NCBI GenBank assembly: GCA_037927135.1
Contig: JAXSPP010000003.1
Span: forward strand, 104,471 to 167,524
Length of the DNA stretch: 63,054 nt
From: Candidatus Pampinifervens sinense
GTDB taxonomy: Bacteria > Aquificota > Aquificia > Aquificales > Aquificaceae
Direction: 5' to 3'
Part shown: positions 1 through 63,054 of the stretch, piece after piece
Numbering within the stretch: position 1 is the stretch's first letter
How the letters are laid out: each line of letters begins with the position of its first letter
The notes under the pieces: model-generated
The model's database searches: none
What the model was told of the DNA's origin: nothing
What the model saw: only the letters and a program-made list of their open reading frames with translations
Translations under genes and position numbers: made by a program

Positions 1-1
1 G

Positions 2-1225
2 TTGGCCGTATGCAGGGCATGGCAAAGGCTTGGAAAGATACCGGAGGAGGCCCTAAGGGCCATAGAGGAGAGGGTGCATGTGGATGAGAAAGTTTTAAAA
101 AAGATAGAAGAGTATGAAAGAAGGTATAGGCATGATGTTTTGGCCTTTGTATCGGCCATAGGCGAGCAGATACCAGAATACTCCCACTACTTTCATATGG
201 GGCTTACCTCCTCCGATGTGGTGGATACGGCCTTAGCTTTGCAATTAAGAGAGGCCCTAAGGCTCATACTTGAGGACATAGACAAGGTAATGGAAAGGCT
301 AAAGGAGCTTGCCATAGAGCACAAAAGGACACTTATGATGGGGAGGACACACGGCGTCCATGCGGAGCCCATCACCCTTGGCCTGAAGTTCTTAAGCTGG
401 TATGAAGAGCTAAAAAGAAACAGGGAGAGGCTTTTGCAAGCCTTGGAAAACATATCCTATGGAAAGCTTTCCGGTGCCGTAGGCACCTATTCAAACCTTC
501 TGCCAGAGGTAGAAAAACTTGCCCTTGAGGAGCTTGGCCTAAAGGTGGAGCCAGTCTCTACCCAGATTGTGCCAAGGGACAGGCATGCCCAAGTTATGTA
601 TGCTTTAGCTTCTACGGCCTGCGCCCTTGAGAGGTTTGCCACCGAGATAAGACATCTTCAAAGGACGGAGGTACTTGAGCTTATGGAACCCTTTAAAGAG
701 GGCCAAAGGGGATCTTCGGCCATGCCCCACAAGAAAAACCCTATACATGCGGAGCGCCTCTGTGGTCTTGCAAGGATAATAAGGGCAAACCTTTTAGTAT
801 CCCTTGAAAACATACCACTGTGGCACGAAAGGGACATTTCCCACTCTTCGGCGGAAAGGATCATTTTGCCCGACTCCACCATAGCCCTTGACTACATGCT
901 AAACCTCTTCCTTGAAATGCTACAAGGCCTTGTGGTAAATAAGGAAAGGATGGTAAAAAACATGGAGCTTTCCCATGGCCTTTATGCCTCTTCCAAAATA
1001 TTGGTGTTGCTTATGGAGAAGGGTGTGGCAAGGGACAGGGCTTATGATATGGTCCAAAGGTGCGCCATGAGAAGCTGGGAGGAGGGCATAACCTTTGAAA
1101 GGTCTCTGATGGAAGACGGGGAAGTAAGCCAGTATTTGAGCCAAGAGGAGATAAGACAGGCCATAGATCCTTGGGCCTTCCTGAAGCACATAGACCACAT
1201 ATACGAGCGGTGCCTTCAAGGGTAG
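2..1225 (+). CDS. purB: Adenylosuccinate lyase (5'-truncated by window edge)
   Basis: Fumarase/ASL family signature GSSAMPHKKNPI, plus HMGLTSSD, GRTHG and WHERDISHSS motifs. Confidence 0.97.
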   Translation: MAVCRAWQRLGKIPEEALRAIEERVHVDEKVLKKIEEYERRYRHDVLAFVSAIGEQIPEYSHYFHMGLTSSDVVDTALALQLREALRLILEDIDKVMERLKELAIEHKRTLMMGRTHGVHAEPITLGLKFLSWYEELKRNRERLLQALENISYGKLSGAVGTYSNLLPEVEKLALEELGLKVEPVSTQIVPRDRHAQVMYALASTACALERFATEIRHLQRTEVLELMEPFKEGQRGSSAMPHKKNPIHAERLCGLARIIRANLLVSLENIPLWHERDISHSSAERIILPDSTIALDYMLNLFLEMLQGLVVNKERMVKNMELSHGLYASSKILVLLMEKGVARDRAYDMVQRCAMRSWEEGITFERSLMEDGEVSQYLSQEEIRQAIDPWAFLKHIDHIYERCLQG

Positions 1226-1245
1226 AAAGTTTATATTTAAAGATT

Positions 1246-1752
1246 ATGGAGCCAAGGACCATATCAAAGGAAGAGCTAAAGGAACTTTATGAAAAGGACT
1301 TCCCCCTTTGGGTGGAGATTAACTTAGAACTCCTCAGAGAAAGAGCTTATGACTTGGTAGATTGGGAGAACCTTCTGGAGGAAATAGAGGATATGGGGCT
1401 AAGGCATCTTGAAAGCTGTATAAGCCATCTTGCGGTGATTTTGGAACACCTCTATAAATGGGACCACTTTAGAGGTCTAACAAAAGCTGGAAAAGAAAAG
1501 GGAGGACTTAGCTGGATCATTACCATAGAGCTTGCAAGGAAAGAGATAGAATACCTTTTTGAAAAACATCCAAGCTTGCGAGTCAAACTACCCAAGGAAT
1601 TTAACTCCGCATGGAAAGAAGCCACGCTTAGACTAATGAAATGGCTTGCAAAGGTCGGAGAGGACCCGAAGGACCATCCAATTCCAAAAGAGTGTCCATA
1701 TACCTATGAAGAAGCCATGACAAGAGACTTGAGGAAGGAGATAAAGAGATGA
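1246..1752 (+). CDS. DUF29 family protein, copy 1
   Basis: LYEKDFxLW...[13 protein letters not shown]...HLYKW...CPYTYEE pattern typical of DUF29. Start moved to ATG 1246 because the longer ORF overlaps purB and the paralogs begin here. Confidence 0.85.
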   Translation: MEPRTISKEELKELYEKDFPLWVEINLELLRERAYDLVDWENLLEEIEDMGLRHLESCISHLAVILEHLYKWDHFRGLTKAGKEKGGLSWIITIELARKEIEYLFEKHPSLRVKLPKEFNSAWKEATLRLMKWLAKVGEDPKDHPIPKECPYTYEEAMTRDLRKEIKR

Positions 1753-2511
1753 GGACAATAAGCAAGGAAGAATTAAAAGAACTTTATGAAAAGGACTTTC
1801 CCCTTTGGGTGGAGAAAAACTTGGAACTCCTCAGAGAAAAGGCCTATGACTTGGTAGACTGGGAGAATCTCTTGGAGGAAATAGAGGATATGGCAAGGTC
1901 TGATCTGAAGGCTTGTATTAGCTATTTGGCGGTAGTTTTGGAACATCTATACAAGTGGGACCACTTTAGAGAACTTACCAAAGCTGGAGAAGAAAAGGGA
2001 GGATTGAGCTGGATAAAAAGTGTAGAGCTTAGCAGGGAAGAACTAAAATACCTTCTTGAAGAGTATCCAAGCCTAAAAAACAAACTACCACAAGAACTCA
2101 ACTCTGCATGGAAAAGGGCAATAACTAACCTAAGAAAGTGGCTCATAGAAATCGGAGAAGACCCAGATCAATATACCATTCCAAAGGAGTGTCCATATAC
2201 TTATGAAGAAGCCATGACAAGAGACCTAAGAAAGGAGATAAAAAGATGAGGACAATAAGCAAGGAAGAGCTAAAAGAGCTCTATAGCAAGGACTTTCCTC
2301 TTTGGGTAGAGATTAACTTAGAACTCCTCAGAGAAAAGGCTTATGACTTGGTAGACTGGGAGAACCTTCTGGAGGAAATAGAGGATATGGGGCTAAGGCA
2401 TCTTGAAAGCTGTATAAGCCATCTTGCGGTGATTTTGGAACACCTCTATAAATGGGACCACTTTAGAGGTCTAACAAAAGCTGGAAAAGAAAAGGGAGGA
2501 CTTAGCTGGAT
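1363..2511 (+). repeat. 155-bp identical direct repeat (1363-1517 and 2357-2511) shared by DUF29 copies 1 and 3
   Basis: Base-by-base reading from tgggagaaccttctg to ggacttagctggat is identical in both copies; copy 2 differs at many positions in this block. Confidence 0.9.
1749..2249 (+). CDS. DUF29 family protein, copy 2
   Basis: Same motifs as copy 1; ATGA overlap with the preceding gene. Confidence 0.87.
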   Translation: MRTISKEELKELYEKDFPLWVEKNLELLREKAYDLVDWENLLEEIEDMARSDLKACISYLAVVLEHLYKWDHFRELTKAGEEKGGLSWIKSVELSREELKYLLEEYPSLKNKLPQELNSAWKRAITNLRKWLIEIGEDPDQYTIPKECPYTYEEAMTRDLRKEIKR

Positions 2512-2749
2512 AAAGAGTGTGGAGAATGCAAGGGATAGGATAGTGGTCCTCTTTAGGAGATACCCAAGCCTCAAGGCTAAACTACCGATGGAGCTTCAGT
2601 CTGCCTGGATTGAGGCAGTAAGTAATTTAAGAATATGGCTTAGAGAATTGGGAGAAGACCCAGACCAATATCATATCCCAGAGGAATGTCCATACACCTA
2701 TGAGGAGGCTATGACAAGGGACCTAAGAAAGGAGGCAAAAGATGAATAA
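2246..2749 (+). CDS. DUF29 family protein, copy 3
   Basis: Same motifs; ATGA overlap; its 3' end overlaps the trpB start. Confidence 0.87.
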
Positions 2750-3944
2750 GGCCTATACCTATCCCGATGAAAGGGGCTATTTTGGAGAGTTTGGCGGAAA
2801 GTTTGTTCCAGAAACTCTGATGTATGCCCTTGAGGAACTGGAAGAGGCTTACAAAGAGGCAAAAGAAGACCCCTCTTTTTGGGAGGAGTTCAACTACTAC
2901 CTCAAAAGCTTTGCAGGAAGGCCCACGCCACTGTATTTTGCAAAGAACTTAACCCAGTATGCTGGTGGAGCAAAGATATACATAAAGAGGGAGGACCTTC
3001 TGCATACAGGAGCCCACAAGATAAACAACACCTTGGGACAGGCCCTCCTTGCCAAGAGGATGGGAAAGAGGAGGATAATAGCGGAAACGGGTGCTGGTCA
3101 GCATGGTGTGGCAACGGCTACAGCTTGTGCCCTTTTGGGGCTTGAATGTGTCATATACATGGGAGAGGAGGATGCAGAGCGCCAAAAGCTAAACGTTTTT
3201 AGGATGAAGCTCCTGGGTGCGGAGGTAAGGGTGGTAAAAAGCGGGTCAAGGACGCTCAAAGATGCCATAAATGAGGCCTTGAGGGACTGGGTGACCAATG
3301 TGGAAAACACTCATTACATAATAGGCTCTGTGGTGGGACCACATCCATTCCCTATGATAGTCAGGGATTTTCAAAAGGTTATAGGTGAGGAGACAAAGGC
3401 CCAGCTTATGGATCTGGAGGGAAGGCTTCCCGATGCAGTGGTTGCCTGCGTAGGAGGAGGATCAAACGCCATGGGCATATTCTATCCCTTTATAGAACAT
3501 CCAGAAGTTAGGCTCATAGGCGTGGAGGCTGGAGGCCTTGGCCTTGAGACTGGCAAGCATGCAAGCTCCATAAACGGTGGCTCTCCAGGTGTGCTTCACG
3601 GCATGAAGTCCTACTTTTTACAAGACGAAGAGGGACAGATCCTTACAACCCATTCCATTTCCGCAGGGCTTGACTACCCTGGGGTGGGCCCAGAGCATGC
3701 CTACCTTTTCAAAAGCAAAAGGGCAGAGTATACCTTTGCCACAGACCAAGAGGCCCTTGAGGGCTTTAAACTCCTTTCAAGGCTTGAGGGCATAATACCA
3801 GCCCTTGAGCCAGCCCACGCGGTCTTAAAAGTTGTAGAACTGGCAAAGGAGATAGGGAAGGGTGGTATTGTGGTCTTTAACCTTTCTGGAAGGGGTGATA
3901 AAGACATGATCCATGCTATGAAATACCTAGATAATATGCTATAA
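2742..3944 (+). CDS. trpB: Tryptophan synthase beta subunit
   Basis: [15 protein letters not shown] (PLP lysine), [27 protein letters not shown]. Confidence 0.98.
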
Positions 3945-3952
3945 TATTCCTC

Positions 3953-7013
<3,061 letters not shown>

Positions 7014-7178
7014 CACTTTTATCAAAAAAGTTCACCTTTTTTTTATTTTTTGCAAAACAATATGACTTTAGTTATATTTTTTAGCTTCTTGCCAAAAATA
7101 TAGGATTTTTATCATACGATTTTGAACTGCAATTGGCCATTTACAACAGGATAAACATATTTTTAAAAGGTTATTTGA

Positions 7179-7207
7179 TTGACTTTAAAACAGAATGACT
7201 ATAAAAT
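7179..7207 (+). promoter_or_regulatory. Sigma-70-type promoter of the symporter operon
   Basis: TTGACT (7179-7184), 17-nt spacer, TAAAAT (7202-7207); AAGGAGGT SD before ATG 7238. Confidence 0.7.
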
Positions 7208-7237
7208 GAATCATAAACTTTTAAAAGGAGGTAAGGC

Positions 7238-7495
7238 ATGCTAACAAAAGAGCAGTTGGAAAATTATTGGCGGGAAAACCGCAACCTTATGTTCATTATC
7301 CTTCTTATCTGGGCTTTAGTTTCTTATGGTGCTGCCCTTATAGCAGGCTGGCTCAATAAAATAGTAATCTTTGGCTTTCCATTGGGGTATTACATGGGCG
7401 CCCAAGGTTCCCTTATTGTATTTCTTCTTCTCATAATCTTTTATGCCAAAAAGATGGATCAACTTGACAAAAAATACGGAGTAGAGGAGGAGTAA
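7238..7495 (+). CDS. Small membrane partner of solute:sodium symporter (DUF4212-like)
   Basis: YWRENRNL start, two hydrophobic helices, GFPLGYYMGAQGS; directly upstream of the SSS transporter. Confidence 0.85.
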   Translation: MLTKEQLENYWRENRNLMFIILLIWALVSYGAALIAGWLNKIVIFGFPLGYYMGAQGSLIVFLLLIIFYAKKMDQLDKKYGVEEE

Positions 7496-7496
7496 T

Positions 7497-9497
7497 ATGG
7501 TGGATAGAGAGTTCGTAGAAAGGTTGAGAAAGGTTTATGCTATCTATACTGGTGGTCTACTTCTCTTCCTTATACTTCTCTATATAGGTGAAAAGTTCTT
7601 CAATCTCTCTCCTACCTTCATAGGCTATGTATTCCTCTTTGGAACCATAGCCGTTTATGCTGCCATAGGAATAATCTCAAGGACTGGAAAGGTAGCAGAG
7701 TATTATGTGGCAGGAAGAAGGGTTCCTGCCGTTTTCAACGGTATGGCCACAGCCGCCGATTGGATGTCTGCAGCATCCTTTATTGGTATGGCTGGTACCC
7801 TTGCCCTTCAGGGCTATAACGGCCTTGCCTTCATTATGGGATGGACCGGTGGTTATGTGCTTTTAGGTGTTTTAATAGCTCCTTACCTTAGAAAGTTTGG
7901 TGCTTATACCATTCCAGACTTCCTTGATGCCAGATACGGGGGAAAGATACCAAGGCTTGTGGGAATAATAGCTACGCTCATAGTTTCCTTTACATACCTT
8001 GTAGCTCAGATAACTGGTGTAGGTATAATAGTCAGCAGGCTCTTAGGTCTTCCTTTTGAAGTAGGAGTCTTTTTAGGCCTTGCTGGCATTTTGGTCTGTT
8101 CCTTCCTGGGCGGTATGAAGGCAGTCACATGGACACAAGTAGCCCAGTATATAGTGCTCATAATAGCCTACCTTATACCAGTGACTGCCCTCTCTTACAA
8201 ATACACAGGAAATCCCATATCCCAAATCTCCTACGGCTTTGCCCTCCAAGGCATAGAACAAAAGTTTGCCCAGCTAAAGGATGACCCAAAGGAGATAGAG
8301 GTAAGGGAGATACACAAAAAGAAGGCGGAAGAGCTAAAGGCTAAGATAGAAGCCCTTCCAGCAAGCTGGGAGCAAGGAAAGAAGGAGCTTGAAGAGAAGC
8401 TAAAGGCTATACCTGCCGATGATCCCAAGAGGGCAGAGATAGAAAAACAGCTCAAGGAATATCCCAAGTCTCCACAGGAGGCAAAGGAAAAGTGGACAGA
8501 GGCTATGAAGAAAGAGCTAGAGGCCTCCAAACCTCCCAAGTCCTATGTGGCACCACCTTCCGATGCCAAAGGTATGGCCAACTTCCTTGCTCTAACCCTT
8601 ATGCTAATGCTTGGCACCGCAGGACTACCCCACGTTATAATGAGGTTTTACACCACACCCACCGTTAGAGAGGCGAGGACCTCCGCAGGTTGGGCTCTTT
8701 TCTTCATATTGCTCCTTTACATAACAGCTCCTGCCTACGCAGCCTTTGGTAGGTATGAGATGCTAAACCTTGTGGGCAAAGCCTTCAGCGAATTGCCAGA
8801 CTGGGTCCAAAAGTGGGCAAAGGTAAACCTCATAAGCATAAAGGACCTAAACGGCGATGGCATTGTGCAGTTTGCGGAGATCTCCATACACCCCGATATG
8901 ATAGTGCTTGCAACGCCAGAGATAGCTGGGCTTCCTTATGTGATAGCGGGCTTTGTGGCAGCTGGTGGTTTGGCTGCATCCCTATCTACAGCGGACGGTC
9001 TTCTCATAACCATCTCCAACGCCATCTCCCACGACCTATACTACAAGATCATCAACCCCAACCTTTCTCCTTCCACAAGGGTAAAAATTGGAAAGGCTCT
9101 GCTTCTTGTGGTGGCTTTGATAGGTGCTTATGTGGCAAGCTTTAGGCTTGCCATAATAGTGGAGCTTGTGGCTTGGGCCTTCTCCTTGGCTGCCGCTTCC
9201 TTGTTCCCTGCCTTGGTGCTTGGCATATGGGACAAGAGGATGAACAAACAAGGAGCTGTAGCAGGCATAATAGTAGGACTTGGTGTAACCATGGTTTACC
9301 TCTATCTTAGCCGTTTCCAAGGTGTGGAGATCTTTGGCATAAAGCCCATAGCCGCGGGCATATTTGGCATGCCCCTCAACTTCATAGTGGCCCTTATAGT
9401 CTCAAGGCTAACACCCCCACCACCTCAGCAAGTTCAGGAGTTTGTGGACCACATACGTTATCCAAAGGGTGCAGTAAAGGCTGGAGCCGAAGAATGA
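7497..9497 (+). CDS. actP: Sodium/solute symporter, ActP-like (VC_2705-type with long soluble insert)
   Basis: YYVAGR, NGMATAADWMSAASF, GTAGLPHVIMRFYT, many TM helices, and a charged insert of roughly 100 aa. Substrate inferred only. Confidence 0.8.
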   Translation: MVDREFVERLRKVYAIYTGGLLLFLILLYIGEKFFNLSPTFIGYVFLFGTIAVYAAIGIISRTGKVAEYYVAGRRVPAVFNGMATAADWMSAASFIGMAGTLALQGYNGLAFIMGWTGGYVLLGVLIAPYLRKFGAYTIPDFLDARYGGKIPRLVGIIATLIVSFTYLVAQITGVGIIVSRLLGLPFEVGVFLGLAGILVCSFLGGMKAVTWTQVAQYIVLIIAYLIPVTALSYKYTGNPISQISYGFALQGIEQKFAQLKDDPKEIEVREIHKKKAEELKAKIEALPASWEQGKKELEEKLKAIPADDPKRAEIEKQLKEYPKSPQEAKEKWTEAMKKELEASKPPKSYVAPPSDAKGMANFLALTLMLMLGTAGLPHVIMRFYTTPTVREARTSAGWALFFILLLYITAPAYAAFGRYEMLNLVGKAFSELPDWVQKWAKVNLISIKDLNGDGIVQFAEISIHPDMIVLATPEIAGLPYVIAGFVAAGGLAASLSTADGLLITISNAISHDLYYKIINPNLSPSTRVKIGKALLLVVALIGAYVASFRLAIIVELVAWAFSLAAASLFPALVLGIWDKRMNKQGAVAGIIVGLGVTMVYLYLSRFQGVEIFGIKPIAAGIFGMPLNFIVALIVSRLTPPPPQQVQEFVDHIRYPKGAVKAGAEE

Positions 9498-9721
9498 TAG
9501 AACAGGTGTTAAACTACAGCCTTGCCTTTTATATGTGGCTCGTCCTTGGGCGGGCCGCCCTTTCCTTTTTTACCACAGACAGAAAAAACTTCTTCTATAA
9601 CATGCTCTATGTGCCAACAGAGCCAGCCTACAGGCTATTTTCCTTTTTGCCTTGCTGTCATACCTTGGCCATAGTGCTAAGCCTTTTGATCCTAAGATAC
9701 ATAGTCATAAAATTACTGTGA
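9494..9721 (+). CDS. Small hydrophobic membrane protein (YggT-like features)
   Basis: 75 aa, two hydrophobic stretches, NFFY...TEP motif; overlaps its neighbours within the operon. Confidence 0.6.
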   Translation: MIEQVLNYSLAFYMWLVLGRAALSFFTTDRKNFFYNMLYVPTEPAYRLFSFLPCCHTLAIVLSLLILRYIVIKLL

Positions 9722-11574
9722 TGCTTGACGCAGAAAGGTTTTTGTTGGAGATAGAACCCTTTAACTACCTTGACAAAAAAGAGGTTCAAAGTATAGCCCA
9801 CAACCTTCTGGTGGAGTATTACAAAAAGGGAGATGTGATATTCAAAGAAGGTTCTTCACCCTTAGACTTTCTTTACATTTTAAGAAGCGGTAGCCTTGTG
9901 CTTGAAAGGGAGGGAGAGATAATTGAATACATCCACGAAGGAGAGTGCTTTGGATACATATCCCTTATGACCTCAAGCCCACCAAGCTCCACAGCCAAAG
10001 CCATAGAGGACAGCGTGGTATTTCTTTTAAACAAAAAAATATTTAATAAGCTAATAAGCACCAACGAAAACTTCAGAGAGTATTTTGCCAGAAAGCTGGC
10101 CAAGAGGATGCAAAATGTGGCAAGAAAAGGCTTTTCCTCTGTAGAAAGGCATATGGAGGTTTCCCTTGAGGATATAAACCTCAGGCCTCTTCTGGTAATG
10201 GAAGGAAATCAAACGGTAGAAGAGGCCATAAAAGAGATGGTATCAAAGGACAGCACCTATGTGCTAATTAAACTTCCAGAAGGCATGGGCATAATTACAG
10301 AGAGGGATGTGCTTAAAAAGGTGCTTGCCAAAGGCCTAAGGCCAGAGGAAGTAAAGCTTAAAGATGTGGCAACCTTTCCGGTGGTGTGGATAGAGAGTAA
10401 AAGCACCCTTTACGATGCCATGGTCTTGATGGCAAGGCATGGAATAAGAAAGCTATTGGTTAAGAAAAATGGTGAGCCTGTGGGAGTTTTGGAAGATAGG
10501 GACCTTATAGCCCATGAGAGCAAAAACGCAGTCTTGCTTATAAAGGAGATAGACAAGGCAAAGACGGTAGAAGACCTAAGGTATCTCTATAACCTTGTCA
10601 AGGAACAAACATTGGACCTTGTCTTTCAAGGCACAGACCCAGAGAGGCTTGGAGAGTACATCTCGGAGATAAACGACCGGTTTATGAAGAGGGCAGTTTA
10701 TGTTGCCATGAACAGATTGGGAGAGGAGCCCTTGGTGCCATTTAGCATTATGGTGCTTGGAAGCGAAGGAAGAAAGGAACAAAGCCTACGGACAGACCAA
10801 GACAATGCCTTAATCTACCAAGACTATCCCCTTTTGGACTTTGACCCCAAAAATTACTTTGAAAGATTTTCAAAGGTCTATATAGATACACTGCTTGAGA
10901 TAGGCTTTCCACCATGTCCCGGCAATGTGATGATTTCAAACCCCTTCTGGAGAAGGTCTGCAAAGGAATGGCGGTCTGCTGTAAAGGATTGGATTGAGAA
11001 GCCAAAGGAAGAGAACATATTAAACGTGGCCATCTTCTTTGACTTTAGAAACGTGTTTGGGGACCAAAGTCTTACAGAGGACCTTTGGAGCTTTATACTT
11101 CAAACGCTAAGAGAAAATCCTGGCTTTTTGCCTTTCCTTGCAGTGGATGCGGTGCGCTTCAAGCCCCCCATAGGCTTTTTTGGAGACTTTGTGGTAGAAA
11201 AGACGGGAGAACACAAGGGAGAGATAGAGATAAAGAAAGGTGGAATATTTCCCATAACGCAAGGCATAAGGGCCCTTGCCCTTGAGATGGGTATAGAGAA
11301 GAGAAATACTTTTGAAAGGATAGAGGAGCTAAAAAGGCTTGGTGTGTTTTCTGAAGAGTATGCAAAGGACCTAAAAGAGGCCTACAGATTCCTTTTGAGC
11401 CTAAGGTTTAAATTCCAAGCACAGAAGATAAAGGAAGGGAAGGAGCCAGACAACTACATAAACCCTAACAGGCTATCCAGGGCTGAGAAGAACACCCTAA
11501 AGGATGTGTTCAAAATCATAAAAGAGTTTCAAGAGTTTTTGTATGAGAGGTATAACTTGAGGTTCTTTGAATGA
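9721..11574 (+). CDS. cNMP-binding/CBS/DUF294 putative nucleotidyltransferase
   Basis: N-terminal cNMP fold (GECFG), CBS pair (GIITERD), NTase motif LGSEGRKEQSLRTDQDN, PPCPGNVM, IKKGGIFPI. Start placed at ATG 9721. Confidence 0.9.
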   Translation: MLDAERFLLEIEPFNYLDKKEVQSIAHNLLVEYYKKGDVIFKEGSSPLDFLYILRSGSLVLEREGEIIEYIHEGECFGYISLMTSSPPSSTAKAIEDSVVFLLNKKIFNKLISTNENFREYFARKLAKRMQNVARKGFSSVERHMEVSLEDINLRPLLVMEGNQTVEEAIKEMVSKDSTYVLIKLPEGMGIITERDVLKKVLAKGLRPEEVKLKDVATFPVVWIESKSTLYDAMVLMARHGIRKLLVKKNGEPVGVLEDRDLIAHESKNAVLLIKEIDKAKTVEDLRYLYNLVKEQTLDLVFQGTDPERLGEYISEINDRFMKRAVYVAMNRLGEEPLVPFSIMVLGSEGRKEQSLRTDQDNALIYQDYPLLDFDPKNYFERFSKVYIDTLLEIGFPPCPGNVMISNPFWRRSAKEWRSAVKDWIEKPKEENILNVAIFFDFRNVFGDQSLTEDLWSFILQTLRENPGFLPFLAVDAVRFKPPIGFFGDFVVEKTGEHKGEIEIKKGGIFPITQGIRALALEMGIEKRNTFERIEELKRLGVFSEEYAKDLKEAYRFLLSLRFKFQAQKIKEGKEPDNYINPNRLSRAEKNTLKDVFKIIKEFQEFLYERYNLRFFE

Positions 11575-12197
11575 AGGCCTTAAAAAGGTGGCTATACAAA
11601 AGGTTAAAGCCAGAAGTTTGGCATAAGTTTCATTGGGAGATAGACAGAGAAAAGCCCATTGAAGAGACATGCTTTGTGGTCTTTGACACAGAAACCACAG
11701 GCCTTGACCTAAAGAGGGATGAGGCCATAAGCATAGGAGCGGTGAAAATAGAAGGTTTAAAAATAGACCTTTCAAAAAGCTTCTACAGGCTTTTAAAGCC
11801 CTCAAGGGCCTTTGCAGACTCCATAAAGGTGCATGGCATAACACCCCAAGATTTAAAAGAAGCAAAAGAAAGAAGGGAAGTGTGCCAAGAGTTTATAGAA
11901 TACGCAAAAGGTTGCCTTTTGGCGGGCTACTTTGTGCATATAGACATAGCCATGATAAGAAGGCTGGCAGAAGAAGAATGCGATGGCTTTTTTTATCCTT
12001 ATGCCCTTGACCTTTTGGATATGATAGGTGAAGAAAGGGCTTCTTCTTTGGAAGATCTTGCAAAGAAGTTTAAAATTCCTATTTCTACCTTTCATAATTC
12101 CTTGGAAGATGCTTACACAACGGCACTTATTCTACTTAGAGTTTTAAGGTATGAAAACTACAGAAAGGTAAGGGATTTGCCTTTAAAGGTAGTTTGA
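11571..12197 (+). CDS. DEDDh 3'-5' exonuclease (DnaQ/PolC-like)
   Basis: VFDTETTGL (ExoI), HGIT, HNSLEDA (ExoIII). Confidence 0.92.
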   Translation: MKALKRWLYKRLKPEVWHKFHWEIDREKPIEETCFVVFDTETTGLDLKRDEAISIGAVKIEGLKIDLSKSFYRLLKPSRAFADSIKVHGITPQDLKEAKERREVCQEFIEYAKGCLLAGYFVHIDIAMIRRLAEEECDGFFYPYALDLLDMIGEERASSLEDLAKKFKIPISTFHNSLEDAYTTALILLRVLRYENYRKVRDLPLKVV

Positions 12198-12212
12198 GTG
12201 TATATTAAAAAT

Positions 12213-12880
12213 ATGGTATACAAAAACCCGCCCCTTGTGGAGGCTTTGTGCGTAATCCATTTTACAGAACCCTACCCATGGGACCTAACACTCTTTGGCC
12301 TATTTCATGAAAGGTTAAAAAAGGACTTTCCATATAAAGAAAGCTATGCTTTGATGGGAGTTGAACAAAAGCCTACGGATAAAGGCTTGGAGCAGTTGCC
12401 CCACGCACCTTAGCGATAAGCAGGCTTTCTAATTACTCATGGGAGGATTTTAAGAAGGACATCTTGGAAATTTCTAAAATATACACAGAATTGACTAATT
12501 ACACCAATATTAAAGCATTGAACTTGGCTTACATAAATCTTATAAAATTTGACAGTGCTAAAACACATCCTTCTAAGTATATTAAACTATACCCGTCCCA
12601 TATAACCGGAAGGGAGGATTTCTCCTTACTTTTGAGGGCAGAAATTCCTTATGATAAAGGCGGGAAGCTTATATTAACATTAAACAGGCCAATGGAAATG
12701 GATAAAAATTTACTTGTTTTTGAATTGGCGTACTCCATGGAACTCCCAGAAGGTATGTCCTTTGAAGATATGGAAGGTATGCTTGACGCCTTTCATTATG
12801 AAATAAAAAGGGCCTTTGAGGAAAGCATTACGGATGATGCCCGTGCAGTCTTTGGAGGAGTGGAACATGATAGGTTATGA
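12213..12880 (+). pseudogene. Frameshifted TIGR04255-like gene
   Basis: N-terminal YKNPPLVEALCVIHF is typical of the family; the frame stops at 12413. A second frame carries VAPRTLAISRLSNYSWEDFKKDI... LAYINLI... FEESITD to 12880. The shift is near 12390. Confidence 0.7.
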
Positions 12881-13283
12881 CCAATATACAACCTTAGCAT
12901 ACCCTTATAAATATCCAATTGGGAGCATAACCTTTGCAACAACAGAATACATTATGAGAAAACTTGAACAATTTGAGGAGGAAGGCTTATACACATTTGA
13001 GGATAAGGAAGAAATAATAAGGTTTTTAATAAAAAATCCAGATTTAATCCAAGAGTTATACTCTGCACATCAGCATATTTGTAAAGTTTTTGGCGAGTGT
13101 AATATACATGTAAAGCTATATAAAGACCCAGAAGAAAACACGGAGGAGATTTTAATAGTCATAAAAAGTAAAAATCCACCAGAAAAGATTCTGGAACTAT
13201 ATGAAAGATTATTTGAAGATTGGTATATAAAGATTATGGACAAGGTATTTCCAAGGCTTGATTACACAGTAGAAACCACATGA
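12867..13283 (+). CDS. Hypothetical acidic protein, possible partner/antitoxin of the downstream HEPN protein
   Basis: ATG 12867 with GGAGGAG SD; ATGA overlap with the HEPN gene; no clear MNT motif. Confidence 0.6.
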   Translation: MIGYDQYTTLAYPYKYPIGSITFATTEYIMRKLEQFEEEGLYTFEDKEEIIRFLIKNPDLIQELYSAHQHICKVFGECNIHVKLYKDPEENTEEILIVIKSKNPPEKILELYERLFEDWYIKIMDKVFPRLDYTVETT

Positions 13284-13624
13284 GCTTTAATTGGAAAGAT
13301 TATGTAGATTTAGCAGAAGAACTATTAAAAAGGGAAGATGAGGCAAGCCATAGAAGTGCTGTTAGCAGGGCCTATTATGGTGTTTTCTGTATAGCAAGGA
13401 ATAGACTATCAATGACTTATGACAAGTCAAGGTCTGTGCATTGGCAAGTTATAAAAAGGCTTGGGGAATCAAACAATCCAAAGCATAAAAAGCTGGCTAA
13501 AATATTATCAGACCTTAAGAGAGCCCGTGAACGGGCGGATTATGAGGAAGATTCTTTCAAACGGGAGGATGCAGAAATAATGGTATTGTTAAGTAAGGAG
13601 GCCTTAAGCCTGTTGAAAGAGTAA
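13280..13624 (+). CDS. HEPN domain protein
   Basis: F-x-W-x-DY-x-x-LA, RSAVSRAYYGVF, H, and RERADY motifs of small standalone HEPN proteins. Confidence 0.8.
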   Translation: MSFNWKDYVDLAEELLKREDEASHRSAVSRAYYGVFCIARNRLSMTYDKSRSVHWQVIKRLGESNNPKHKKLAKILSDLKRARERADYEEDSFKREDAEIMVLLSKEALSLLKE

Positions 13625-13637
13625 AATATACATAGCC

Positions 13638-16600
13638 ATGTTTATTACCAACGAAAAGCAAAAAAGTTTGGGGGAAAGGCTAAAGGCTGTAATAAAGGAT
13701 AGTAGGGAGCTAAAGTTTTTGACGGCCTTTTTCTATTTTTCGGCCATTCCAGAGCTTTATTCGGCATTGAAAGAAAGGTATGAGAAGGGGGATATGCAAG
13801 AGGGCTTTATAAAGGTTTTAGTGGGGCTAAACGTGGACCTTGCCACCTACAGAATATACGAGCATGCCTTTGTAGAGGACCCAAGGAAAGACTTTTTAAA
13901 ATCCCTTGAGAGGGCTTTCAATTCTCAGGACTTGGACATAAAAGAGGTCTACGAGCAGGCAGAATTCTTTTTGAGGCTTTTGGAAGAAAAAAAGCTTATT
14001 TTAAAAAAGACAAGGGAGCCAAACCATGCCAAGCTTTACCTATTTAAACTCTCATCGGAGGCCATAAGATACCCCTTTTTTATAACTGGAAGTAGCAACC
14101 TAACAAGGGCTGGCCTAAACCACCAGCATGAGTTCAACATAGAGATAGGATTGGCGGAGTATGGAACAAAGGCTGAAGAATATTTTGACAAGCTATGGGA
14201 GGATGCGGTAGAGATAAGCCCAGAGGATGTTATAAAAACCATAAGAGAAAAAACCTTTATGAAAAAGATAACACCCTTTGAAGCATGGCTTTATCTTCTA
14301 AAGCTTTACCTTGAGCTCAACACAAGCTTTGAGAAGGAAGAGTGGGAAAGGGCGGAAGAGATTTTGAGAGGAGCAGAATATAAGCCTTATAAATATCAGG
14401 TTGAGGCCATATTGCAAGGTGTTAGGAGCCTAAAGGAGTATAACGGTGTGCTTTTGGCAGATGTGGTAGGACTTGGAAAATCTGTTATAGCCTGCGGTAT
14501 TGCCAGAATGCTTGGCAAAAGAGGCTTGGTAGTCTGCCCACCCCATCTTGTGGGAGATAAAAGTGCAAACTGGGGATGGAAAAAGTATTTAAATGATTTT
14601 AAACTTCACGATTGGGAAGTATGGTCCTTAGGAGAGCTTGAAGATGTATTGGATTTTGTAAAAAGGAACCCTGATATTGAGATTGTTATAGTGGATGAGG
14701 CCCATAGGTTTAGGAACGAGAAGACAAAAAGATACCACTACTTGCATGAGATATGCAGGGGGAAGATGGTAATGCTACTTACGGCCACACCCTTTAATAA
14801 CAGGCCATCGGACATATACGCCCTTTTGAAACTTTTTACCGTGCCCGCCAGGTCAAACTTGGTCCTTGATGAGGACATTGAAAGCCTGTTTAAAGGCTAC
14901 GAGAATGAGTTTAGAAGGCTTTTGAGGGAAAAAAGAGAAGCTCAAAGCAATAGAAAAAAGGAGATAGAAGAAAGGCTTAGAGAAATAGCAAAGGAGATAA
15001 GGAGTATTATTGAACCAATAACCATAAGAAGGAACCGCTTGGACCTAAAGTATTATGGTGAAGAAATACCAATGCCAAAGGTGGAAGACCCAATAGCATG
15101 CTACTATGAACTCACCAAAGAGCAATCTGAGTTTTACGATGAGGTCATAAGGTCCTTTGAAGAGGATGGAGAATTTAAGGGAGCCATATACTACCCTGCA
15201 AAGTATTTGAAAGACAAGGAAGAAGACGTCTTTATGGAAGAGTCTCAAAAGAACCTTTACAACTTTATGAGGAGGCTTTTGGTAAAGAGGTTTGAAAGTA
15301 GCTTTAATGCCTTTTATAAGAGCATAAACAACTTTATAGAATTACACAATAAGGCTTTGGATTTTGTAAAAAGGACAAAAACCTTTATCCTTGACAGAAA
15401 ATTTATGGAGGACCTTTTGGGAGAAGAGGATGATGAGAAGATAGAAAAGGCCATAAAGGAATACATTGAAAAACTGGAAGAAAATACAAAGGACAAAAAA
15501 TACCAGAAGGTCTACAAGCTTGAAGACCTAAGAGATGAATTTGTAAAACACATAGAAGGGGATATTGAGCTTTTCAAGAGGATAAAGGAAAGGATGAAAA
15601 GCCTGAGGCTTTTGAAAGAGGACCCAAAGGTGGAAAAACTAATACAAGAGGTGAAAAAATACATAGATGCTGGAAGAAAGGTTTTAATCTTTACCGAGTA
15701 TGTGGATACGGCCAACTATCTTGATAAAAAACTCAAAGAAGTATTCGGTGATAAGGTATTGACGGCCACAGGCCAGTTTAATAAAAGTATGATAGATGAA
15801 ATAAACAACAACTTTAACGCAGAAAAGGATGATGAAGGGAAATACCATATACTTATAACAACGGATAGACTATCAGAAGGTTTTAACCTACACAGGGCTG
15901 GTGTGGTCATAAACTACGATATTCCTTGGAACCCAGTAAGAGTAATACAAAGAGTGGGAAGGATAAACAGGATTGGCAAGAAGGTCTACGATGAGATATA
16001 CATTCTAAACTTCTTCCCAACGGAGAGGGGAGAGAGCGAAACAAGACAAAGGGAAATAGCCCAAAGCAAAATGTTTATGATACACGATATACTTGGTGAG
16101 GATGCGAAGATATTCTCTCCAGAAGAGGAGCCAAGCCCATCAAAACTTTATGAGAGATTAACCAAAAACCCAGAGGAGCTGGAAGAAGAATCCTTTATCA
16201 CATCACTGCGCAAAGAATGGGAAGCCTATCAAAAGGAGTATGGAGACATCATACAAAGGCTTGAGAATATGCCCACACGCCTAAAGGTGGCCAAGCCCTA
16301 CCAAAGGGATGAGCTAATAGTGGTAGTAAAAAGTGGCACAGACCTTTTTGTGGTAAAGAAGGACCAAGATGGCATAAGGTCCGTTGGCTTTGAAGATGTG
16401 TACGAATCTGTAAAGGCACAGCCAGACACGCCAAGATTGCCCCATAGCCCAAGCTTTTGGGATAGCTACAATAAGCTTTTGGAACATCTTGAAAAGAGGC
16501 AAAGAACTAAGTATGCAAACAATTTAAGGAACATAAACTCTGCCTTTAATGTGATAAGAACTGTGGAAAAGAAGTATGGGCAGATGCTAAGCGAGGACGA

Positions 16601-16850
16601 AAGGGAGTTTTTACAGAATATAAAGAAGGACATAGAAAGCTATAGGACCCTTACGGAAGAGGCCATAAGAAGGATACAAGAGTGGGGAGAATACTTAGAT
16701 GATTTAGAAAAGCTAAAAGAAAGCATAAAGGAGCTTATGGATGAGCTTGGAAAAGACTTTTTGGAAAAAGCTGTAAAGGGCAAGGAAAAAGAAAAAGTAG
16801 TTATAATATCCATAGAAAACAGGGGGCAGGAAGATGGAGAGGCTTATTGA
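13638..16850 (+). CDS. PLD-nuclease domain/SNF2-type SF2 helicase fusion
   Basis: NHAKLYLF...GSSNLT...E (single HKD-type PLD); LADVVGLGKS, VDEAHRFRN, LTATP, SEGFNL, WNPVRVIQRVGRINR. Confidence 0.9.
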   Translation: MFITNEKQKSLGERLKAVIKDSRELKFLTAFFYFSAIPELYSALKERYEKGDMQEGFIKVLVGLNVDLATYRIYEHAFVEDPRKDFLKSLERAFNSQDLDIKEVYEQAEFFLRLLEEKKLILKKTREPNHAKLYLFKLSSEAIRYPFFITGSSNLTRAGLNHQHEFNIEIGLAEYGTKAEEYFDKLWEDAVEISPEDVIKTIREKTFMKKITPFEAWLYLLKLYLELNTSFEKEEWERAEEILRGAEYKPYKYQVEAILQGVRSLKEYNGVLLADVVGLGKSVIACGIARMLGKRGLVVCPPHLVGDKSANWGWKKYLNDFKLHDWEVWSLGELEDVLDFVKRNPDIEIVIVDEAHRFRNEKTKRYHYLHEICRGKMVMLLTATPFNNRPSDIYALLKLFTVPARSNLVLDEDIESLFKGYENEFRRLLREKREAQSNRKKEIEERLREIAKEIRSIIEPITIRRNRLDLKYYGEEIPMPKVEDPIACYYELTKEQSEFYDEVIRSFEEDGEFKGAIYYPAKYLKDKEEDVFMEESQKNLYNFMRRLLVKRFESSFNAFYKSINNFIELHNKALDFVKRTKTFILDRKFMEDLLGEEDDEKIEKAIKEYIEKLEENTKDKKYQKVYKLEDLRDEFVKHIEGDIELFKRIKERMKSLRLLKEDPKVEKLIQEVKKYIDAGRKVLIFTEYVDTANYLDKKLKEVFGDKVLTATGQFNKSMIDEINNNFNAEKDDEGKYHILITTDRLSEGFNLHRAGVVINYDIPWNPVRVIQRVGRINRIGKKVYDEIYILNFFPTERGESETRQREIAQSKMFMIHDILGEDAKIFSPEEEPSPSKLYERLTKNPEELEEESFITSLRKEWEAYQKEYGDIIQRLENMPTRLKVAKPYQRDELIVVVKSGTDLFVVKKDQDGIRSVGFEDVYESVKAQPDTPRLPHSPSFWDSYNKLLEHLEKRQRTKYANNLRNINSAFNVIRTVEKKYGQMLSEDEREFLQNIKKDIESYRTLTEEAIRRIQEWGEYLDDLEKLKESIKELMDELGKDFLEKAVKGKEKEKVVIISIENRGQEDGEAY

Positions 16851-19800
16851 AAACCTGATAAATCAATTTTCCTTGAGTAATCTTAGAAAATTCTTTGAAG
16901 AAAAGCTAAGAATAGAGCTAAGGGAAGAGGAAGATGTTTTGCCAAGTGTGGATTATGAAGAATACTTTGGAAAGCTTTATGTTTTAAAGCCTTATGGAGA
17001 GGAAAGCATAAAGTTAAAGGATGATACCATAGCCATATATGCCATAGAAAGCAAAAAGGAGCTATCGGAAAGAAGCAGTAAAAGAAGGCAGTTTGAGCTT
17101 GCAAAAAGGCTTTTGGACTTTGAAGACGGTGGCTTTTTTGTCTTTTATGATAAAAAGGGCAATTTTAGGTTCTCTTTTGTTCATAAGATTTATAAAGGCA
17201 GAAAGACAGAGTTTAGCCACTATAAGAGATATACCTACTTTGTTCAAAAGGGAAAGCCTTACAGGACCTTTAAAGAGGCCTTATTGGAATTACAGCTTGA
17301 TAGCATAGGGAGTATCACAAAAGCCTTTGCTGTCCAACCCCTTGTAAAGGAATTTTACAAGGAAATTCAAAACTGGTATGCTTGGGCTTTGAAAGACGAT
17401 AGAGTCTGGTTTCCCGGTGGGACAAAGGAAGAGAACCTTATAAGGCTTATTACAAGGCTTATATTTGTATGGTTTTTAAAGGAGATGAGGCTTGTGCCGG
17501 AAGAAATTTTTGATGAGGAGAGGTTAAAGGATATAGTTAAGGACTTTGGAAGTGGAAACTACTACTACAATGTCATACTTCAGAACCTTTTCTTTGCAAC
17601 CTTGAACAGGGAGGTCAGCAAAAGGGAGTTTGCAAAGGAAGGGGATTTTTTACAAAACAGAACACACTTTGGAGTTAAAAACCTATACAGATATCAAAGC
17701 TTTTTAAAGATTCCACCAGAGGACTTTATAAAACTCTTTGAGAAAACACCCTTTATAAACGGTGGGCTTTTTGAGTGTTTGGATGAAGACAGACAATATG
17801 TGGATGGCTTTTCAATGGAAGAGAGCAAAAGGGCAAAGATTCCAGATGAGTTTTTCTTTTTGGATGAAAGAACAGAAGACCTGTCTTACTTTTATGGCAC
17901 GAACGCAAGAAGGGAAAAGGTAAGAGGACTTATAAACATCCTTAAAGACTACAACTTTACGGCAGATGAAAACTCTCCTGTGGATGTGGAAGTATCTTTG
18001 GACCCAGAGCTTTTAGGGCATATCTTTGAAAACCTTTTGGCAAGCTACAACGAGGAGATACAAACCACCGCCAGAAAGGCCACAGGTTCTTATTACACGC
18101 CAAAGGAGATAGTGGATTTTATGGTGGAGGAAAGCCTGAAGGAATACCTTAGGACAAAAACAGGCATTGAGGAAGGAAGCGTAGAAAAGCTTTTTGGCTT
18201 TGAGGAAAATGTGGAGCTAAGCGAGGAAGAGAGGCACAAGATTCTTAAAGCAATAGATGAGATAAAGGTATTGGACCCTGCCGTAGGTTCTGGAGCCTTT
18301 CCTATGGGAGTTTTACACAAGCTTGTTTATCTGCTTGAAAGGATAGACCCAAACAATGAGCTTTGGTATGAACTGCAATACCAAAAGGCATTAAAAGAAG
18401 CCAAGGATATACTAAGGATAGAAAACAAAGACACAAGAGAAGAGCTTTTAAAGGAGCTTAACGAAAACTTTGATGAGGCAATAACTTACCCAGACTATGC
18501 CAGAAAGCTTTATATTTTGCAAAACTCCATATACGGTGTGGATATTCAAAACATAGCCATCCAGATAACCAAGCTAAGGTTTTTCCTATCTTTGATAATA
18601 GACCAAAAGCCAGACCCAAGCAAAGAAAACCTTGGCATAAAACCACTTCCACACTTGGAGACAAACTTTATAACTGCAAATACTTTGATAGGCTTGGAAA
18701 GCCAAGGACAGGAAAGAGTGCTTGAAAGTCCTAAGATAACTCAGCTAAAGGCAGAGCTAAAGAAGCTTTACAAAAAGCACTTTTCCATAAGGTCAAGGGA
18801 GGAGAAGAAAAGGATTCAAGATAGGGCAAAGGCTATAAGAGAAGAGATAAAACAAGAGCTTGAAAGAATAGGCTATTCAAACGATACGGCTCAAAAGATA
18901 GCAGAGTTTGATATCTTTGACCAGCTTGCAAGGGCAGATTGGTTTGACCCCGAGTGGATGTTTGGAGTGGTGGATGGGTTTGATATTGTGATTGGAAATC
19001 CGCCGTATGTGAGGCAAGAGAAAATTAAGAAAGATAAACCATTACTCCAAAAACAAGGCTACGAGGTTTTCACATCCACCGCAGACCTTTATGTGTATTT
19101 TTACGAAAAAGGTTATCAGCTTTTGAAACAAAAGGGCATTTTGGCATACATAACAAGCAATAAATGGATGAGGGCAAAGTATGGAGAAAATCTGAGGAAG
19201 TTTTTAAAAGAAAAAACCACCATCATAAAGCTTATAGACTTCGGCGGTTATAGAGTTTTTGAACAAACAGTGGATACTTGCATCCTTCTGTTCAAAAAAG
19301 AAAAACCACCAAAGGGACACACCTTTGAGTTTTTAACGGTGCCAAGCGATGTGGAAGACTTAGAAAGCTATTTGAGAAAAAGAAGCAAGTATTTAATAGA
19401 ACAGGAAACTGAAACGGCACTTAAAAGGGTGGAGTCTTGGAGTGAGGTTAAAACTTGGCAAGGTTTTAGGGACTGGCAGACCGCTTATGTTGGAAACTGG
19501 CAAACTATGTTGCAAGAAAAACTCTCCAACAACGGCTGGACACTCGGAGATGACAAAGTTTTGAGCTTAAAAGAAAAGATTGAAAAAGTAGGAAAACCCT
19601 TAAAAGAGTGGGATGTAAAGATTTACAGAGGAGTTTTAACGGGCTACAACGACGCTTTTATCATAGACACGCAAACACGAAACAGGATTTTGGCAAATTG
19701 CAAGGATGAAGAGGAAAGAAAGAGAACAGAGGAAATAATTAAGCCAGTTTTGAGAGGCAGGGATATTAAGAAGTATAGGTATAAGTGGGCGGGATTGTGG

Positions 19801-20403
19801 GTAATTTTGGCTACAAAGCATACAATAACTTCTTGCGTCTTAGATTACTTAAAAAAACATAAAGAAGCTTTAGAGAAGAGGGCTGGTAATCAAGAATGGT
19901 ATGAACTACAAGCACCACCAAGCAAAGAAAAAATAAGTTTGCTTTTATTGGATAAAATAGGTTATTCTGATATAGGTTTTAGATTTGCTTTTATACAGAA
20001 TGGAATTGTTGGGCTTAATACAACCTATTTTATAATACCTTACAAAAATAGAGAAAATAGAAGAAGAATTTTGCTATATTTACTTGGAATTTTAAACTCC
20101 AAGCTAATTATGTTCTATTATCGCAATACTGCCCAAGTTTTATCAAAGGAAGCTACAAGAGGTTTTTCAATATATGTAGAACAACTCCCCATCCCTCCCA
20201 TCACTCCCCAAACCCAACCCCTCGCAGACCAAATAGTCCAAAAAGTCCAAGAAATCCTCACGCTTACCCAATCCCCCGATTTTGAGACCAGCCAAGAAAA
20301 ACAGCAAAAAGTCAAAGAACTTGAAAGAGAAATAGACCAGCTGGTTTACAAGCTTTATGGATTGACGGAAGAGGAGATAAGGATAGTGGAGGGAGAGTTA
20401 TAA
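16834..20403 (+). CDS. Type IIG-like (Eco57I/TaqI_C) restriction-modification enzyme / amino-methyltransferase
   Basis: GSYYTPKEIV, VLDPAVGSGAF (SAM binding), FDIVIGNPPY (catalytic), C-terminal TRD with YLLGILNSKL and EIDQLVYKLYGLT. Confidence 0.92.
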   Translation: MERLIENLINQFSLSNLRKFFEEKLRIELREEEDVLPSVDYEEYFGKLYVLKPYGEESIKLKDDTIAIYAIESKKELSERSSKRRQFELAKRLLDFEDGGFFVFYDKKGNFRFSFVHKIYKGRKTEFSHYKRYTYFVQKGKPYRTFKEALLELQLDSIGSITKAFAVQPLVKEFYKEIQNWYAWALKDDRVWFPGGTKEENLIRLITRLIFVWFLKEMRLVPEEIFDEERLKDIVKDFGSGNYYYNVILQNLFFATLNREVSKREFAKEGDFLQNRTHFGVKNLYRYQSFLKIPPEDFIKLFEKTPFINGGLFECLDEDRQYVDGFSMEESKRAKIPDEFFFLDERTEDLSYFYGTNARREKVRGLINILKDYNFTADENSPVDVEVSLDPELLGHIFENLLASYNEEIQTTARKATGSYYTPKEIVDFMVEESLKEYLRTKTGIEEGSVEKLFGFEENVELSEEERHKILKAIDEIKVLDPAVGSGAFPMGVLHKLVYLLERIDPNNELWYELQYQKALKEAKDILRIENKDTREELLKELNENFDEAITYPDYARKLYILQNSIYGVDIQNIAIQITKLRFFLSLIIDQKPDPSKENLGIKPLPHLETNFITANTLIGLESQGQERVLESPKITQLKAELKKLYKKHFSIRSREEKKRIQDRAKAIREEIKQELERIGYSNDTAQKIAEFDIFDQLARADWFDPEWMFGVVDGFDIVIGNPPYVRQEKIKKDKPLLQKQGYEVFTSTADLYVYFYEKGYQLLKQKGILAYITSNKWMRAKYGENLRKFLKEKTTIIKLIDFGGYRVFEQTVDTCILLFKKEKPPKGHTFEFLTVPSDVEDLESYLRKRSKYLIEQETETALKRVESWSEVKTWQGFRDWQTAYVGNWQTMLQEKLSNNGWTLGDDKVLSLKEKIEKVGKPLKEWDVKIYRGVLTGYNDAFIIDTQTRNRILANCKDEEERKRTEEIIKPVLRGRDIKKYRYKWAGLWVILATKHTITSCVLDYLKKHKEALEKRAGNQEWYELQAPPSKEKISLLLLDKIGYSDIGFRFAFIQNGIVGLNTTYFIIPYKNRENRRRILLYLLGILNSKLIMFYYRNTAQVLSKEATRGFSIYVEQLPIPPITPQTQPLADQIVQKVQEILTLTQSPDFETSQEKQQKVKELEREIDQLVYKLYGLTEEEIRIVEGEL

Positions 20404-20430
20404 TAAAAAGCATGAAGGAGGGAAAGTGAA

Positions 20431-21225
20431 ATGACAAACATAATCTCAGAAGCTTTTGAGAAGTTTATTGAGGAATGTCTTAAAAATTATGAGATTAGTC
20501 CAAACTTTGAGAAGTTGGTTCTAATAGCAGACAGCCAAACCAATGGTAGATTTACACCGTTGATAAAAATTATAAAGCACTGGAATGGAAGGATTGGAGA
20601 TATTATGGACCCTTTATTTTTAGAAGCTGTAGCTTTATGCATATTTTATAAATCTCCATTGAAGAGTAAAAAGCCATCACAATATCCTAAGTTTAAACGC
20701 TTTGATGATTTTCCAAAGGCTTTGAAAATGTTTTTCTCCAGTCAGATATTAATAGAAGCTTTACGAAACGGCTTAGAGATATTACCCTTAGAGATGTTAC
20801 CTTTATATATCCGAGGCAATAAACTACCAGAGGCCAAGCCTACCAAGTTAAAGGAATTTCTTTATGATGTAAAGAATTTTATAGAAGATTTTAGAAAAGT
20901 AGAGGACAGCATAAGATATAGAAGAGTGGTGGATGAAGTATTTCCAGAGCATCTTGGTTTAACCCCTGAAGAGGTAAAAAAGAAAAAGAGAAGGATTGTA
21001 GAATATATCTTTGAAATAGCGGGCAAGGGCTATATACCAGATGTAATAATAGACCAAATGGTAGCCGGATTTAACATAGATTTACTTCTTACCTTTAATG
21101 ATATAGGAGCCATTAAAAACACAGCATCAAAAATAACAGAGGCAATTGAGCTATCTAATACATCACCAGAAAGAGCAATGGAAATTTGGAGAAACATATT
21201 AGGCAACTGTTTTCCATCTGTATAA
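20431..21225 (+). CDS. SMODS/CD-NTase-like helical protein apparently lacking the catalytic NTase core
   Basis: N-terminal IISEAFEKF...NYEIS, then NGRFTPLIKIIKHWN...FLEAVA and C-terminal AMEIWRNILGNCFP. No GS...DxD motif. SD GGAGGG. Confidence 0.55.
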   Translation: MTNIISEAFEKFIEECLKNYEISPNFEKLVLIADSQTNGRFTPLIKIIKHWNGRIGDIMDPLFLEAVALCIFYKSPLKSKKPSQYPKFKRFDDFPKALKMFFSSQILIEALRNGLEILPLEMLPLYIRGNKLPEAKPTKLKEFLYDVKNFIEDFRKVEDSIRYRRVVDEVFPEHLGLTPEEVKKKKRRIVEYIFEIAGKGYIPDVIIDQMVAGFNIDLLLTFNDIGAIKNTASKITEAIELSNTSPERAMEIWRNILGNCFPSV

Positions 21226-21361
21226 AACATGACCTAAATCATAAACACAACTCATTGAGTTCCTTGAAATATTTTAATGGGACAATTTTAAGCTATAACA
21301 ATATGATATGCACCATATTATGAAAAGGAATGATAAACTCACATGCTAAAATATTAGTGCA

Positions 21362-22537
21362 ATGATTACAGAACTAACAATTTCTAACTTTAGGTCCATA
21401 AAGAAGCAAAAAATAAAACTTGGTGCTTTAAATGTGCTTTATGGACCAACGGCAAGCGGAAAATCCAGCCTACTATATGCTCTTATGGTATTTAACAAAA
21501 TAATAACCAATCCAAACCAACCCATAGATAACTTCTTTGACCTTGGATTTATAGACCTTGGAGGCCTAAAAGAGTGCCTTTATGGAAAGGATGAAGAATT
21601 GGCCATGGAAATATCTTACTCAACAAACTCTGGAGAGTTTGGTATATCCCTAAAAAAGGACAAAGCAAACACCTATCTTAAATACAAAAACATTAAGCTA
21701 ACTGCGGAGTTTAGCATACCTTATAAACAGACAAAGATATTTGAGACAAAAATAGACCTTAAAACTCTAAAAGGTAAAGCCTATTGGAATGGTTTTTATG
21801 TGCTTGGCTTGTCTGGAAGCGTGGAGGAAGAAGGACAAACTGGAAATTTAATCTCTAAGCTTAATGAAATAGCCAACACTATTAAACAGGTTGATATAGC
21901 ACCGCATAACCGTGGATTTTTTGAAGCTTTTTATTCACACTACCTAAGGTATGAAGTTCCACACGTCCTTATATCCGATGAAGAGGTAGCATCAGCCATA
22001 ATAAACCAAGAAGACCTTGTACCAAAAATAAGCAAAGCTTTGGAAGAGATTGCAAACAAAAGCTTTAGGATACATCCTATCCAAGGCATACCATTATCAA
22101 GATTTCTTATACAGGAAAAAGGTTCAAATCAAGAGATTTTAATTACCAACGAAGGCTTTGGAATTAATCAGGTAGTTTATATGTTTGCAAAGCTTTATCT
22201 AAAAGACAAAAAGATAATACTCATAGAGGAACCAGAAATACACCTACATCCATCCATTATTAGAAAGCTTGCAAAAATTATGTGTAAAATTGTGGAGGAA
22301 GAGAACAAACAGATTATATTGACTACACATAGTGAAGTTTTTGTATCTTCCTTATTGTCTGCTATTAGAAGGAAGGATATATCACACAAAAAGGTAAAAT
22401 TCTATTTGGTAGAAAAGGAAAAAGGAGAGACCATATTTAAGGAGCAGGAATGTGATGAGAAAGGGAGGATAAAAGGCGGGCTTTCTTCTTTTATGGAAGG
22501 AGAATTAGAAGACCTAAAAGCATTTTTTGAAATTTAA
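21362..22537 (+). CDS. ABC-type (AAA_15/AAA_21-like) ATPase
   Basis: ISNFRSI, Walker A GPTASGKS, EGFGINQ signature, Walker B ILIEEPEIHLHP, TTHSE H-loop. Confidence 0.9.
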   Translation: MITELTISNFRSIKKQKIKLGALNVLYGPTASGKSSLLYALMVFNKIITNPNQPIDNFFDLGFIDLGGLKECLYGKDEELAMEISYSTNSGEFGISLKKDKANTYLKYKNIKLTAEFSIPYKQTKIFETKIDLKTLKGKAYWNGFYVLGLSGSVEEEGQTGNLISKLNEIANTIKQVDIAPHNRGFFEAFYSHYLRYEVPHVLISDEEVASAIINQEDLVPKISKALEEIANKSFRIHPIQGIPLSRFLIQEKGSNQEILITNEGFGINQVVYMFAKLYLKDKKIILIEEPEIHLHPSIIRKLAKIMCKIVEEENKQIILTTHSEVFVSSLLSAIRRKDISHKKVKFYLVEKEKGETIFKEQECDEKGRIKGGLSSFMEGELEDLKAFFEI

Positions 22538-22539
22538 AA

Positions 22540-22998
22540 ATGATTTTGGTAATAGATGAATGGATATGGCATGTACTCATAGGGGAACATGGAAGAGAAG
22601 AACAGGAAAAGGCAATAAGGTTTTTAATAAAAATGATAGAAAAATGTGATAAACTGGCTGTAGCCCATAAATCAAAGTTTGAAGAGAAGTTGCGGAAATT
22701 TTTAAAACAAAGTGATACTGAGAATAGGAGGGTAGCAAGAATACTTACTAACAATATATTTTATAACAGTGATAAATACCTTGAAGTTCAATTAAGGGAA
22801 AAGGATATAAATATTGAATGCGTTAATATTGACGATAAATATTTAGTAAACCTGTGCTATCAATTGATGGAAGATTACGGCGAGAAAGAAGTTGTGTTTA
22901 TAACCACGGATAGGAAACTAATAGAATGCCTTAAAAAAGAAAGTAGCAAAATAAATTGTTATACGAAGGAAGATTTTCTGGAGAACTATCTTGATTAG
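22540..22998 (+). CDS. PIN-like domain protein (putative RNase)
   Basis: Acidic residue after the first strand (ILVIDE), DDKYL, and FITTDRKL match the PIN acidic pattern; starts 2 nt after the ATPase stop. Confidence 0.65.
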   Translation: MILVIDEWIWHVLIGEHGREEQEKAIRFLIKMIEKCDKLAVAHKSKFEEKLRKFLKQSDTENRRVARILTNNIFYNSDKYLEVQLREKDINIECVNIDDKYLVNLCYQLMEDYGEKEVVFITTDRKLIECLKKESSKINCYTKEDFLENYLD

Positions 22999-23021
22999 AT
23001 TTTATTATCTCTCCAAACGGC

Positions 23022-23079
23022 TATAATATAAACCATGGGGGGTTTTGATATATAATATAAACCATGGGGGGTTTTGATA
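23022..23079 (+). repeat. Exact 29-bp tandem duplication containing the -10 box and start codon
   Basis: tataatataaaccatggggggttttgata at 23022-23050 and again at 23051-23079. Confidence 0.97.
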
Positions 23080-26000
23080 GTGTCCTTGGGTTTGTCTTTG
23101 AGGGGGCCTTTAAGCTGGGGTTTTTAAAAGATAGGATTCCTGACTATAAGGATTTTACTGAGGGTGTTTTTGCCAAGCTAAAGGGTGAAGCAGAAAGGGC
23201 AGAAGATGAAGAGCTTGTAAGAATAATAGAGGATATAGAGAGAGCCTTTGACAAGTATGATGTTTTTAATCCACCTGAGAATATGAGGGAGCTAAGCAGG
23301 CTTTATGTGAGTTATACAGAAGATGGGGAAGGGCAGGGTATAAGAAGGGAGTGGAAGGAGATATATACTAAGCTTGTCTTTGCCATAGGCTATGCAGGTG
23401 GGTATTTTTACAACAAGAGCCTTAAGGATGTGGAGCTTAAAAGGTATGAGATGGGGGAAGAGTCGGATGAGATCATATGGCAGAATGCGGACCTGGTCTT
23501 TGTGGAAGGTAAAACGCTTCATATAGTAGACTTTAAGCTTGGTGGAACGAGAAAGGTTTTAAGAGATATTTTAACTGGTTCAAGAAATAGGATACCTATA
23601 CAAACCTACGGTATACCAGTAAATCTGTCTTTGGGTGAGCTGGAGTTTTATAACTTTTTAGAGAAGTTTATGCAAGTGAAGGAAAAGTTGAGGGAGTCGG
23701 AGGATGTTTTTGTGGAAAATAAGGGGCTTTTGCAGGTGCTTTCTTATGCGGTAGATTTTCTCTGTTCTGAAGAGGATCCTATAGATGAGGTTAGCTTGGA
23801 GCTTTTGTATCCAGTGCAGGAGCCTTTGAGCCTTAGGTTTTTTGTAAAAAACAGAGAGGGGCTTGTAAAGTTTGCAGAGGAGTTAAAGGAGCTGTATAAG
23901 GATATAAAGGGTAAGGAAAAGCTTTATAGGGAAGTGGATGTAGAGCCAGAAAAGGAGGGGGCAAGGAAAAAGAGAGTAAGAGAAGAGGTAAGTAAAAGAA
24001 TTGGAGAGCTGGAAGAGGAGATAAAGAGAAGGGAAAAAGAAAAGCTTGTGCTTAAGACTGGAGATATAAATGCTGTTAGGGATGATGTTAAAAGAAGACT
24101 GGAAGATTTTATGAAAAGGCCTGAGCCTTGTAAGGCTATTGCACTTCTTCACTCCGCCGGTAGTGGAAAGACTTCAAGGACGAGGGAGCTTATACTTGGT
24201 ATGGAAGGGAAGCATGTGGTCCTTTATATGGCTACGCGCCTAATCCTTTTAAACAGAGAGATTGATAAACTTAGAGAGGTAAAAAAAGAGTCCTCTAAAA
24301 GTATAGAACTGGTTTATGAAAGGGGCAAGTATAAAGGTAATGTAGCCATAGATAGGGGTACTCATTTTAAGTCTGTGGGAGGGAAAAGAGAGGGTAAGCT
24401 ACAGGCTACGGTGAAGAAGATATATGAATTGGTGCAGGATAAAAGGCCAGATTTGGTGTGGGCCTTTGCCACCATTCAAAGCTTGGTAGAGACCGCCCGC
24501 GGTGGTAAAACTTCAGAACACTTAGATACACTTTTGGGACCATACTTTAAAGATTATCACATACACATAATCCTTGATGAATTCCTCGGTTATAAAAACG
24601 GCTTTTTTGCCATAATGGAGATGCTTAGGTTTTTAGAAAAAGTAAGAAGTAAAGGAAGGAAGGCAAGCCTTTATATCTTTGACGCCAACGGCTATTCTCC
24701 AAACCTTTTGTTAAAGCTTATGGAAGAGTATAAAGAGTTTGAAGTGGTGCCAGATTCCTTAGTTTTAAGCCAATATGAGGATGAGGTAAAGACCTATTAT
24801 AAAGACATTCCTTTTGAGGTATATGCCAAGCATGGCTTTCCAGCCAATGGACTTGTGGTAAGTAAGAAGTTTATTAGAGTGGAAAAGAAAGAAGAAATTC
24901 CAAAGCATTTGGCAAGTTATATAAAAGAAACCTTAAATAACAAGGAAAGCACGGGCTTTGCCTTTATTCAAGATAAGGAGATTATTAACGACCTTGTCAG
25001 AGAATTGGAAGTTTTTGGGCTTTCTTCCATAAGGGTGCATGCCAGTTCTAAAAAGAGCCAAGAGCAGATAAATAATGGCTGGGAAGATGTGATTTTAGGC
25101 ACTTCATCTGTTTCAAGGGGTCTTGACTTTAGCAGGCCACACAAGCCGGTGGATTATATATACATAGTGGTCCAATCATGGGGCATAGAAAACAACTTGG
25201 TGGAGACCATACAAGCCTTGTCGCGTTCAAGGGGGGATGAAATAACAGAGAACAGGCCAAAGCATCTTCATCTGATTTATATAATAGACCAAAATATAGA
25301 CAACGCCGTAGATAACATAGCCAGTTATATGGATCATCCTGACAAGGACCTTGTAAGGCTTATATACACAAAGGAACAGCTGGAAGGCTTTTTGGACCTT
25401 GATGTAGCTATCACAAAAATTGTAGAACAGTTCCTTTCAAAGCCAGAAGATAAGGTGCTTGTGCCAGTGCCTACACAACACAAGAGCAGGTATATAGACA
25501 ACGTAATATCCAGGTATGAAAACGCAGTAGCCTTTGTGGATGATATATATGATATAGAAAAGCAAGAGGATATACGCGATTTTAAGGAGCTTTTGAAAAA
25601 TATAGCGTACACCTATACATCCATCAAAAGGACTTTTCAGAAGTTTAGCTACTACCATCCTTACATACTCCTTGAGGATTATGAAATCTTTTTCCGCATA
25701 GACAATGAAAAAAGATGGAAGCTTAAAAAACTCTTTGAGAGTGTAAAACCTATCTTGAAAGAACACAATAATGAAAGAACGCAGGAGCTGGAGGAATTTT
25801 TGGAAGAAGTTTTGCCTACAGAGGAAAACAAAGCGCCGTTGATTATACCTGTTTATTCTATGGTTTTTGTAAATAACTGGCTAAGGGAAAATGAAAAGCT
25901 TGAGCTTAAGATAAGTAAGAGAGCTGGTAGGGGTAATGCGGAGGTCTTGGGTGGCGATTTGGAGCCAAGGACTCTTTGCTATTTGGGTAGTCATATAGAG

Positions 26001-26105
26001 TATGCCTGCATACCTTTGGGAGAAAACTATCCTTATAAAGAGGTTTTAAGTGGCAGGTTTGCCAAGTTTCCTGTAAAATTTATCAAAAGCCTTTTGGAGG
26101 GGTAA
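23064..26105 (+). CDS. RecB-type PD-(D/E)XK nuclease fused to a divergent SF2 helicase
   Basis: D143...D156-F-K158 plus Q224xxxY228; coiled-coil linker; HSAGSGKT (Walker A, K369), ILDEF (Walker B, D505/E506), GTSSVSRGLDF (motif V), QALSRSRG (motif VI). Confidence 0.8.
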   Translation: MGGFDSVLGFVFEGAFKLGFLKDRIPDYKDFTEGVFAKLKGEAERAEDEELVRIIEDIERAFDKYDVFNPPENMRELSRLYVSYTEDGEGQGIRREWKEIYTKLVFAIGYAGGYFYNKSLKDVELKRYEMGEESDEIIWQNADLVFVEGKTLHIVDFKLGGTRKVLRDILTGSRNRIPIQTYGIPVNLSLGELEFYNFLEKFMQVKEKLRESEDVFVENKGLLQVLSYAVDFLCSEEDPIDEVSLELLYPVQEPLSLRFFVKNREGLVKFAEELKELYKDIKGKEKLYREVDVEPEKEGARKKRVREEVSKRIGELEEEIKRREKEKLVLKTGDINAVRDDVKRRLEDFMKRPEPCKAIALLHSAGSGKTSRTRELILGMEGKHVVLYMATRLILLNREIDKLREVKKESSKSIELVYERGKYKGNVAIDRGTHFKSVGGKREGKLQATVKKIYELVQDKRPDLVWAFATIQSLVETARGGKTSEHLDTLLGPYFKDYHIHIILDEFLGYKNGFFAIMEMLRFLEKVRSKGRKASLYIFDANGYSPNLLLKLMEEYKEFEVVPDSLVLSQYEDEVKTYYKDIPFEVYAKHGFPANGLVVSKKFIRVEKKEEIPKHLASYIKETLNNKESTGFAFIQDKEIINDLVRELEVFGLSSIRVHASSKKSQEQINNGWEDVILGTSSVSRGLDFSRPHKPVDYIYIVVQSWGIENNLVETIQALSRSRGDEITENRPKHLHLIYIIDQNIDNAVDNIASYMDHPDKDLVRLIYTKEQLEGFLDLDVAITKIVEQFLSKPEDKVLVPVPTQHKSRYIDNVISRYENAVAFVDDIYDIEKQEDIRDFKELLKNIAYTYTSIKRTFQKFSYYHPYILLEDYEIFFRIDNEKRWKLKKLFESVKPILKEHNNERTQELEEFLEEVLPTEENKAPLIIPVYSMVFVNNWLRENEKLELKISKRAGRGNAEVLGGDLEPRTLCYLGSHIEYACIPLGENYPYKEVLSGRFAKFPVKFIKSLLEG

Positions 26106-26108
26106 AAA

Positions 26109-28439
26109 ATGTTTGAAAGCAGGTTTAGGATGGAAGATGAGAGGATGGATGCCTTTGCAAAGGGGGAGCATTATGGTAATAACTTTATGTATGCAGGCCT
26201 TTTCTATAGCTACTACCAGAGGTATATGGACAGTATAGCCAACTTCTTTCACAAGCTTGTAAGAAAGGAAGATGTGAAGGTCGCCTTTGAGAAGTTTTTA
26301 TACGAAGATAAGCCTGTGGAGGGTCCAGCTAAATACTCTATTGGTAAGCTGCAGGGGTGGTTAAAGCCTTGGGGCATATTTAAAAACACACAGACTGCCA
26401 GTTTTCCAAGGTCTGCACCAAACAGTAAGTTCAACGTGCTTGAACTAAAGGTTTCTCCATCTTCTGAAATGGGTGAGAAGGCTGGGCTTGTATTTTTGAA
26501 AATAAGGGGTTATAAGGATATGGAGTTTGGAAAGGAAGTAGAGTGGAGGGCAAAGAAGGACCTTATGGATGAGTGGATAAGGCTGAGTGAAAGCGAGGCG
26601 GTAAGGGAATACCTTAAGGAGGTAAGGGAAGTTTACAATCTTTTAGAGGATGCCCTACCGAGAGATTATTATAGACCTCCTACTTCAAGGATAGCCTACT
26701 ATCTTTTTCCTATAGAGCTAAGGTCTTTTGGCGGGTCTGTGATTGTTTCAAAGGCAAGCCTATACAAAAGAAGGGAAGAGACAAGGAAAGAGCTTTGGAA
26801 GGAAATATTGAAGGAGTTTGAATCTACAGAGGACAACAAAAGAGCTAAGAAGGATCTGGAGTTTGCTTTGGAAGAGAAAGGGAAAAAGCTTGATTATCTT
26901 GAAAAGCTTTTGGAGAAGGCTTTAGACCAAGATCATTTGAATACTTTGAGAAGGGACTGGAAGGAGTTTTTAAGAAAGTGTTTAAAGGGTGAAAGTGATA
27001 AGCTTTCTGCGGTCTTTGTGGGAAAGGTGCCAGAAAAGAATCCACCTTGGGTATCCTTTGGCACTTACCATATTCCGAGCGTGGAGCTTGAGCTTTATGT
27101 CTTTGCGGAAGAGGGCTTTGAGCTGGAAGTAAATGGAAAGACTTATAAGGCGGAGGATATAGTAAGGATTTTAAATAGGGAGTTTTTAAACTTTAGATTT
27201 TTGGGAAATGCCAAGATAAAGTTGGTAGGGTCTGTAAAGCTCCTGGATGAGCTCTTTGGCAAGAATGGTGCCCTTGAAATTATCAAAGGATACAATTTGG
27301 AAGAGAGAACGCTAAAAAACAAAGATTCTGTGGACCTTGTATATTCCCTTGCCTATTTTTCTGCGAGGCTTTCAAACCTTATAGCCCAGATAAAGGATGG
27401 AAAGCTTAAAAACAAGTTTGTGGGAATTTTAATACTTTTGAACACAGAGTTTGAGGAGGGTGATAGGTATGCCCTTTGGGATGTGGTTAGCTTCATTTAT
27501 GATTACTTTGGCGTGCCTGTTCAAACTATTACCAAAAGGTCCTTGCGGTCTATATTTGATAAAGATAAAAAGTCTGGTACAATAAAAAACCTTGCCATAA
27601 GCCTTTATAAAGATTCAAAAGTTTTAGAGGTTGAATTTGACGGCTTTGACCTTCCAAAGGAAGCTGTGGTCTATGCGGTGGTAGAAAAGCCATCACCTAG
27701 GTTTTTCTACAGACGTGGAGAGATAGATGGTGGGTCAAGACACTATCTTTATGAAGTCTATAAGATAAGCATAAAGGAAAAAAGGGCCAAGATAGAGCTG
27801 GAGAAAAAATATTTTGAACTGCATGGTATGAGGGAGCTTGGAATAGAAAGTTTTATTGAAGAAAAGAAGAATTATCAAAATACCAAGTTCTGTTTTATAA
27901 CCACCTTAAGAGATTCTAAGCTTGGAGAACTTTATACCAAGCTTTCCACTCCAGAAGAGGAACACAAATTTTTACTCATCAGGTATGACGAGCTTAAAAC
28001 GGCATACTTTTCCGATAAGTCAAGGCAAGATTGCTACATAGTCTATACACAGGAGATGAGAAAGCTTTTTGAAAGGCTTGGCATACCAATAGAAAAGGAT
28101 GTGGCGGCCATAGCCCTAAAGCCAGCCCATCCACCTTCCATGGAAGAGGATATGTACCATCCTTCTTTACAGCTTTTCTTTACAGAAAGGGTAGGCTGGG
28201 AAAGGGATGATGTCTATTCTGAAAGGAAAAACCTCTTCATCTTTACAGTCCTTGCCCTCTCTATGTATGAAAGCGAGTCCTATATGACACCTTTTAGCAA
28301 GCTTAGCCTTTGGACTAAGGAAAGAAACTATTATCTTACTATAAGAAGGAATTACAAAGAGTATACGTTTCCGTTAAAATCTGTACTTTATGAGATGCTT
28401 ATGTTTGTTCAGGAAAGGCCTGGTGGTAAAGAATCTTAG
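26109..28439 (+). CDS. Divergent prokaryotic Argonaute-like (MID-PIWI) protein, probably catalytically inactive
   Basis: MID-like VGILILL...Y...FGVPVQTIT (G468)...IKNLAISLYK (N494), then PIWI-like VVYAVVE, FITTLRD (R601-D602), KFLLIRY and LALSMYESE..TP in Argonaute order; 3 nt downstream of the nuclease-helicase. Confidence 0.6.
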   Translation: MFESRFRMEDERMDAFAKGEHYGNNFMYAGLFYSYYQRYMDSIANFFHKLVRKEDVKVAFEKFLYEDKPVEGPAKYSIGKLQGWLKPWGIFKNTQTASFPRSAPNSKFNVLELKVSPSSEMGEKAGLVFLKIRGYKDMEFGKEVEWRAKKDLMDEWIRLSESEAVREYLKEVREVYNLLEDALPRDYYRPPTSRIAYYLFPIELRSFGGSVIVSKASLYKRREETRKELWKEILKEFESTEDNKRAKKDLEFALEEKGKKLDYLEKLLEKALDQDHLNTLRRDWKEFLRKCLKGESDKLSAVFVGKVPEKNPPWVSFGTYHIPSVELELYVFAEEGFELEVNGKTYKAEDIVRILNREFLNFRFLGNAKIKLVGSVKLLDELFGKNGALEIIKGYNLEERTLKNKDSVDLVYSLAYFSARLSNLIAQIKDGKLKNKFVGILILLNTEFEEGDRYALWDVVSFIYDYFGVPVQTITKRSLRSIFDKDKKSGTIKNLAISLYKDSKVLEVEFDGFDLPKEAVVYAVVEKPSPRFFYRRGEIDGGSRHYLYEVYKISIKEKRAKIELEKKYFELHGMRELGIESFIEEKKNYQNTKFCFITTLRDSKLGELYTKLSTPEEEHKFLLIRYDELKTAYFSDKSRQDCYIVYTQEMRKLFERLGIPIEKDVAAIALKPAHPPSMEEDMYHPSLQLFFTERVGWERDDVYSERKNLFIFTVLALSMYESESYMTPFSKLSLWTKERNYYLTIRRNYKEYTFPLKSVLYEMLMFVQERPGGKES

Positions 28440-28448
28440 CTATAAAAC

Positions 28449-28522
<74 letters not shown>

Positions 28523-28535
28523 TAGCCAAAGTATT

Positions 28536-28564
28536 ATTATACTGCTAAATTTCTATCAAGTCAA
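28536..28564 (-). promoter_or_regulatory. Sigma-70 promoter of tRNA-fMet
   Basis: Minus strand TTGACT (28564-28559), 17 nt, TATAAT (28541-28536). Confidence 0.75.
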
Positions 28565-29612
28565 GAGGGACCTTTGAAAGAGGCTCTCCCACGCCTCTTA
28601 TTACAGCTACTATATTCTCAAGCCTTACACCAAACTTACCACCAAGGTATATGCCAGGCTCTATAGTAAAGACCATACCCTCCTCTATTACCACATCCTT
28701 GTCCATCCCCTTGTAATACACCCTTGGAAACTCGTGTATCTCTATGCCCACACCATGGCCAGTGGAGTGTATAAAGAACTTTCCATAGCCTTTCTTTTTT
28801 ATGTAGTCCCTTGCAGTCTTGTCTATCTCTGAAATCTTTCTTCCCACCTTTACCTTCTCAAGGGCAAAAAGATGGGCATCCTTTACTATGTTGTATATTT
28901 TTTTGAACTCTGAGCTTGCCCTTCCTAAATGCAAGGTGCGCGTAAAGTCTGTGCAATAACCTTTCCAAAGGAGGCCCATGTCTATCAAGAGGGGCTGGCC
29001 ATGCCTTATGGGCCTTGTGGATGTCTCCCAGTGGGGTATGGCGCTACCTTTACCGCTGGCCACTATGGCTGGAAAGCTCTCACCCATGGCGCCAGCCTTG
29101 AAAAACTCCGAAACAATAAGGGACCTTAATTCAAGCTCTGTCATGCCTTCCCTTATCCTGTTTAGTATGCTCATGTAGACCCTGTCGCTTATCCTTACTC
29201 CCTCTTGCATTAGGCTTATCTCTGTGCTGTCCTTTATGGCCCTCATATGCTTCAAAAAGCCAGCCTTGCCAATCCATCTGAGGCCGCCTTTTAGCCTCCT
29301 TCTGAACTCACAGCTTACCCTGTCCTCCTCATAGCCAACCTTGAAGGCACCTACCTTTTTAAGAAGCTTTTCAATAGCCTTTATCACATTGCCTTCCAAA
29401 AGGATCACATCCCAATCCTTTAGCTCCTCCTTTGCCTTCTGATAGTACCTTCCGTCCGTCAAAAGATGGTAGGAGTGCCTGCTTACTACCACATAGGCAT
29501 GGCTAGACCTAAAGCCAGAAAGGTAAAAGACGTTAGGCTGTGAAGAAAAGAGGAAGGCATCAAGATCATTTTTCTCCAAAAGCTCTTGAACTTTCGCTAT
29601 CCTTTCTCTCAT
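28545..29612 (-). CDS. Xaa-Pro aminopeptidase/dipeptidase (M24B)
   Basis: TDGRY, IDMG...YCTDFTRT, HSTGHGVGIEIHEFP, FTIEPGIY, GVRLEN. Confidence 0.95.
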   Translation of the reverse strand: MRERIAKVQELLEKNDLDAFLFSSQPNVFYLSGFRSSHAYVVVSRHSYHLLTDGRYYQKAKEELKDWDVILLEGNVIKAIEKLLKKVGAFKVGYEEDRVSCEFRRRLKGGLRWIGKAGFLKHMRAIKDSTEISLMQEGVRISDRVYMSILNRIREGMTELELRSLIVSEFFKAGAMGESFPAIVASGKGSAIPHWETSTRPIRHGQPLLIDMGLLWKGYCTDFTRTLHLGRASSEFKKIYNIVKDAHLFALEKVKVGRKISEIDKTARDYIKKKGYGKFFIHSTGHGVGIEIHEFPRVYYKGMDKDVVIEEGMVFTIEPGIYLGGKFGVRLENIVAVIRGVGEPLSKVPLDLIEI

Positions 29613-30685
29613 CTCTCAAGCATCCTTCTGTATTTGTTTACCGTCCTTCTTGCTATTTTAATACCTTTTTCTTGCAATATCCTAGAGAGCTCTGCGTCCG
29701 ACTTGCCCCTTCCTTCACCCTCCAGAAGTTCTTTTAAGGCCCTTAGAATCTCTTCCCTGCTTAGTCCTTCCTTCCCCTCCCTTACAAAGAAGAACCTAAG
29801 AGGGTATATGCCCATGGGTGTCCTCGCGTACTTCCTTCTTACTATCCTGCTGACGGTAGAAAGGCTCACGCCCGCCCTTTCTGCCACCTGACTGAGGGAC
29901 AGGCTTTTTAACGGCTCTCCCTTTAGCAAAAAGCCCTCCTGCCTTTCCAGTATTAGGTCGCATGCCACCCTCAAAACCCTCCTTCTTAGCTCAAGTATAA
30001 AGGCAAGGGGCTTTGAACCTTCTACCTCCAGAAAGTCATCCATTATGAAAACATACCACTGCTTTCCATCGTGCTCAAAGACCACATCCACACTACCGCT
30101 CTGATAGACAGTATCTTCTCCCTCAAAGGGGCTAAGCTTTAGCCTAGATAGCACCTCCCTTGCCCTAAGGCTCTTGCCCTTTCCCTTTAACGCTTCTAAG
30201 ACTTCCTTGTGCAGGTCCTTCTCCTTAGGGTATAGCTCTTCCAGCTGAAGAAGTATAAACTCCTCAAGGCTTTTGCAGGCAACGCCCAGAGGCTCAATCT
30301 CCCTCTTTATAAAGTCCCTTATGTCCTCCACATACTCTTGGCTCACCCCATAGTGCTTGGCTATCTCTCTTACATCTCCTACAAAAAAGCCCCTGTGGTC
30401 AAGGTTGGCAACTATCTCAAAGGCTATATCCAAATCTAGGCCATCAAACTCATACCTTATTTGCTCCTCCACCTTCCTTATCTCGCTCTCCTTGTAGCTT
30501 ATCTGAGGCTCTTTGTAATCTTGATAAAACCACCTTGGCCTTGTGCGCAGTGTTAGCTTTACATGTGGCTTTTTCTCTATCTCTTGAAGAAGCTCTTCCG
30601 AAGTTTTTGTAAGCAGTTCAAGGCCACCTTCAAGCCTCAAAAGTAGCTTTGGCTTTACTTGAGGTTCTAGCTTTATCCTCTTCAA
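29609..30685 (-). CDS. rpoN: RNA polymerase sigma-54 factor
   Basis: RpoN box IARRTVNKYR; HTH SLSTVSRIVRRKY; EPLGV and LLQL motifs. Confidence 0.93.
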   Translation of the reverse strand: MKRIKLEPQVKPKLLLRLEGGLELLTKTSEELLQEIEKKPHVKLTLRTRPRWFYQDYKEPQISYKESEIRKVEEQIRYEFDGLDLDIAFEIVANLDHRGFFVGDVREIAKHYGVSQEYVEDIRDFIKREIEPLGVACKSLEEFILLQLEELYPKEKDLHKEVLEALKGKGKSLRAREVLSRLKLSPFEGEDTVYQSGSVDVVFEHDGKQWYVFIMDDFLEVEGSKPLAFILELRRRVLRVACDLILERQEGFLLKGEPLKSLSLSQVAERAGVSLSTVSRIVRRKYARTPMGIYPLRFFFVREGKEGLSREEILRALKELLEGEGRGKSDAELSRILQEKGIKIARRTVNKYRRMLER

Positions 30686-31929
30686 ACCTTTTCCTCCTCC
30701 TTCTGGGTTATAAAGAGGCTAACTATCCTGTTTCCTTCCATCTTATCCACCACAAACTTAAAACCATCGTAGACAAACTCATCTCCTTCTTCGGGCACCT
30801 TTGAAAGCATGGCCATCACAAAGCCTCCAATGGTGTCATACTCGTAGTCTTCAGGAAGGCTAAAGCCTATCTCCTTTGCCACCCTCTCCACATCCACCCA
30901 ACCGCTCACCAAGTATGTGTTCTTTGAAAGCTTTATTATGTCCTCCTCCCAGCTCTCCTGCACATCGCCAAAGATATACTTCATTATGTCATAAACGCTC
31001 ACAAGGCCAGAGATCTCCCCATGTTCTCCCACCACCAAGGCTATCTGTGTGCCCTTGCTCCTCATCTCCTTTATAAGGTCTATTATGCTAAGTATTTCTG
31101 GCACAAAAAGGGCTTCCCTTTTTAGTTCTCCTAATTTTCTTTTTAAGTTTTCGGAAAGTGGCACAATGTCCTTTACATAGAGTATGCCCGTTATGTGGTC
31201 TGGGCTTTTTGAGTAGAGTGGTATTTTACTGTGTTTTTTCCTTATTATCTCCTCCAGGGCCTCCTCAAGGGTTAGCTCCTCCCACAACATAAAGATGTCT
31301 GGTTTTGGGGTCATTATCTCCTTTACTGTAATATCCCTTAGGCTTATGGCCCTTTCTACCGGTTCAATCTCCTTTTTGTCAAAGTAGCCCATGGATAGGC
31401 CTACCTCTATAAGCTCCAAAAAGGCCTCCCTTGGCTCCTTCTCCTTTTCCTCCACCTTTATCATCTCTATGAGCCTATTTACCGGCATGGAAAGGACTCT
31501 TCTTATGGGATACATAAGCTTGTGTATTAGGACAAAGGGTATGTAAAAGATGGGCGCAAGCCTTGTGGTAAAGGGTAGAACCATGTTTTTGGGTAGGACC
31601 TCACCAAAGAGGAAGATGAGGGTGCTTGAAAATAGGACTGCAATGCCCGCCCCCTTAGAGCCAAAAAGGTCTACAAAAAGCTTGGTGCCATAGGAAGATA
31701 TAAGTATATTTACAAGCTCGTTGCCTATGAGTATGGTCAAAAGCACTTCCCTTGGCTTTGAAAGGAGGCGAAGTAAGGCAGAGTATATGCGTCTTCTTCT
31801 TTTTAGTTTGAGTAAGTAGGGGTTTGCTCCAAAGAAGACCACTTCGGAAGAGCTAAAGAAGCCAGAGAGGAAAAGTAGAAAGGTGAATATTAGCACTTCA
31901 GTATAGATTGCATGAGAGGATGCGTCCAT
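30682..31929 (-). CDS. Hemolysin/CNNM-family CBS-CorC membrane protein
   Basis: SGFFSSSEV, TILIGNELVN, FGEVLPK, CBS pair, C-terminal YDTIGGFV CorC domain. Confidence 0.9.
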   Translation of the reverse strand: MDASSHAIYTEVLIFTFLLFLSGFFSSSEVVFFGANPYLLKLKRRRRIYSALLRLLSKPREVLLTILIGNELVNILISSYGTKLFVDLFGSKGAGIAVLFSSTLIFLFGEVLPKNMVLPFTTRLAPIFYIPFVLIHKLMYPIRRVLSMPVNRLIEMIKVEEKEKEPREAFLELIEVGLSMGYFDKKEIEPVERAISLRDITVKEIMTPKPDIFMLWEELTLEEALEEIIRKKHSKIPLYSKSPDHITGILYVKDIVPLSENLKRKLGELKREALFVPEILSIIDLIKEMRSKGTQIALVVGEHGEISGLVSVYDIMKYIFGDVQESWEEDIIKLSKNTYLVSGWVDVERVAKEIGFSLPEDYEYDTIGGFVMAMLSKVPEEGDEFVYDGFKFVVDKMEGNRIVSLFITQKEEEKV

Positions 31930-32809
31930 CCACCATTACCTCCTTAACTCCTTCTTTACACTCCTTTAACCTATACTTGCACTGGGACAAAAAGGGGCAT
32001 ACACCTTCCCATTCCTCTTGGGGCATATCTTCCAGATAGGTTTTCCTTTGAGAGGGGTGTTTTACAGGCATGGTGCTGATAAGGTATTGGGTGTAGGGAT
32101 GGAGTGGTCTTTTTAGCACTTCTTGAGCACTTCCCATCTCCATTATTCTACCTTTATAAAGAACGGCCACCCTATCACCTATCCTTTCCACAGCCCTTAG
32201 GTCATGGGTGATAAGCAGGGTGCTTATACCCTCTTCCTTTAATTTTAAAAATAGGTCCAAGATGCCCGCACGGTAGGACATATCCAAGGAGGAGGTTGGC
32301 TCATCCGCCACTATAAGCTTGGGCTTTAGAACAATAGCCCTTGCTATGGCAACCCTCTGCCTTTGACCGCCCGAAAGATTTTCTGGCCTTCTTTCCAAAA
32401 ACTCCTCACCAAGCCCAGCCTTTTGCAAAGCTTCTATCACCTTTTCCTTTCTTTGAGAGATGCCATGCACCAAAAGTGGCTCTTCCACAATCTCTGAAAC
32501 CTTCATGCGAGGGTTTAGTGAGGTCCTTGGGTCCTGAAAGACTGCAGAAACAAGCTTGGTGTATTCCCTTCCCATTTTAAGGGGGTCATTGCCTTCAAAG
32601 TGTATAAGGCCAGATGTGGGCCTTTCAAGCCTTAGTATTAGTTTGCCTATGGTGCTTTTGCCAGAGCCAGACTCCCCAACTAAAGAAAAGACCTCGCCAT
32701 GGCTTATAGAAAGGCTTACATCCCTCACAGCCCAAACAAGCCTCTTTGTAAAAAGTCCTACTTTAAAAAGCTTGGAAACTTTTTCCAAACTGAGAAGACT
32801 ACTCTTCAT
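31898..32809 (-). CDS. Oligopeptide/dipeptide ABC transporter ATP-binding subunit (OppF/AppF-like)
   Basis: [31 protein letters not shown] and a Cys-containing C-terminal domain. Confidence 0.92.
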
Positions 32810-34176
32810 ATAGTTCTGGAAAACCTTCTTTCCTTATTTGCCTTAATGTATTGGTCAAAGACCATGGCTATGTTCCTGATAAGTAGCCTACCCTCTGGCA
32901 AAACCTTTATGCTTCTGTCTTCTATCTTCAAAAGGCCATCCCTTTCCATATCCTTTAGGTCCTCAAGCTCTGCCGTAAAATGCTCCTCAAAGTCTATGTT
33001 GAACATCTTCTCTACCTTTTCAAAGCTACACTGGAAGTTGCACATAAGGTCCATTATCACCTCACGCCTTAGCATATCCTCTTCATTGAGTATGTAGCCA
33101 CGCATGGTGGGAAGCTTGCCTGCATCTATGGCCATGTAATACTCCCTTATGGTCTTGTAGTTTTGGAAGTAGGCATCGTAAAGCATACCAATGGAAGTGG
33201 CCCCTATGCCTATGAGGTCCACGCCCTTTTTGGTGGTATAGCCTTGGAAGTTCCTCCAAAGGGTGCCATCCCTCTGCGCCCTTGCCAATTCATCCTCCGG
33301 CTTGGCAAAGTGGTCCATGCCTATAAAGACATAGCCGTGCTTTTGGAATAGGTCTATGGTCATCTCCAAGATGGTGAGCTTGTCCTCTGGTGGTGGAAGG
33401 GTTGAAGGGTCTATCTTCCTCTGGAGGGGCTTTAGCCAAGGCACGTAGGCAAAGTTAAAGACGGCCACTCTGTCTGGGTCAAGCTCAATGGTCTTTTCTA
33501 TAGTTTCTTTGAACTTCTGAGGGGTTTGGTAGGGAAGGCCGTATATGAGGTCTATGTTTATGCTTTCAAAGCCAAGACTTCTGAGTTCTTTCATAACCTT
33601 TTGCATTAAATCGTAGGGCTGTATGCGGTTTATGGCCCTTTGCACCTCTGGGTCAAGGTCCTGAAGGCCCATGCTAACACGGTTAAAGCCTACCTCCCTT
33701 AAAGTCTCCAGTTGGCCCTCTGAAAGGTATCTTGGGTCAATCTCCACGCTTATCTCCGCATCCTTATCAATGTTAAAGACTTCCCTTATTCTTCCAAAGA
33801 GTTCTTTTATCTCCTCATTGGTAAGGAAGTTGGGTGTTCCTCCACCCCAATGAATCTGTACCACTGGCCTGGAGGTGTCAAGGTACTCTTTGAGTAGATC
33901 CATTTCCTTATACATATAGTCCAAATACCTCCTGCTTACATCTTTTCTGTGGGATATGATCACGTTGCACCCACAAAACCAGCATGCGCTCTCACAGAAG
34001 GGTATATGGAAGTAAAGGGATAAGGGCCTTCTTGTTACGTTGCTCTCCAAGAGCTTTCTCTTGTAGTCTTCTTCTTTTACACCTTCGTGGAATTCGGTGG
34101 CTGGAGGGTAGCTGGTGTATCTTGGTCCTGGTTTGTCATACTTCCTTATAAGCTCCTCATTAAAGATGGTTTTCAT
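32806..34176 (-). CDS. hemN: Oxygen-independent coproporphyrinogen III oxidase
   Basis: [22 protein letters not shown] (radical SAM), HWGGGTP, RNFQGY, RFSRTI. Confidence 0.96.
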
Positions 34177-34200
34177 AAGGATTAAATATAGTCTTTTTTG

Positions 34201-34220
34201 AGAAAGGGAGCAAAGCCCCC
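34201..34220 (-). terminator. Possible intrinsic terminator after the rhodanese gene
   Basis: Minus strand GGGGGC-TTT-GCTCCC hairpin followed by TTTCT. Confidence 0.45.
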
Positions 34221-34227
34221 AAGGGTG

Positions 34228-34698
34228 TTATTTTACGTAATCCGTTGCTGTCCTTCCTATTTCCTTGGCCAATTCTACATTTCCTCCCTTTAGTTGATAG
34301 GCATTGTTAAAGCCCAAAGCCCTCAAAGCTGTTACCACAGCAGCTGCCCTATCACCTGTATGGCATACTACTACTATCTTTTTATCTTTTGGAAGTTTGT
34401 TAAGGTTTTCTTCCTTAAATAGCTCATGCATGGGTATGTAAAGGGTGTTTTTCCACCTTGGCCCTACTATGGCCTGCTCTGCGGGCGTTCTCACATCAAG
34501 CAATACAAAATCCTCACCCTTTTTTATCATCTCAAGAAGCTGCTTGACTGTTATCTGACATGGCCTTTGCTTTAGAACCTCTGGGGTCATTTGGGAGAAC
34601 ATAGCATCAAAGCGCTTTGCCAACTCCTTATCATAGGATAGCGCAGTTCCAGAAAGCATTACCGAGCCTATCACAAGGGCTAAAAGAGCCTTTTTCAT
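34228..34698 (-). CDS. Exported single-domain rhodanese (sulfurtransferase)
   Basis: Sec signal peptide MKKALLALVIG...ALS, LLDVRTPAE, active-site loop CHTGDRA, LKGG. Confidence 0.88.
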   Translation of the reverse strand: MKKALLALVIGSVMLSGTALSYDKELAKRFDAMFSQMTPEVLKQRPCQITVKQLLEMIKKGEDFVLLDVRTPAEQAIVGPRWKNTLYIPMHELFKEENLNKLPKDKKIVVVCHTGDRAAAVVTALRALGFNNAYQLKGGNVELAKEIGRTATDYVK

Positions 34699-34734
34699 GG
34701 CCTACCTCCTTGTATGATTTTTATCATTTATTAG

Positions 34735-34763
34735 AATATAAGAAATTCTTAATATAATGTCAA
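34735..34763 (-). promoter_or_regulatory. Sigma-70 promoter of the rhodanese gene with overlapping palindromic operator
   Basis: TTGACA (34763-34758), 17 nt, TATATT (34740-34735); TAAGAA-A-TTCTTA palindrome at 34739-34751. Confidence 0.7.
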
Positions 34764-35029
34764 GTTAATTTTGAGATAAACAATGTAGTGGCACGTTGGC
34801 ACGTGCATTCAAATATCGTAAGTTCTAAACCCACCCAATGATTTCTGATAGGTTATAAACCTGCCACTATTGGCACTATGCATGGTGCCATTACAAACGG
34901 ATTTTTCGCTCTGTGTATAAGAACATTCTAATTTTGATACTTTTAAAGCTTATCATTGAAAAGTTCTATGGATTATCTTTCATACATCCCTTATTTTATA
35001 AGTCAAGGCTCTAAAAAGGAGGTGTAAAG

Positions 35030-38000
35030 ATGGAGCTTACCAGGCGAAGTTTTCTTAAAGTGGCGGGTGTATCGGCAGGAGCTACTCTTGCTGGAGGGCT
35101 TGGCTTTGACCTTAAGCCAGCCATGGCAAGGGTAAGGGACCTAAAGATTTCCAATGCAAAAGCTGTAAAGAGCATATGCCCCTATTGCTCGGTTTCCTGC
35201 GGAGTTATCATATACACTCTAACCGATGGTTCTATGAACGCAAAGCCTCGGGTTATCCATGTGGAGGGCAACCCCGATGACCCAGTAAATAGAGGAACCC
35301 TATGCCCCAAGGGCGCCACATTGAAGGATTTTATAAACTCACCCAACAGGCTTAAAAAGCCTCTATATAGGCCTGCCGGCTCAAAGGAATGGAAGGAAAT
35401 AAGCTGGGAAGAGGCTCTTGACAGAATAGCCAAGCTCATAAAGGATACAAGGGACAGGACCTTTATAGAGAGGGATGATCAGGGCAGGCTTGTAAACAGA
35501 TGTGAAAGTATAGCATGGATAGAGGGAAGCACCCTAGGCAACGAGGAGGGCTATCTGTGGGTTAAGATGGGGGTAGCCTTGGGGCTTGTGGCAAGAGAAA
35601 CTCAGGCGCGAATATGACACGCACCAACGGTGGCCAGTTTGGCCCCAAGGTTTGGAAGAGGTGCGATGACCAATGGATGGACAGATATTAAAAACGCAGA
35701 CCTCATACTGGTTATGGGAGGAAACCCTGCGGAAAACCATCCATGCGGTTTCAAATGGGCCATAAAGGCTCGCCAAGAGAGGGGAGCAAAGATCATATGC
35801 ATTGACCCAAGGTTCAACAGGACAGCTGCCGTATCGGACATATTCCTTCAGATAAGGCCAGGATCGGACCTTGTCTTTATGGGTGGTCTTATAAACTATG
35901 TGCTTCAAAACAAGAAGTATAACGAAGAGTACGTAAAGCACTTTACAAACGCCTCATACATAGTAAAGGATACGTATAGCTTTGACCCGCAGACAGGTCT
36001 ATTCTCGGGCTACGACCCTGAAAAGAGAAAGTATGACCAATCCCTTTGGAGCTATGAGCTTGATGAGAATGGTATGGTCAAAAAGGATATGACCTTACAG
36101 CACCCAAGGTGTGTATTCCAGCTTATGAAGCAGTTCTATTCAAGATATACACCGGAGGTGGTGGAGAAGCTCACCGGCATTCCCAAGGATAAGTTCCTTG
36201 AGGTGGCAAAGCTTATAGCGGAAACCAGCGCTCCAGATAAGTCTATGACACACCTCTATGCCCTTGGGTGGACGCATCACTCCATAGGAACACAGCTTAT
36301 AGGCTCCATGGCCATACTTCAGCTCCTTCTTGGCAACATAGGTGTGCCGGGTGGTGGTGTAAACGCTCTTAGGGGTCACGCCAACGTGCAAGGTATGACG
36401 GACTTGGCTGGAGAAGGTAGATTCCTACCGGGCTACCTAAAGCCTCCTCTTGCAACCCAGCAAAGCCTCAAGGACCACATAGAGGCAAACACTCCAAAGG
36501 CTGTGGATACTTCCATGAACTACTGGTCAAATTACGGCAAGTTCTACGTTAGCCTTCTCAAGGCATGGTTTGGAGATGCGGCCACTCCAGAAAACGAGTT
36601 TGCCTACCATTACCTACCAAAGATTGAAAAAGTAATAGCCATGGATGAGATACTGGATAGGATGTACAGGGGCAAGATGGAAGGCCTTGTATCAGTTGGT
36701 ATGAACATACTGGCAAGCAATCCCAACGTTAAGAAGATAGCGGAAGGCCTTGGAAAGCTAAAGTGGATGGTGGTTATAGATGTCTTTGAGACGGAAATGG
36801 CCGCCTTTTGGAAGTATGTGGATGACCCCTCAAAGGTGCAAACCGAAGTCTTTTTACTGCCTTCTGCCTTGTTTGCGGAGAAGGAAGGTTCCTTTACCAA
36901 CAGCGGGCGTGTCATAAAGTGGAAGTATAAGGCTGTGGACCCGCCAGGAGAGGCAAAGGATGAGTTTTGGATAGCTGGACAACTCTTTATGAGGATAAGA
37001 CAGCTCTATAAGAAGGAAGGTGGCAAATTCCCAGACCCCATACTTAACCTAACTTGGAACTTCCAAAACCCCTACTATCCAACTGCAGAAGAGGTTTTAA
37101 GGGAGATGAACGGCTACGCCCTTGCAGACATAACGGATGACAAGGGCAACGTGGTGGTTAAGAAGGAGGAAAGGGTGCCGGGCTTTGCGGTGCTAAAGGA
37201 TGATGGAACCACAGCTTGTGGTATGTGGCTCTATTCGGGTGTGTTCCCTCAGACGGGCAACAGGGCAAAATCCACAGACCTCTCAGACCCCTCTGGCCTT
37301 GGTGTATACCCGGGCTATGGCTTTAGCTGGCCAGCCAACAGGAGGATACTTTACAACAGAGCCTCCGCAGACCCAAGCGGAAAGCCGTGGAGCGAGAAGA
37401 AAAAGTACATATGGTGGAATGAGGCAGAAGGCAAATGGGTTGGCTACGATGTGCCAGACATAAAGCCAGACTTGCCCCCCGATTATGGTCCCTTTATCAT
37501 GCTTCCAGAAGGTAGAGGTAGGCTCTTCTGTGCACCCCTTGTGGATGGGCCCTTCCCAGAACATTACGAACCCTTTGAATCTCCAGTGGAAAACATACTA
37601 CACCCCAAAACACCCCACAACCCAGTGGTAAAGATATACAAATCGGACCTTGACCTCCTTGGAAAGCCAGACGAATACCCATACGTGGCAACCACCTATA
37701 GGGTGGTGGAACACTTCCACTATTGGACAAAGCATATATATGGTCCTTCTGCCCTGGTGCCAAAGATGTTTATTGAGCTTCCAGAGGAACTGGCCAAAGA
37801 GCTTGGCATAAAGGAGGGTGATATAATTAGAGTCAGCACTGCAAGAGGTTCTGCCGAAGGCTATGCCTTGCCCACAAAAAGGATAAAGCCCCTTATAATA
37901 AACGGCAAAAAGGTTTATACCATTGGTATTCCCATACACTGGGGCAACGAGGGAGTGGTAAAAGGTGCCCTTGCCAACATGATCACCCCCCTTTGTGTGG

Positions 38001-38066
38001 GACCCCAACTCACAAACGCCAGAGTTTAAGGGCTTTTTGTGCAAGATAGAAAAGGTAAAAGCATAG
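35030..38066 (+). CDS. fdnG: Formate dehydrogenase-N/O alpha subunit, selenocysteine-containing (UGA 35615-35617), with an apparent +1 frameshift at 37986-37991
   Basis: Tat motif TRRSFLK, CPYCSVSC...C cluster, QARI-UGA-HAPTV at the Sec position, LRGHANVQG. The conserved C-terminus FVWDPNSQTPEFKGFLCKIEK lies in a shifted frame ending at TAG 38066. Confidence 0.93.
35615..35650 (+). promoter_or_regulatory. Bacterial SECIS element
   Basis: TGA followed 14 nt later by hairpin GGCCA-GTT-TGGCC (35632-35644), with G at the start of the apical loop as in fdnG-type SECIS elements. Confidence 0.75.
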
Positions 38067-38078
38067 GGAGGTAAAAAG

Positions 38079-38969
38079 ATGGCTACAGTAACCACAGAAG
38101 GAACTGTAGGTTTGGGGCTGAGGCGGGTATCCGCCTCCAAGCTCCCAGATCAAAACATAAAGCAGGCAGACCAGCTTGCCATACTTGTGGATGTATCCAG
38201 CTGTATAGGATGTAAGGCCTGTGAGGCTGCATGCTCCCAATGGCACGACCTAAAGCCACCACTTTATACGGAAGAAAAGATATTTACGGGCTATCAATCT
38301 GGCCCCGGCTTGGCACCAAACCTCTTTATGTACATGCGATTCCAAGAAGTAGAAACCCCTAATGGTCTTGTTTGGGCCATAACCAAGTACCAGTGTATGC
38401 ATTGTTCAGACCCTGGCTGTCTTAAAGCTTGCCCCTCGCCGGGTGCGGTTATCCAGTATGCCAATGGAATTGTGGACTTTGACCATTCTAAGTGTATAGG
38501 CTGTAAGTTCTGTCTGGCCGGTTGTCCTTTTGACGTGCCAAGGTATGATGCTAACAACAAACCTTGGAAGTGCAACTTTTGCATTGATAGGATTTCTGCC
38601 GGGCTTGAGCCCATGTGTGTAAAAACATGTCCTACAAATGCCCTTCACTTTGGAACAAAAGAGGAGATGCTCCTAAGGGCTAACAAGCTTCTGGAAGGGC
38701 TAAAGAAGAGAGGTTTTGATAAGGCTGCCATATACGATCCTAAGGGTGTGGGTGGCACGGGCTACATATACCTTTTACCCCATGGCGACAAGCCAGAGAT
38801 ATATGGCCTTCCAAAGGAGGCAAGCATATCACCCCTTATAAGCCTATGGAAAGGTCCTATAAAGCTCCTTGGTTCTATCATCCTTTGGGGCACACTCCTT
38901 GGAGCCTTCCTACAGCTCATACTCTTTGGGCCCATAAAGGTGGGCAAGAAGCATAAAAAGGAGGAGTAG
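38079..38969 (+). CDS. fdnH: Formate dehydrogenase iron-sulfur (beta) subunit
   Basis: CIGCKACEAAC, CMHCSDPGCLKACP, CIGCKFCLAGCP, KCNFC...CVKTCP; C-terminal TM helix. Confidence 0.95.
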   Translation: MATVTTEGTVGLGLRRVSASKLPDQNIKQADQLAILVDVSSCIGCKACEAACSQWHDLKPPLYTEEKIFTGYQSGPGLAPNLFMYMRFQEVETPNGLVWAITKYQCMHCSDPGCLKACPSPGAVIQYANGIVDFDHSKCIGCKFCLAGCPFDVPRYDANNKPWKCNFCIDRISAGLEPMCVKTCPTNALHFGTKEEMLLRANKLLEGLKKRGFDKAAIYDPKGVGGTGYIYLLPHGDKPEIYGLPKEASISPLISLWKGPIKLLGSIILWGTLLGAFLQLILFGPIKVGKKHKKEE

Positions 38970-38971
38970 TC

Positions 38972-39604
38972 ATGGAAGAGATAAAGAACTTGGAAGAGAT
39001 GGAAGTGGAAAGGTTTTCCAGGTTTGATAGGTTTGTGCATTGGCTTACAGCGGTGCCCTTTGTTTACCTTTTCCTATCTGGACTTGGCATGTATTCTCCC
39101 AAGTTTGCCTGGCTTCTGCCTTTCCTCGGTGGAAAAGAGTTCTCCGCATGGCTTCACAAATGGGCTGGTGTGGTCTTTTCCATAGGTGTGCTTCTTATGT
39201 TCCTAAGGTGGGCAAAGGACTTTATCCTTGACAGCGACGACATAAGATGGCTTTCCAATGTAAAGTACTACATAAAAGGCGAGGAAGAAAAACTTCCAGA
39301 GGCGGGCAAATACAACGCAGGGCAAAAAATCTTTGGCTGGATGGTCTTTATAGGTGGTGCGGTCTTTCTTATAACCGGCATAGTCATGTGGTTTCCCGAG
39401 AGCTTTTCCATAAACCTTGTGAGGCTTGCCATACTTTTACATACCATTGCCTTCATAGTGGTGGGTGCCGGTTTTATAATCCACGTGTATATGGGAACGA
39501 TTGGAGTGCCTGGCTCTCTGTCCAGCATGATAACGGGGAAAGTGTCAGCCCTGTGGGCTGCCTCTCACCATCCTAAGTGGTTCAAAGAAATAATAAGGAG
39601 GTAG
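38972..39604 (+). CDS. fdnI: Formate dehydrogenase cytochrome b (gamma) subunit
   Basis: RFVHW, HKWAG, GKYNAGQK, IIHVYM, WAASHHPKW. Confidence 0.95.
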   Translation: MEEIKNLEEMEVERFSRFDRFVHWLTAVPFVYLFLSGLGMYSPKFAWLLPFLGGKEFSAWLHKWAGVVFSIGVLLMFLRWAKDFILDSDDIRWLSNVKYYIKGEEEKLPEAGKYNAGQKIFGWMVFIGGAVFLITGIVMWFPESFSINLVRLAILLHTIAFIVVGAGFIIHVYMGTIGVPGSLSSMITGKVSALWAASHHPKWFKEIIRR

Positions 39605-39679
39605 CTTAGATGAAGAGATTATGGATTTTGGGGCTTTTCCTTTACCCAGGATAGCCTGCGGTGTTATAAGGTTGGCGAG

Positions 39680-40447
39680 ATGAAGATAGGGATATTTAAG
39701 CAAAGAGAAAAGGAATATGCCCTTGAGAGGCTAAGGGTCTTGAAAGGAAAGTATCCTGAGGCCTTAGAGGTCCTAAACTTCTATGAACATATCCTTAGGT
39801 ATCAAAAGGAAGCCTATCAATCTATCAAGGATAAGGATTGGCGCAAGGGCATAAAGTGGTTCTATAGGTTGCTGGATGTATGCATGGAACATGGCAATGA
39901 GGAAATCTTCAAAAGGGCGGAGGAGTTTAAGGGCTTAGAAAAGGTGGTCCTTGAGAAGATGATAGGCGACTTTATAAAGGAAAAGAAGGCAGACCCCATA
40001 GATAGGTTCCTTTTTCTTTCCTTCTTAAACCCCTTTTATGAGCGCCTTGCGGAAAGTATGGACATTGATAAAGAAAACTGGCTAAAAACCAAGTGTCCTG
40101 TGTGCGGCTTTAAGCCTTCCGTGTCTTACATAGCGGATAGCCAAGAGGTGGAAGGTGGAAGATTTTTGCGTTGCGTGCTTTGTAATACAGACTGGCTCTA
40201 CAACAGGAACAGGTGTGTAAACTGTGGCAATGAGGACGATAAGGAGATGGACTACTATTATCAAGAAGATAATAAGGCTGTCCAGCTACAGGTGTGTCAA
40301 AAGTGCGGGCATTACATAAAGCTTATAGATATGCGATTGGATGGCCTTGCGGTACCACATGTAGATGATGTGGCAACTCTCGTGCTTGACCTTTGGGCAA
40401 AGGAAAGGGGCTTTGTCAAGTTTGAAGACAATGTATTTGGCCTATGA
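39680..40447 (+). CDS. fdhE: Formate dehydrogenase accessory protein
   Basis: CPVCG, RFLRCVLCNTDW, RCVNCGN, CQKCGHYIK, DDVATLVLD. Confidence 0.92.
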   Translation: MKIGIFKQREKEYALERLRVLKGKYPEALEVLNFYEHILRYQKEAYQSIKDKDWRKGIKWFYRLLDVCMEHGNEEIFKRAEEFKGLEKVVLEKMIGDFIKEKKADPIDRFLFLSFLNPFYERLAESMDIDKENWLKTKCPVCGFKPSVSYIADSQEVEGGRFLRCVLCNTDWLYNRNRCVNCGNEDDKEMDYYYQEDNKAVQLQVCQKCGHYIKLIDMRLDGLAVPHVDDVATLVLDLWAKERGFVKFEDNVFGL

Positions 40448-40965
40448 TAGACAGAAGAACTATTATTGGCCTTTTGTGTTCTTTACCCTTGCTTGCTAGA
40501 GCGAAGAGTATGGATATAGTTGTCTTAAGCTGCGTTATAAAAAGGGACAGGCTCTACAGGATAGATGAGGAGAGGATGCTCTTCCAGTGGGTAAAGGAAG
40601 AAGGCCCTAATATATACTCTGTAGGCTTTATGCAGGTGCTCTCTTCCTTGGTATACCCCCTCTATGCTATAAGGATAAAGCCAGTCAACACTGTTGTGGA
40701 GTACGATGGAAACCTTGCGGTAGTTGAGTCTGGTAAAAGGGTATCTACCTTTCCAAGCCCCTTAAGCGGGAGAATAGTAGAAGCCAACAAGGCCCTTGAA
40801 AAGGATCCATCTCCCATAGTAAATAAGCCTTATGATAGCTGGATTGTGAAGATAAAGGCGGACAAGCCGGAGGAGCTAAAGAGGCTAAAAAAAGCGGAAG
40901 ATATAGCGGAAAAGGTAAAGGCTATAATAATCCGTGAGAAGATTGAGTGTCTTCCAAAGAGTTAA
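40444..40965 (+). CDS. GcvH-like lipoyl-carrier-fold protein with twin-arginine-like N-terminus
   Basis: VESGK (lipoyl-lysine position), SPLSGRIVEAN, PYDSWIVKI; N-terminal DRRTIIGLLCSLPLLARA. Confidence 0.75.
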   Translation: MIDRRTIIGLLCSLPLLARAKSMDIVVLSCVIKRDRLYRIDEERMLFQWVKEEGPNIYSVGFMQVLSSLVYPLYAIRIKPVNTVVEYDGNLAVVESGKRVSTFPSPLSGRIVEANKALEKDPSPIVNKPYDSWIVKIKADKPEELKRLKKAEDIAEKVKAIIIREKIECLPKS

Positions 40966-41061
40966 GGGAGAGCTTGACGCGCTGGTGCGGTCCCGGGACT
41001 TCAAATCCCGTGAGGGGCCCTGAAAAGGGTCCCTGGAGGGTTCGATTCCCTCGCTCTCCCG
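40966..41061 (+). tRNA. selC: tRNA-Sec (TCA), CCA not encoded
   Basis: 8-bp acceptor stem GGGAGAGC/GCTCTCCC, anticodon arm CGGGA-CTTCAAA-TCCCG (TCA at 41001-41003), long variable arm, GGTTCGATTCC T-loop, discriminator G. Confidence 0.95.
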
Positions 41062-41077
41062 TTGTATAATTAGAGCT

Positions 41078-41410
41078 ATGAAGGTGTCTGAGTATGTGGA
41101 AAAGGGCCTAAAAAACCTGGTGGAGGAGAGGCCTGAGGGCTACATGGAGCTTGGCAAATGCACCTCTGGATGTCATTCGGTGTCCTTTTTTATTAAGGGG
41201 ACTCCCGAGAAGGTAGAAGATATAAAGTTTAAGGCTACAAAAAGATGTAAAAAGCTCCTTGCGGTGGCAGACTTTGTGGCACAAAAGATCAAAGAGAGGG
41301 GAAAGGTGGAGCTAAAAGAAGAAGAGGTCTTAAGCTACTTCTCCGATGAGAAGGAACAGGATAAGCTAAAAGACAGGCTAAACATAGTAAAGACAGCCCT
41401 TGGGCTTTAG
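41078..41410 (+). CDS. Small IscU/NifU-N-like fold protein
   Basis: GKCTSGCHSVSFFIKG...VEDIKFKATKRCKKLLAVA resembles the IscU CGD...DAKF...GC pattern but is divergent. Confidence 0.5.
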   Translation: MKVSEYVEKGLKNLVEERPEGYMELGKCTSGCHSVSFFIKGTPEKVEDIKFKATKRCKKLLAVADFVAQKIKERGKVELKEEEVLSYFSDEKEQDKLKDRLNIVKTALGL

Positions 41411-41430
41411 AAGAAATTATAATTAACCTT

Positions 41431-43344
41431 ATGGTAAAGGTAAGGGTAAACGGAAAAGAGATAAGCGTAGAGAAGGGCACACCACTTGGAGAGGTCTTTA
41501 GGTCCCTTGGCATAGATGGAGCCATAGGCGCAAAGGCTGGATCAAAGCTCATAGACCTTCTCACACCCATAAGGGAAGACATAGAGATCACACCCATCTA
41601 TAAAGAGGATCCAGAGAGCCTTGAGATAATGAGGCATACCCTTTCCCACATAATGGCACAGGCCCTAAAGGAGATATATGGCTATGATAAGGTCCATCTG
41701 GGGGTTGGTCCAACCACAGAGGATGGTTTTTATTACGATGTGGAAGTGGAGGGACACACCATAAGCTCTGAGGACCTGCCCAAGATAGAAGAGAAGATGA
41801 GGGAGATAATAAGGAAAGACTATCCCATATTCAGAAGGGAGGTGGAAAGGGAAGAAGCCATAAAGATCTTTTCCGAGCTAAAGGAAAAGTACAAGCTGGA
41901 GATAATAAACAGGATAGATGAAAAAGACATAATATCTGTTTACGGGCAGGATGGCTTTATAGACCTTTGCAGGGGTCCCCATGTGCCCTCAACGGGTATG
42001 GTGGGAGAGTTTAAGCTCACCCATGTGGCCGGTGCCTACTGGATGGGAGACTCCTCCAGGCCCATGCTTCAGAGGATATACGGCATAGCCTTTTGGAGCA
42101 AAGAAGAGCTGGAAGAGAGGCTAAGGCTCTATGAGGAGGCAAAAAAGAGGGACCACAGAAAACTTGGGAAAGAGCTGGAGCTCTTCCTTATAGATGAAGA
42201 CATTGGCGCAGGCCTTGTGCTTTGGCTTCCAAAGGGGGCAATCCTGAGAAAGACCCTTGAGGACTACTGGAAGGAAGAACATATAAAGAGAGGCTACCAG
42301 CTTGTCTATACTCCCCATGTGGGAAACGCAAAGCTTTGGCAAACAAGCGGACACCTTGACTACTACAGGCCCAACATGTTCTCTCCTATGGAGATAGAAA
42401 ATGAGGAATACTTTGTAAAGCCTATGAACTGTCCTTTCCACATAGCCATCTATAAGAGCAAGGTAAGGAGCTATAAAGAACTTCCCTTAAAGCTTGCAGA
42501 GCTTGGCACAGTCTACAGGTATGAGATGTCGGGAGTTTTGCACGGCCTTATGAGGGTAAGAGGCTTTACACAGGACGATGCCCATATCATATGCACGCCA
42601 GAGCAGGTGGAAGAGGTAATAGAGGAGACATTACAGTTTGCCATAGATATGCTAAGGTCCTTTGGCTTTGAAGACTTTAAGGTTTACATATCCACCAGGC
42701 CAGAGGATGCCATAGGTTCAGAGGAGCAGTGGCAGTTGGCAGAGGGTGCCCTAAAAAAGGCTGTGGAAAAGTGGGGTCTTGAGTATGAGATAGATGAGGG
42801 TGGTGGGGCCTTCTATGGGCCCAAGATAGACATAAAGATAAAAGATGCCATAGGAAGGCTTTGGCAGTGTTCCACCATACAGTTTGACTTTAACCTTCCA
42901 GAAAGGTTTGATATGGAGTATGTGGGGCCAGACAACAGAAGGCACAGGCCCTATATGATACATAGAGCCATCTTTGGGTCCATTGAAAGGTTTGTTGGAA
43001 TCCTTTTAGAGCATTATGCTGGGCTTTTGCCTTTGTGGCTATCTCCAGTGCAGGTAAAGGTAATTCCCGTTTCACCAGAAAAGCATGGGGATTATGCAAG
43101 GGAGGTGGAGTCTAAGCTAAAAGAAAAAGGAATAAGGGTGGAGTTGGATATGAGGGAGGAGAGGCTGGGTGCCCGCATAAGGGATGCGGAGATCCAGAAG
43201 GTACCCTACGTGGTAGTTTTGGGAGACAAGGAGGTGGAAAGCGGAAACCTGTCGGTCAGGAGCAAAAAGGAGGGGAACCTTGGGACCATGTCCTTGGAAG
43301 GCTTTTTGAGTATGCTTCTTGAAAAGATTAGCAAAAGGGAGTAA
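41431..43344 (+). CDS. thrS: Threonyl-tRNA synthetase
   Basis: HTLSH editing motif, DLCRGPH, RDHRKLG, KPMNCP, RVRGFTQDDAH, HRAIFGSIERF. Confidence 0.99.
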   Translation: MVKVRVNGKEISVEKGTPLGEVFRSLGIDGAIGAKAGSKLIDLLTPIREDIEITPIYKEDPESLEIMRHTLSHIMAQALKEIYGYDKVHLGVGPTTEDGFYYDVEVEGHTISSEDLPKIEEKMREIIRKDYPIFRREVEREEAIKIFSELKEKYKLEIINRIDEKDIISVYGQDGFIDLCRGPHVPSTGMVGEFKLTHVAGAYWMGDSSRPMLQRIYGIAFWSKEELEERLRLYEEAKKRDHRKLGKELELFLIDEDIGAGLVLWLPKGAILRKTLEDYWKEEHIKRGYQLVYTPHVGNAKLWQTSGHLDYYRPNMFSPMEIENEEYFVKPMNCPFHIAIYKSKVRSYKELPLKLAELGTVYRYEMSGVLHGLMRVRGFTQDDAHIICTPEQVEEVIEETLQFAIDMLRSFGFEDFKVYISTRPEDAIGSEEQWQLAEGALKKAVEKWGLEYEIDEGGGAFYGPKIDIKIKDAIGRLWQCSTIQFDFNLPERFDMEYVGPDNRRHRPYMIHRAIFGSIERFVGILLEHYAGLLPLWLSPVQVKVIPVSPEKHGDYAREVESKLKEKGIRVELDMREERLGARIRDAEIQKVPYVVVLGDKEVESGNLSVRSKKEGNLGTMSLEGFLSMLLEKISKRE

Positions 43345-44120
43345 TGATAGGTAGGGTGGCCATACACATATCGGAGGAGGACAGTAGCTATCTAAAGTAT
43401 GTCAAAGATCTAACATCGCGCCTTAGCGTAGTTCCAGATTTTATATACTTGGAGGAGGAATATCTGTTTAGCCTATTTGTGAGGCCTTTGGAAGAGAGGC
43501 AGTGGAGTATGAGAAGGCACATAGAGGAGTTCTTTGAGAACTATAACTTTTATACCTTTCTTGGTAGGGATGATAGCACGCTTACACACCTTCAAGAGAG
43601 CTATGATCTCCTTTTTGTAAAGTATAAAAAACACTTCTTTGGTAAGTCTATGCCCGAATGGCTTTTGGCAAAAACGGAAAACATAAGGCTTTGGGTTTAT
43701 AAAGATGGTGGAAGCTCTCATATAAGGAAAGTTTGTCTTCCTGTGGACTTTTCTGAAAGGACCATAAGGCAGGTGGAGTTTGTAGAGTATTTAAAAAAGT
43801 TCTTTGACTTTGATTATGAGCTTGTGCATGCTATGAACGTAGGAAGGCTAAAGGACAAGCTAAGCAAGAGGGATTACGATAAGAGCCTTTCTGACAAAAG
43901 GGAAGAGGTAAAACAACTCTACATGGATATGTTTGCGGAAAAAAGGATAAACATAACAGTCCTTGAGGGGGACCCATACAAGGATATGGTAAGGTATATA
44001 AACTCTTCCGACTATGACCTTGTGGTTGTGGGCAGGAGGGGTAAGGGCATGAGGGAGAGGATAGGAAGCGTATCCCTTCATATGGCGAGGAGCTTAAAAT
44101 GCCCAGTGGTTGTCCTATAA
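43344..44120 (+). CDS. Universal stress protein (tandem USP-like)
   Basis: KVCLPVDFSE and DLVVVGRRG...IGSVS...CPVVVL. Confidence 0.85.
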   Translation: MIGRVAIHISEEDSSYLKYVKDLTSRLSVVPDFIYLEEEYLFSLFVRPLEERQWSMRRHIEEFFENYNFYTFLGRDDSTLTHLQESYDLLFVKYKKHFFGKSMPEWLLAKTENIRLWVYKDGGSSHIRKVCLPVDFSERTIRQVEFVEYLKKFFDFDYELVHAMNVGRLKDKLSKRDYDKSLSDKREEVKQLYMDMFAEKRINITVLEGDPYKDMVRYINSSDYDLVVVGRRGKGMRERIGSVSLHMARSLKCPVVVL

Positions 44121-44758
44121 GCACCTTTGCCAAGCTTTTCCTTGCGCCCTTTTGCCCTATAACAAAGACTATCTTTAAAAAGGTCTTTAGAATAGAAGTC
44201 TACGGCCTTGAAAACATACCAGAAGGCCCATGTATAGTGGCAAGCAACCACAGGAGCCATCTTGATCCGCCAGTATTGAATGCAGTCTTTCCACAGCCCC
44301 TTTGGTTCCTCGCCAAGGAGGAGCTCTTTAGGGTTCCCATACTTGGCAGGCTCCTTCCCCATATGGGAGCCCTGCCGGTAAAAAGGGGTTCTGGAGACCT
44401 AGAGGTTTTGGAGCTTGCCATGGAGCTTATGCATTTTGGCTGTAAGGTATGCATATTTCCAGAAGGCACAAGGGCAAGGCCAGGGGAGTTTTTAAAGCCC
44501 AAGCTGGGTGTGGGCCTTTTGGCCATAAAGAGTCAGAGGCCCGTTTTGCCCGTCTACATTGAAGGCACAGACATGGTCTTTCCAAAGGGTGCCAAATTCC
44601 CGAAGCCTGGCCATCCCATAAGGGTCTTTATTGGGAAAAGCAAGGTATACCATGGCGAAGAAAGCCCAAGGGAATACAGAAGGGTGGCGGAGGAGATAAT
44701 GGAGAGCATAAAGGAGCTTGCCTATGCCAAAGGTGGTGTGCATAGTAGGATACCATAA
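44099..44758 (+). CDS. plsC: 1-acyl-sn-glycerol-3-phosphate acyltransferase
   Basis: SNHRSHLDP (HX4D), FLAKEELF, IFPEGTR. Confidence 0.92.
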   Translation: MPSGCPISTFAKLFLAPFCPITKTIFKKVFRIEVYGLENIPEGPCIVASNHRSHLDPPVLNAVFPQPLWFLAKEELFRVPILGRLLPHMGALPVKRGSGDLEVLELAMELMHFGCKVCIFPEGTRARPGEFLKPKLGVGLLAIKSQRPVLPVYIEGTDMVFPKGAKFPKPGHPIRVFIGKSKVYHGEESPREYRRVAEEIMESIKELAYAKGGVHSRIP

Positions 44759-45134
44759 CTCGGGAAAGACAAGCTTAATAGAGAGGCTAATACCGGAGCT
44801 TGAAAGGAGGGGCTATAGGGTGGGCTACATAAAGCATGACCCAAAGGGGCATGGCATCACCGACAAGGAAGGAAGCGATACAGACAGAATATTTAGGCTT
44901 TTGAATAAGGTTGCCCTTATCTCTCCACAGAAGCTTACCCTTTGGGAGAAGAGGGAAGATGATCCACTGAAGATTGTAGAAGAATACTTCTCCGATTGCC
45001 ACATTGTTATCCTTGAGGGCTGGAAGTCTTTGGAGGGTGTTAAAAAGGTTGTGGTGGGAGACCTAGAAGTAGAAGGCCTTAGGGTAAAAGGACTTGAGGA
45101 TCTGGACAAGCTTGTGGATTTTATACTGGAGTGA
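44724..45134 (+). CDS. mobB: Molybdopterin-guanine dinucleotide biosynthesis protein B
   Basis: VGYHNSGKT, GYIKHD, DKEGSDT, ILEGWK. Confidence 0.88.
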   Translation: MPKVVCIVGYHNSGKTSLIERLIPELERRGYRVGYIKHDPKGHGITDKEGSDTDRIFRLLNKVALISPQKLTLWEKREDDPLKIVEEYFSDCHIVILEGWKSLEGVKKVVVGDLEVEGLRVKGLEDLDKLVDFILE

Positions 45135-45148
45135 TTTAGACTATATAT

Positions 45149-46054
45149 ATGCTCAAAATTAAAGTTCCTGCAAGCACGAGCAACTTTGGTGCTGGCTTTG
45201 ATGCCTTTGGCCTTGCCCTAAGCCTTTACAATGAGTTTTATGTGGAGCCTTCCGATTCCTATAATGTCCAGATAGAAGGCGAGGGCCTAAACCTTCCCAC
45301 CGATGAGGAAAACCTGTTTATAAAGGTATACAAAAGGGCTTGTAAGACCCTTGGCGAGGAAGAAGTTCCCATAAGCCTCAAACAGATAAACCGTGTGCCC
45401 ACTGCAAGGGGCCTTGGCTCTTCCGCCACTGCCATAGTGGGTGGCATACTGGCATGCCAAGCCTTGCATGGCCTTGATATAAGCCTTGAGGAAAAGCTAA
45501 AAATAGCCTTTGAGTTTGAAAGGCATCCCGACAACCTTCTTCCTGCTTTTCTTGGTGGCTTTGTGGTATGCGCAAGCACGGAGGAAGGGGTAAAGTTCAT
45601 AAGGCTTGACTTTCCAAAGGAGATAAAGGTGGTGGTCTGCGTGCCAGACTTTGAGCTTTCCACAGAGAAGGCAAGGGAAGTAATAAAGAAGGAAGTGAGT
45701 CTAAAGGATGCAGTCTTTAACCTTCAGAGGTCAGCTCTTTTTGTGGCAAGCCTATTATCAAAGAACTTTGAACTTTTAAAGGAGGCTGTAAAGGACAGGC
45801 TCCACCAGCCTTACAGGGCCCATCTTATTCCGGGCTTTTGGCAGGTGTTGGAAGAGGCCTACAAGTTTGGAGCCTTGGCCGTCTTTTTGAGCGGTGCTGG
45901 CCCCTCTGTGGCAAGCTTGTGCCTTGATAAGATGGAGGAAGTAGGCAATGCCATGGTAAAAGCCTTTGAAGATGCCGGTGTAAAGGCAAAATACATGGTG
46001 CTTGAGGTGGCAGAAGGGGGAGCCTCGGTAGAGTATGAAGGTTCTAACCCTTGA
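45149..46054 (+). CDS. thrB: Homoserine kinase
   Basis: VPASTSNFGAGFD, PTARGLGSSA, ERHPDN, DRLHQPYR, LSGAGP. Confidence 0.96.
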   Translation: MLKIKVPASTSNFGAGFDAFGLALSLYNEFYVEPSDSYNVQIEGEGLNLPTDEENLFIKVYKRACKTLGEEEVPISLKQINRVPTARGLGSSATAIVGGILACQALHGLDISLEEKLKIAFEFERHPDNLLPAFLGGFVVCASTEEGVKFIRLDFPKEIKVVVCVPDFELSTEKAREVIKKEVSLKDAVFNLQRSALFVASLLSKNFELLKEAVKDRLHQPYRAHLIPGFWQVLEEAYKFGALAVFLSGAGPSVASLCLDKMEEVGNAMVKAFEDAGVKAKYMVLEVAEGGASVEYEGSNP

Positions 46055-46715
46055 TGTGGGAAATACATCGGTGGATGTGTGCCTTTTTGAGAGGGAGCTA
46101 AGGTATATAGGAAAGTTTGAGCATGACAAGGTGCCTTATATTGAGGCAGACCTTGTGCTTGTGTCTTCTGTGAGGCCCTCCGCAGAGGCATACATAAGGG
46201 AGAGGTATCCTAAGGCAAGGTTCATAAGGGCAAAGGATGTGCCTCTGGAGGTTGCCTTTGAGGGAAAGGAAAAGGTAGGAGTGGACAGGCTTCTAAACCT
46301 CTATGGTGCTGTAAGCTTTTACAACAAGGATGTGGTGGTGGTAAGCGCCGGCACAGCCTTGGTGGTAGACCTTGCCATAGATGGCATCTTTCAAGGTGGC
46401 TTTATAACCTTGGGCATAGGTTCTGGCCTTGAATGCCTCTCCAAAAAAGCAGAACTCATTCCCAAGATAGACTTAAGGTCTATAAAGGTAAGCATTGGGA
46501 AAAACACCGAAGAGGCCATCCTTGGAGGTTTTATAAACCAAGCCAAAGCCTTCATCTCAAAGTGTTTGGAAAGCTGGCAGGAAGACTACAAAAGGAGCTT
46601 AAAGCTCATAATAACGGGTGGCGATGGATGGCTCTTTGAGGACCTTGGAATCTATGACCCTTTGCTTATTCACAAGAGCCTCCTTGCTTTAAGCTCTCAT
46701 AGTAGCCCTTTATAA
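46035..46715 (+). CDS. coaX: Type III pantothenate kinase
   Basis: [26 protein letters not shown]. Confidence 0.92.
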
Positions 46716-48204
46716 ACTCCACCGCCTCCTCCCTTGTGCTCACCCTTCCCTCAAGCTGTGCTTTTTCTAAGGCTTTTTTTATCTCCCCCACCAGTGGGCC
46801 AGGCCCTATGCCTAGTATCTCCATTATCTCATGGCCGTTCAAAAGGGGCTTTGTGGGAATCTTGGAGAGCTTTTCCCTCTTGTAGCTTATAAGGTCATGA
46901 ATAGTCTTTAAAAGCTTTCCTATCTCCTCCTCCTCATCTCCGCTTCCTATGGCATCCGCTATGGCATGCAGGAAAAGGTGGCTTGCTATATCTTGGCACT
47001 CCCTCCAGAAGTTGGCCCTTCCCCTATCTGTTAGCTGGCCCTTAAAGAGGGACTCCCTAAGATAAAAGGGCCTTAAATGCTCTTCCACAAGCCTTGAGAC
47101 AAACTTGGTGGCAGACTCACCCCACTTATAAATCTTTCCATACTCTTGAACTATTTTGGCACCCAGCTTATCATGGCCGTAAAAGGTGACCTTTCCATCC
47201 CTTATCTCAAAGGTGTGTGGTTTGGCAATATCGTGGAAGAGGGCAGAAAGCTTTAAAAGCTCTATGTCGGAAAACTCACCAAGGACCTCCATCTTTCCAA
47301 AGTCTTCCAAAAGCTCCGCAGGAAGGTAGACATCCCTCTCTTCTATAACCCTCTCTAAGGCCTCCATTACCTTAAAGACATGCTCCTCAAGGGGGTATAT
47401 GTGGTGTTCTCCTTGGTCTTTTACTTCCTTCCACCTTTCCGTGTCTGGGAAAAGCATCTGAAGCACGCCGTGCTTATAGAGGTCTTTTAAAATCCTGTGG
47501 CTTTCCTTGTGTCTTAAGATCTTGAAAAGCTCAAGGCTTATCCTTTCTACAGGCGCCTTCTTTATAAGGTGTCTTTTCCTTTCTACAAATTCATAGAAAT
47601 CTTCCGTCAGGCTTAGCCTCTTTTCCACTGCTAGGCGAAAGCCCCTTATTATCCTTACTGGGTCTTCTTCGAGGTTTTTGAGAGATATGGGCCTCAAAAG
47701 GCCTTGCTCTAGGTCCTCTATGCCGTGGGCTGGGTCGTAGATGATGGTCTGCTTGGCACCTATGCTAAGAAGGTCATCAATGCTCACAGCCATGGCGTTG
47801 GCGCTAAAATCCCTTGAAAGAAGGTCCTCTATGAGGGCCTTCTCTATATCCTTGCCCTTTATCTGGGCAAAGTCAAAACGGTATTTGTATGGGGGAAGTC
47901 TTAAAACCACTGTGGCTATGGTGGGCCTTCTCAAAAGACCCTTCTTTTCAAACTCAAAGTAAGACCCTCCTATCCTCTCTGCCAGCTTTTTTGCCACTTC
48001 CCTTGGGTCGCAGGTCACCAAAAGGTCTATGTCTATGTGATAGCCCACAGGCTCACCCAGTATCCTGTCCCTTACCCATCCACCCACCACAAAGCAGTAA
48101 GCCTCCCTTGGAAGCACCTTAGCTATATCGTCAAAGTAGGTCATGTAGAAGTTTAGCCCATGGGCCGTATGCTTTATTCCCTTTTCAAAGATTGCCTCCT
48201 GCAT
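46666..48204 (-). CDS. CC-adding tRNA nucleotidyltransferase (class II, HD domain)
   Basis: VGGWVRD...DID, RDFSANA, DPVRIIR, FHDIAKP; 512 aa, closely resembling (from recall) the Aquifex CC-adding enzyme. Confidence 0.85.
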
Positions 48205-48221
48205 GTTATTAAAGTATACCC

Positions 48222-48254
48222 CTTAACCAAATCTTAACAATAACCCTTTATATT
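48222..48254 (+). promoter_or_regulatory. Pho-box-like 11-bp direct repeat plus -10 box upstream of the V4R/MglBA operon
   Basis: CTTAACCAAATCTTAACAAT (48222-48241), 7 nt, TATATT (48249-48254); same 20-mer and same spacing upstream of pstS. Confidence 0.75.
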
Positions 48255-48277
48255 CTCACTTTGGAAGGAGGTGAGCC

Positions 48278-48718
48278 ATGGAGTTCCTTGATGAGGAAAA
48301 GCTTTTAAAAGCCCTCTTTGATGGCATAGAGGAGTTGGCTGGAGATAAGGCAAAAAGGACTTTTCAAAGAATGCTCCAAGAGATGGAAGGGCAGGACAGC
48401 ATGCTATCCGTGGAGAGGGCCTTAGCATACATCTTTGACAAGGCGGGCCATCCCATACTCTGGCAAATAGGCTACAGGTTGGCAAAGGATGAGGCTTTGA
48501 GTCAAGGCCCCAGGATTTTTGAAAGGGGACAATTTGTAATTGAAGTTTCAAGATGTTTCATTCGCAAGTCTTTGGTGGATACAAAGCCAATGGATGCCTT
48601 ACTTTGCTCTCTTTGTAGGGGCTATATGCAAGGGGTTGGAAAACTTCTAGGCCTCGGGAACCTTTTAGAAGCCTCACACAAAGAAGGCGTATGCCAGTTT
48701 TCCTTTGGAGGTAAGTAA
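48278..48718 (+). CDS. V4R-like small-ligand-binding protein
   Basis: QIGYRLA, FVIEVSRCF...LCSLCRGYMQG...GVCQFSF cysteine pattern; strong SD AAGGAGGTG. Confidence 0.65.
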   Translation: MEFLDEEKLLKALFDGIEELAGDKAKRTFQRMLQEMEGQDSMLSVERALAYIFDKAGHPILWQIGYRLAKDEALSQGPRIFERGQFVIEVSRCFIRKSLVDTKPMDALLCSLCRGYMQGVGKLLGLGNLLEASHKEGVCQFSFGGK

Positions 48719-48719
48719 T

Positions 48720-49169
48720 ATGGATGTGGTAGGCTACAGCCTAAAAGAAGAAGAAATAAAAGAGATAGTAAGCAAGCTTGAGGCCTTTAGAAGTTCCCTT
48801 TTCCTTGACCTTGTGGTGCTGATGGACGATGGTGGAAGGCTCATAGCCTATTCTCCTTACGTGGATGGTCAAAGGCCTATAGCCTACAGGGTGGCTGTGG
48901 TGGGTGCTGCCACGGTGGGCGCCGTTGACCAGCTTGAAAGCATCATATCCTCCAAAAGGCACATGTTCTTTGCGGGCACAGATAAAAACATGTACATCCA
49001 TGTGATAAGCCCCAAGTTCCTCTTGGCTTCTGTCTTTTCCCACAAGGTGCCCCTTGGAAGCGTAAAGCTCTTCAAAGAAAAGCTATCAAAGGACCTGGCA
49101 AGCATATTGGATAAGGCTCTTAGCAGGATGGAAAAGAAGGTGATAAGGTTTGAGGACATTGCCCTATGA
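48720..49169 (+). CDS. Roadblock/LC7 (MglB-like) protein
   Basis: VVLMDDGGRLIA and FLLASVF...VPLGSVKL typical of MglB; directly upstream of an MglA GTPase; SD GGAGGT. Confidence 0.8.
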   Translation: MDVVGYSLKEEEIKEIVSKLEAFRSSLFLDLVVLMDDGGRLIAYSPYVDGQRPIAYRVAVVGAATVGAVDQLESIISSKRHMFFAGTDKNMYIHVISPKFLLASVFSHKVPLGSVKLFKEKLSKDLASILDKALSRMEKKVIRFEDIAL

Positions 49170-49696
49170 ACCTGCGCATACTTTACCACGGCCTTGGCAT
49201 GGCTGGAAAGACTACCAACTTGGAGAAGCTACGAGAAATATACGCAGAATACGTATCAGACAGGATGCACCAGCAGACTACGGAAGGGAGGACCGTTTAC
49301 TTGGATATGCTATCTTTGAACCTGAGGACCAAGTCTGGTAATGGAGAAGTATGGATAAGCCTCTTTACCACGCCTGGGCAAGAGAGGTTTAGGTTGCTGA
49401 GGGGCTGGCTCTTTGGCCATGTGGATGGCATTGTTTTTGTTATAGATTCTAGCAGGAGCTTAGAGGAGAACCTGAGGGCCTACGAGGAGCTAAGGAAATA
49501 TGGCCTTTTGAAGGTACCCATGGTGGTGCAGGCAAACAAAAGGGATGTGCCAAACCCTTTGCCCATTGAGGTTATAAAGGAGGCCTTCAGGGGCTTCACA
49601 GTGGTGGAGGCTATAGCAAGGGAAGGGCAAGGCGTGGCAGAGACCTTCAGGGAAATACTTAGGGAGGTGCTAAATGCAAAAGCTTCTGTTGGCTAA
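49166..49696 (+). CDS. mglA: MglA-family small GTPase
   Basis: YHGLGMAGKTTN (G1), RTVYLD, FTTPGQ (MglA-type G3), DGIVFVIDS, QANKRD (G4). Confidence 0.88.
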   Translation: MNLRILYHGLGMAGKTTNLEKLREIYAEYVSDRMHQQTTEGRTVYLDMLSLNLRTKSGNGEVWISLFTTPGQERFRLLRGWLFGHVDGIVFVIDSSRSLEENLRAYEELRKYGLLKVPMVVQANKRDVPNPLPIEVIKEAFRGFTVVEAIAREGQGVAETFREILREVLNAKASVG

Positions 49697-50918
49697 CTGC
49701 ATCCTCAACCTTAGGCCCCTTTATGGTCCCTTCCACAGGGACATGATAAACGTAAGCTGGCTTGTGGAGTCTCTTAGAAGTTCTCTAAAAACTGGTTGCC
49801 TTGTGATCCAGAGGCTTGGAGAGCCAGAGTTTTTACCAGTTTTGGAAGGCATTCTAAAGGGTGATATAAGCCAAGACTTTGAGCTTATAAGCTTTTATCC
49901 CACCACGGAAAACTTTATAATTCACTCCTTTGGGCTGTATGAAAGGTATAGACTGCCACTGCACAGCGATAGGCCCCTTTGGATAAACTTGGAGAGCATA
50001 AACTTTAACACAAGGGAGTTTTTCAAAAAGCTCATAGACTTTGAGACAACGGGCTATGCAATAGTGGAAAACCGTGTAAAGCTTCAAAAGGCCTACCTTC
50101 TCCTGCAAAGGGGCCATGTGCTAAAAGCCCAATACGGAGAAGAAAAGGACCAGAGTGCACTAAAAAGACTTTTGGAGGACCTTAGCCAAGAGGTATGCAC
50201 CCTAAGGGTCTATGAACTCCCAGAAGAGATAGTGTCCTTCTTTGCCCTTGAACCAGAGTTGGCAGGAGTCTATCAGAGCTTTGAGTCTGTGCCTATTAAA
50301 AGCCTTCCAAAGACCTCCATGGTGGTAAGCGTATCCCCCGAAAGGTATGGCTATAAGGTTTATGTGGAGGGTGAAGAGGTCTTCTCAGAGGGCTTTGAAG
50401 AGGAGGCACCCTTCTTTGAGCTGTTTATCTTACCTAAGGACCTCTCTCCCATTGAGCCAATGGATGTGTTTTCCATGATTGAAGAAAAGGCCACACTCAA
50501 GGTGGTAAAGTATGACCCAAACCATCCTGTCCTTTACTTTTGCCCCGCCTGCTGGAGTGTGATCTCAAGGGAAGATATGGTCTGTCCCAACTGTGGCTAT
50601 GACCTAAAGGAGTTTCACAACCTGCCTTATGAATACAAACTCATAATGGCTTTGGAACATCCCGTAAAGGATATGAAAAGGAATGTGATATACACCATAG
50701 GGAAAAAGGACCTGGAGATGGCCATACCACACCTGGAAGTGATGATAAACAAGGAGACGGACCCCATAATCCTTATGGAGATAGCGGATGCCCTTTCAAG
50801 GATGACTTCGCCACAGGCCATAGGCCTTTTGAGGGCCCTAAGCCAGCACAGGTATCCTGTGGTAAGGTCAAGGGCCATAATGCACCTTCAAAAAAGACTA
50901 AGAAGCTTGGATGCTTGA
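49674..50918 (+). CDS. Multidomain protein: PatA-N/DUF4388-like region, zinc ribbon, HEAT repeats
   Basis: FETTGYAIV...LLLQRGHVLKA, YFCPACW...CPNCG, C-terminal HEAT-like helices. Confidence 0.65.
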   Translation: MQKLLLANCILNLRPLYGPFHRDMINVSWLVESLRSSLKTGCLVIQRLGEPEFLPVLEGILKGDISQDFELISFYPTTENFIIHSFGLYERYRLPLHSDRPLWINLESINFNTREFFKKLIDFETTGYAIVENRVKLQKAYLLLQRGHVLKAQYGEEKDQSALKRLLEDLSQEVCTLRVYELPEEIVSFFALEPELAGVYQSFESVPIKSLPKTSMVVSVSPERYGYKVYVEGEEVFSEGFEEEAPFFELFILPKDLSPIEPMDVFSMIEEKATLKVVKYDPNHPVLYFCPACWSVISREDMVCPNCGYDLKEFHNLPYEYKLIMALEHPVKDMKRNVIYTIGKKDLEMAIPHLEVMINKETDPIILMEIADALSRMTSPQAIGLLRALSQHRYPVVRSRAIMHLQKRLRSLDA

Positions 50919-52668
50919 CATAAAGGGCTGGCTAAAAAGGGAGTTCTTTCAAAGCTTGGAGATAACACCCTACTACCAGCCCATAATAGACCTATCAAAT
51001 TCAAAGGTTTTTGGATATGAGGCCCTCAGCAGATTCCTTCTCAAGGGAGAAAGTCTTCCACCTTCCAAGGTATTCCGTATGGCAGAAGAGATAGGCGTTT
51101 TGGGAGAGCTTGATATGATATGCAGGGAGAGGTCTGTTTTGATTTTTCCCAAAGGTTTAAACTCTCTCCTTTTCCTAAATGTCTCCCCTTCCTACCTTGC
51201 CTCCGAATACTTTGGTAAGAATAAGACCTTAGAGCTTGTGGAAAGTGTGGGCCTTAGGCCTGAGTCTGTGGTGCTTGAGCTTTCCGAGGTGGAAAGAGTA
51301 AAGGATGTGGAGCTTCTCAAGAGGGCCATAGGCCATTACAAAAGCCTTGGCTTTTTGGTAGGCATAGACGATATTGGCACTGGCTACAACTCCCTTCAAC
51401 TACTTTTGGAGCTAGATGGACATTTAGACTTTGTAAAGTTTCCAAGGGAGCTTGTAAGTGGTGTATCAAGGAGTAAGATAAAGTATCAACTGCTTAAGGT
51501 CCTCACAGAGGTGAGCCTTCAGATAGGCATAAGGCCCATATATGAGGGCGTGGAACAAGAAGAAGATGTAAAAACCCTTTACTATGACCTGAAGGCCTGC
51601 CTTTTCCAAGGCTTCTATTTTGCCAAGCCTATGCCTGCCACAGAGATAGTCAATTTTAAACCAAGCATAAGCCTAAGGCTAAGGGAAGAGGAAGACTACA
51701 TTCAAGGAGAGATGCCACTTACTATCAAACTGGAGCCAATGGAAAAGTTCCACAAGCTTTTGGAACTTTTAGAAAACTCTCAAAAAAGATACTTTTTGCT
51801 TGATGTAGGCCTTAAAAAGTTCCTCATAGACTCTTGGAAGCTAAAGTATAGCCTAAACCAAAAGCTACGGGACCTTTACTACTATAAGGACCTCAAGACA
51901 GTCATTGAAAGGCTACCTCACCTTTTTATGGACCTTGATAGCCTCCCATACCTTTCTCCAGAGGCCTTTAAGATAAGGAGCCTTCTTGAGGAGCTTTTGT
52001 CTTCTAAATATGACTTTTTGCTTATAAAGAGGGGCCAAGAGGTCCAAATACTTGAAAAACAACATCTTTTGGACCTTTTCTACAAGGAGCTTTCAAAGGA
52101 ACTCCTTGACAAAAACCCCCTCACCCAGCTTCCGGGCAATAGGGCCATAGGGGAAAAGATAGAAGAGCTATCAAAAAGGGGAGAAGATTTTTATGTGTGC
52201 TACTTGGACCTGGACAACTTTAAGGCCTTCAACGACACCTACGGCCTTTACCTTGGCGACCAGATGATTAAAAAGGTGGGCCTTTTCCTAAGCCTTTTTG
52301 AGAAGGAAGACCCAAACAAAAGGTTTGTGGGACACATTGGAGGGGATGACTTTATAATCCTGCTTTGGGGAGAAGATGTGAGCAAGCTTGTGGAGGAACT
52401 TTTGGATCTTATAAAAAACCTACAGAAGGAGCTTTTGGCCTTTTACAGCCAAGAGGACAGAGAAAGGGGCTACTTTGTGGGAAGGGACAGGGAGGAAAAC
52501 CTAAGGGAGTTTCCCATAGCCAGCATATCGGCCGTGCTTTTGAAAGGCTCTTCAGACCTTCTTGACCTTTCTAAGAGGTCTGCCAAATACAAAAAGCTTG
52601 TAAAGGCCCAGAGGGGAAGCGCCCTCTTTGTGGAGGATCTTAACCAAATCTTAACAATTGACCTGTAA
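50911..52668 (+). CDS. EAL + GGDEF (GGDDF variant) c-di-GMP metabolism protein
   Basis: YQPI, GYEALSR, FLNVSP, IDDIGTG, EGVE, QGFYFAKP; NPLTQLPGN, DLDNFKAFND, GHIGGDDF. Confidence 0.93.
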   Translation: MLDIKGWLKREFFQSLEITPYYQPIIDLSNSKVFGYEALSRFLLKGESLPPSKVFRMAEEIGVLGELDMICRERSVLIFPKGLNSLLFLNVSPSYLASEYFGKNKTLELVESVGLRPESVVLELSEVERVKDVELLKRAIGHYKSLGFLVGIDDIGTGYNSLQLLLELDGHLDFVKFPRELVSGVSRSKIKYQLLKVLTEVSLQIGIRPIYEGVEQEEDVKTLYYDLKACLFQGFYFAKPMPATEIVNFKPSISLRLREEEDYIQGEMPLTIKLEPMEKFHKLLELLENSQKRYFLLDVGLKKFLIDSWKLKYSLNQKLRDLYYYKDLKTVIERLPHLFMDLDSLPYLSPEAFKIRSLLEELLSSKYDFLLIKRGQEVQILEKQHLLDLFYKELSKELLDKNPLTQLPGNRAIGEKIEELSKRGEDFYVCYLDLDNFKAFNDTYGLYLGDQMIKKVGLFLSLFEKEDPNKRFVGHIGGDDFIILLWGEDVSKLVEELLDLIKNLQKELLAFYSQEDRERGYFVGRDREENLREFPIASISAVLLKGSSDLLDLSKRSAKYKKLVKAQRGSALFVEDLNQILTIDL

Positions 52669-52671
52669 ACT
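52639..52671 (+). promoter_or_regulatory. Pho-box-like element plus -10 box upstream of pstS (inside the 3' end of the EAL/GGDEF gene)
   Basis: CTTAACCAAATCTTAACAAT (52639-52658), 7 nt, TAAACT (52666-52671). Confidence 0.8.
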
Positions 52672-52701
52672 TATAGCAAAATCCTTATAGGAGGTGTTAA
52701 A

Positions 52702-53703
52702 ATGAAAAGAAGGATGCTAAAGAGTGCGGTCCTTTCTGTGGGAGCTTTGGCTCTTCTATCTACACCTGCAAAGGCACAGCAGGTCATCAAGATTGATGGC
52801 TCTTCTACCGTATACCCAATCACAGAAGGTGTGGCAGAAGAGTTTCAAAAGGCAAAGAAGGGTGCTGTAAAGGTAACTGTGGGTATATCTGGCACCGGCG
52901 GTGGCTTTAAGAAGTTCTGTAGGGGAGAGACGGACATATCCAACGCCTCAAGGCCCATAGTCAAGAAAGAGATGGAAGAGTGCAAAAAGAACGGCATTGA
53001 ATATATTGAGCTTCCCGTTGCCTACGATGGTTTGGCAGTTGTGGTAAACCCAAGGAACAACTGGGCCACTTGTATGACCGTAGAACAGCTAAGGGAGATA
53101 TGGAAGCCAGAATCTCAGGGTAAGAAGTTCCTGTGGTCAGACCTTGACCCCAAGTGGCCCAAGGAAGAGATAAAGCTCTGTGGACCTGGTTCTGACTCTG
53201 GAACCTTTGACTACTTTACAGAGGCTATAGTAGGAAAGGCAAAAGCTTCAAGGGGAGACTACACTGCCTCTGAAGATGACAACGTTTTGGTTCAGTTTGT
53301 CCAAAGGAACAGGGGAGCCCTTTGCTACTTTGGGCTTGCCTACGTGGAAGAGAACAAGGGCAAGGTAAAAGCAGTCCAGATAAAGAACCCCAAAACGGGC
53401 AAGTGTGTAGCTCCAAGCCTACAAACGGTCAAGTCTGGCGAATATCAACCCCTTTCAAGGCCACTATTCATATATGTAAACGCCAAATCCTTAGAGAGGC
53501 CAGAGGTTAAGGAGTTTGTAGAGTTCTACATTAAGAATGCAGGAAAGATAGCCAAGCAGGTAGGCTACATACCATTGCCCGACAAGGCATACAAAATGGT
53601 TGAGGAGCGCTTTAAGAAGGGTGTGAAGGGTACAGTATTTGGTGGTGAGCCAGAGGTAGGCCTCACCATTGAAGAACTTCTCAAAAGGGAAGCCAAACAA
53701 TGA
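52702..53703 (+). CDS. pstS: Phosphate ABC transporter substrate-binding protein
   Basis: Signal peptide, [38 protein letters not shown]. Confidence 0.95.
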
Positions 53704-54623
53704 CCCTATCAATAGGAGCCAAAAAGACCATCGATGTAGCAGTTTACATATTCCTCATGCTTATGGGGGCGGTCTCCATACTGGTGACTGCCTCCATTAT
53801 ATGGGTTCTTCTTGTGGATACTATAAAGTTCTTTACCCACCCCGAAGGGGGTGGCTTCCCTACCTCTCTAATTAGATTTTTTACAGAAAAGGAATGGACA
53901 CCAACCTTCTACAACAAACAGATAGGCATATGGCCCTTGCTGAACGGCACCTTTATGATAGCGGGCATATCTATGCTGGTTGCTGTACCCTTAGGCCTTG
54001 TAGTAGCCATATATCTGAGTGAATACGCTAGTTGGAAGGTAAGGGAAACGGTAAAGCCATGGCTAGACTTCCTTGAGGCTGTGCCTACCGTTGTTTACGG
54101 CTACTTTGCCCTTTTGTTTGTTACCCCCCTTCTTCAAAAGTTTTTTGCTCTATTTGGAATAGAGATGGAAGGCATGAACGCCTTATCGCCTGGTATAGTC
54201 ATAGGTATCATGATCCTTCCCTTCACAGCCTCCATGGTAGAGGATGCTCTAAAGGGTGTGCCCCAGTATCTCAGAGAAGCTTCTTATGCTTTGGGGGCTT
54301 CCAAGTTAAGGACTGCCCTTTTTGTGGTCCTTCCCGCGGCAAAGTCTGGCGTATTGTCCGCTTACCTTTTGGGCTTCTCTAGAGCAATAGGAGAGACGAT
54401 GGTGGTGGCTGTGGCGGCTGGAATGTACCCCCAGATAACCGCAAACCCCTTAGAGCCAGTCCAAACCATAACAGGCTATATAGTGCAGGTAGCCCTGGGA
54501 GACCTACCCTTCAACTCCTTTGAATACCTTTCCATCTTTGCCGCCGGCATGGTACTGTTTGTAATAACCTTGATCTTCAACTCAATAGCCGTTTATCTAA
54601 AATCCAAGGTGGTAGGGTACTAA
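53700..54623 (+). CDS. pstC: Phosphate ABC transporter permease
   Basis: [35 protein letters not shown]. Confidence 0.94.
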   Translation: MTLSIGAKKTIDVAVYIFLMLMGAVSILVTASIIWVLLVDTIKFFTHPEGGGFPTSLIRFFTEKEWTPTFYNKQIGIWPLLNGTFMIAGISMLVAVPLGLVVAIYLSEYASWKVRETVKPWLDFLEAVPTVVYGYFALLFVTPLLQKFFALFGIEMEGMNALSPGIVIGIMILPFTASMVEDALKGVPQYLREASYALGASKLRTALFVVLPAAKSGVLSAYLLGFSRAIGETMVVAVAAGMYPQITANPLEPVQTITGYIVQVALGDLPFNSFEYLSIFAAGMVLFVITLIFNSIAVYLKSKVVGY

Positions 54624-54624
54624 A

Positions 54625-55545
54625 ATGGAGCTTCAAGAAAAGTTAAGCGAGTTTAACATTGAGGGCTATGTAAAGGGTGTAAGGCTAAAGGATAAGGTTT
54701 TTGAGATAGTAGGTCTTATTGCCACCTTTTTGGTGCTTACCTTCCTCTTTGCCGTGAGCATAGACCTACTTATAGACGGCTGGATAAGGCTAAAGGATCC
54801 CAACTTCTACACCTCTTTCCCCTCCCGTTTTCCAGAGGAGGCTGGCATCCTTTCCGCATGGGTAGGGACACTTTATGTGATGGCTGGTGCCATCTTTTGG
54901 GCTGTGGTTCTTGGCATACCGGCGGGCATATATCTTGAAGAGTATGGAGGGAAGGGTAAAATAGCCAAGATAATAGAGGCCAACATAGCAAATCTTGCTG
55001 CAGTTCCTTCCATAGTTTACGGGCTTTTGGCTTTAGGTGTCTTTGTATACAGGCTAAAGTTTGGGGAGAGTATACTTACCGCTGGCCTCACCTTGGGCCT
55101 TCTTATGCTTCCTGTGGTGGTTGTAGCAACACGAGAATCTATAAGGAGGATACCAAGGTCCATAAGGGAGGCTGCCTATGCCCTTGGTGCCACAAGGTGG
55201 GAAACGCTGATCCATCACATACTACCCTACTCGGCAGGTGGTATACTCACAGGGCTTATAATAGCCGCCTCCAGGGCTATAGGAGAGACGGCACCCCTTA
55301 TAACCATAGGAGCTCTCACCTTTATAGCCTTTTTACCCCCTAAGCCTTGGGAAGACTTTATAGGCATGCTAAAATCACCCTTTACAGTCTTGCCCATTCA
55401 GATGTTCAACTGGGTCTCAAGGCCTCAGGAAGAATTCCATACTAACGCAGCAGCGGCAGGCTTTGTGCTTTTAATAATTGCCCTTTTGATGAACTCTATA
55501 GCCTTTTATCTGAGGTACAAAGTGAGGAGGAAGTACCAATGGTAA
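54625..55545 (+). CDS. pstA: Phosphate ABC transporter permease
   Basis: [28 protein letters not shown]. Confidence 0.94.
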
Positions 55546-56357
55546 ACCCTGTTAAAATGTTAGAGGAGAGGAAGGTGATGCAGAGCGCTGCAGCCAACAC
55601 CCTTAAGATTGAGGTGAAAAACTTCAACTTCTATTATGGGAACTTCCAAGCTCTAAAAAACATAAACTTCCCCATATATGAAAAGAAGATCACGGCCATA
55701 ATAGGTCCCTCCGGCTGTGGAAAGACGACCCTCTTGAGGGCTTTCAACCGCATGCATGACCTCTATCCTGGTGCCAGGTATGAAGGTGAGATAATCCTTT
55801 ACCCCGATGGTTTAAACCTTGTGGACAAAAGGACGGACCCTCTTAAAGTACGCATGAGGATAGGCATGGTCTTTCAAAAGCCAAACCCCTTTCCCAAGAG
55901 CATATACGAGAACGTGGCCTACGGCCTAAAGATAAGGGGAATAAAGAAGAAGAGCCTTCTTGATGAAGCAGTAGAAAAGGCTCTAAAGGCAGCAGCCCTA
56001 TGGGATGAGGTAAAGGATAGGCTTCATGCCAACGCCTACTCTTTATCCGGTGGCCAACAGCAAAGGTTATGTATAGCAAGGGCCATAGCGGTAGAGCCGG
56101 AGGTTTTGCTCTTTGATGAGCCAACTTCGGCCCTTGATCCCATATCCACAGCTAAGATAGAGGACCTGATAGTAGAATTAAAGAACAGAGTCACCATAGT
56201 CATAGTCACCCACAACATGCAACAGGCGGCAAGGATTTCTGACTACACAGCCTTTATGTACCTTGGCGAGCTTATAGAGTTTGGCCCAACGGAGAAGATC
56301 TTTACAAAGCCAGACAAAAAGCTCACAGAAGACTATATTACAGGAAGGTTCGGTTAA
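55539..56357 (+). CDS. pstB: Phosphate ABC transporter ATP-binding protein
   Basis: [48 protein letters not shown]. Confidence 0.97.
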
Positions 56358-56366
56358 AATATCTTT

Positions 56367-56774
56367 GTGTTCTCTTACCAAAGGCGCGTGCAGTTTTATG
56401 AAACTGATGCCCAAGGTATAGTGCATCATTCCAATTACTTTAGATACTTTGAAGAGGCAAGGGGAGAGCTTTTAAGATCCTTGGGTCTTCCCTATTCTAA
56501 GCTAAGGGAGGAGGGCTATGAGGTGGTTTTGCTCAGCGCCTCCTGTGAATTTCTAAAGCCCTTGTATTATGATGAAATGTTTACCATAGAACTGAACCTT
56601 TCCCACATAGACCGCTTTACCTTCTCCTTTGAATACCTTTTGAAGTCTTCAGAGATTCCAAAGGCCAAGGGCTACACAAAGCATTGTATCTTAAAGGAAG
56701 GAAGACTTGTATCAATACCAAAGCATATAAAAGAGAGGATCAACCAATTCTTTTCAAATCCCTGTAAGCGTTGA
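56367..56774 (+). CDS. YbgC/4HBT-family acyl-CoA thioesterase
   Basis: ETDAQGIVHHSNYFRYFEEAR; GTG start. Confidence 0.9.
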   Translation: MFSYQRRVQFYETDAQGIVHHSNYFRYFEEARGELLRSLGLPYSKLREEGYEVVLLSASCEFLKPLYYDEMFTIELNLSHIDRFTFSFEYLLKSSEIPKAKGYTKHCILKEGRLVSIPKHIKERINQFFSNPCKR

Positions 56775-56952
56775 GAAAGCCAGAGATTATACCAATAAAG
56801 AAGAAGAATAAAAGGCCAAAGGGAAAGGTCTTTACATTAAAGAACCCCTCCATGAGCCACCTGTCAAAGGCATAACCCACCAAAAGCCCAGCTATTATAC
56901 CACCCACAAGATTAAGCCCTACATTGAGAGCCAAAAAATCTTTACCCTTCAT
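56740..56952 (-). CDS. AtpZ/AtpI-family ATP synthase accessory membrane protein
   Basis: GLLVGYAFDRW...PFGLLFFFFIGIISGFLN pattern. Confidence 0.8.
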   Translation of the reverse strand: MKGKDFLALNVGLNLVGGIIAGLLVGYAFDRWLMEGFFNVKTFPFGLLFFFFIGIISGFLNAYRDLKRIG

Positions 56953-56975
56953 TAACTATTACTATAATGGCCAAG

Positions 56976-59822
56976 CTAAGAACTTTCAAGAACTTGTTTT
57001 ATCAAACTTTCTATCCTTTCCTCCAAATCCTCAAGAGGTATAGTCTGAACCTTCTTCCCTTTTAAAAAGACATCTACAGCCAGTTTTACCTCTCCGTTTA
57101 TCTTTACTTTTGTACCCACAAAGCCAAGGTCTCCTGTACCATGCTGTCCACAACCCTTGGCACAACCAGACCAGTGCATACGTAAGGGTAAGTGGGTTGG
57201 CATCTTTTGAGACAGATAATGGGCAAGCCTTAAGGCGTCCGGTTTGTTTTCAATTACTCCAAAGGCGCAGGTCTCACTCCCTTGACAGGCTATAAGGCCT
57301 GTAAGGTATGGGGAGGCACTGGTTGGATATTTGTTAAAGATTGGGTCCGAAAGTAGCTCTTCCAAGTGTTCCTCTGGAACGTTTACAAGGTATATGTTCT
57401 GATAGACGGATAGCCTTAGCTCACCGCTTCCGTACTTCCTTGAAAGGTATGCCAGCCTTTCCAAATCCTCCCCTGTAAAAATGCCCGCAGGCACCACTAA
57501 GCTAACGGCATAGAGGCCGTTCTTTTGCCTGATTATTCCAGTCCTTTCACCCACCCTCTCTACCAAATCCTCTCCCTTTCTCCAAAGATTCCTTAAAAGC
57601 CTTCTTTCTATCTCCCTTCTAAAACCTTCCACACCCAGCTCTTCTATCAAGAAGTAGAGCCTGTTCTTTGTTCTATCTTCTCTGTTTCCCATGTCTGAAT
57701 ATATCTCAAGCACTGCCTTAGTTATATCTATGGCTTCATAGGGAAGGACAAAGATGTCTAGATCAAGGGCCTCTACAGGGCCACCGGACCCTATCTTACC
57801 ACCCGCATAAACGTTAAAGCCGTAGATATTGTCCTTTTTTGCCAGATAAAAGCAAAGGTCGTTATACTTGCAGTTTATACTATCTGTTTTTGAACCTACC
57901 AAGCCCAGGTTAAACTTCCTTGGAAGGTCCGCATACTGTCTTTTGCCTAGGAAAAGCTCCGTTATTCTTTTGCTTATGGGTATGGTGTCTATGATTGAGT
58001 CTTCCACAAGGCCCGATAGGGGGTCTCCTGTAATGTTTCTTACGTTGTCCATACCCGTCTGTAGAGTTGTAAGCCCCACCCTTTCTATGGCTGAGAGAAC
58101 TTCCGGAAGGTCCTTTAACTCTATCCATCTTAGCTGTATCTGTTCCCTTGAGGTGAGGTCTATCTGGTTCCTTCCAAACCTCTTAGAAAGGTATGCTATA
58201 ACCCTTGCCTGGTCTGCGTTTAACTTTCCATGGGTAATTCTAATCCTAACCATAAAGTAGCCTGGTGTGGCCTTCCTGTAAAAGATGCCATACCACTTTA
58301 GTCCATACTCCCTGTCCTCTTCCGGCACCCTTTGCCAATCTCCATGCTCCCTTGCCCAAACCTCAAGCTTTTCCCTAAGGTTTATATCAAAAGGATGTCT
58401 ACTTCTCTTGTATTCTTCTACTTTGTTTACCTTTGCTGGCCTTACCTTTACATGCTCTTTTAGTATGCTTTCAATGGTTGGCATACACCCACCGCAGGAA
58501 GTGGAAGCTTTTGTGAGAGCTTGGATATCTTCAACAGTTTTAGCTCCGCTTTTTATGGCCTCAAGTATCCTTCCGTAAGAGACGGCGTTGCAGTTGCAAA
58601 CAAGGTCCTCTGGCTTAAAGGTGATTTTTACCTCTTCCTTTACAAGGTCCTTTATAAGGAAGTGTGGCTTTATGTTTTCTACGCTCTTTCCCGTCCTGAT
58701 GAGGTCCAATAGGCCTTCGCTTCCTGCCAAGTCTCCAAGCAGTATGGCACCCACAAGCCTACCATCCCTCACAATGGCCTTCCTATACCTGGAGCCGTCC
58801 TTAAAGAGGATCACCTCATCCCCCTCCCTTTCCTGAATCTCCCCCACCGACATAAGCCTTACTCCAGCTACCTTTAGGATGGCATGGCTTAAGGACCCTT
58901 CGTACCTTTCCACATTGCCATAAAGTATGTTTTTTGCACACACCTTAACCTGCTCCATTATGGGAGCCAAAAGCCCGTAGGTCTTTCCTCTATGCTCTAT
59001 GCAATCGCCTATGGCGTACACATCCTGCTCCGATGTCTCAAGAAAATCATCTACAAGCACACCCCTACCCACCCTTATGCCAGAGTTCTTTGCCAGATCC
59101 ACATTGGGCACCACGCCCGTGGCTATTATGACCATATCAGTCTCTATCTCCTCCCCATCGGAGAACCTCACACGACTAACCTTCTTCTCTCCAACTATCT
59201 CCTCCGTCCTTTTTGAAAGCAAAACCTTTATGCCAAAGCCCTCAAGGCTTTTCTTAAGCATATCGCTGGCTGTTTTGTCAATGTATTGTTCCATAAGCAC
59301 GTCAAAAAGGTGAACCAGATAAACATCAAGGCCTATATCTTTTAGGGCCTTTGCACACTCAAGGCCAAGGAGACCACCCCCTATTACCACAGCCCTTTTT
59401 GAAACCCTCGCCAGCTCCATTATGCCATACACATCCCTTATACTCCTAAAGGTAAAGACCCCCTTCTTATCCACACCTTTTATAGGTGGTACCTTAGGAA
59501 GGCTTCCAGTTGCTATAACCAGCTTATCGTAGGGATAAAGCTTCCCATCGGAAGTTAGCAAAAGCTTCTTCCAAGGTAATACCTTTTCAACCTTTTCACC
59601 TATATGTAGCTTTACACCATGCTCTTTGTAGTAGCTCCACCTGTTTATAACTATCTGGCTAAAGAGCTTTTTACCGCTGAGGATATCTGCCAGATGTATT
59701 CTGTTATAGCTTAAGGTCCTTTCCTCACCAAAGACATGTATTTCAATGTCTCCGCTTAGCCTTATGAGCTCCTCAACCAAAGCAGTGCTTGCCATACCGT
59801 TTCCCACAATTACCACCCTCAT
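56976..59822 (-). CDS. Assimilatory nitrite reductase: NAD(P)H/FAD module, BFD [2Fe-2S] and siroheme/[4Fe-4S] domain
   Basis: VGNGMA, ATGS, GGGLLGLE; CNCNAV...CGGC; GMDNVRN, LPRKFN, ACQGSETC, SGCAKGCG. Confidence 0.88.
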   Translation of the reverse strand: MRVVIVGNGMASTALVEELIRLSGDIEIHVFGEERTLSYNRIHLADILSGKKLFSQIVINRWSYYKEHGVKLHIGEKVEKVLPWKKLLLTSDGKLYPYDKLVIATGSLPKVPPIKGVDKKGVFTFRSIRDVYGIMELARVSKRAVVIGGGLLGLECAKALKDIGLDVYLVHLFDVLMEQYIDKTASDMLKKSLEGFGIKVLLSKRTEEIVGEKKVSRVRFSDGEEIETDMVIIATGVVPNVDLAKNSGIRVGRGVLVDDFLETSEQDVYAIGDCIEHRGKTYGLLAPIMEQVKVCAKNILYGNVERYEGSLSHAILKVAGVRLMSVGEIQEREGDEVILFKDGSRYRKAIVRDGRLVGAILLGDLAGSEGLLDLIRTGKSVENIKPHFLIKDLVKEEVKITFKPEDLVCNCNAVSYGRILEAIKSGAKTVEDIQALTKASTSCGGCMPTIESILKEHVKVRPAKVNKVEEYKRSRHPFDINLREKLEVWAREHGDWQRVPEEDREYGLKWYGIFYRKATPGYFMVRIRITHGKLNADQARVIAYLSKRFGRNQIDLTSREQIQLRWIELKDLPEVLSAIERVGLTTLQTGMDNVRNITGDPLSGLVEDSIIDTIPISKRITELFLGKRQYADLPRKFNLGLVGSKTDSINCKYNDLCFYLAKKDNIYGFNVYAGGKIGSGGPVEALDLDIFVLPYEAIDITKAVLEIYSDMGNREDRTKNRLYFLIEELGVEGFRREIERRLLRNLWRKGEDLVERVGERTGIIRQKNGLYAVSLVVPAGIFTGEDLERLAYLSRKYGSGELRLSVYQNIYLVNVPEEHLEELLSDPIFNKYPTSASPYLTGLIACQGSETCAFGVIENKPDALRLAHYLSQKMPTHLPLRMHWSGCAKGCGQHGTGDLGFVGTKVKINGEVKLAVDVFLKGKKVQTIPLEDLEERIESLIKQVLESS

Positions 59823-59846
59823 GGAACACCTCCTATCCCTTGTCTA

Positions 59847-59862
59847 TGCAAGGAGCTTGCCA
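59847..59862 (-). promoter_or_regulatory. Sigma-54 (-24/-12) promoter of the nitrite reductase
   Basis: Minus strand TGGCAA-GCTCC-TTGCA fits TGGCAC-N5-TTGCW. Confidence 0.85.
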
Positions 59863-59941
59863 ACTGGGTCCTTTTGAGGTCCTTTATTTTAAACCCTTGG
59901 CTTAAAGTGGCATATCCTTAAGGTTAACACTTTAACAATTT

Positions 59942-59957
59942 TGTAAACAATTTTACA
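59942..59957. promoter_or_regulatory. Palindromic enhancer site TGT-N10-ACA
   Basis: TGTAAA-CAAT-TTTACA, midway between two divergent sigma-54 promoters. Confidence 0.65.
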
Positions 59958-60022
59958 ACAATGTAGTGATGCTTTTTTATAAAAAACCAAGTTCGCACAA
60001 GTCTTTTATAGGGGTGTGAGGC

Positions 60023-60038
60023 TGGTATAAAGTTTGCA
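60023..60038 (+). promoter_or_regulatory. Sigma-54 promoter of the PII/nitrate transporter operon
   Basis: TGGTAT-AAAGT-TTGCA with GG and GC at correct -24/-12 spacing. Confidence 0.8.
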
Positions 60039-60063
60039 TATAAAAGGGGTGAGGAGGTGAGCC

Positions 60064-60378
60064 ATGAGGGAAGAAACAAAGATGGCCCTGAAGGAGCTTG
60101 TGGTGATAGTAAGGAGAGAAAAGAGTGCGGAGGTGAAAAGCTTTCTATCATCCATGGGGCTTGATTATGTGTCCAAAACTGTGAAGGGAAGGGGTAAGGA
60201 GGGGGGCTTGGGGTACAAAACAAACAAGGGAGTTATCATGTCCCTTCTGCCAAAGACCCTTATACTCACCTGGGTGGAGGAGGCCCTTTATGAAGAGGTG
60301 ATTGAAAAGATCATGGATATAGCCCATACGGGCTTTTATGGTGATGGAAAGATCTTTGTGATAGGAGGTTGGTCATGA
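60064..60378 (+). CDS. PII-family regulator (NifI2-like)
   Basis: VKGRGKEGG, LLPKTLI, TGFYGDGKIFV; SD GAGGAGGTG. Confidence 0.85.
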   Translation: MREETKMALKELVVIVRREKSAEVKSFLSSMGLDYVSKTVKGRGKEGGLGYKTNKGVIMSLLPKTLILTWVEEALYEEVIEKIMDIAHTGFYGDGKIFVIGGWS

Positions 60379-60701
60379 GGATGATAAAGGCTGTTATAAG
60401 GCCAGAGAAGCTTTATGAAGTGATGAGGGCTTTGGAAAAGGAAGGCTTTAAAGGTATAACGGTGATGGATGTGGTGGGAAGGGGAAAAGAGGGCGGCGTT
60501 CAGGTGGGAGAAAAAAGCTACGATGAGCTTGCGAAGACTCTCATAATGATAGCAGTTGAGGATGAGTATTCGGACAAAGTTGTAGACATTATAACAAGGC
60601 ACGCAAATACGGGTATGTTTGGAGATGGGAAGGTTTTTGTCTGTCAGCTTGAAGAGGTTTGGACCATAAGAACGGGCAAAAGGGAGGTGCACCATGGATA
60701 G
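60375..60701 (+). CDS. PII-family regulator (NifI1-like)
   Basis: MIKAVIRPEK, DVVGRGKEGG...YDELAK, TGMFGDGKVFV, IRTG. Confidence 0.9.
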   Translation: MRMIKAVIRPEKLYEVMRALEKEGFKGITVMDVVGRGKEGGVQVGEKSYDELAKTLIMIAVEDEYSDKVVDIITRHANTGMFGDGKVFVCQLEEVWTIRTGKREVHHG

Positions 60702-61914
60702 AAGGAGCTTTATCAAAAAAGGTCTTCTGGTTGCGGGTGGTCTTACACTGTCTGCTCCCTACATCAGCAGGGCACAAGGGAAGATAAGGATAGGTTATAT
60801 ACCCCTAACAGACTGTGCCTCTGTGGTAATGGCAAAGGAGCTTGGACTTTACAAAAAGTACGGTGTAGATGTGGAGATATCTAAGGAAGCAAGCTGGCCA
60901 AACGTTAGGGACAAGCTGCTAAACGGAGAGCTTAAGGCCTCCCATTGTCTCTTTGGTATGCCCTTCTCCGTTTATATGGGTATAGGCGGTCCTGCGGGCA
61001 AGGTTATGCCCATAGGCATGATTTTAAACTTCAACGGTCAAGCTATTACCCTTTCTCAAGAAGACTTTGGTGGTAAAGTAGGCTTTAGAGAGATAAATAA
61101 GGTAAAGCAGGTGATAGAAGAGCTTAAAAGGAAAGGTAAAACACCCACCTTTGCCATGACCTTTCCAGGAGGAACTCATGACATTTGGCTAAGGTACTGG
61201 CTCGGAGCCTGTGGTGTAAACCCAAACAGGGATGTAAGGGTAATACCCATACCACCGCCGCAGATGGTGGCCAACATGAGGGTGGGTAATATGGACGGCT
61301 ACTGCGTTGGAGAGCCGTGGAATGAGGTGGCCGTGAGGGAAGGCGTGGGCTTTACCCATCTTGCAACCCAAGACATATGGAGGGATCATCCAGAAAAGGC
61401 CTTGGTTTTCAACCAGGAGTTCTTCAGTAAGAATGTGGAAGAGGTAAAAGCTATTATTAAAGCGGTGCTTGAAGCAAGCAGATGGCTTGATGACCTTAAA
61501 AACAGAAGGGAAGCCTCCAAGGTGCTTGCAAGGTATGTGAACGCCAAAGCTGAGGATATAGAGACAAGGCTCCTTGGCCTTTACCATCTTGGCAAGGGGC
61601 TTGGAGAATACAGATACAAGGATGATTACATGCTCTTCTTTAAAGGTGGCGAGGTAAACATACCCAAGTATTCCTACGGCATATTCTTTCTTGCTCAATA
61701 CAGGAGATGGGGGATGGTAAAACAGGTTCCCGATTATCTTGGCATATCAAAAAAGCTCATAGCTAAGCCCCTTTTCCTTGAGGTGGCAAAAGAGCTGAAC
61801 ATAAAGGTAAAGGACGATGATATGAAGCCTCTGAGGGGCTTTATAGATGGTGTGGTTTTTGACCCAAACAAACCAGAACAATCCATAAAGGTATACAAGG
61901 TCAGGGAGGTGTAA
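60694..61914 (+). CDS. nrtA: NrtA/CmpA-family nitrate/nitrite ABC substrate-binding protein
   Basis: Tat motif DRRSFIK, GYIPLTDCA, AMTFPGGTHDIWLRYWL, IPPPQMVANM, CVGEPWN, HPEK. Confidence 0.88.
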   Translation: MDRRSFIKKGLLVAGGLTLSAPYISRAQGKIRIGYIPLTDCASVVMAKELGLYKKYGVDVEISKEASWPNVRDKLLNGELKASHCLFGMPFSVYMGIGGPAGKVMPIGMILNFNGQAITLSQEDFGGKVGFREINKVKQVIEELKRKGKTPTFAMTFPGGTHDIWLRYWLGACGVNPNRDVRVIPIPPPQMVANMRVGNMDGYCVGEPWNEVAVREGVGFTHLATQDIWRDHPEKALVFNQEFFSKNVEEVKAIIKAVLEASRWLDDLKNRREASKVLARYVNAKAEDIETRLLGLYHLGKGLGEYRYKDDYMLFFKGGEVNIPKYSYGIFFLAQYRRWGMVKQVPDYLGISKKLIAKPLFLEVAKELNIKVKDDDMKPLRGFIDGVVFDPNKPEQSIKVYKVREV

Positions 61915-61916
61915 AA

Positions 61917-62741
61917 ATGGTACGTACTGAGAAAGGTTTAAAGTTTAAACTTATAGAGCTTTCTATTAAGCTTGGTACCCTCTCCACTGTTGCCGCTGCC
62001 ATAATCCTCCCTGTCTTCGGCGCCTTTCTTTTTTTACTCTTTTGGTACACACTTTCTCTTCTTGTAAAAGAGCTACCAGGACCTATAAGCACCTTAAAGA
62101 CACTTTTTGACCTCCTTTCTAACCCTTTTTACGACCTTGGACCTAACGATAAGGGTATAGGTTGGCAGTTGCTCACATCTTTGAAAAGGGTTTTCCTTGG
62201 TTTTCTTATAGGTTCTCTCATCGCTCTGCCGGTGGGCTTTCTCATAGGAATGAGCTTAAAGCTTAAGGAGATTTTAAACCCTATCGTACAGGTTCTCAGA
62301 CCCGTCTCACCCATGGCATGGTTCCCCATAGGGCTTGCCATCTTTAAGTCCTCCAACGATGCCTCCATCTTCGTTATCGCCATCACCTCCCTTTGGCCCA
62401 CCCTTATAAATACCGCTTTAGGTGTCTCTTCCCTCCCTGAGGACTATAAAAACCTCTCAAGGGTTTTTGGCTTTCCGCTACGCTACTACATAACAAAGGT
62501 TTTGCTTCCATACAGCCTTCCCTACATCTTAACCGGCTTTCGCCTAAGCCTTGGCATAGGGTGGATGGTAATAGTGGCTTCCGAGATGCTGGCCGGTGGC
62601 ATAGGCATAGGCTTTTTTGTATGGGATTCATGGAACGCCCTAAACTTGGAGAATGTGTTGTCCGCAATCCTACTTATAGGCCTGGTGGGTCTTTTCATAG
62701 ACATGCTCTTTGCAAGGCTCATAGAAAGGCTAAGGAGGTAA
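61917..62741 (+). CDS. nrtB: Nitrate ABC transporter permease
   Basis: NPFYDLGPNDKGIGWQ, LRPVSPMAW, WPTLINTA, WMVIVASEML. Confidence 0.9.
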   Translation: MVRTEKGLKFKLIELSIKLGTLSTVAAAIILPVFGAFLFLLFWYTLSLLVKELPGPISTLKTLFDLLSNPFYDLGPNDKGIGWQLLTSLKRVFLGFLIGSLIALPVGFLIGMSLKLKEILNPIVQVLRPVSPMAWFPIGLAIFKSSNDASIFVIAITSLWPTLINTALGVSSLPEDYKNLSRVFGFPLRYYITKVLLPYSLPYILTGFRLSLGIGWMVIVASEMLAGGIGIGFFVWDSWNALNLENVLSAILLIGLVGLFIDMLFARLIERLRR

Positions 62742-62745
62742 AGAT

Positions 62746-63054
62746 ATGAGAGGTTATTTGGAAGTCTTTAACCTTACAGTGCGCTTTGGCAATCATGTCA
62801 TACTCCATGGACTGGACCTTCTTGTGGAAAAGGGCGAGTTTGTAAGCATAATAGGACACTCTGGCTGTGGTAAATCCACCCTTTTGGGTGTTATTGCAGG
62901 CCTTATAAAACCTTCTGAGGGTTCTGTGGTGCTTGATGGTAAGGAGGTTTTGGAACCAGGCCCGGACAGAGCCATGGTCTTTCAAAACTATTCCCTTCTG
63001 CCTTGGCTTTCTGTGTATGAAAACGTTATGCTTGCAGTAAGGTCGGTTTTTAAG
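62746..63054 (+). CDS. Nitrate ABC transporter ATP-binding subunit (NrtC/D), truncated by window end
   Basis: Not in the ORF track. Translates MRGYLEVFNL...IIGHSGCGKSTLL...PGPDRAMVFQNYSLLPWLSVYENV; SD AAGGAGG. Confidence 0.9.
   Translation, partial: MRGYLEVFNLTVRFGNHVILHGLDLLVEKGEFVSIIGHSGCGKSTLLGVIAGLIKPSEGSVVLDGKEVLEPGPDRAMVFQNYSLLPWLSVYENVMLAVRSVFK

Follow-up and report, generated by a model that had tools for sequence, protein, structure and literature searches.

Argonaute-based immunity is an active field and, to our knowledge, its known architectures (slicing long-A pAgos, short-pAgo abortive infection, long-B nuclease systems and DdmDE) have all been found from sequence-recognisable PIWI domains. 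DdmDE is described as a plasmid-elimination system of Vibrio cholerae that pairs the pAgo-like DdmE with the helicase-nuclease DdmD, in which an N-terminal DinG-like helicase without an Fe-S cluster is followed by a C-terminal PD-(D/E)xK nuclease. The pPIWI-RE systems are presented as three genes encoding an REase, a DinG-type helicase and the pPIWI-RE protein, and the PIWI protein was proposed to use RNA guides to detect RNA-DNA hybrids or R-loops and to recruit the helicase and nuclease (Burroughs, Iyer and Aravind 2013, PMC3702460). According to the same account, DinG-type helicases have a large helical insert and, following strand 2, a Cys-rich Fe-S region, and pPIWI-RE proteins have an absolutely conserved Arg and Glu on a PIWI-specific beta-sheet extension (PMC3702460).

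We analysed a 63,054-nucleotide stretch of a Candidatus Pampinifervens sinense contig (family Aquificaceae; JAXSPP010000003.1), hereafter referred to as the window, and focused on two genes at the end of a low-GC island (Table 1). A first-pass annotation, made from the sequence alone, had described two tightly coupled genes in a defence island. Both ORFs and the 3-nt gap between them are as described, and the defence setting is borne out by the low GC (0.33-0.40 over ~12-28 kb vs 0.43-0.49 elsewhere in the window) and by an HKD+Snf2 helicase, a type IIG RM-methylase and an NsnB/AriA-like ATPase; the island also contains a HEPN-like gene, a cyclase-like fragment and a PIN-like ORF, and all of its genes lie on the + strand. 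Each copy of the 29-nt duplication ahead of gene 1 holds TATAAT and an ATG, the second supplying the gene 1 start and the first opening a frame of only six codons, and GGAGGGG lies within the 3' end of gene 1, directly ahead of the gene 2 ATG. The tRNA-Met gene that bounds the island lies 10 nt past the gene 2 stop. It was the sole Rfam family found over 12000-29000, and no att-like repeat of it of at least 12 nt was detected elsewhere in the window, including the far island border. Promoter and terminator scans performed no better than shuffled sequences (27 vs 23.2 +/- 4.9 and 3 vs 8.0 +/- 2.5, respectively), and two hot-spring metatranscriptomes over 20400-28600 placed reads on the tRNA only, with zero depth on the genes, which is uninformative on expression.

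Table 1 Features of the two-gene module and its surroundings in the window
Feature	Position	Strand	Basis or remark
Low-GC defence island	12464..28439	+	GC contrast and defence gene content; ends with the two-gene module
Perfect 29-nt tandem duplication	23022..23079	+	Copies 23022-23050 and 23051-23079, 100% identity (repeat search)
Gene 1, nuclease-helicase fusion, 1013 aa	23064..26105	+	ORF
Gene 1 residues 1-260, helical N-terminus and PD-(D/E)xK (RecB/Cas4-like) nuclease core	23064..23843	+	Invariant motifs; predicted
Gene 1 residues 265-325, coiled-coil linker	23856..24038	+	Model helices 265-282 and 299-325
Gene 1 residues 327-745, SF2 helicase core	24042..25298	+	Two RecA-like domains, beta-rich insert 565-606
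Gene 1 residues 760-1013, conserved C-terminal domain	25341..26102	+	Ends with near-invariant YPYxE(V/I)LSGRF
Gene 2, Argonaute-fold protein, 776 aa	26109..28439	+	ORF; model
Gene 2 residues 1-430, N lobe (N/linker/PAZ-analogue region)	26109..27398	+	Partly superposable on long Argonautes from ~110
Gene 2 residues 431-515, MID-like Rossmann segment	27399..27653	+	Model strands/helices and invariant cluster
Gene 2 residues 516-770, PIWI-like RNase-H fold	27654..28418	+	Model; no recognisable DEDX tetrad
tRNA-Met gene	28449..28522	-	ARAGORN; Rfam tRNA, 65.5 bits

Fold and conserved residues of the gene 2 protein

The predicted structure of the gene 2 protein (pLDDT 85.8, pTM 0.87) matched Argonaute/PIWI structures only, among the matches listed, and its residues ~430-770 form a Rossmann-like MID domain followed by an RNase-H/PIWI fold, the arrangement that marks the Argonaute/PIWI superfamily. 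The first-pass annotation had anticipated both folds at residues ~435-740 from segments in Argonaute order, and all of these segments are present in the translation and lie on the expected elements of the model. TM-scores against solved Argonautes were low (0.22-0.34 by query and 0.25-0.45 by target) and identities were 8-13%, with model ranges from 109-129 to 765-770 aligning to TtAgo, AaAgo, CpAgo, hAgo2 and MILI. The N lobe, which had been called unrecognisable, is recognisable at the fold level, since the long-Argonaute alignments start at model residues ~110-125; G318 and E334 are invariant in this lobe.

Sequence comparison gave no such assignment. Neither Pfam, NCBIfam nor PADLOC matched gene 2, the Pfam Piwi profile PF02171 had no hit in the window's gene 2 at E<=1 or in 26 family members at E<=10, Pfam found nothing in 10 distant family members, and a gene 2 profile searched against PDB sequences gave no match that named it. 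PF02171 did find classical pAgos in 21 of the 178 Aquificota genomes, none of them the window's genome. We compared the gene 2 family with these pAgos by hhalign, using nine of the 10 Aquificota loci (the truncated L037 was left out), and obtained no significant similarity (probability 0.25%, E 0.24; in a second comparison, E 0.062 vs 0.45 in a reversed control); the only stretch aligned, co-linear but not significant, was the MID region. Given that the family (45 representatives at E<=0.001) is conserved and has invariant residues in the predicted MID and PIWI segments, the observation is far beyond chance. Judged by its model, the gene 2 product is a very divergent Argonaute-fold protein that the sequence profiles tried have missed.

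Strands and helices alternate in the MID-like model (436-443, 457-467, 471-474, 476-499 and 505-511), with VGILILL forming strand 436-443, VPVQT strand 471-474 and KNLAISLYK helix 485-499. Y454, P470, Q472, K493, N494 and S498 are invariant in all 26 aligned gene 2 sequences, W457 is kept in 25, and K501 and K504 are each Lys in 25 and Arg in the remaining one. The position of the YxxxK lysine, which the annotation had considered absent, is residue 461 as placed by a non-significant hhalign alignment, and it is S, N, R or A but never K in the 26 sequences. With this canonical lysine missing, binding of a 5' end by gene 2 may differ or be absent.

The PIWI-like region is modelled as strands 518-528, 546-556, 559-570, 592-598, 621-634, 665-671, 686-693, 742-747 and 750-755 with helices between them, in which VVYAVVE corresponds to strand 518-528, FCFITT to strand 592-598, FLLIRY to strand 621-630 and LALSMYESE to the end of helix 700-721. 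Residue E526, which lies where the first RNase-H-like strand ends, occupies DEDX position 1 and is invariant (26/26), in line with the earlier remark that Glu replaces the first catalytic Asp and that the tetrad is incomplete. As no DEDX tetrad can be recognised and no residue was identified for positions 2 and 4, the PIWI-like domain is unlikely to slice. Its conserved residues nevertheless leave room for a variant active site made up of the invariant E526, D/E602 in close relatives and the always acidic residue 723. An improbable alternative holds that gene 2 is an active guide-directed nuclease with such an acidic site (E526, D/E602, E723 or H684), and that gene 1, rather than destroying the target, makes its guides or unwinds DNA, as RecBCD-type enzymes or the Cas4-family ACE1 do for long-A pAgos. 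Of the 16 closest sequences, 15 have D/E at residue 602 (DEDX position 3), which follows the fourth strand in an 'RDS' motif, residue 723 is acidic in 26/26 and H684 is kept in 22/26, and the 76 residues from 526 to 602 are near the first-to-third catalytic spacing of classical Argonautes. A P. stutzeri PIWI-RE protein has been reported as an active guided nuclease (PMC10991935), and cyanobacterial long-A pAgos are described as cooperating with Cas4-family ACE1 (PMC12094033). However, residue 602 is variable in the 10 distant sequences and is N, K, S, T or R in seven of them with the fold otherwise preserved, which is what one would expect if something other than catalysis is conserved, and no glutamate-finger candidate was found.

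The predicted nuclease-helicase encoded by gene 1

Homologues of gene 1 fall into 95 clusters, and its model (pLDDT 84.2, pTM 0.82) is consistent with the domain order of the first-pass annotation. The nuclease signature that it had reported, D143 and D156-F-K158 followed by Q224-x3-Y228 (QxxxY), is of the RecB/Cas4 type; D143, D156, K158, Q224, Y228 and D231 are invariant in 22/22 aligned homologues and in 13/13 of another alignment, and E133 is kept in 20/22. Strands 123-127, 144-148 and 151-157 and helix 162-171 of the model follow the expected PD-(D/E)xK core order. PADLOC gave a weak match to Aga_Cas4-like_Nuc (E 0.0089, residues 141-160), an Argonaute-associated Cas4-like nuclease model, which would also suit an active gene 2 protein served by gene 1. 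In residues 1-260 there is no conserved Cys column for a Cas4-type four-Cys Fe-S cluster, and a profile of these residues had no match among PDB sequences; fold searches with the whole model cover residues 335-908. The coiled coil noted earlier appears as long helices at 265-325 in the model, and a sub-threshold Pfam match of coiled-coil type (KIF21A_4th) spans residues 268-346.

The nuclease motifs (residues 133-231) precede the helicase motifs (366-724). Two RecA-like domains with SF2 motifs I, II and VI were found, and G366, G368, K369 and T370, D505 and E506 of the unusual DEFL Walker B, and Q717, R721, R723 and G724 are identical in 22/22 homologues. Gene 1 lacks a zinc ribbon as well as a Cys-rich DinG cluster. 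Assignment of the helicase to DinG/XPD was rejected as unproven, since all SF2 families tie in the fold search, and PDB sequence searches with the gene 1 protein and its profile returned only generic DEAD-box C-terminal similarity (best E 0.00046). In the C-terminal domain, C972, Y989, P990, Y991, E993, G997 and F999 are invariant, and its terminal YPYxE(V/I)LSGRF motif was picked by the related-locus search as the most conserved stretch.

Linkage and spread of the module

Linkage of the two genes extends to other genomes, with homologues adjacent in 30 of 31 loci and co-occurring in 36 of 37 genomes. Of the 178 Aquificota genomes, 41 (about a quarter) carry the module, and the family also occurs in archaeal MAGs. 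The gene 1 and gene 2 trees are congruent, and the trees place a Sulfolobales, an Aenigmatarchaeota, a Brevinematia and a Caldimicrobium copy within Aquificaceae clades, as expected of an accessory module that moves horizontally. A third conserved gene was considered and rejected, because the recurrent ThiF, tRNA-binding and ParB_N neighbours, which are absent from the window, reflect local synteny among related Aquificaceae.

These distributions also bear on whether the pair serves primarily in defence. We consider it very unlikely that it instead serves Aquificaceae in chromosome maintenance, repair or termination of replication, or is a weapon of mobile elements, and sits in variable regions by chance. 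In favour of this alternative, the pair is common in the window's family (39 of 89 genomes) and genus (18 of 24), and in 10 loci it is flanked by housekeeping genes, ThiF and a tRNA-binding protein among them; a PIWI-RE knockout is, moreover, reportedly more sensitive to ciprofloxacin (PMC10991935). The figure for the genus is high for an accessory defence gene and also counts against the defence reading. In contrast, the module lies here in a low-GC island at a tRNA together with known defence genes, several other loci also have a defence-island context, its neighbours differ among loci, and decayed remnants are found in some genomes (G051 and G073). The copies nested within Aquificaceae clades likewise speak against the alternative, and none of 14 pattern matches in IMG/VR viral contigs was confirmed as a relative of gene 1. 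Among large neighbours scanned in seven loci, those of three had no match to a defence model.

Relation to known systems and proposed mechanism

Profiles of Pfam, NCBIfam and PADLOC assign neither gene to a described system, as both proteins gave sub-threshold matches only, and none of the titles and abstracts retrieved on pPIWI-RE, DdmDE homologues, Argonaute clades and Aquificaceae Argonautes describes this family. The PADLOC library contains DdmDE models, none of which assigned gene 1 or gene 2 to that system, and DdmE, described as a long-C pAgo with C-APAZ and an INS insertion, was absent by name among the matches listed in the gene 2 fold searches, some of whose titles are generic. Like DdmDE as described, the module has two genes, with an Argonaute-fold partner that has no recognisable DEDX tetrad and a single polypeptide that joins a predicted PD-(D/E)xK nuclease to an SF2 helicase without an Fe-S cluster, and it would share the logic of guide-directed recognition followed by processive degradation. 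In contrast to the reported DdmDE arrangement, the nuclease of gene 1 is N-terminal and that of DdmD C-terminal, the helicase is not demonstrably DinG/XPD-like, the gene 2 MID pocket appears to lack the Tyr/Lys pair arrangement of DdmE (position 461 is never Lys), and the hosts are thermophiles; gene order here is effector, then Argonaute. Other Argonaute systems also co-encode an Argonaute-fold sensor with a PD-(D/E)xK/Cas4-like or other effector, to which the weak PADLOC match of gene 1 is related, and their short-pAgo and long-pAgo structures are among the best gene 2 fold matches listed.

It is rather unlikely, in our view, that the module is a far-diverged pPIWI-RE branch whose REase and helicase genes have fused, and whose PIWI protein uses RNA guides to recognise transcribed invaders by their RNA-DNA hybrids or R-loops and brings in the helicase and nuclease; this would change the ancestry and the guide and target chemistry, not the general logic. 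The same three activities occur in closely spaced genes and in the nuclease, helicase, PIWI order that is described as strictly conserved in pPIWI-RE (PMC3702460), and both families, as far as that description goes, are patchy, horizontally spread and distinctive in the PIWI protein's N-terminal region. R747 (strand 742-747) and E762 (helix 756-768), near a C-terminal beta-hairpin and helix, are invariant in 26/26 sequences and reminiscent of the name-giving R and E. Med13 (MedPIWI) modules are also among the gene 2 fold matches listed, and language-model features from two family members, P0017 and P0122, led to a PF13032/PF13111/PF18157 cluster (similarity 0.94, 203 shared features, and 0.93, 198), the only named family set among the matches listed in that search. 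In contrast, a single polypeptide carries the nuclease and the helicase, linked through a coiled coil, in the window (1013 aa) and in full-length homologues, gene 1 has neither the zinc ribbon nor the Cys-rich DinG cluster, gene 2 is shorter (776 aa vs ~890-1040 aa in the nearest Atlas clusters), and the family extends to archaeal MAGs. The Pfam families PF13032 (RNaseH_pPIWI_RE), PF18157 (MID_pPIWI_RE) and PF13111 (pPIWI_RE_X) were found in none of the 26 members at E<=10, and a search from the most distant member, P0153, retrieved two proteins only. PF13032 was found in neither the window's genome, the 178 Aquificota, five carrier genomes nor 401 genomes of another phylum, and it exceeded its cut-off in no control genome; pPIWI-RE was compared through models and the published description. 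Distant kinship to pPIWI-RE is a live possibility, which would lower the novelty somewhat.

Taken together, the evidence supports the overall reading of the pair in the first-pass annotation, none of whose three refuting outcomes was observed, and we favour, with moderate confidence, a two-component Argonaute-based system against foreign DNA. We infer its defence role, its DNA target, the loading and chemistry of its guide, the inactivity of the PIWI domain and the physical interaction of the two proteins. In the proposed mechanism, a short nucleic-acid guide would sit with its 5' end in the MID-like pocket of gene 2 (invariant Y454, Q472, K493 and N494). Once this guide has paired with the DNA of an invading plasmid or virus, the gene 2 protein would recruit the gene 1 enzyme or license it. 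Gene 1 would then move along the DNA by means of its intact SF2 ATPase and degrade the target with its N-terminal PD-(D/E)xK nuclease, as in DdmDE. Such a system is probably heat-stable and guide-directed and would destroy foreign DNA. A complex prediction of full-length gene 2 with gene 1 residues 790-1013, a guessed segment, scored 0.00 against a mark of 0.32 and counts neither way. More tentatively, and with somewhat less than even confidence, the family may represent a previously unrecognised deep-branching Argonaute clade, confined almost entirely to hot-spring thermophiles and exchanged between bacteria and archaea, which would have joined with a helicase and a PD-(D/E)xK nuclease in an event separate from DdmDE, and perhaps from pPIWI-RE as well; the remodelled pocket (Y454/W457...Q472...K493-N494, without the YxxxK lysine) may select another guide end, and the module may provide thermostable, programmable and processive DNA elimination.

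None of the profile libraries tried detects the Argonaute fold modelled here, yet about a quarter of Aquificota genomes contain it, and Pfam Piwi-based pAgo censuses would, if this reading is true, undercount the superfamily. The host organisms live at about 70-90 C, and the proteins would lend themselves to structural studies and to use as high-temperature nucleic-acid tools. If it works as proposed, the module would also serve as a comparison point for how pAgos hand over targets to motors, and would make the coupling of an Argonaute sensor to a helicase-nuclease executor a solution that has recurred.

The gene pair and its genomic setting

We confirmed the ORF pair and the motifs from which the first-pass annotation had proposed an Argonaute-type defence system. 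Gene 1 (a nuclease-helicase fusion) and gene 2 (an Argonaute-fold protein) are co-directional and separated by 3 nt, with a GGAGGGG Shine-Dalgarno sequence for gene 2 within the final codons of gene 1. Together they end a plus-strand gene run spanning ~12.4 to 28.4 kb of the window, in which GC content is 0.33-0.40 compared with 0.43-0.49 in the remaining window. Upstream of the pair, the run holds a HEPN-like ORF, an HKD-Snf2 helicase, a type IIG restriction-methylase, a fragment-like cyclase ORF, an NsnB/AriA-like ATPase, and a PIN-like ORF. A tRNA-Met gene lies 10 nt past gene 2 on the opposite strand, followed by ordinary genes (e.g., M24 peptidase, sigma-54, and transporters); a search of the window for an att-like repeat of this tRNA gene found none. 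The genome itself is 1.55 Mb in size, and its relatives are Aquificaceae.

Features of the module (gene 1 plus gene 2) and the surrounding island, in window coordinates
Feature	Position	Strand	Remarks
HKD(PLD)-Snf2 helicase and type IIG RM-methylase pair	13638-20403	+	PADLOC C3a139/DrmD, REase_MTase_IIG; upstream of module
Cyclase ORF, 264 aa	20431-21225	+	Oligonucleotide-cyclase (CBASS-type) models, short stretches only (residues ~26-80 and C-terminus), best E 1.3e-10
NsnB/AriA/AbiL-like AAA_15/AAA_21 ATPase (391 aa), 2-nt gap, 152-aa ORF (weak PIN_4 match)	21362-22998	+	
Gene 1	23064-26105	+	ORF, 1013 aa
Gene 2	26109-28439	+	ORF, 776 aa

The cyclase ORF may be a gene remnant or may encode a nucleotidyltransferase that has diverged strongly and has no visible effector, and the ATPase and PIN-like ORFs immediately upstream of gene 1 form a candidate ATPase-nuclease defence pair. 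We also observed a perfect 29-nt tandem duplication (TATAAT...ATG...) at 23022-23079, directly upstream of and extending into gene 1. The ATG of its first copy opens a frame of only six codons and the second copy provides the actual gene 1 start; either recent slippage or the doubling of a promoter with its start could explain the repeat. Elsewhere in the window, two molybdopterin-oxidoreductase ORFs (35030-35617 and 35630-38029) share a frame with a single TGA between them at 35615-35617, and a tRNA-SeC gene follows 3 kb downstream (40966-41061). The region 35030-38029 is probably one selenocysteine-containing formate-dehydrogenase-like gene.

At 7 other loci we then screened large neighbouring genes, a biased choice of the 10 largest in all, and six of these 10 matched PADLOC defence models. 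The HKD-Snf2 and type IIG pair recurs upstream of the module in two loci (L022, 826-7639; L004, 1-6791), one scanned locus carries mad3/mad8 and another a HamB-like helicase, while three of the seven gave no PADLOC defence match among their largest neighbours. A non-defence role for the module is improbable. A third conserved gene was considered and rejected: the recurring ThiF, tRNA-binding, and ParB_N neighbours reflect local synteny.

Folds and conserved motifs of the two proteins

Gene 2 matched no model in Pfam, NCBIfam, or PADLOC, and neither did 10 distant and 26 aligned members of its family match profile models. This family is small, comprising 15 clusters at 90% identity and 45 representatives (E <= 0.001) among 1.84 billion proteins. 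Alignment A1 covered 12 of the 15 clusters (a 99%-identical protein and three partial ones were omitted), and A3 comprised 26 full-length or near full-length members from both homologue searches. Invariant in A3 were twelve residues (G318, E334, L414, Y454, P470, Q472, K493, N494, S498, E526, R747, and E762), and residue 723 was acidic in every row. The structure model built from A3 was confident (pLDDT 85.8, pTM 0.87), with a Rossmann-like alternation at 436-511 and an RNase-H-like beta-beta-beta-alpha-beta-alpha pattern from 518 on. Foldseek returned 174 PDB matches (E <= 0.001), the best 50 of which were all Argonaute/PIWI proteins (probability 1.00), in agreement with the MID plus RNase-H fold expected from the first-pass annotation.

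According to model and alignment, E526 occupies the end of the first RNase-H strand, the first-Asp position of classical Argonautes, where a Glu had indeed been claimed. Residue 602 belongs to an 'RDS' motif that directly follows strand four. Among the 16 closest rows it is D/E in 15, whereas 7 of the 10 distant rows have N/K/S/T/R there; neither a glutamate finger nor a fourth catalytic residue was identified in the model and A3. Given these features, the PIWI domain is probably non-slicing, although it may have a variant active site. That gene 2 is a slicing Argonaute served by gene 1 as a guide-making nuclease-helicase is an unlikely alternative. Six of the twelve invariant residues (Y454, P470, Q472, K493, N494, and S498) fall in the MID-like segment, and the position of the YxxxK lysine, which appeared to be absent at first pass, is never Lys in A3. 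This pattern fits a candidate 5'-end pocket that is conserved yet altered.

Gene 1 gave sub-threshold matches to Helicase_C (E 0.037), type IV DinG (E 0.033), and, over residues 141-160, the PADLOC Argonaute-associated Cas4-like nuclease model (E 0.0089), and none in NCBIfam. In an alignment of 22 of its 95 homologue clusters (35-87% identity), all previously noted motifs were invariant. For the nuclease region the invariant residues are D143, D156-x-K158, Q224-xxx-Y228, and D231; for the helicase they are GSGKT 366-370, D505-E506 of DEFL, and Q717/R721/R723/G724. The most likely mechanism, which we favour with some reserve, is that gene 2 would provide guide-directed recognition of a target, after which its fused partner gene 1 would carry out ATP-driven, nuclease-mediated destruction.

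Linkage, co-inheritance, and spread

With one genome scanned per species, 30 of the 31 loci with gene 1 relatives had a gene 2 relative immediately downstream, and in the remaining one (L009) the contig terminates within gene 1. As far as folds, motifs, and linkage go, the earlier interpretation, which expected such linkage, is supported. Among 178 Aquificota genomes, 41 contained gene 2 relatives (39/89 of the window's family and 18/24 of its genus), 37 contained gene 1 relatives, and 36 contained both; wherever both matches were full length, they shared a contig with adjoining coordinates. In the five gene 2-only genomes the match is a piece at a contig end, a remnant, or a copy at the start of a contig, and the single gene 1-only genome has a weak partial helicase match. 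Short gene 2 fragments with no detectable gene 1 in genomes G051 (two pieces), G073 (111 nt), and G043 look like decayed module remnants. A divergent copy (G041:C28:11483-16765) apparently has gene 2 upstream of gene 1 on the same strand, opposite to the order everywhere else.

We compared the window with the 19 loci, of 31, in which both genes were complete. Pairwise identities of one protein were highly correlated with those of the other (r = 0.97, 190 pairs), and the maximum-likelihood trees had all well-supported clades in common. Because kin are not independent, this shows co-inheritance, not co-evolution.

Module carriers included Aquificaceae, Hydrogenothermaceae, Caldimicrobium, Caldipriscus, and Brevinematia, Sulfolobales, and Aenigmatarchaeota MAGs, with gene 1 protein matches additionally naming Micrarchaeaceae, Thermofilaceae, and Bathyarchaeia. 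The trees pair the Brevinematia copy with one from Hydrogenobacter, and both trees join the Sulfolobales copy to the window's clade as its sister (support 100/100 and 100/99). The Sulfolobales copy lies on a 137-kb contig where GC drops over the module (0.43-0.45 vs 0.47-0.49), and a neighbouring gene encodes Pab87_oct, a domain that takes its name from an archaeal (Pyrococcus) protein. These observations support transfer of the module; on shorter MAG contigs mis-binning is possible. Near-identical DNA occurs in sequencing runs labelled mostly as hot-spring metagenomes, and no relatives of gene 1 were found in the viral contigs searched. The Brevinematia copy of the module is closely followed by a Prim-Pol/PriCT_1 primase gene (L018, 15816-16802), which suggests a mobile-element setting there. 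Classical pAgos (Pfam Piwi) occurred in 21/178 Aquificota genomes compared with 41/178 for the gene 2 family, and both only in G069 and G080. Their concentration in different genera (5/8 vs 1/8 in genus g2; 1/24 vs 18/24 in g1) is only a hint of complementarity, as kin are not independent.

Comparison with DdmDE and pPIWI-RE

DdmDE of Vibrio cholerae is the closest known system in logic and pPIWI-RE the closest in layout. DdmE is a non-slicing pAgo that works with 12-14-nt 5'-phosphorylated DNA guides and brings in DdmD, whose DinG-like helicase has no Fe-S cluster and is followed by a C-terminal PD-(D/E)xK nuclease. In contrast, the nuclease of gene 1 is N-terminal and its helicase is not assigned to one family; neither gene matched a DdmDE-type profile. 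PMC3702460 describes pPIWI-RE as three genes, always ordered REase, DinG helicase, and pPIWI-RE. Language-model searches from two gene 2 family members returned a pPIWI-RE cluster as the sole named family set among the matches listed (0.94, 0.93), and R747 and E762 are reminiscent of that family's defining R and E, whereas the gene 1 helicase lacks the DinG Cys cluster and Pfam pPIWI-RE models matched none of 26 gene 2 family members. That the module is a pPIWI-RE system that has diverged and targets RNA-DNA hybrids is a tentative alternative, whose logic overlaps that of guide-directed recognition followed by destruction.

Because of the architectural differences, the Pfam misses, and the missing Cys cluster, we place the pair under neither system, the comparison with pPIWI-RE being one of description, profiles, and language-model similarity. 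Literature searches, with supplementary files outside their scope, found no published description of the family. The combination of Argonaute, helicase, and nuclease is already known in kind, and the gene 1/gene 2 pair is a new variant of it.
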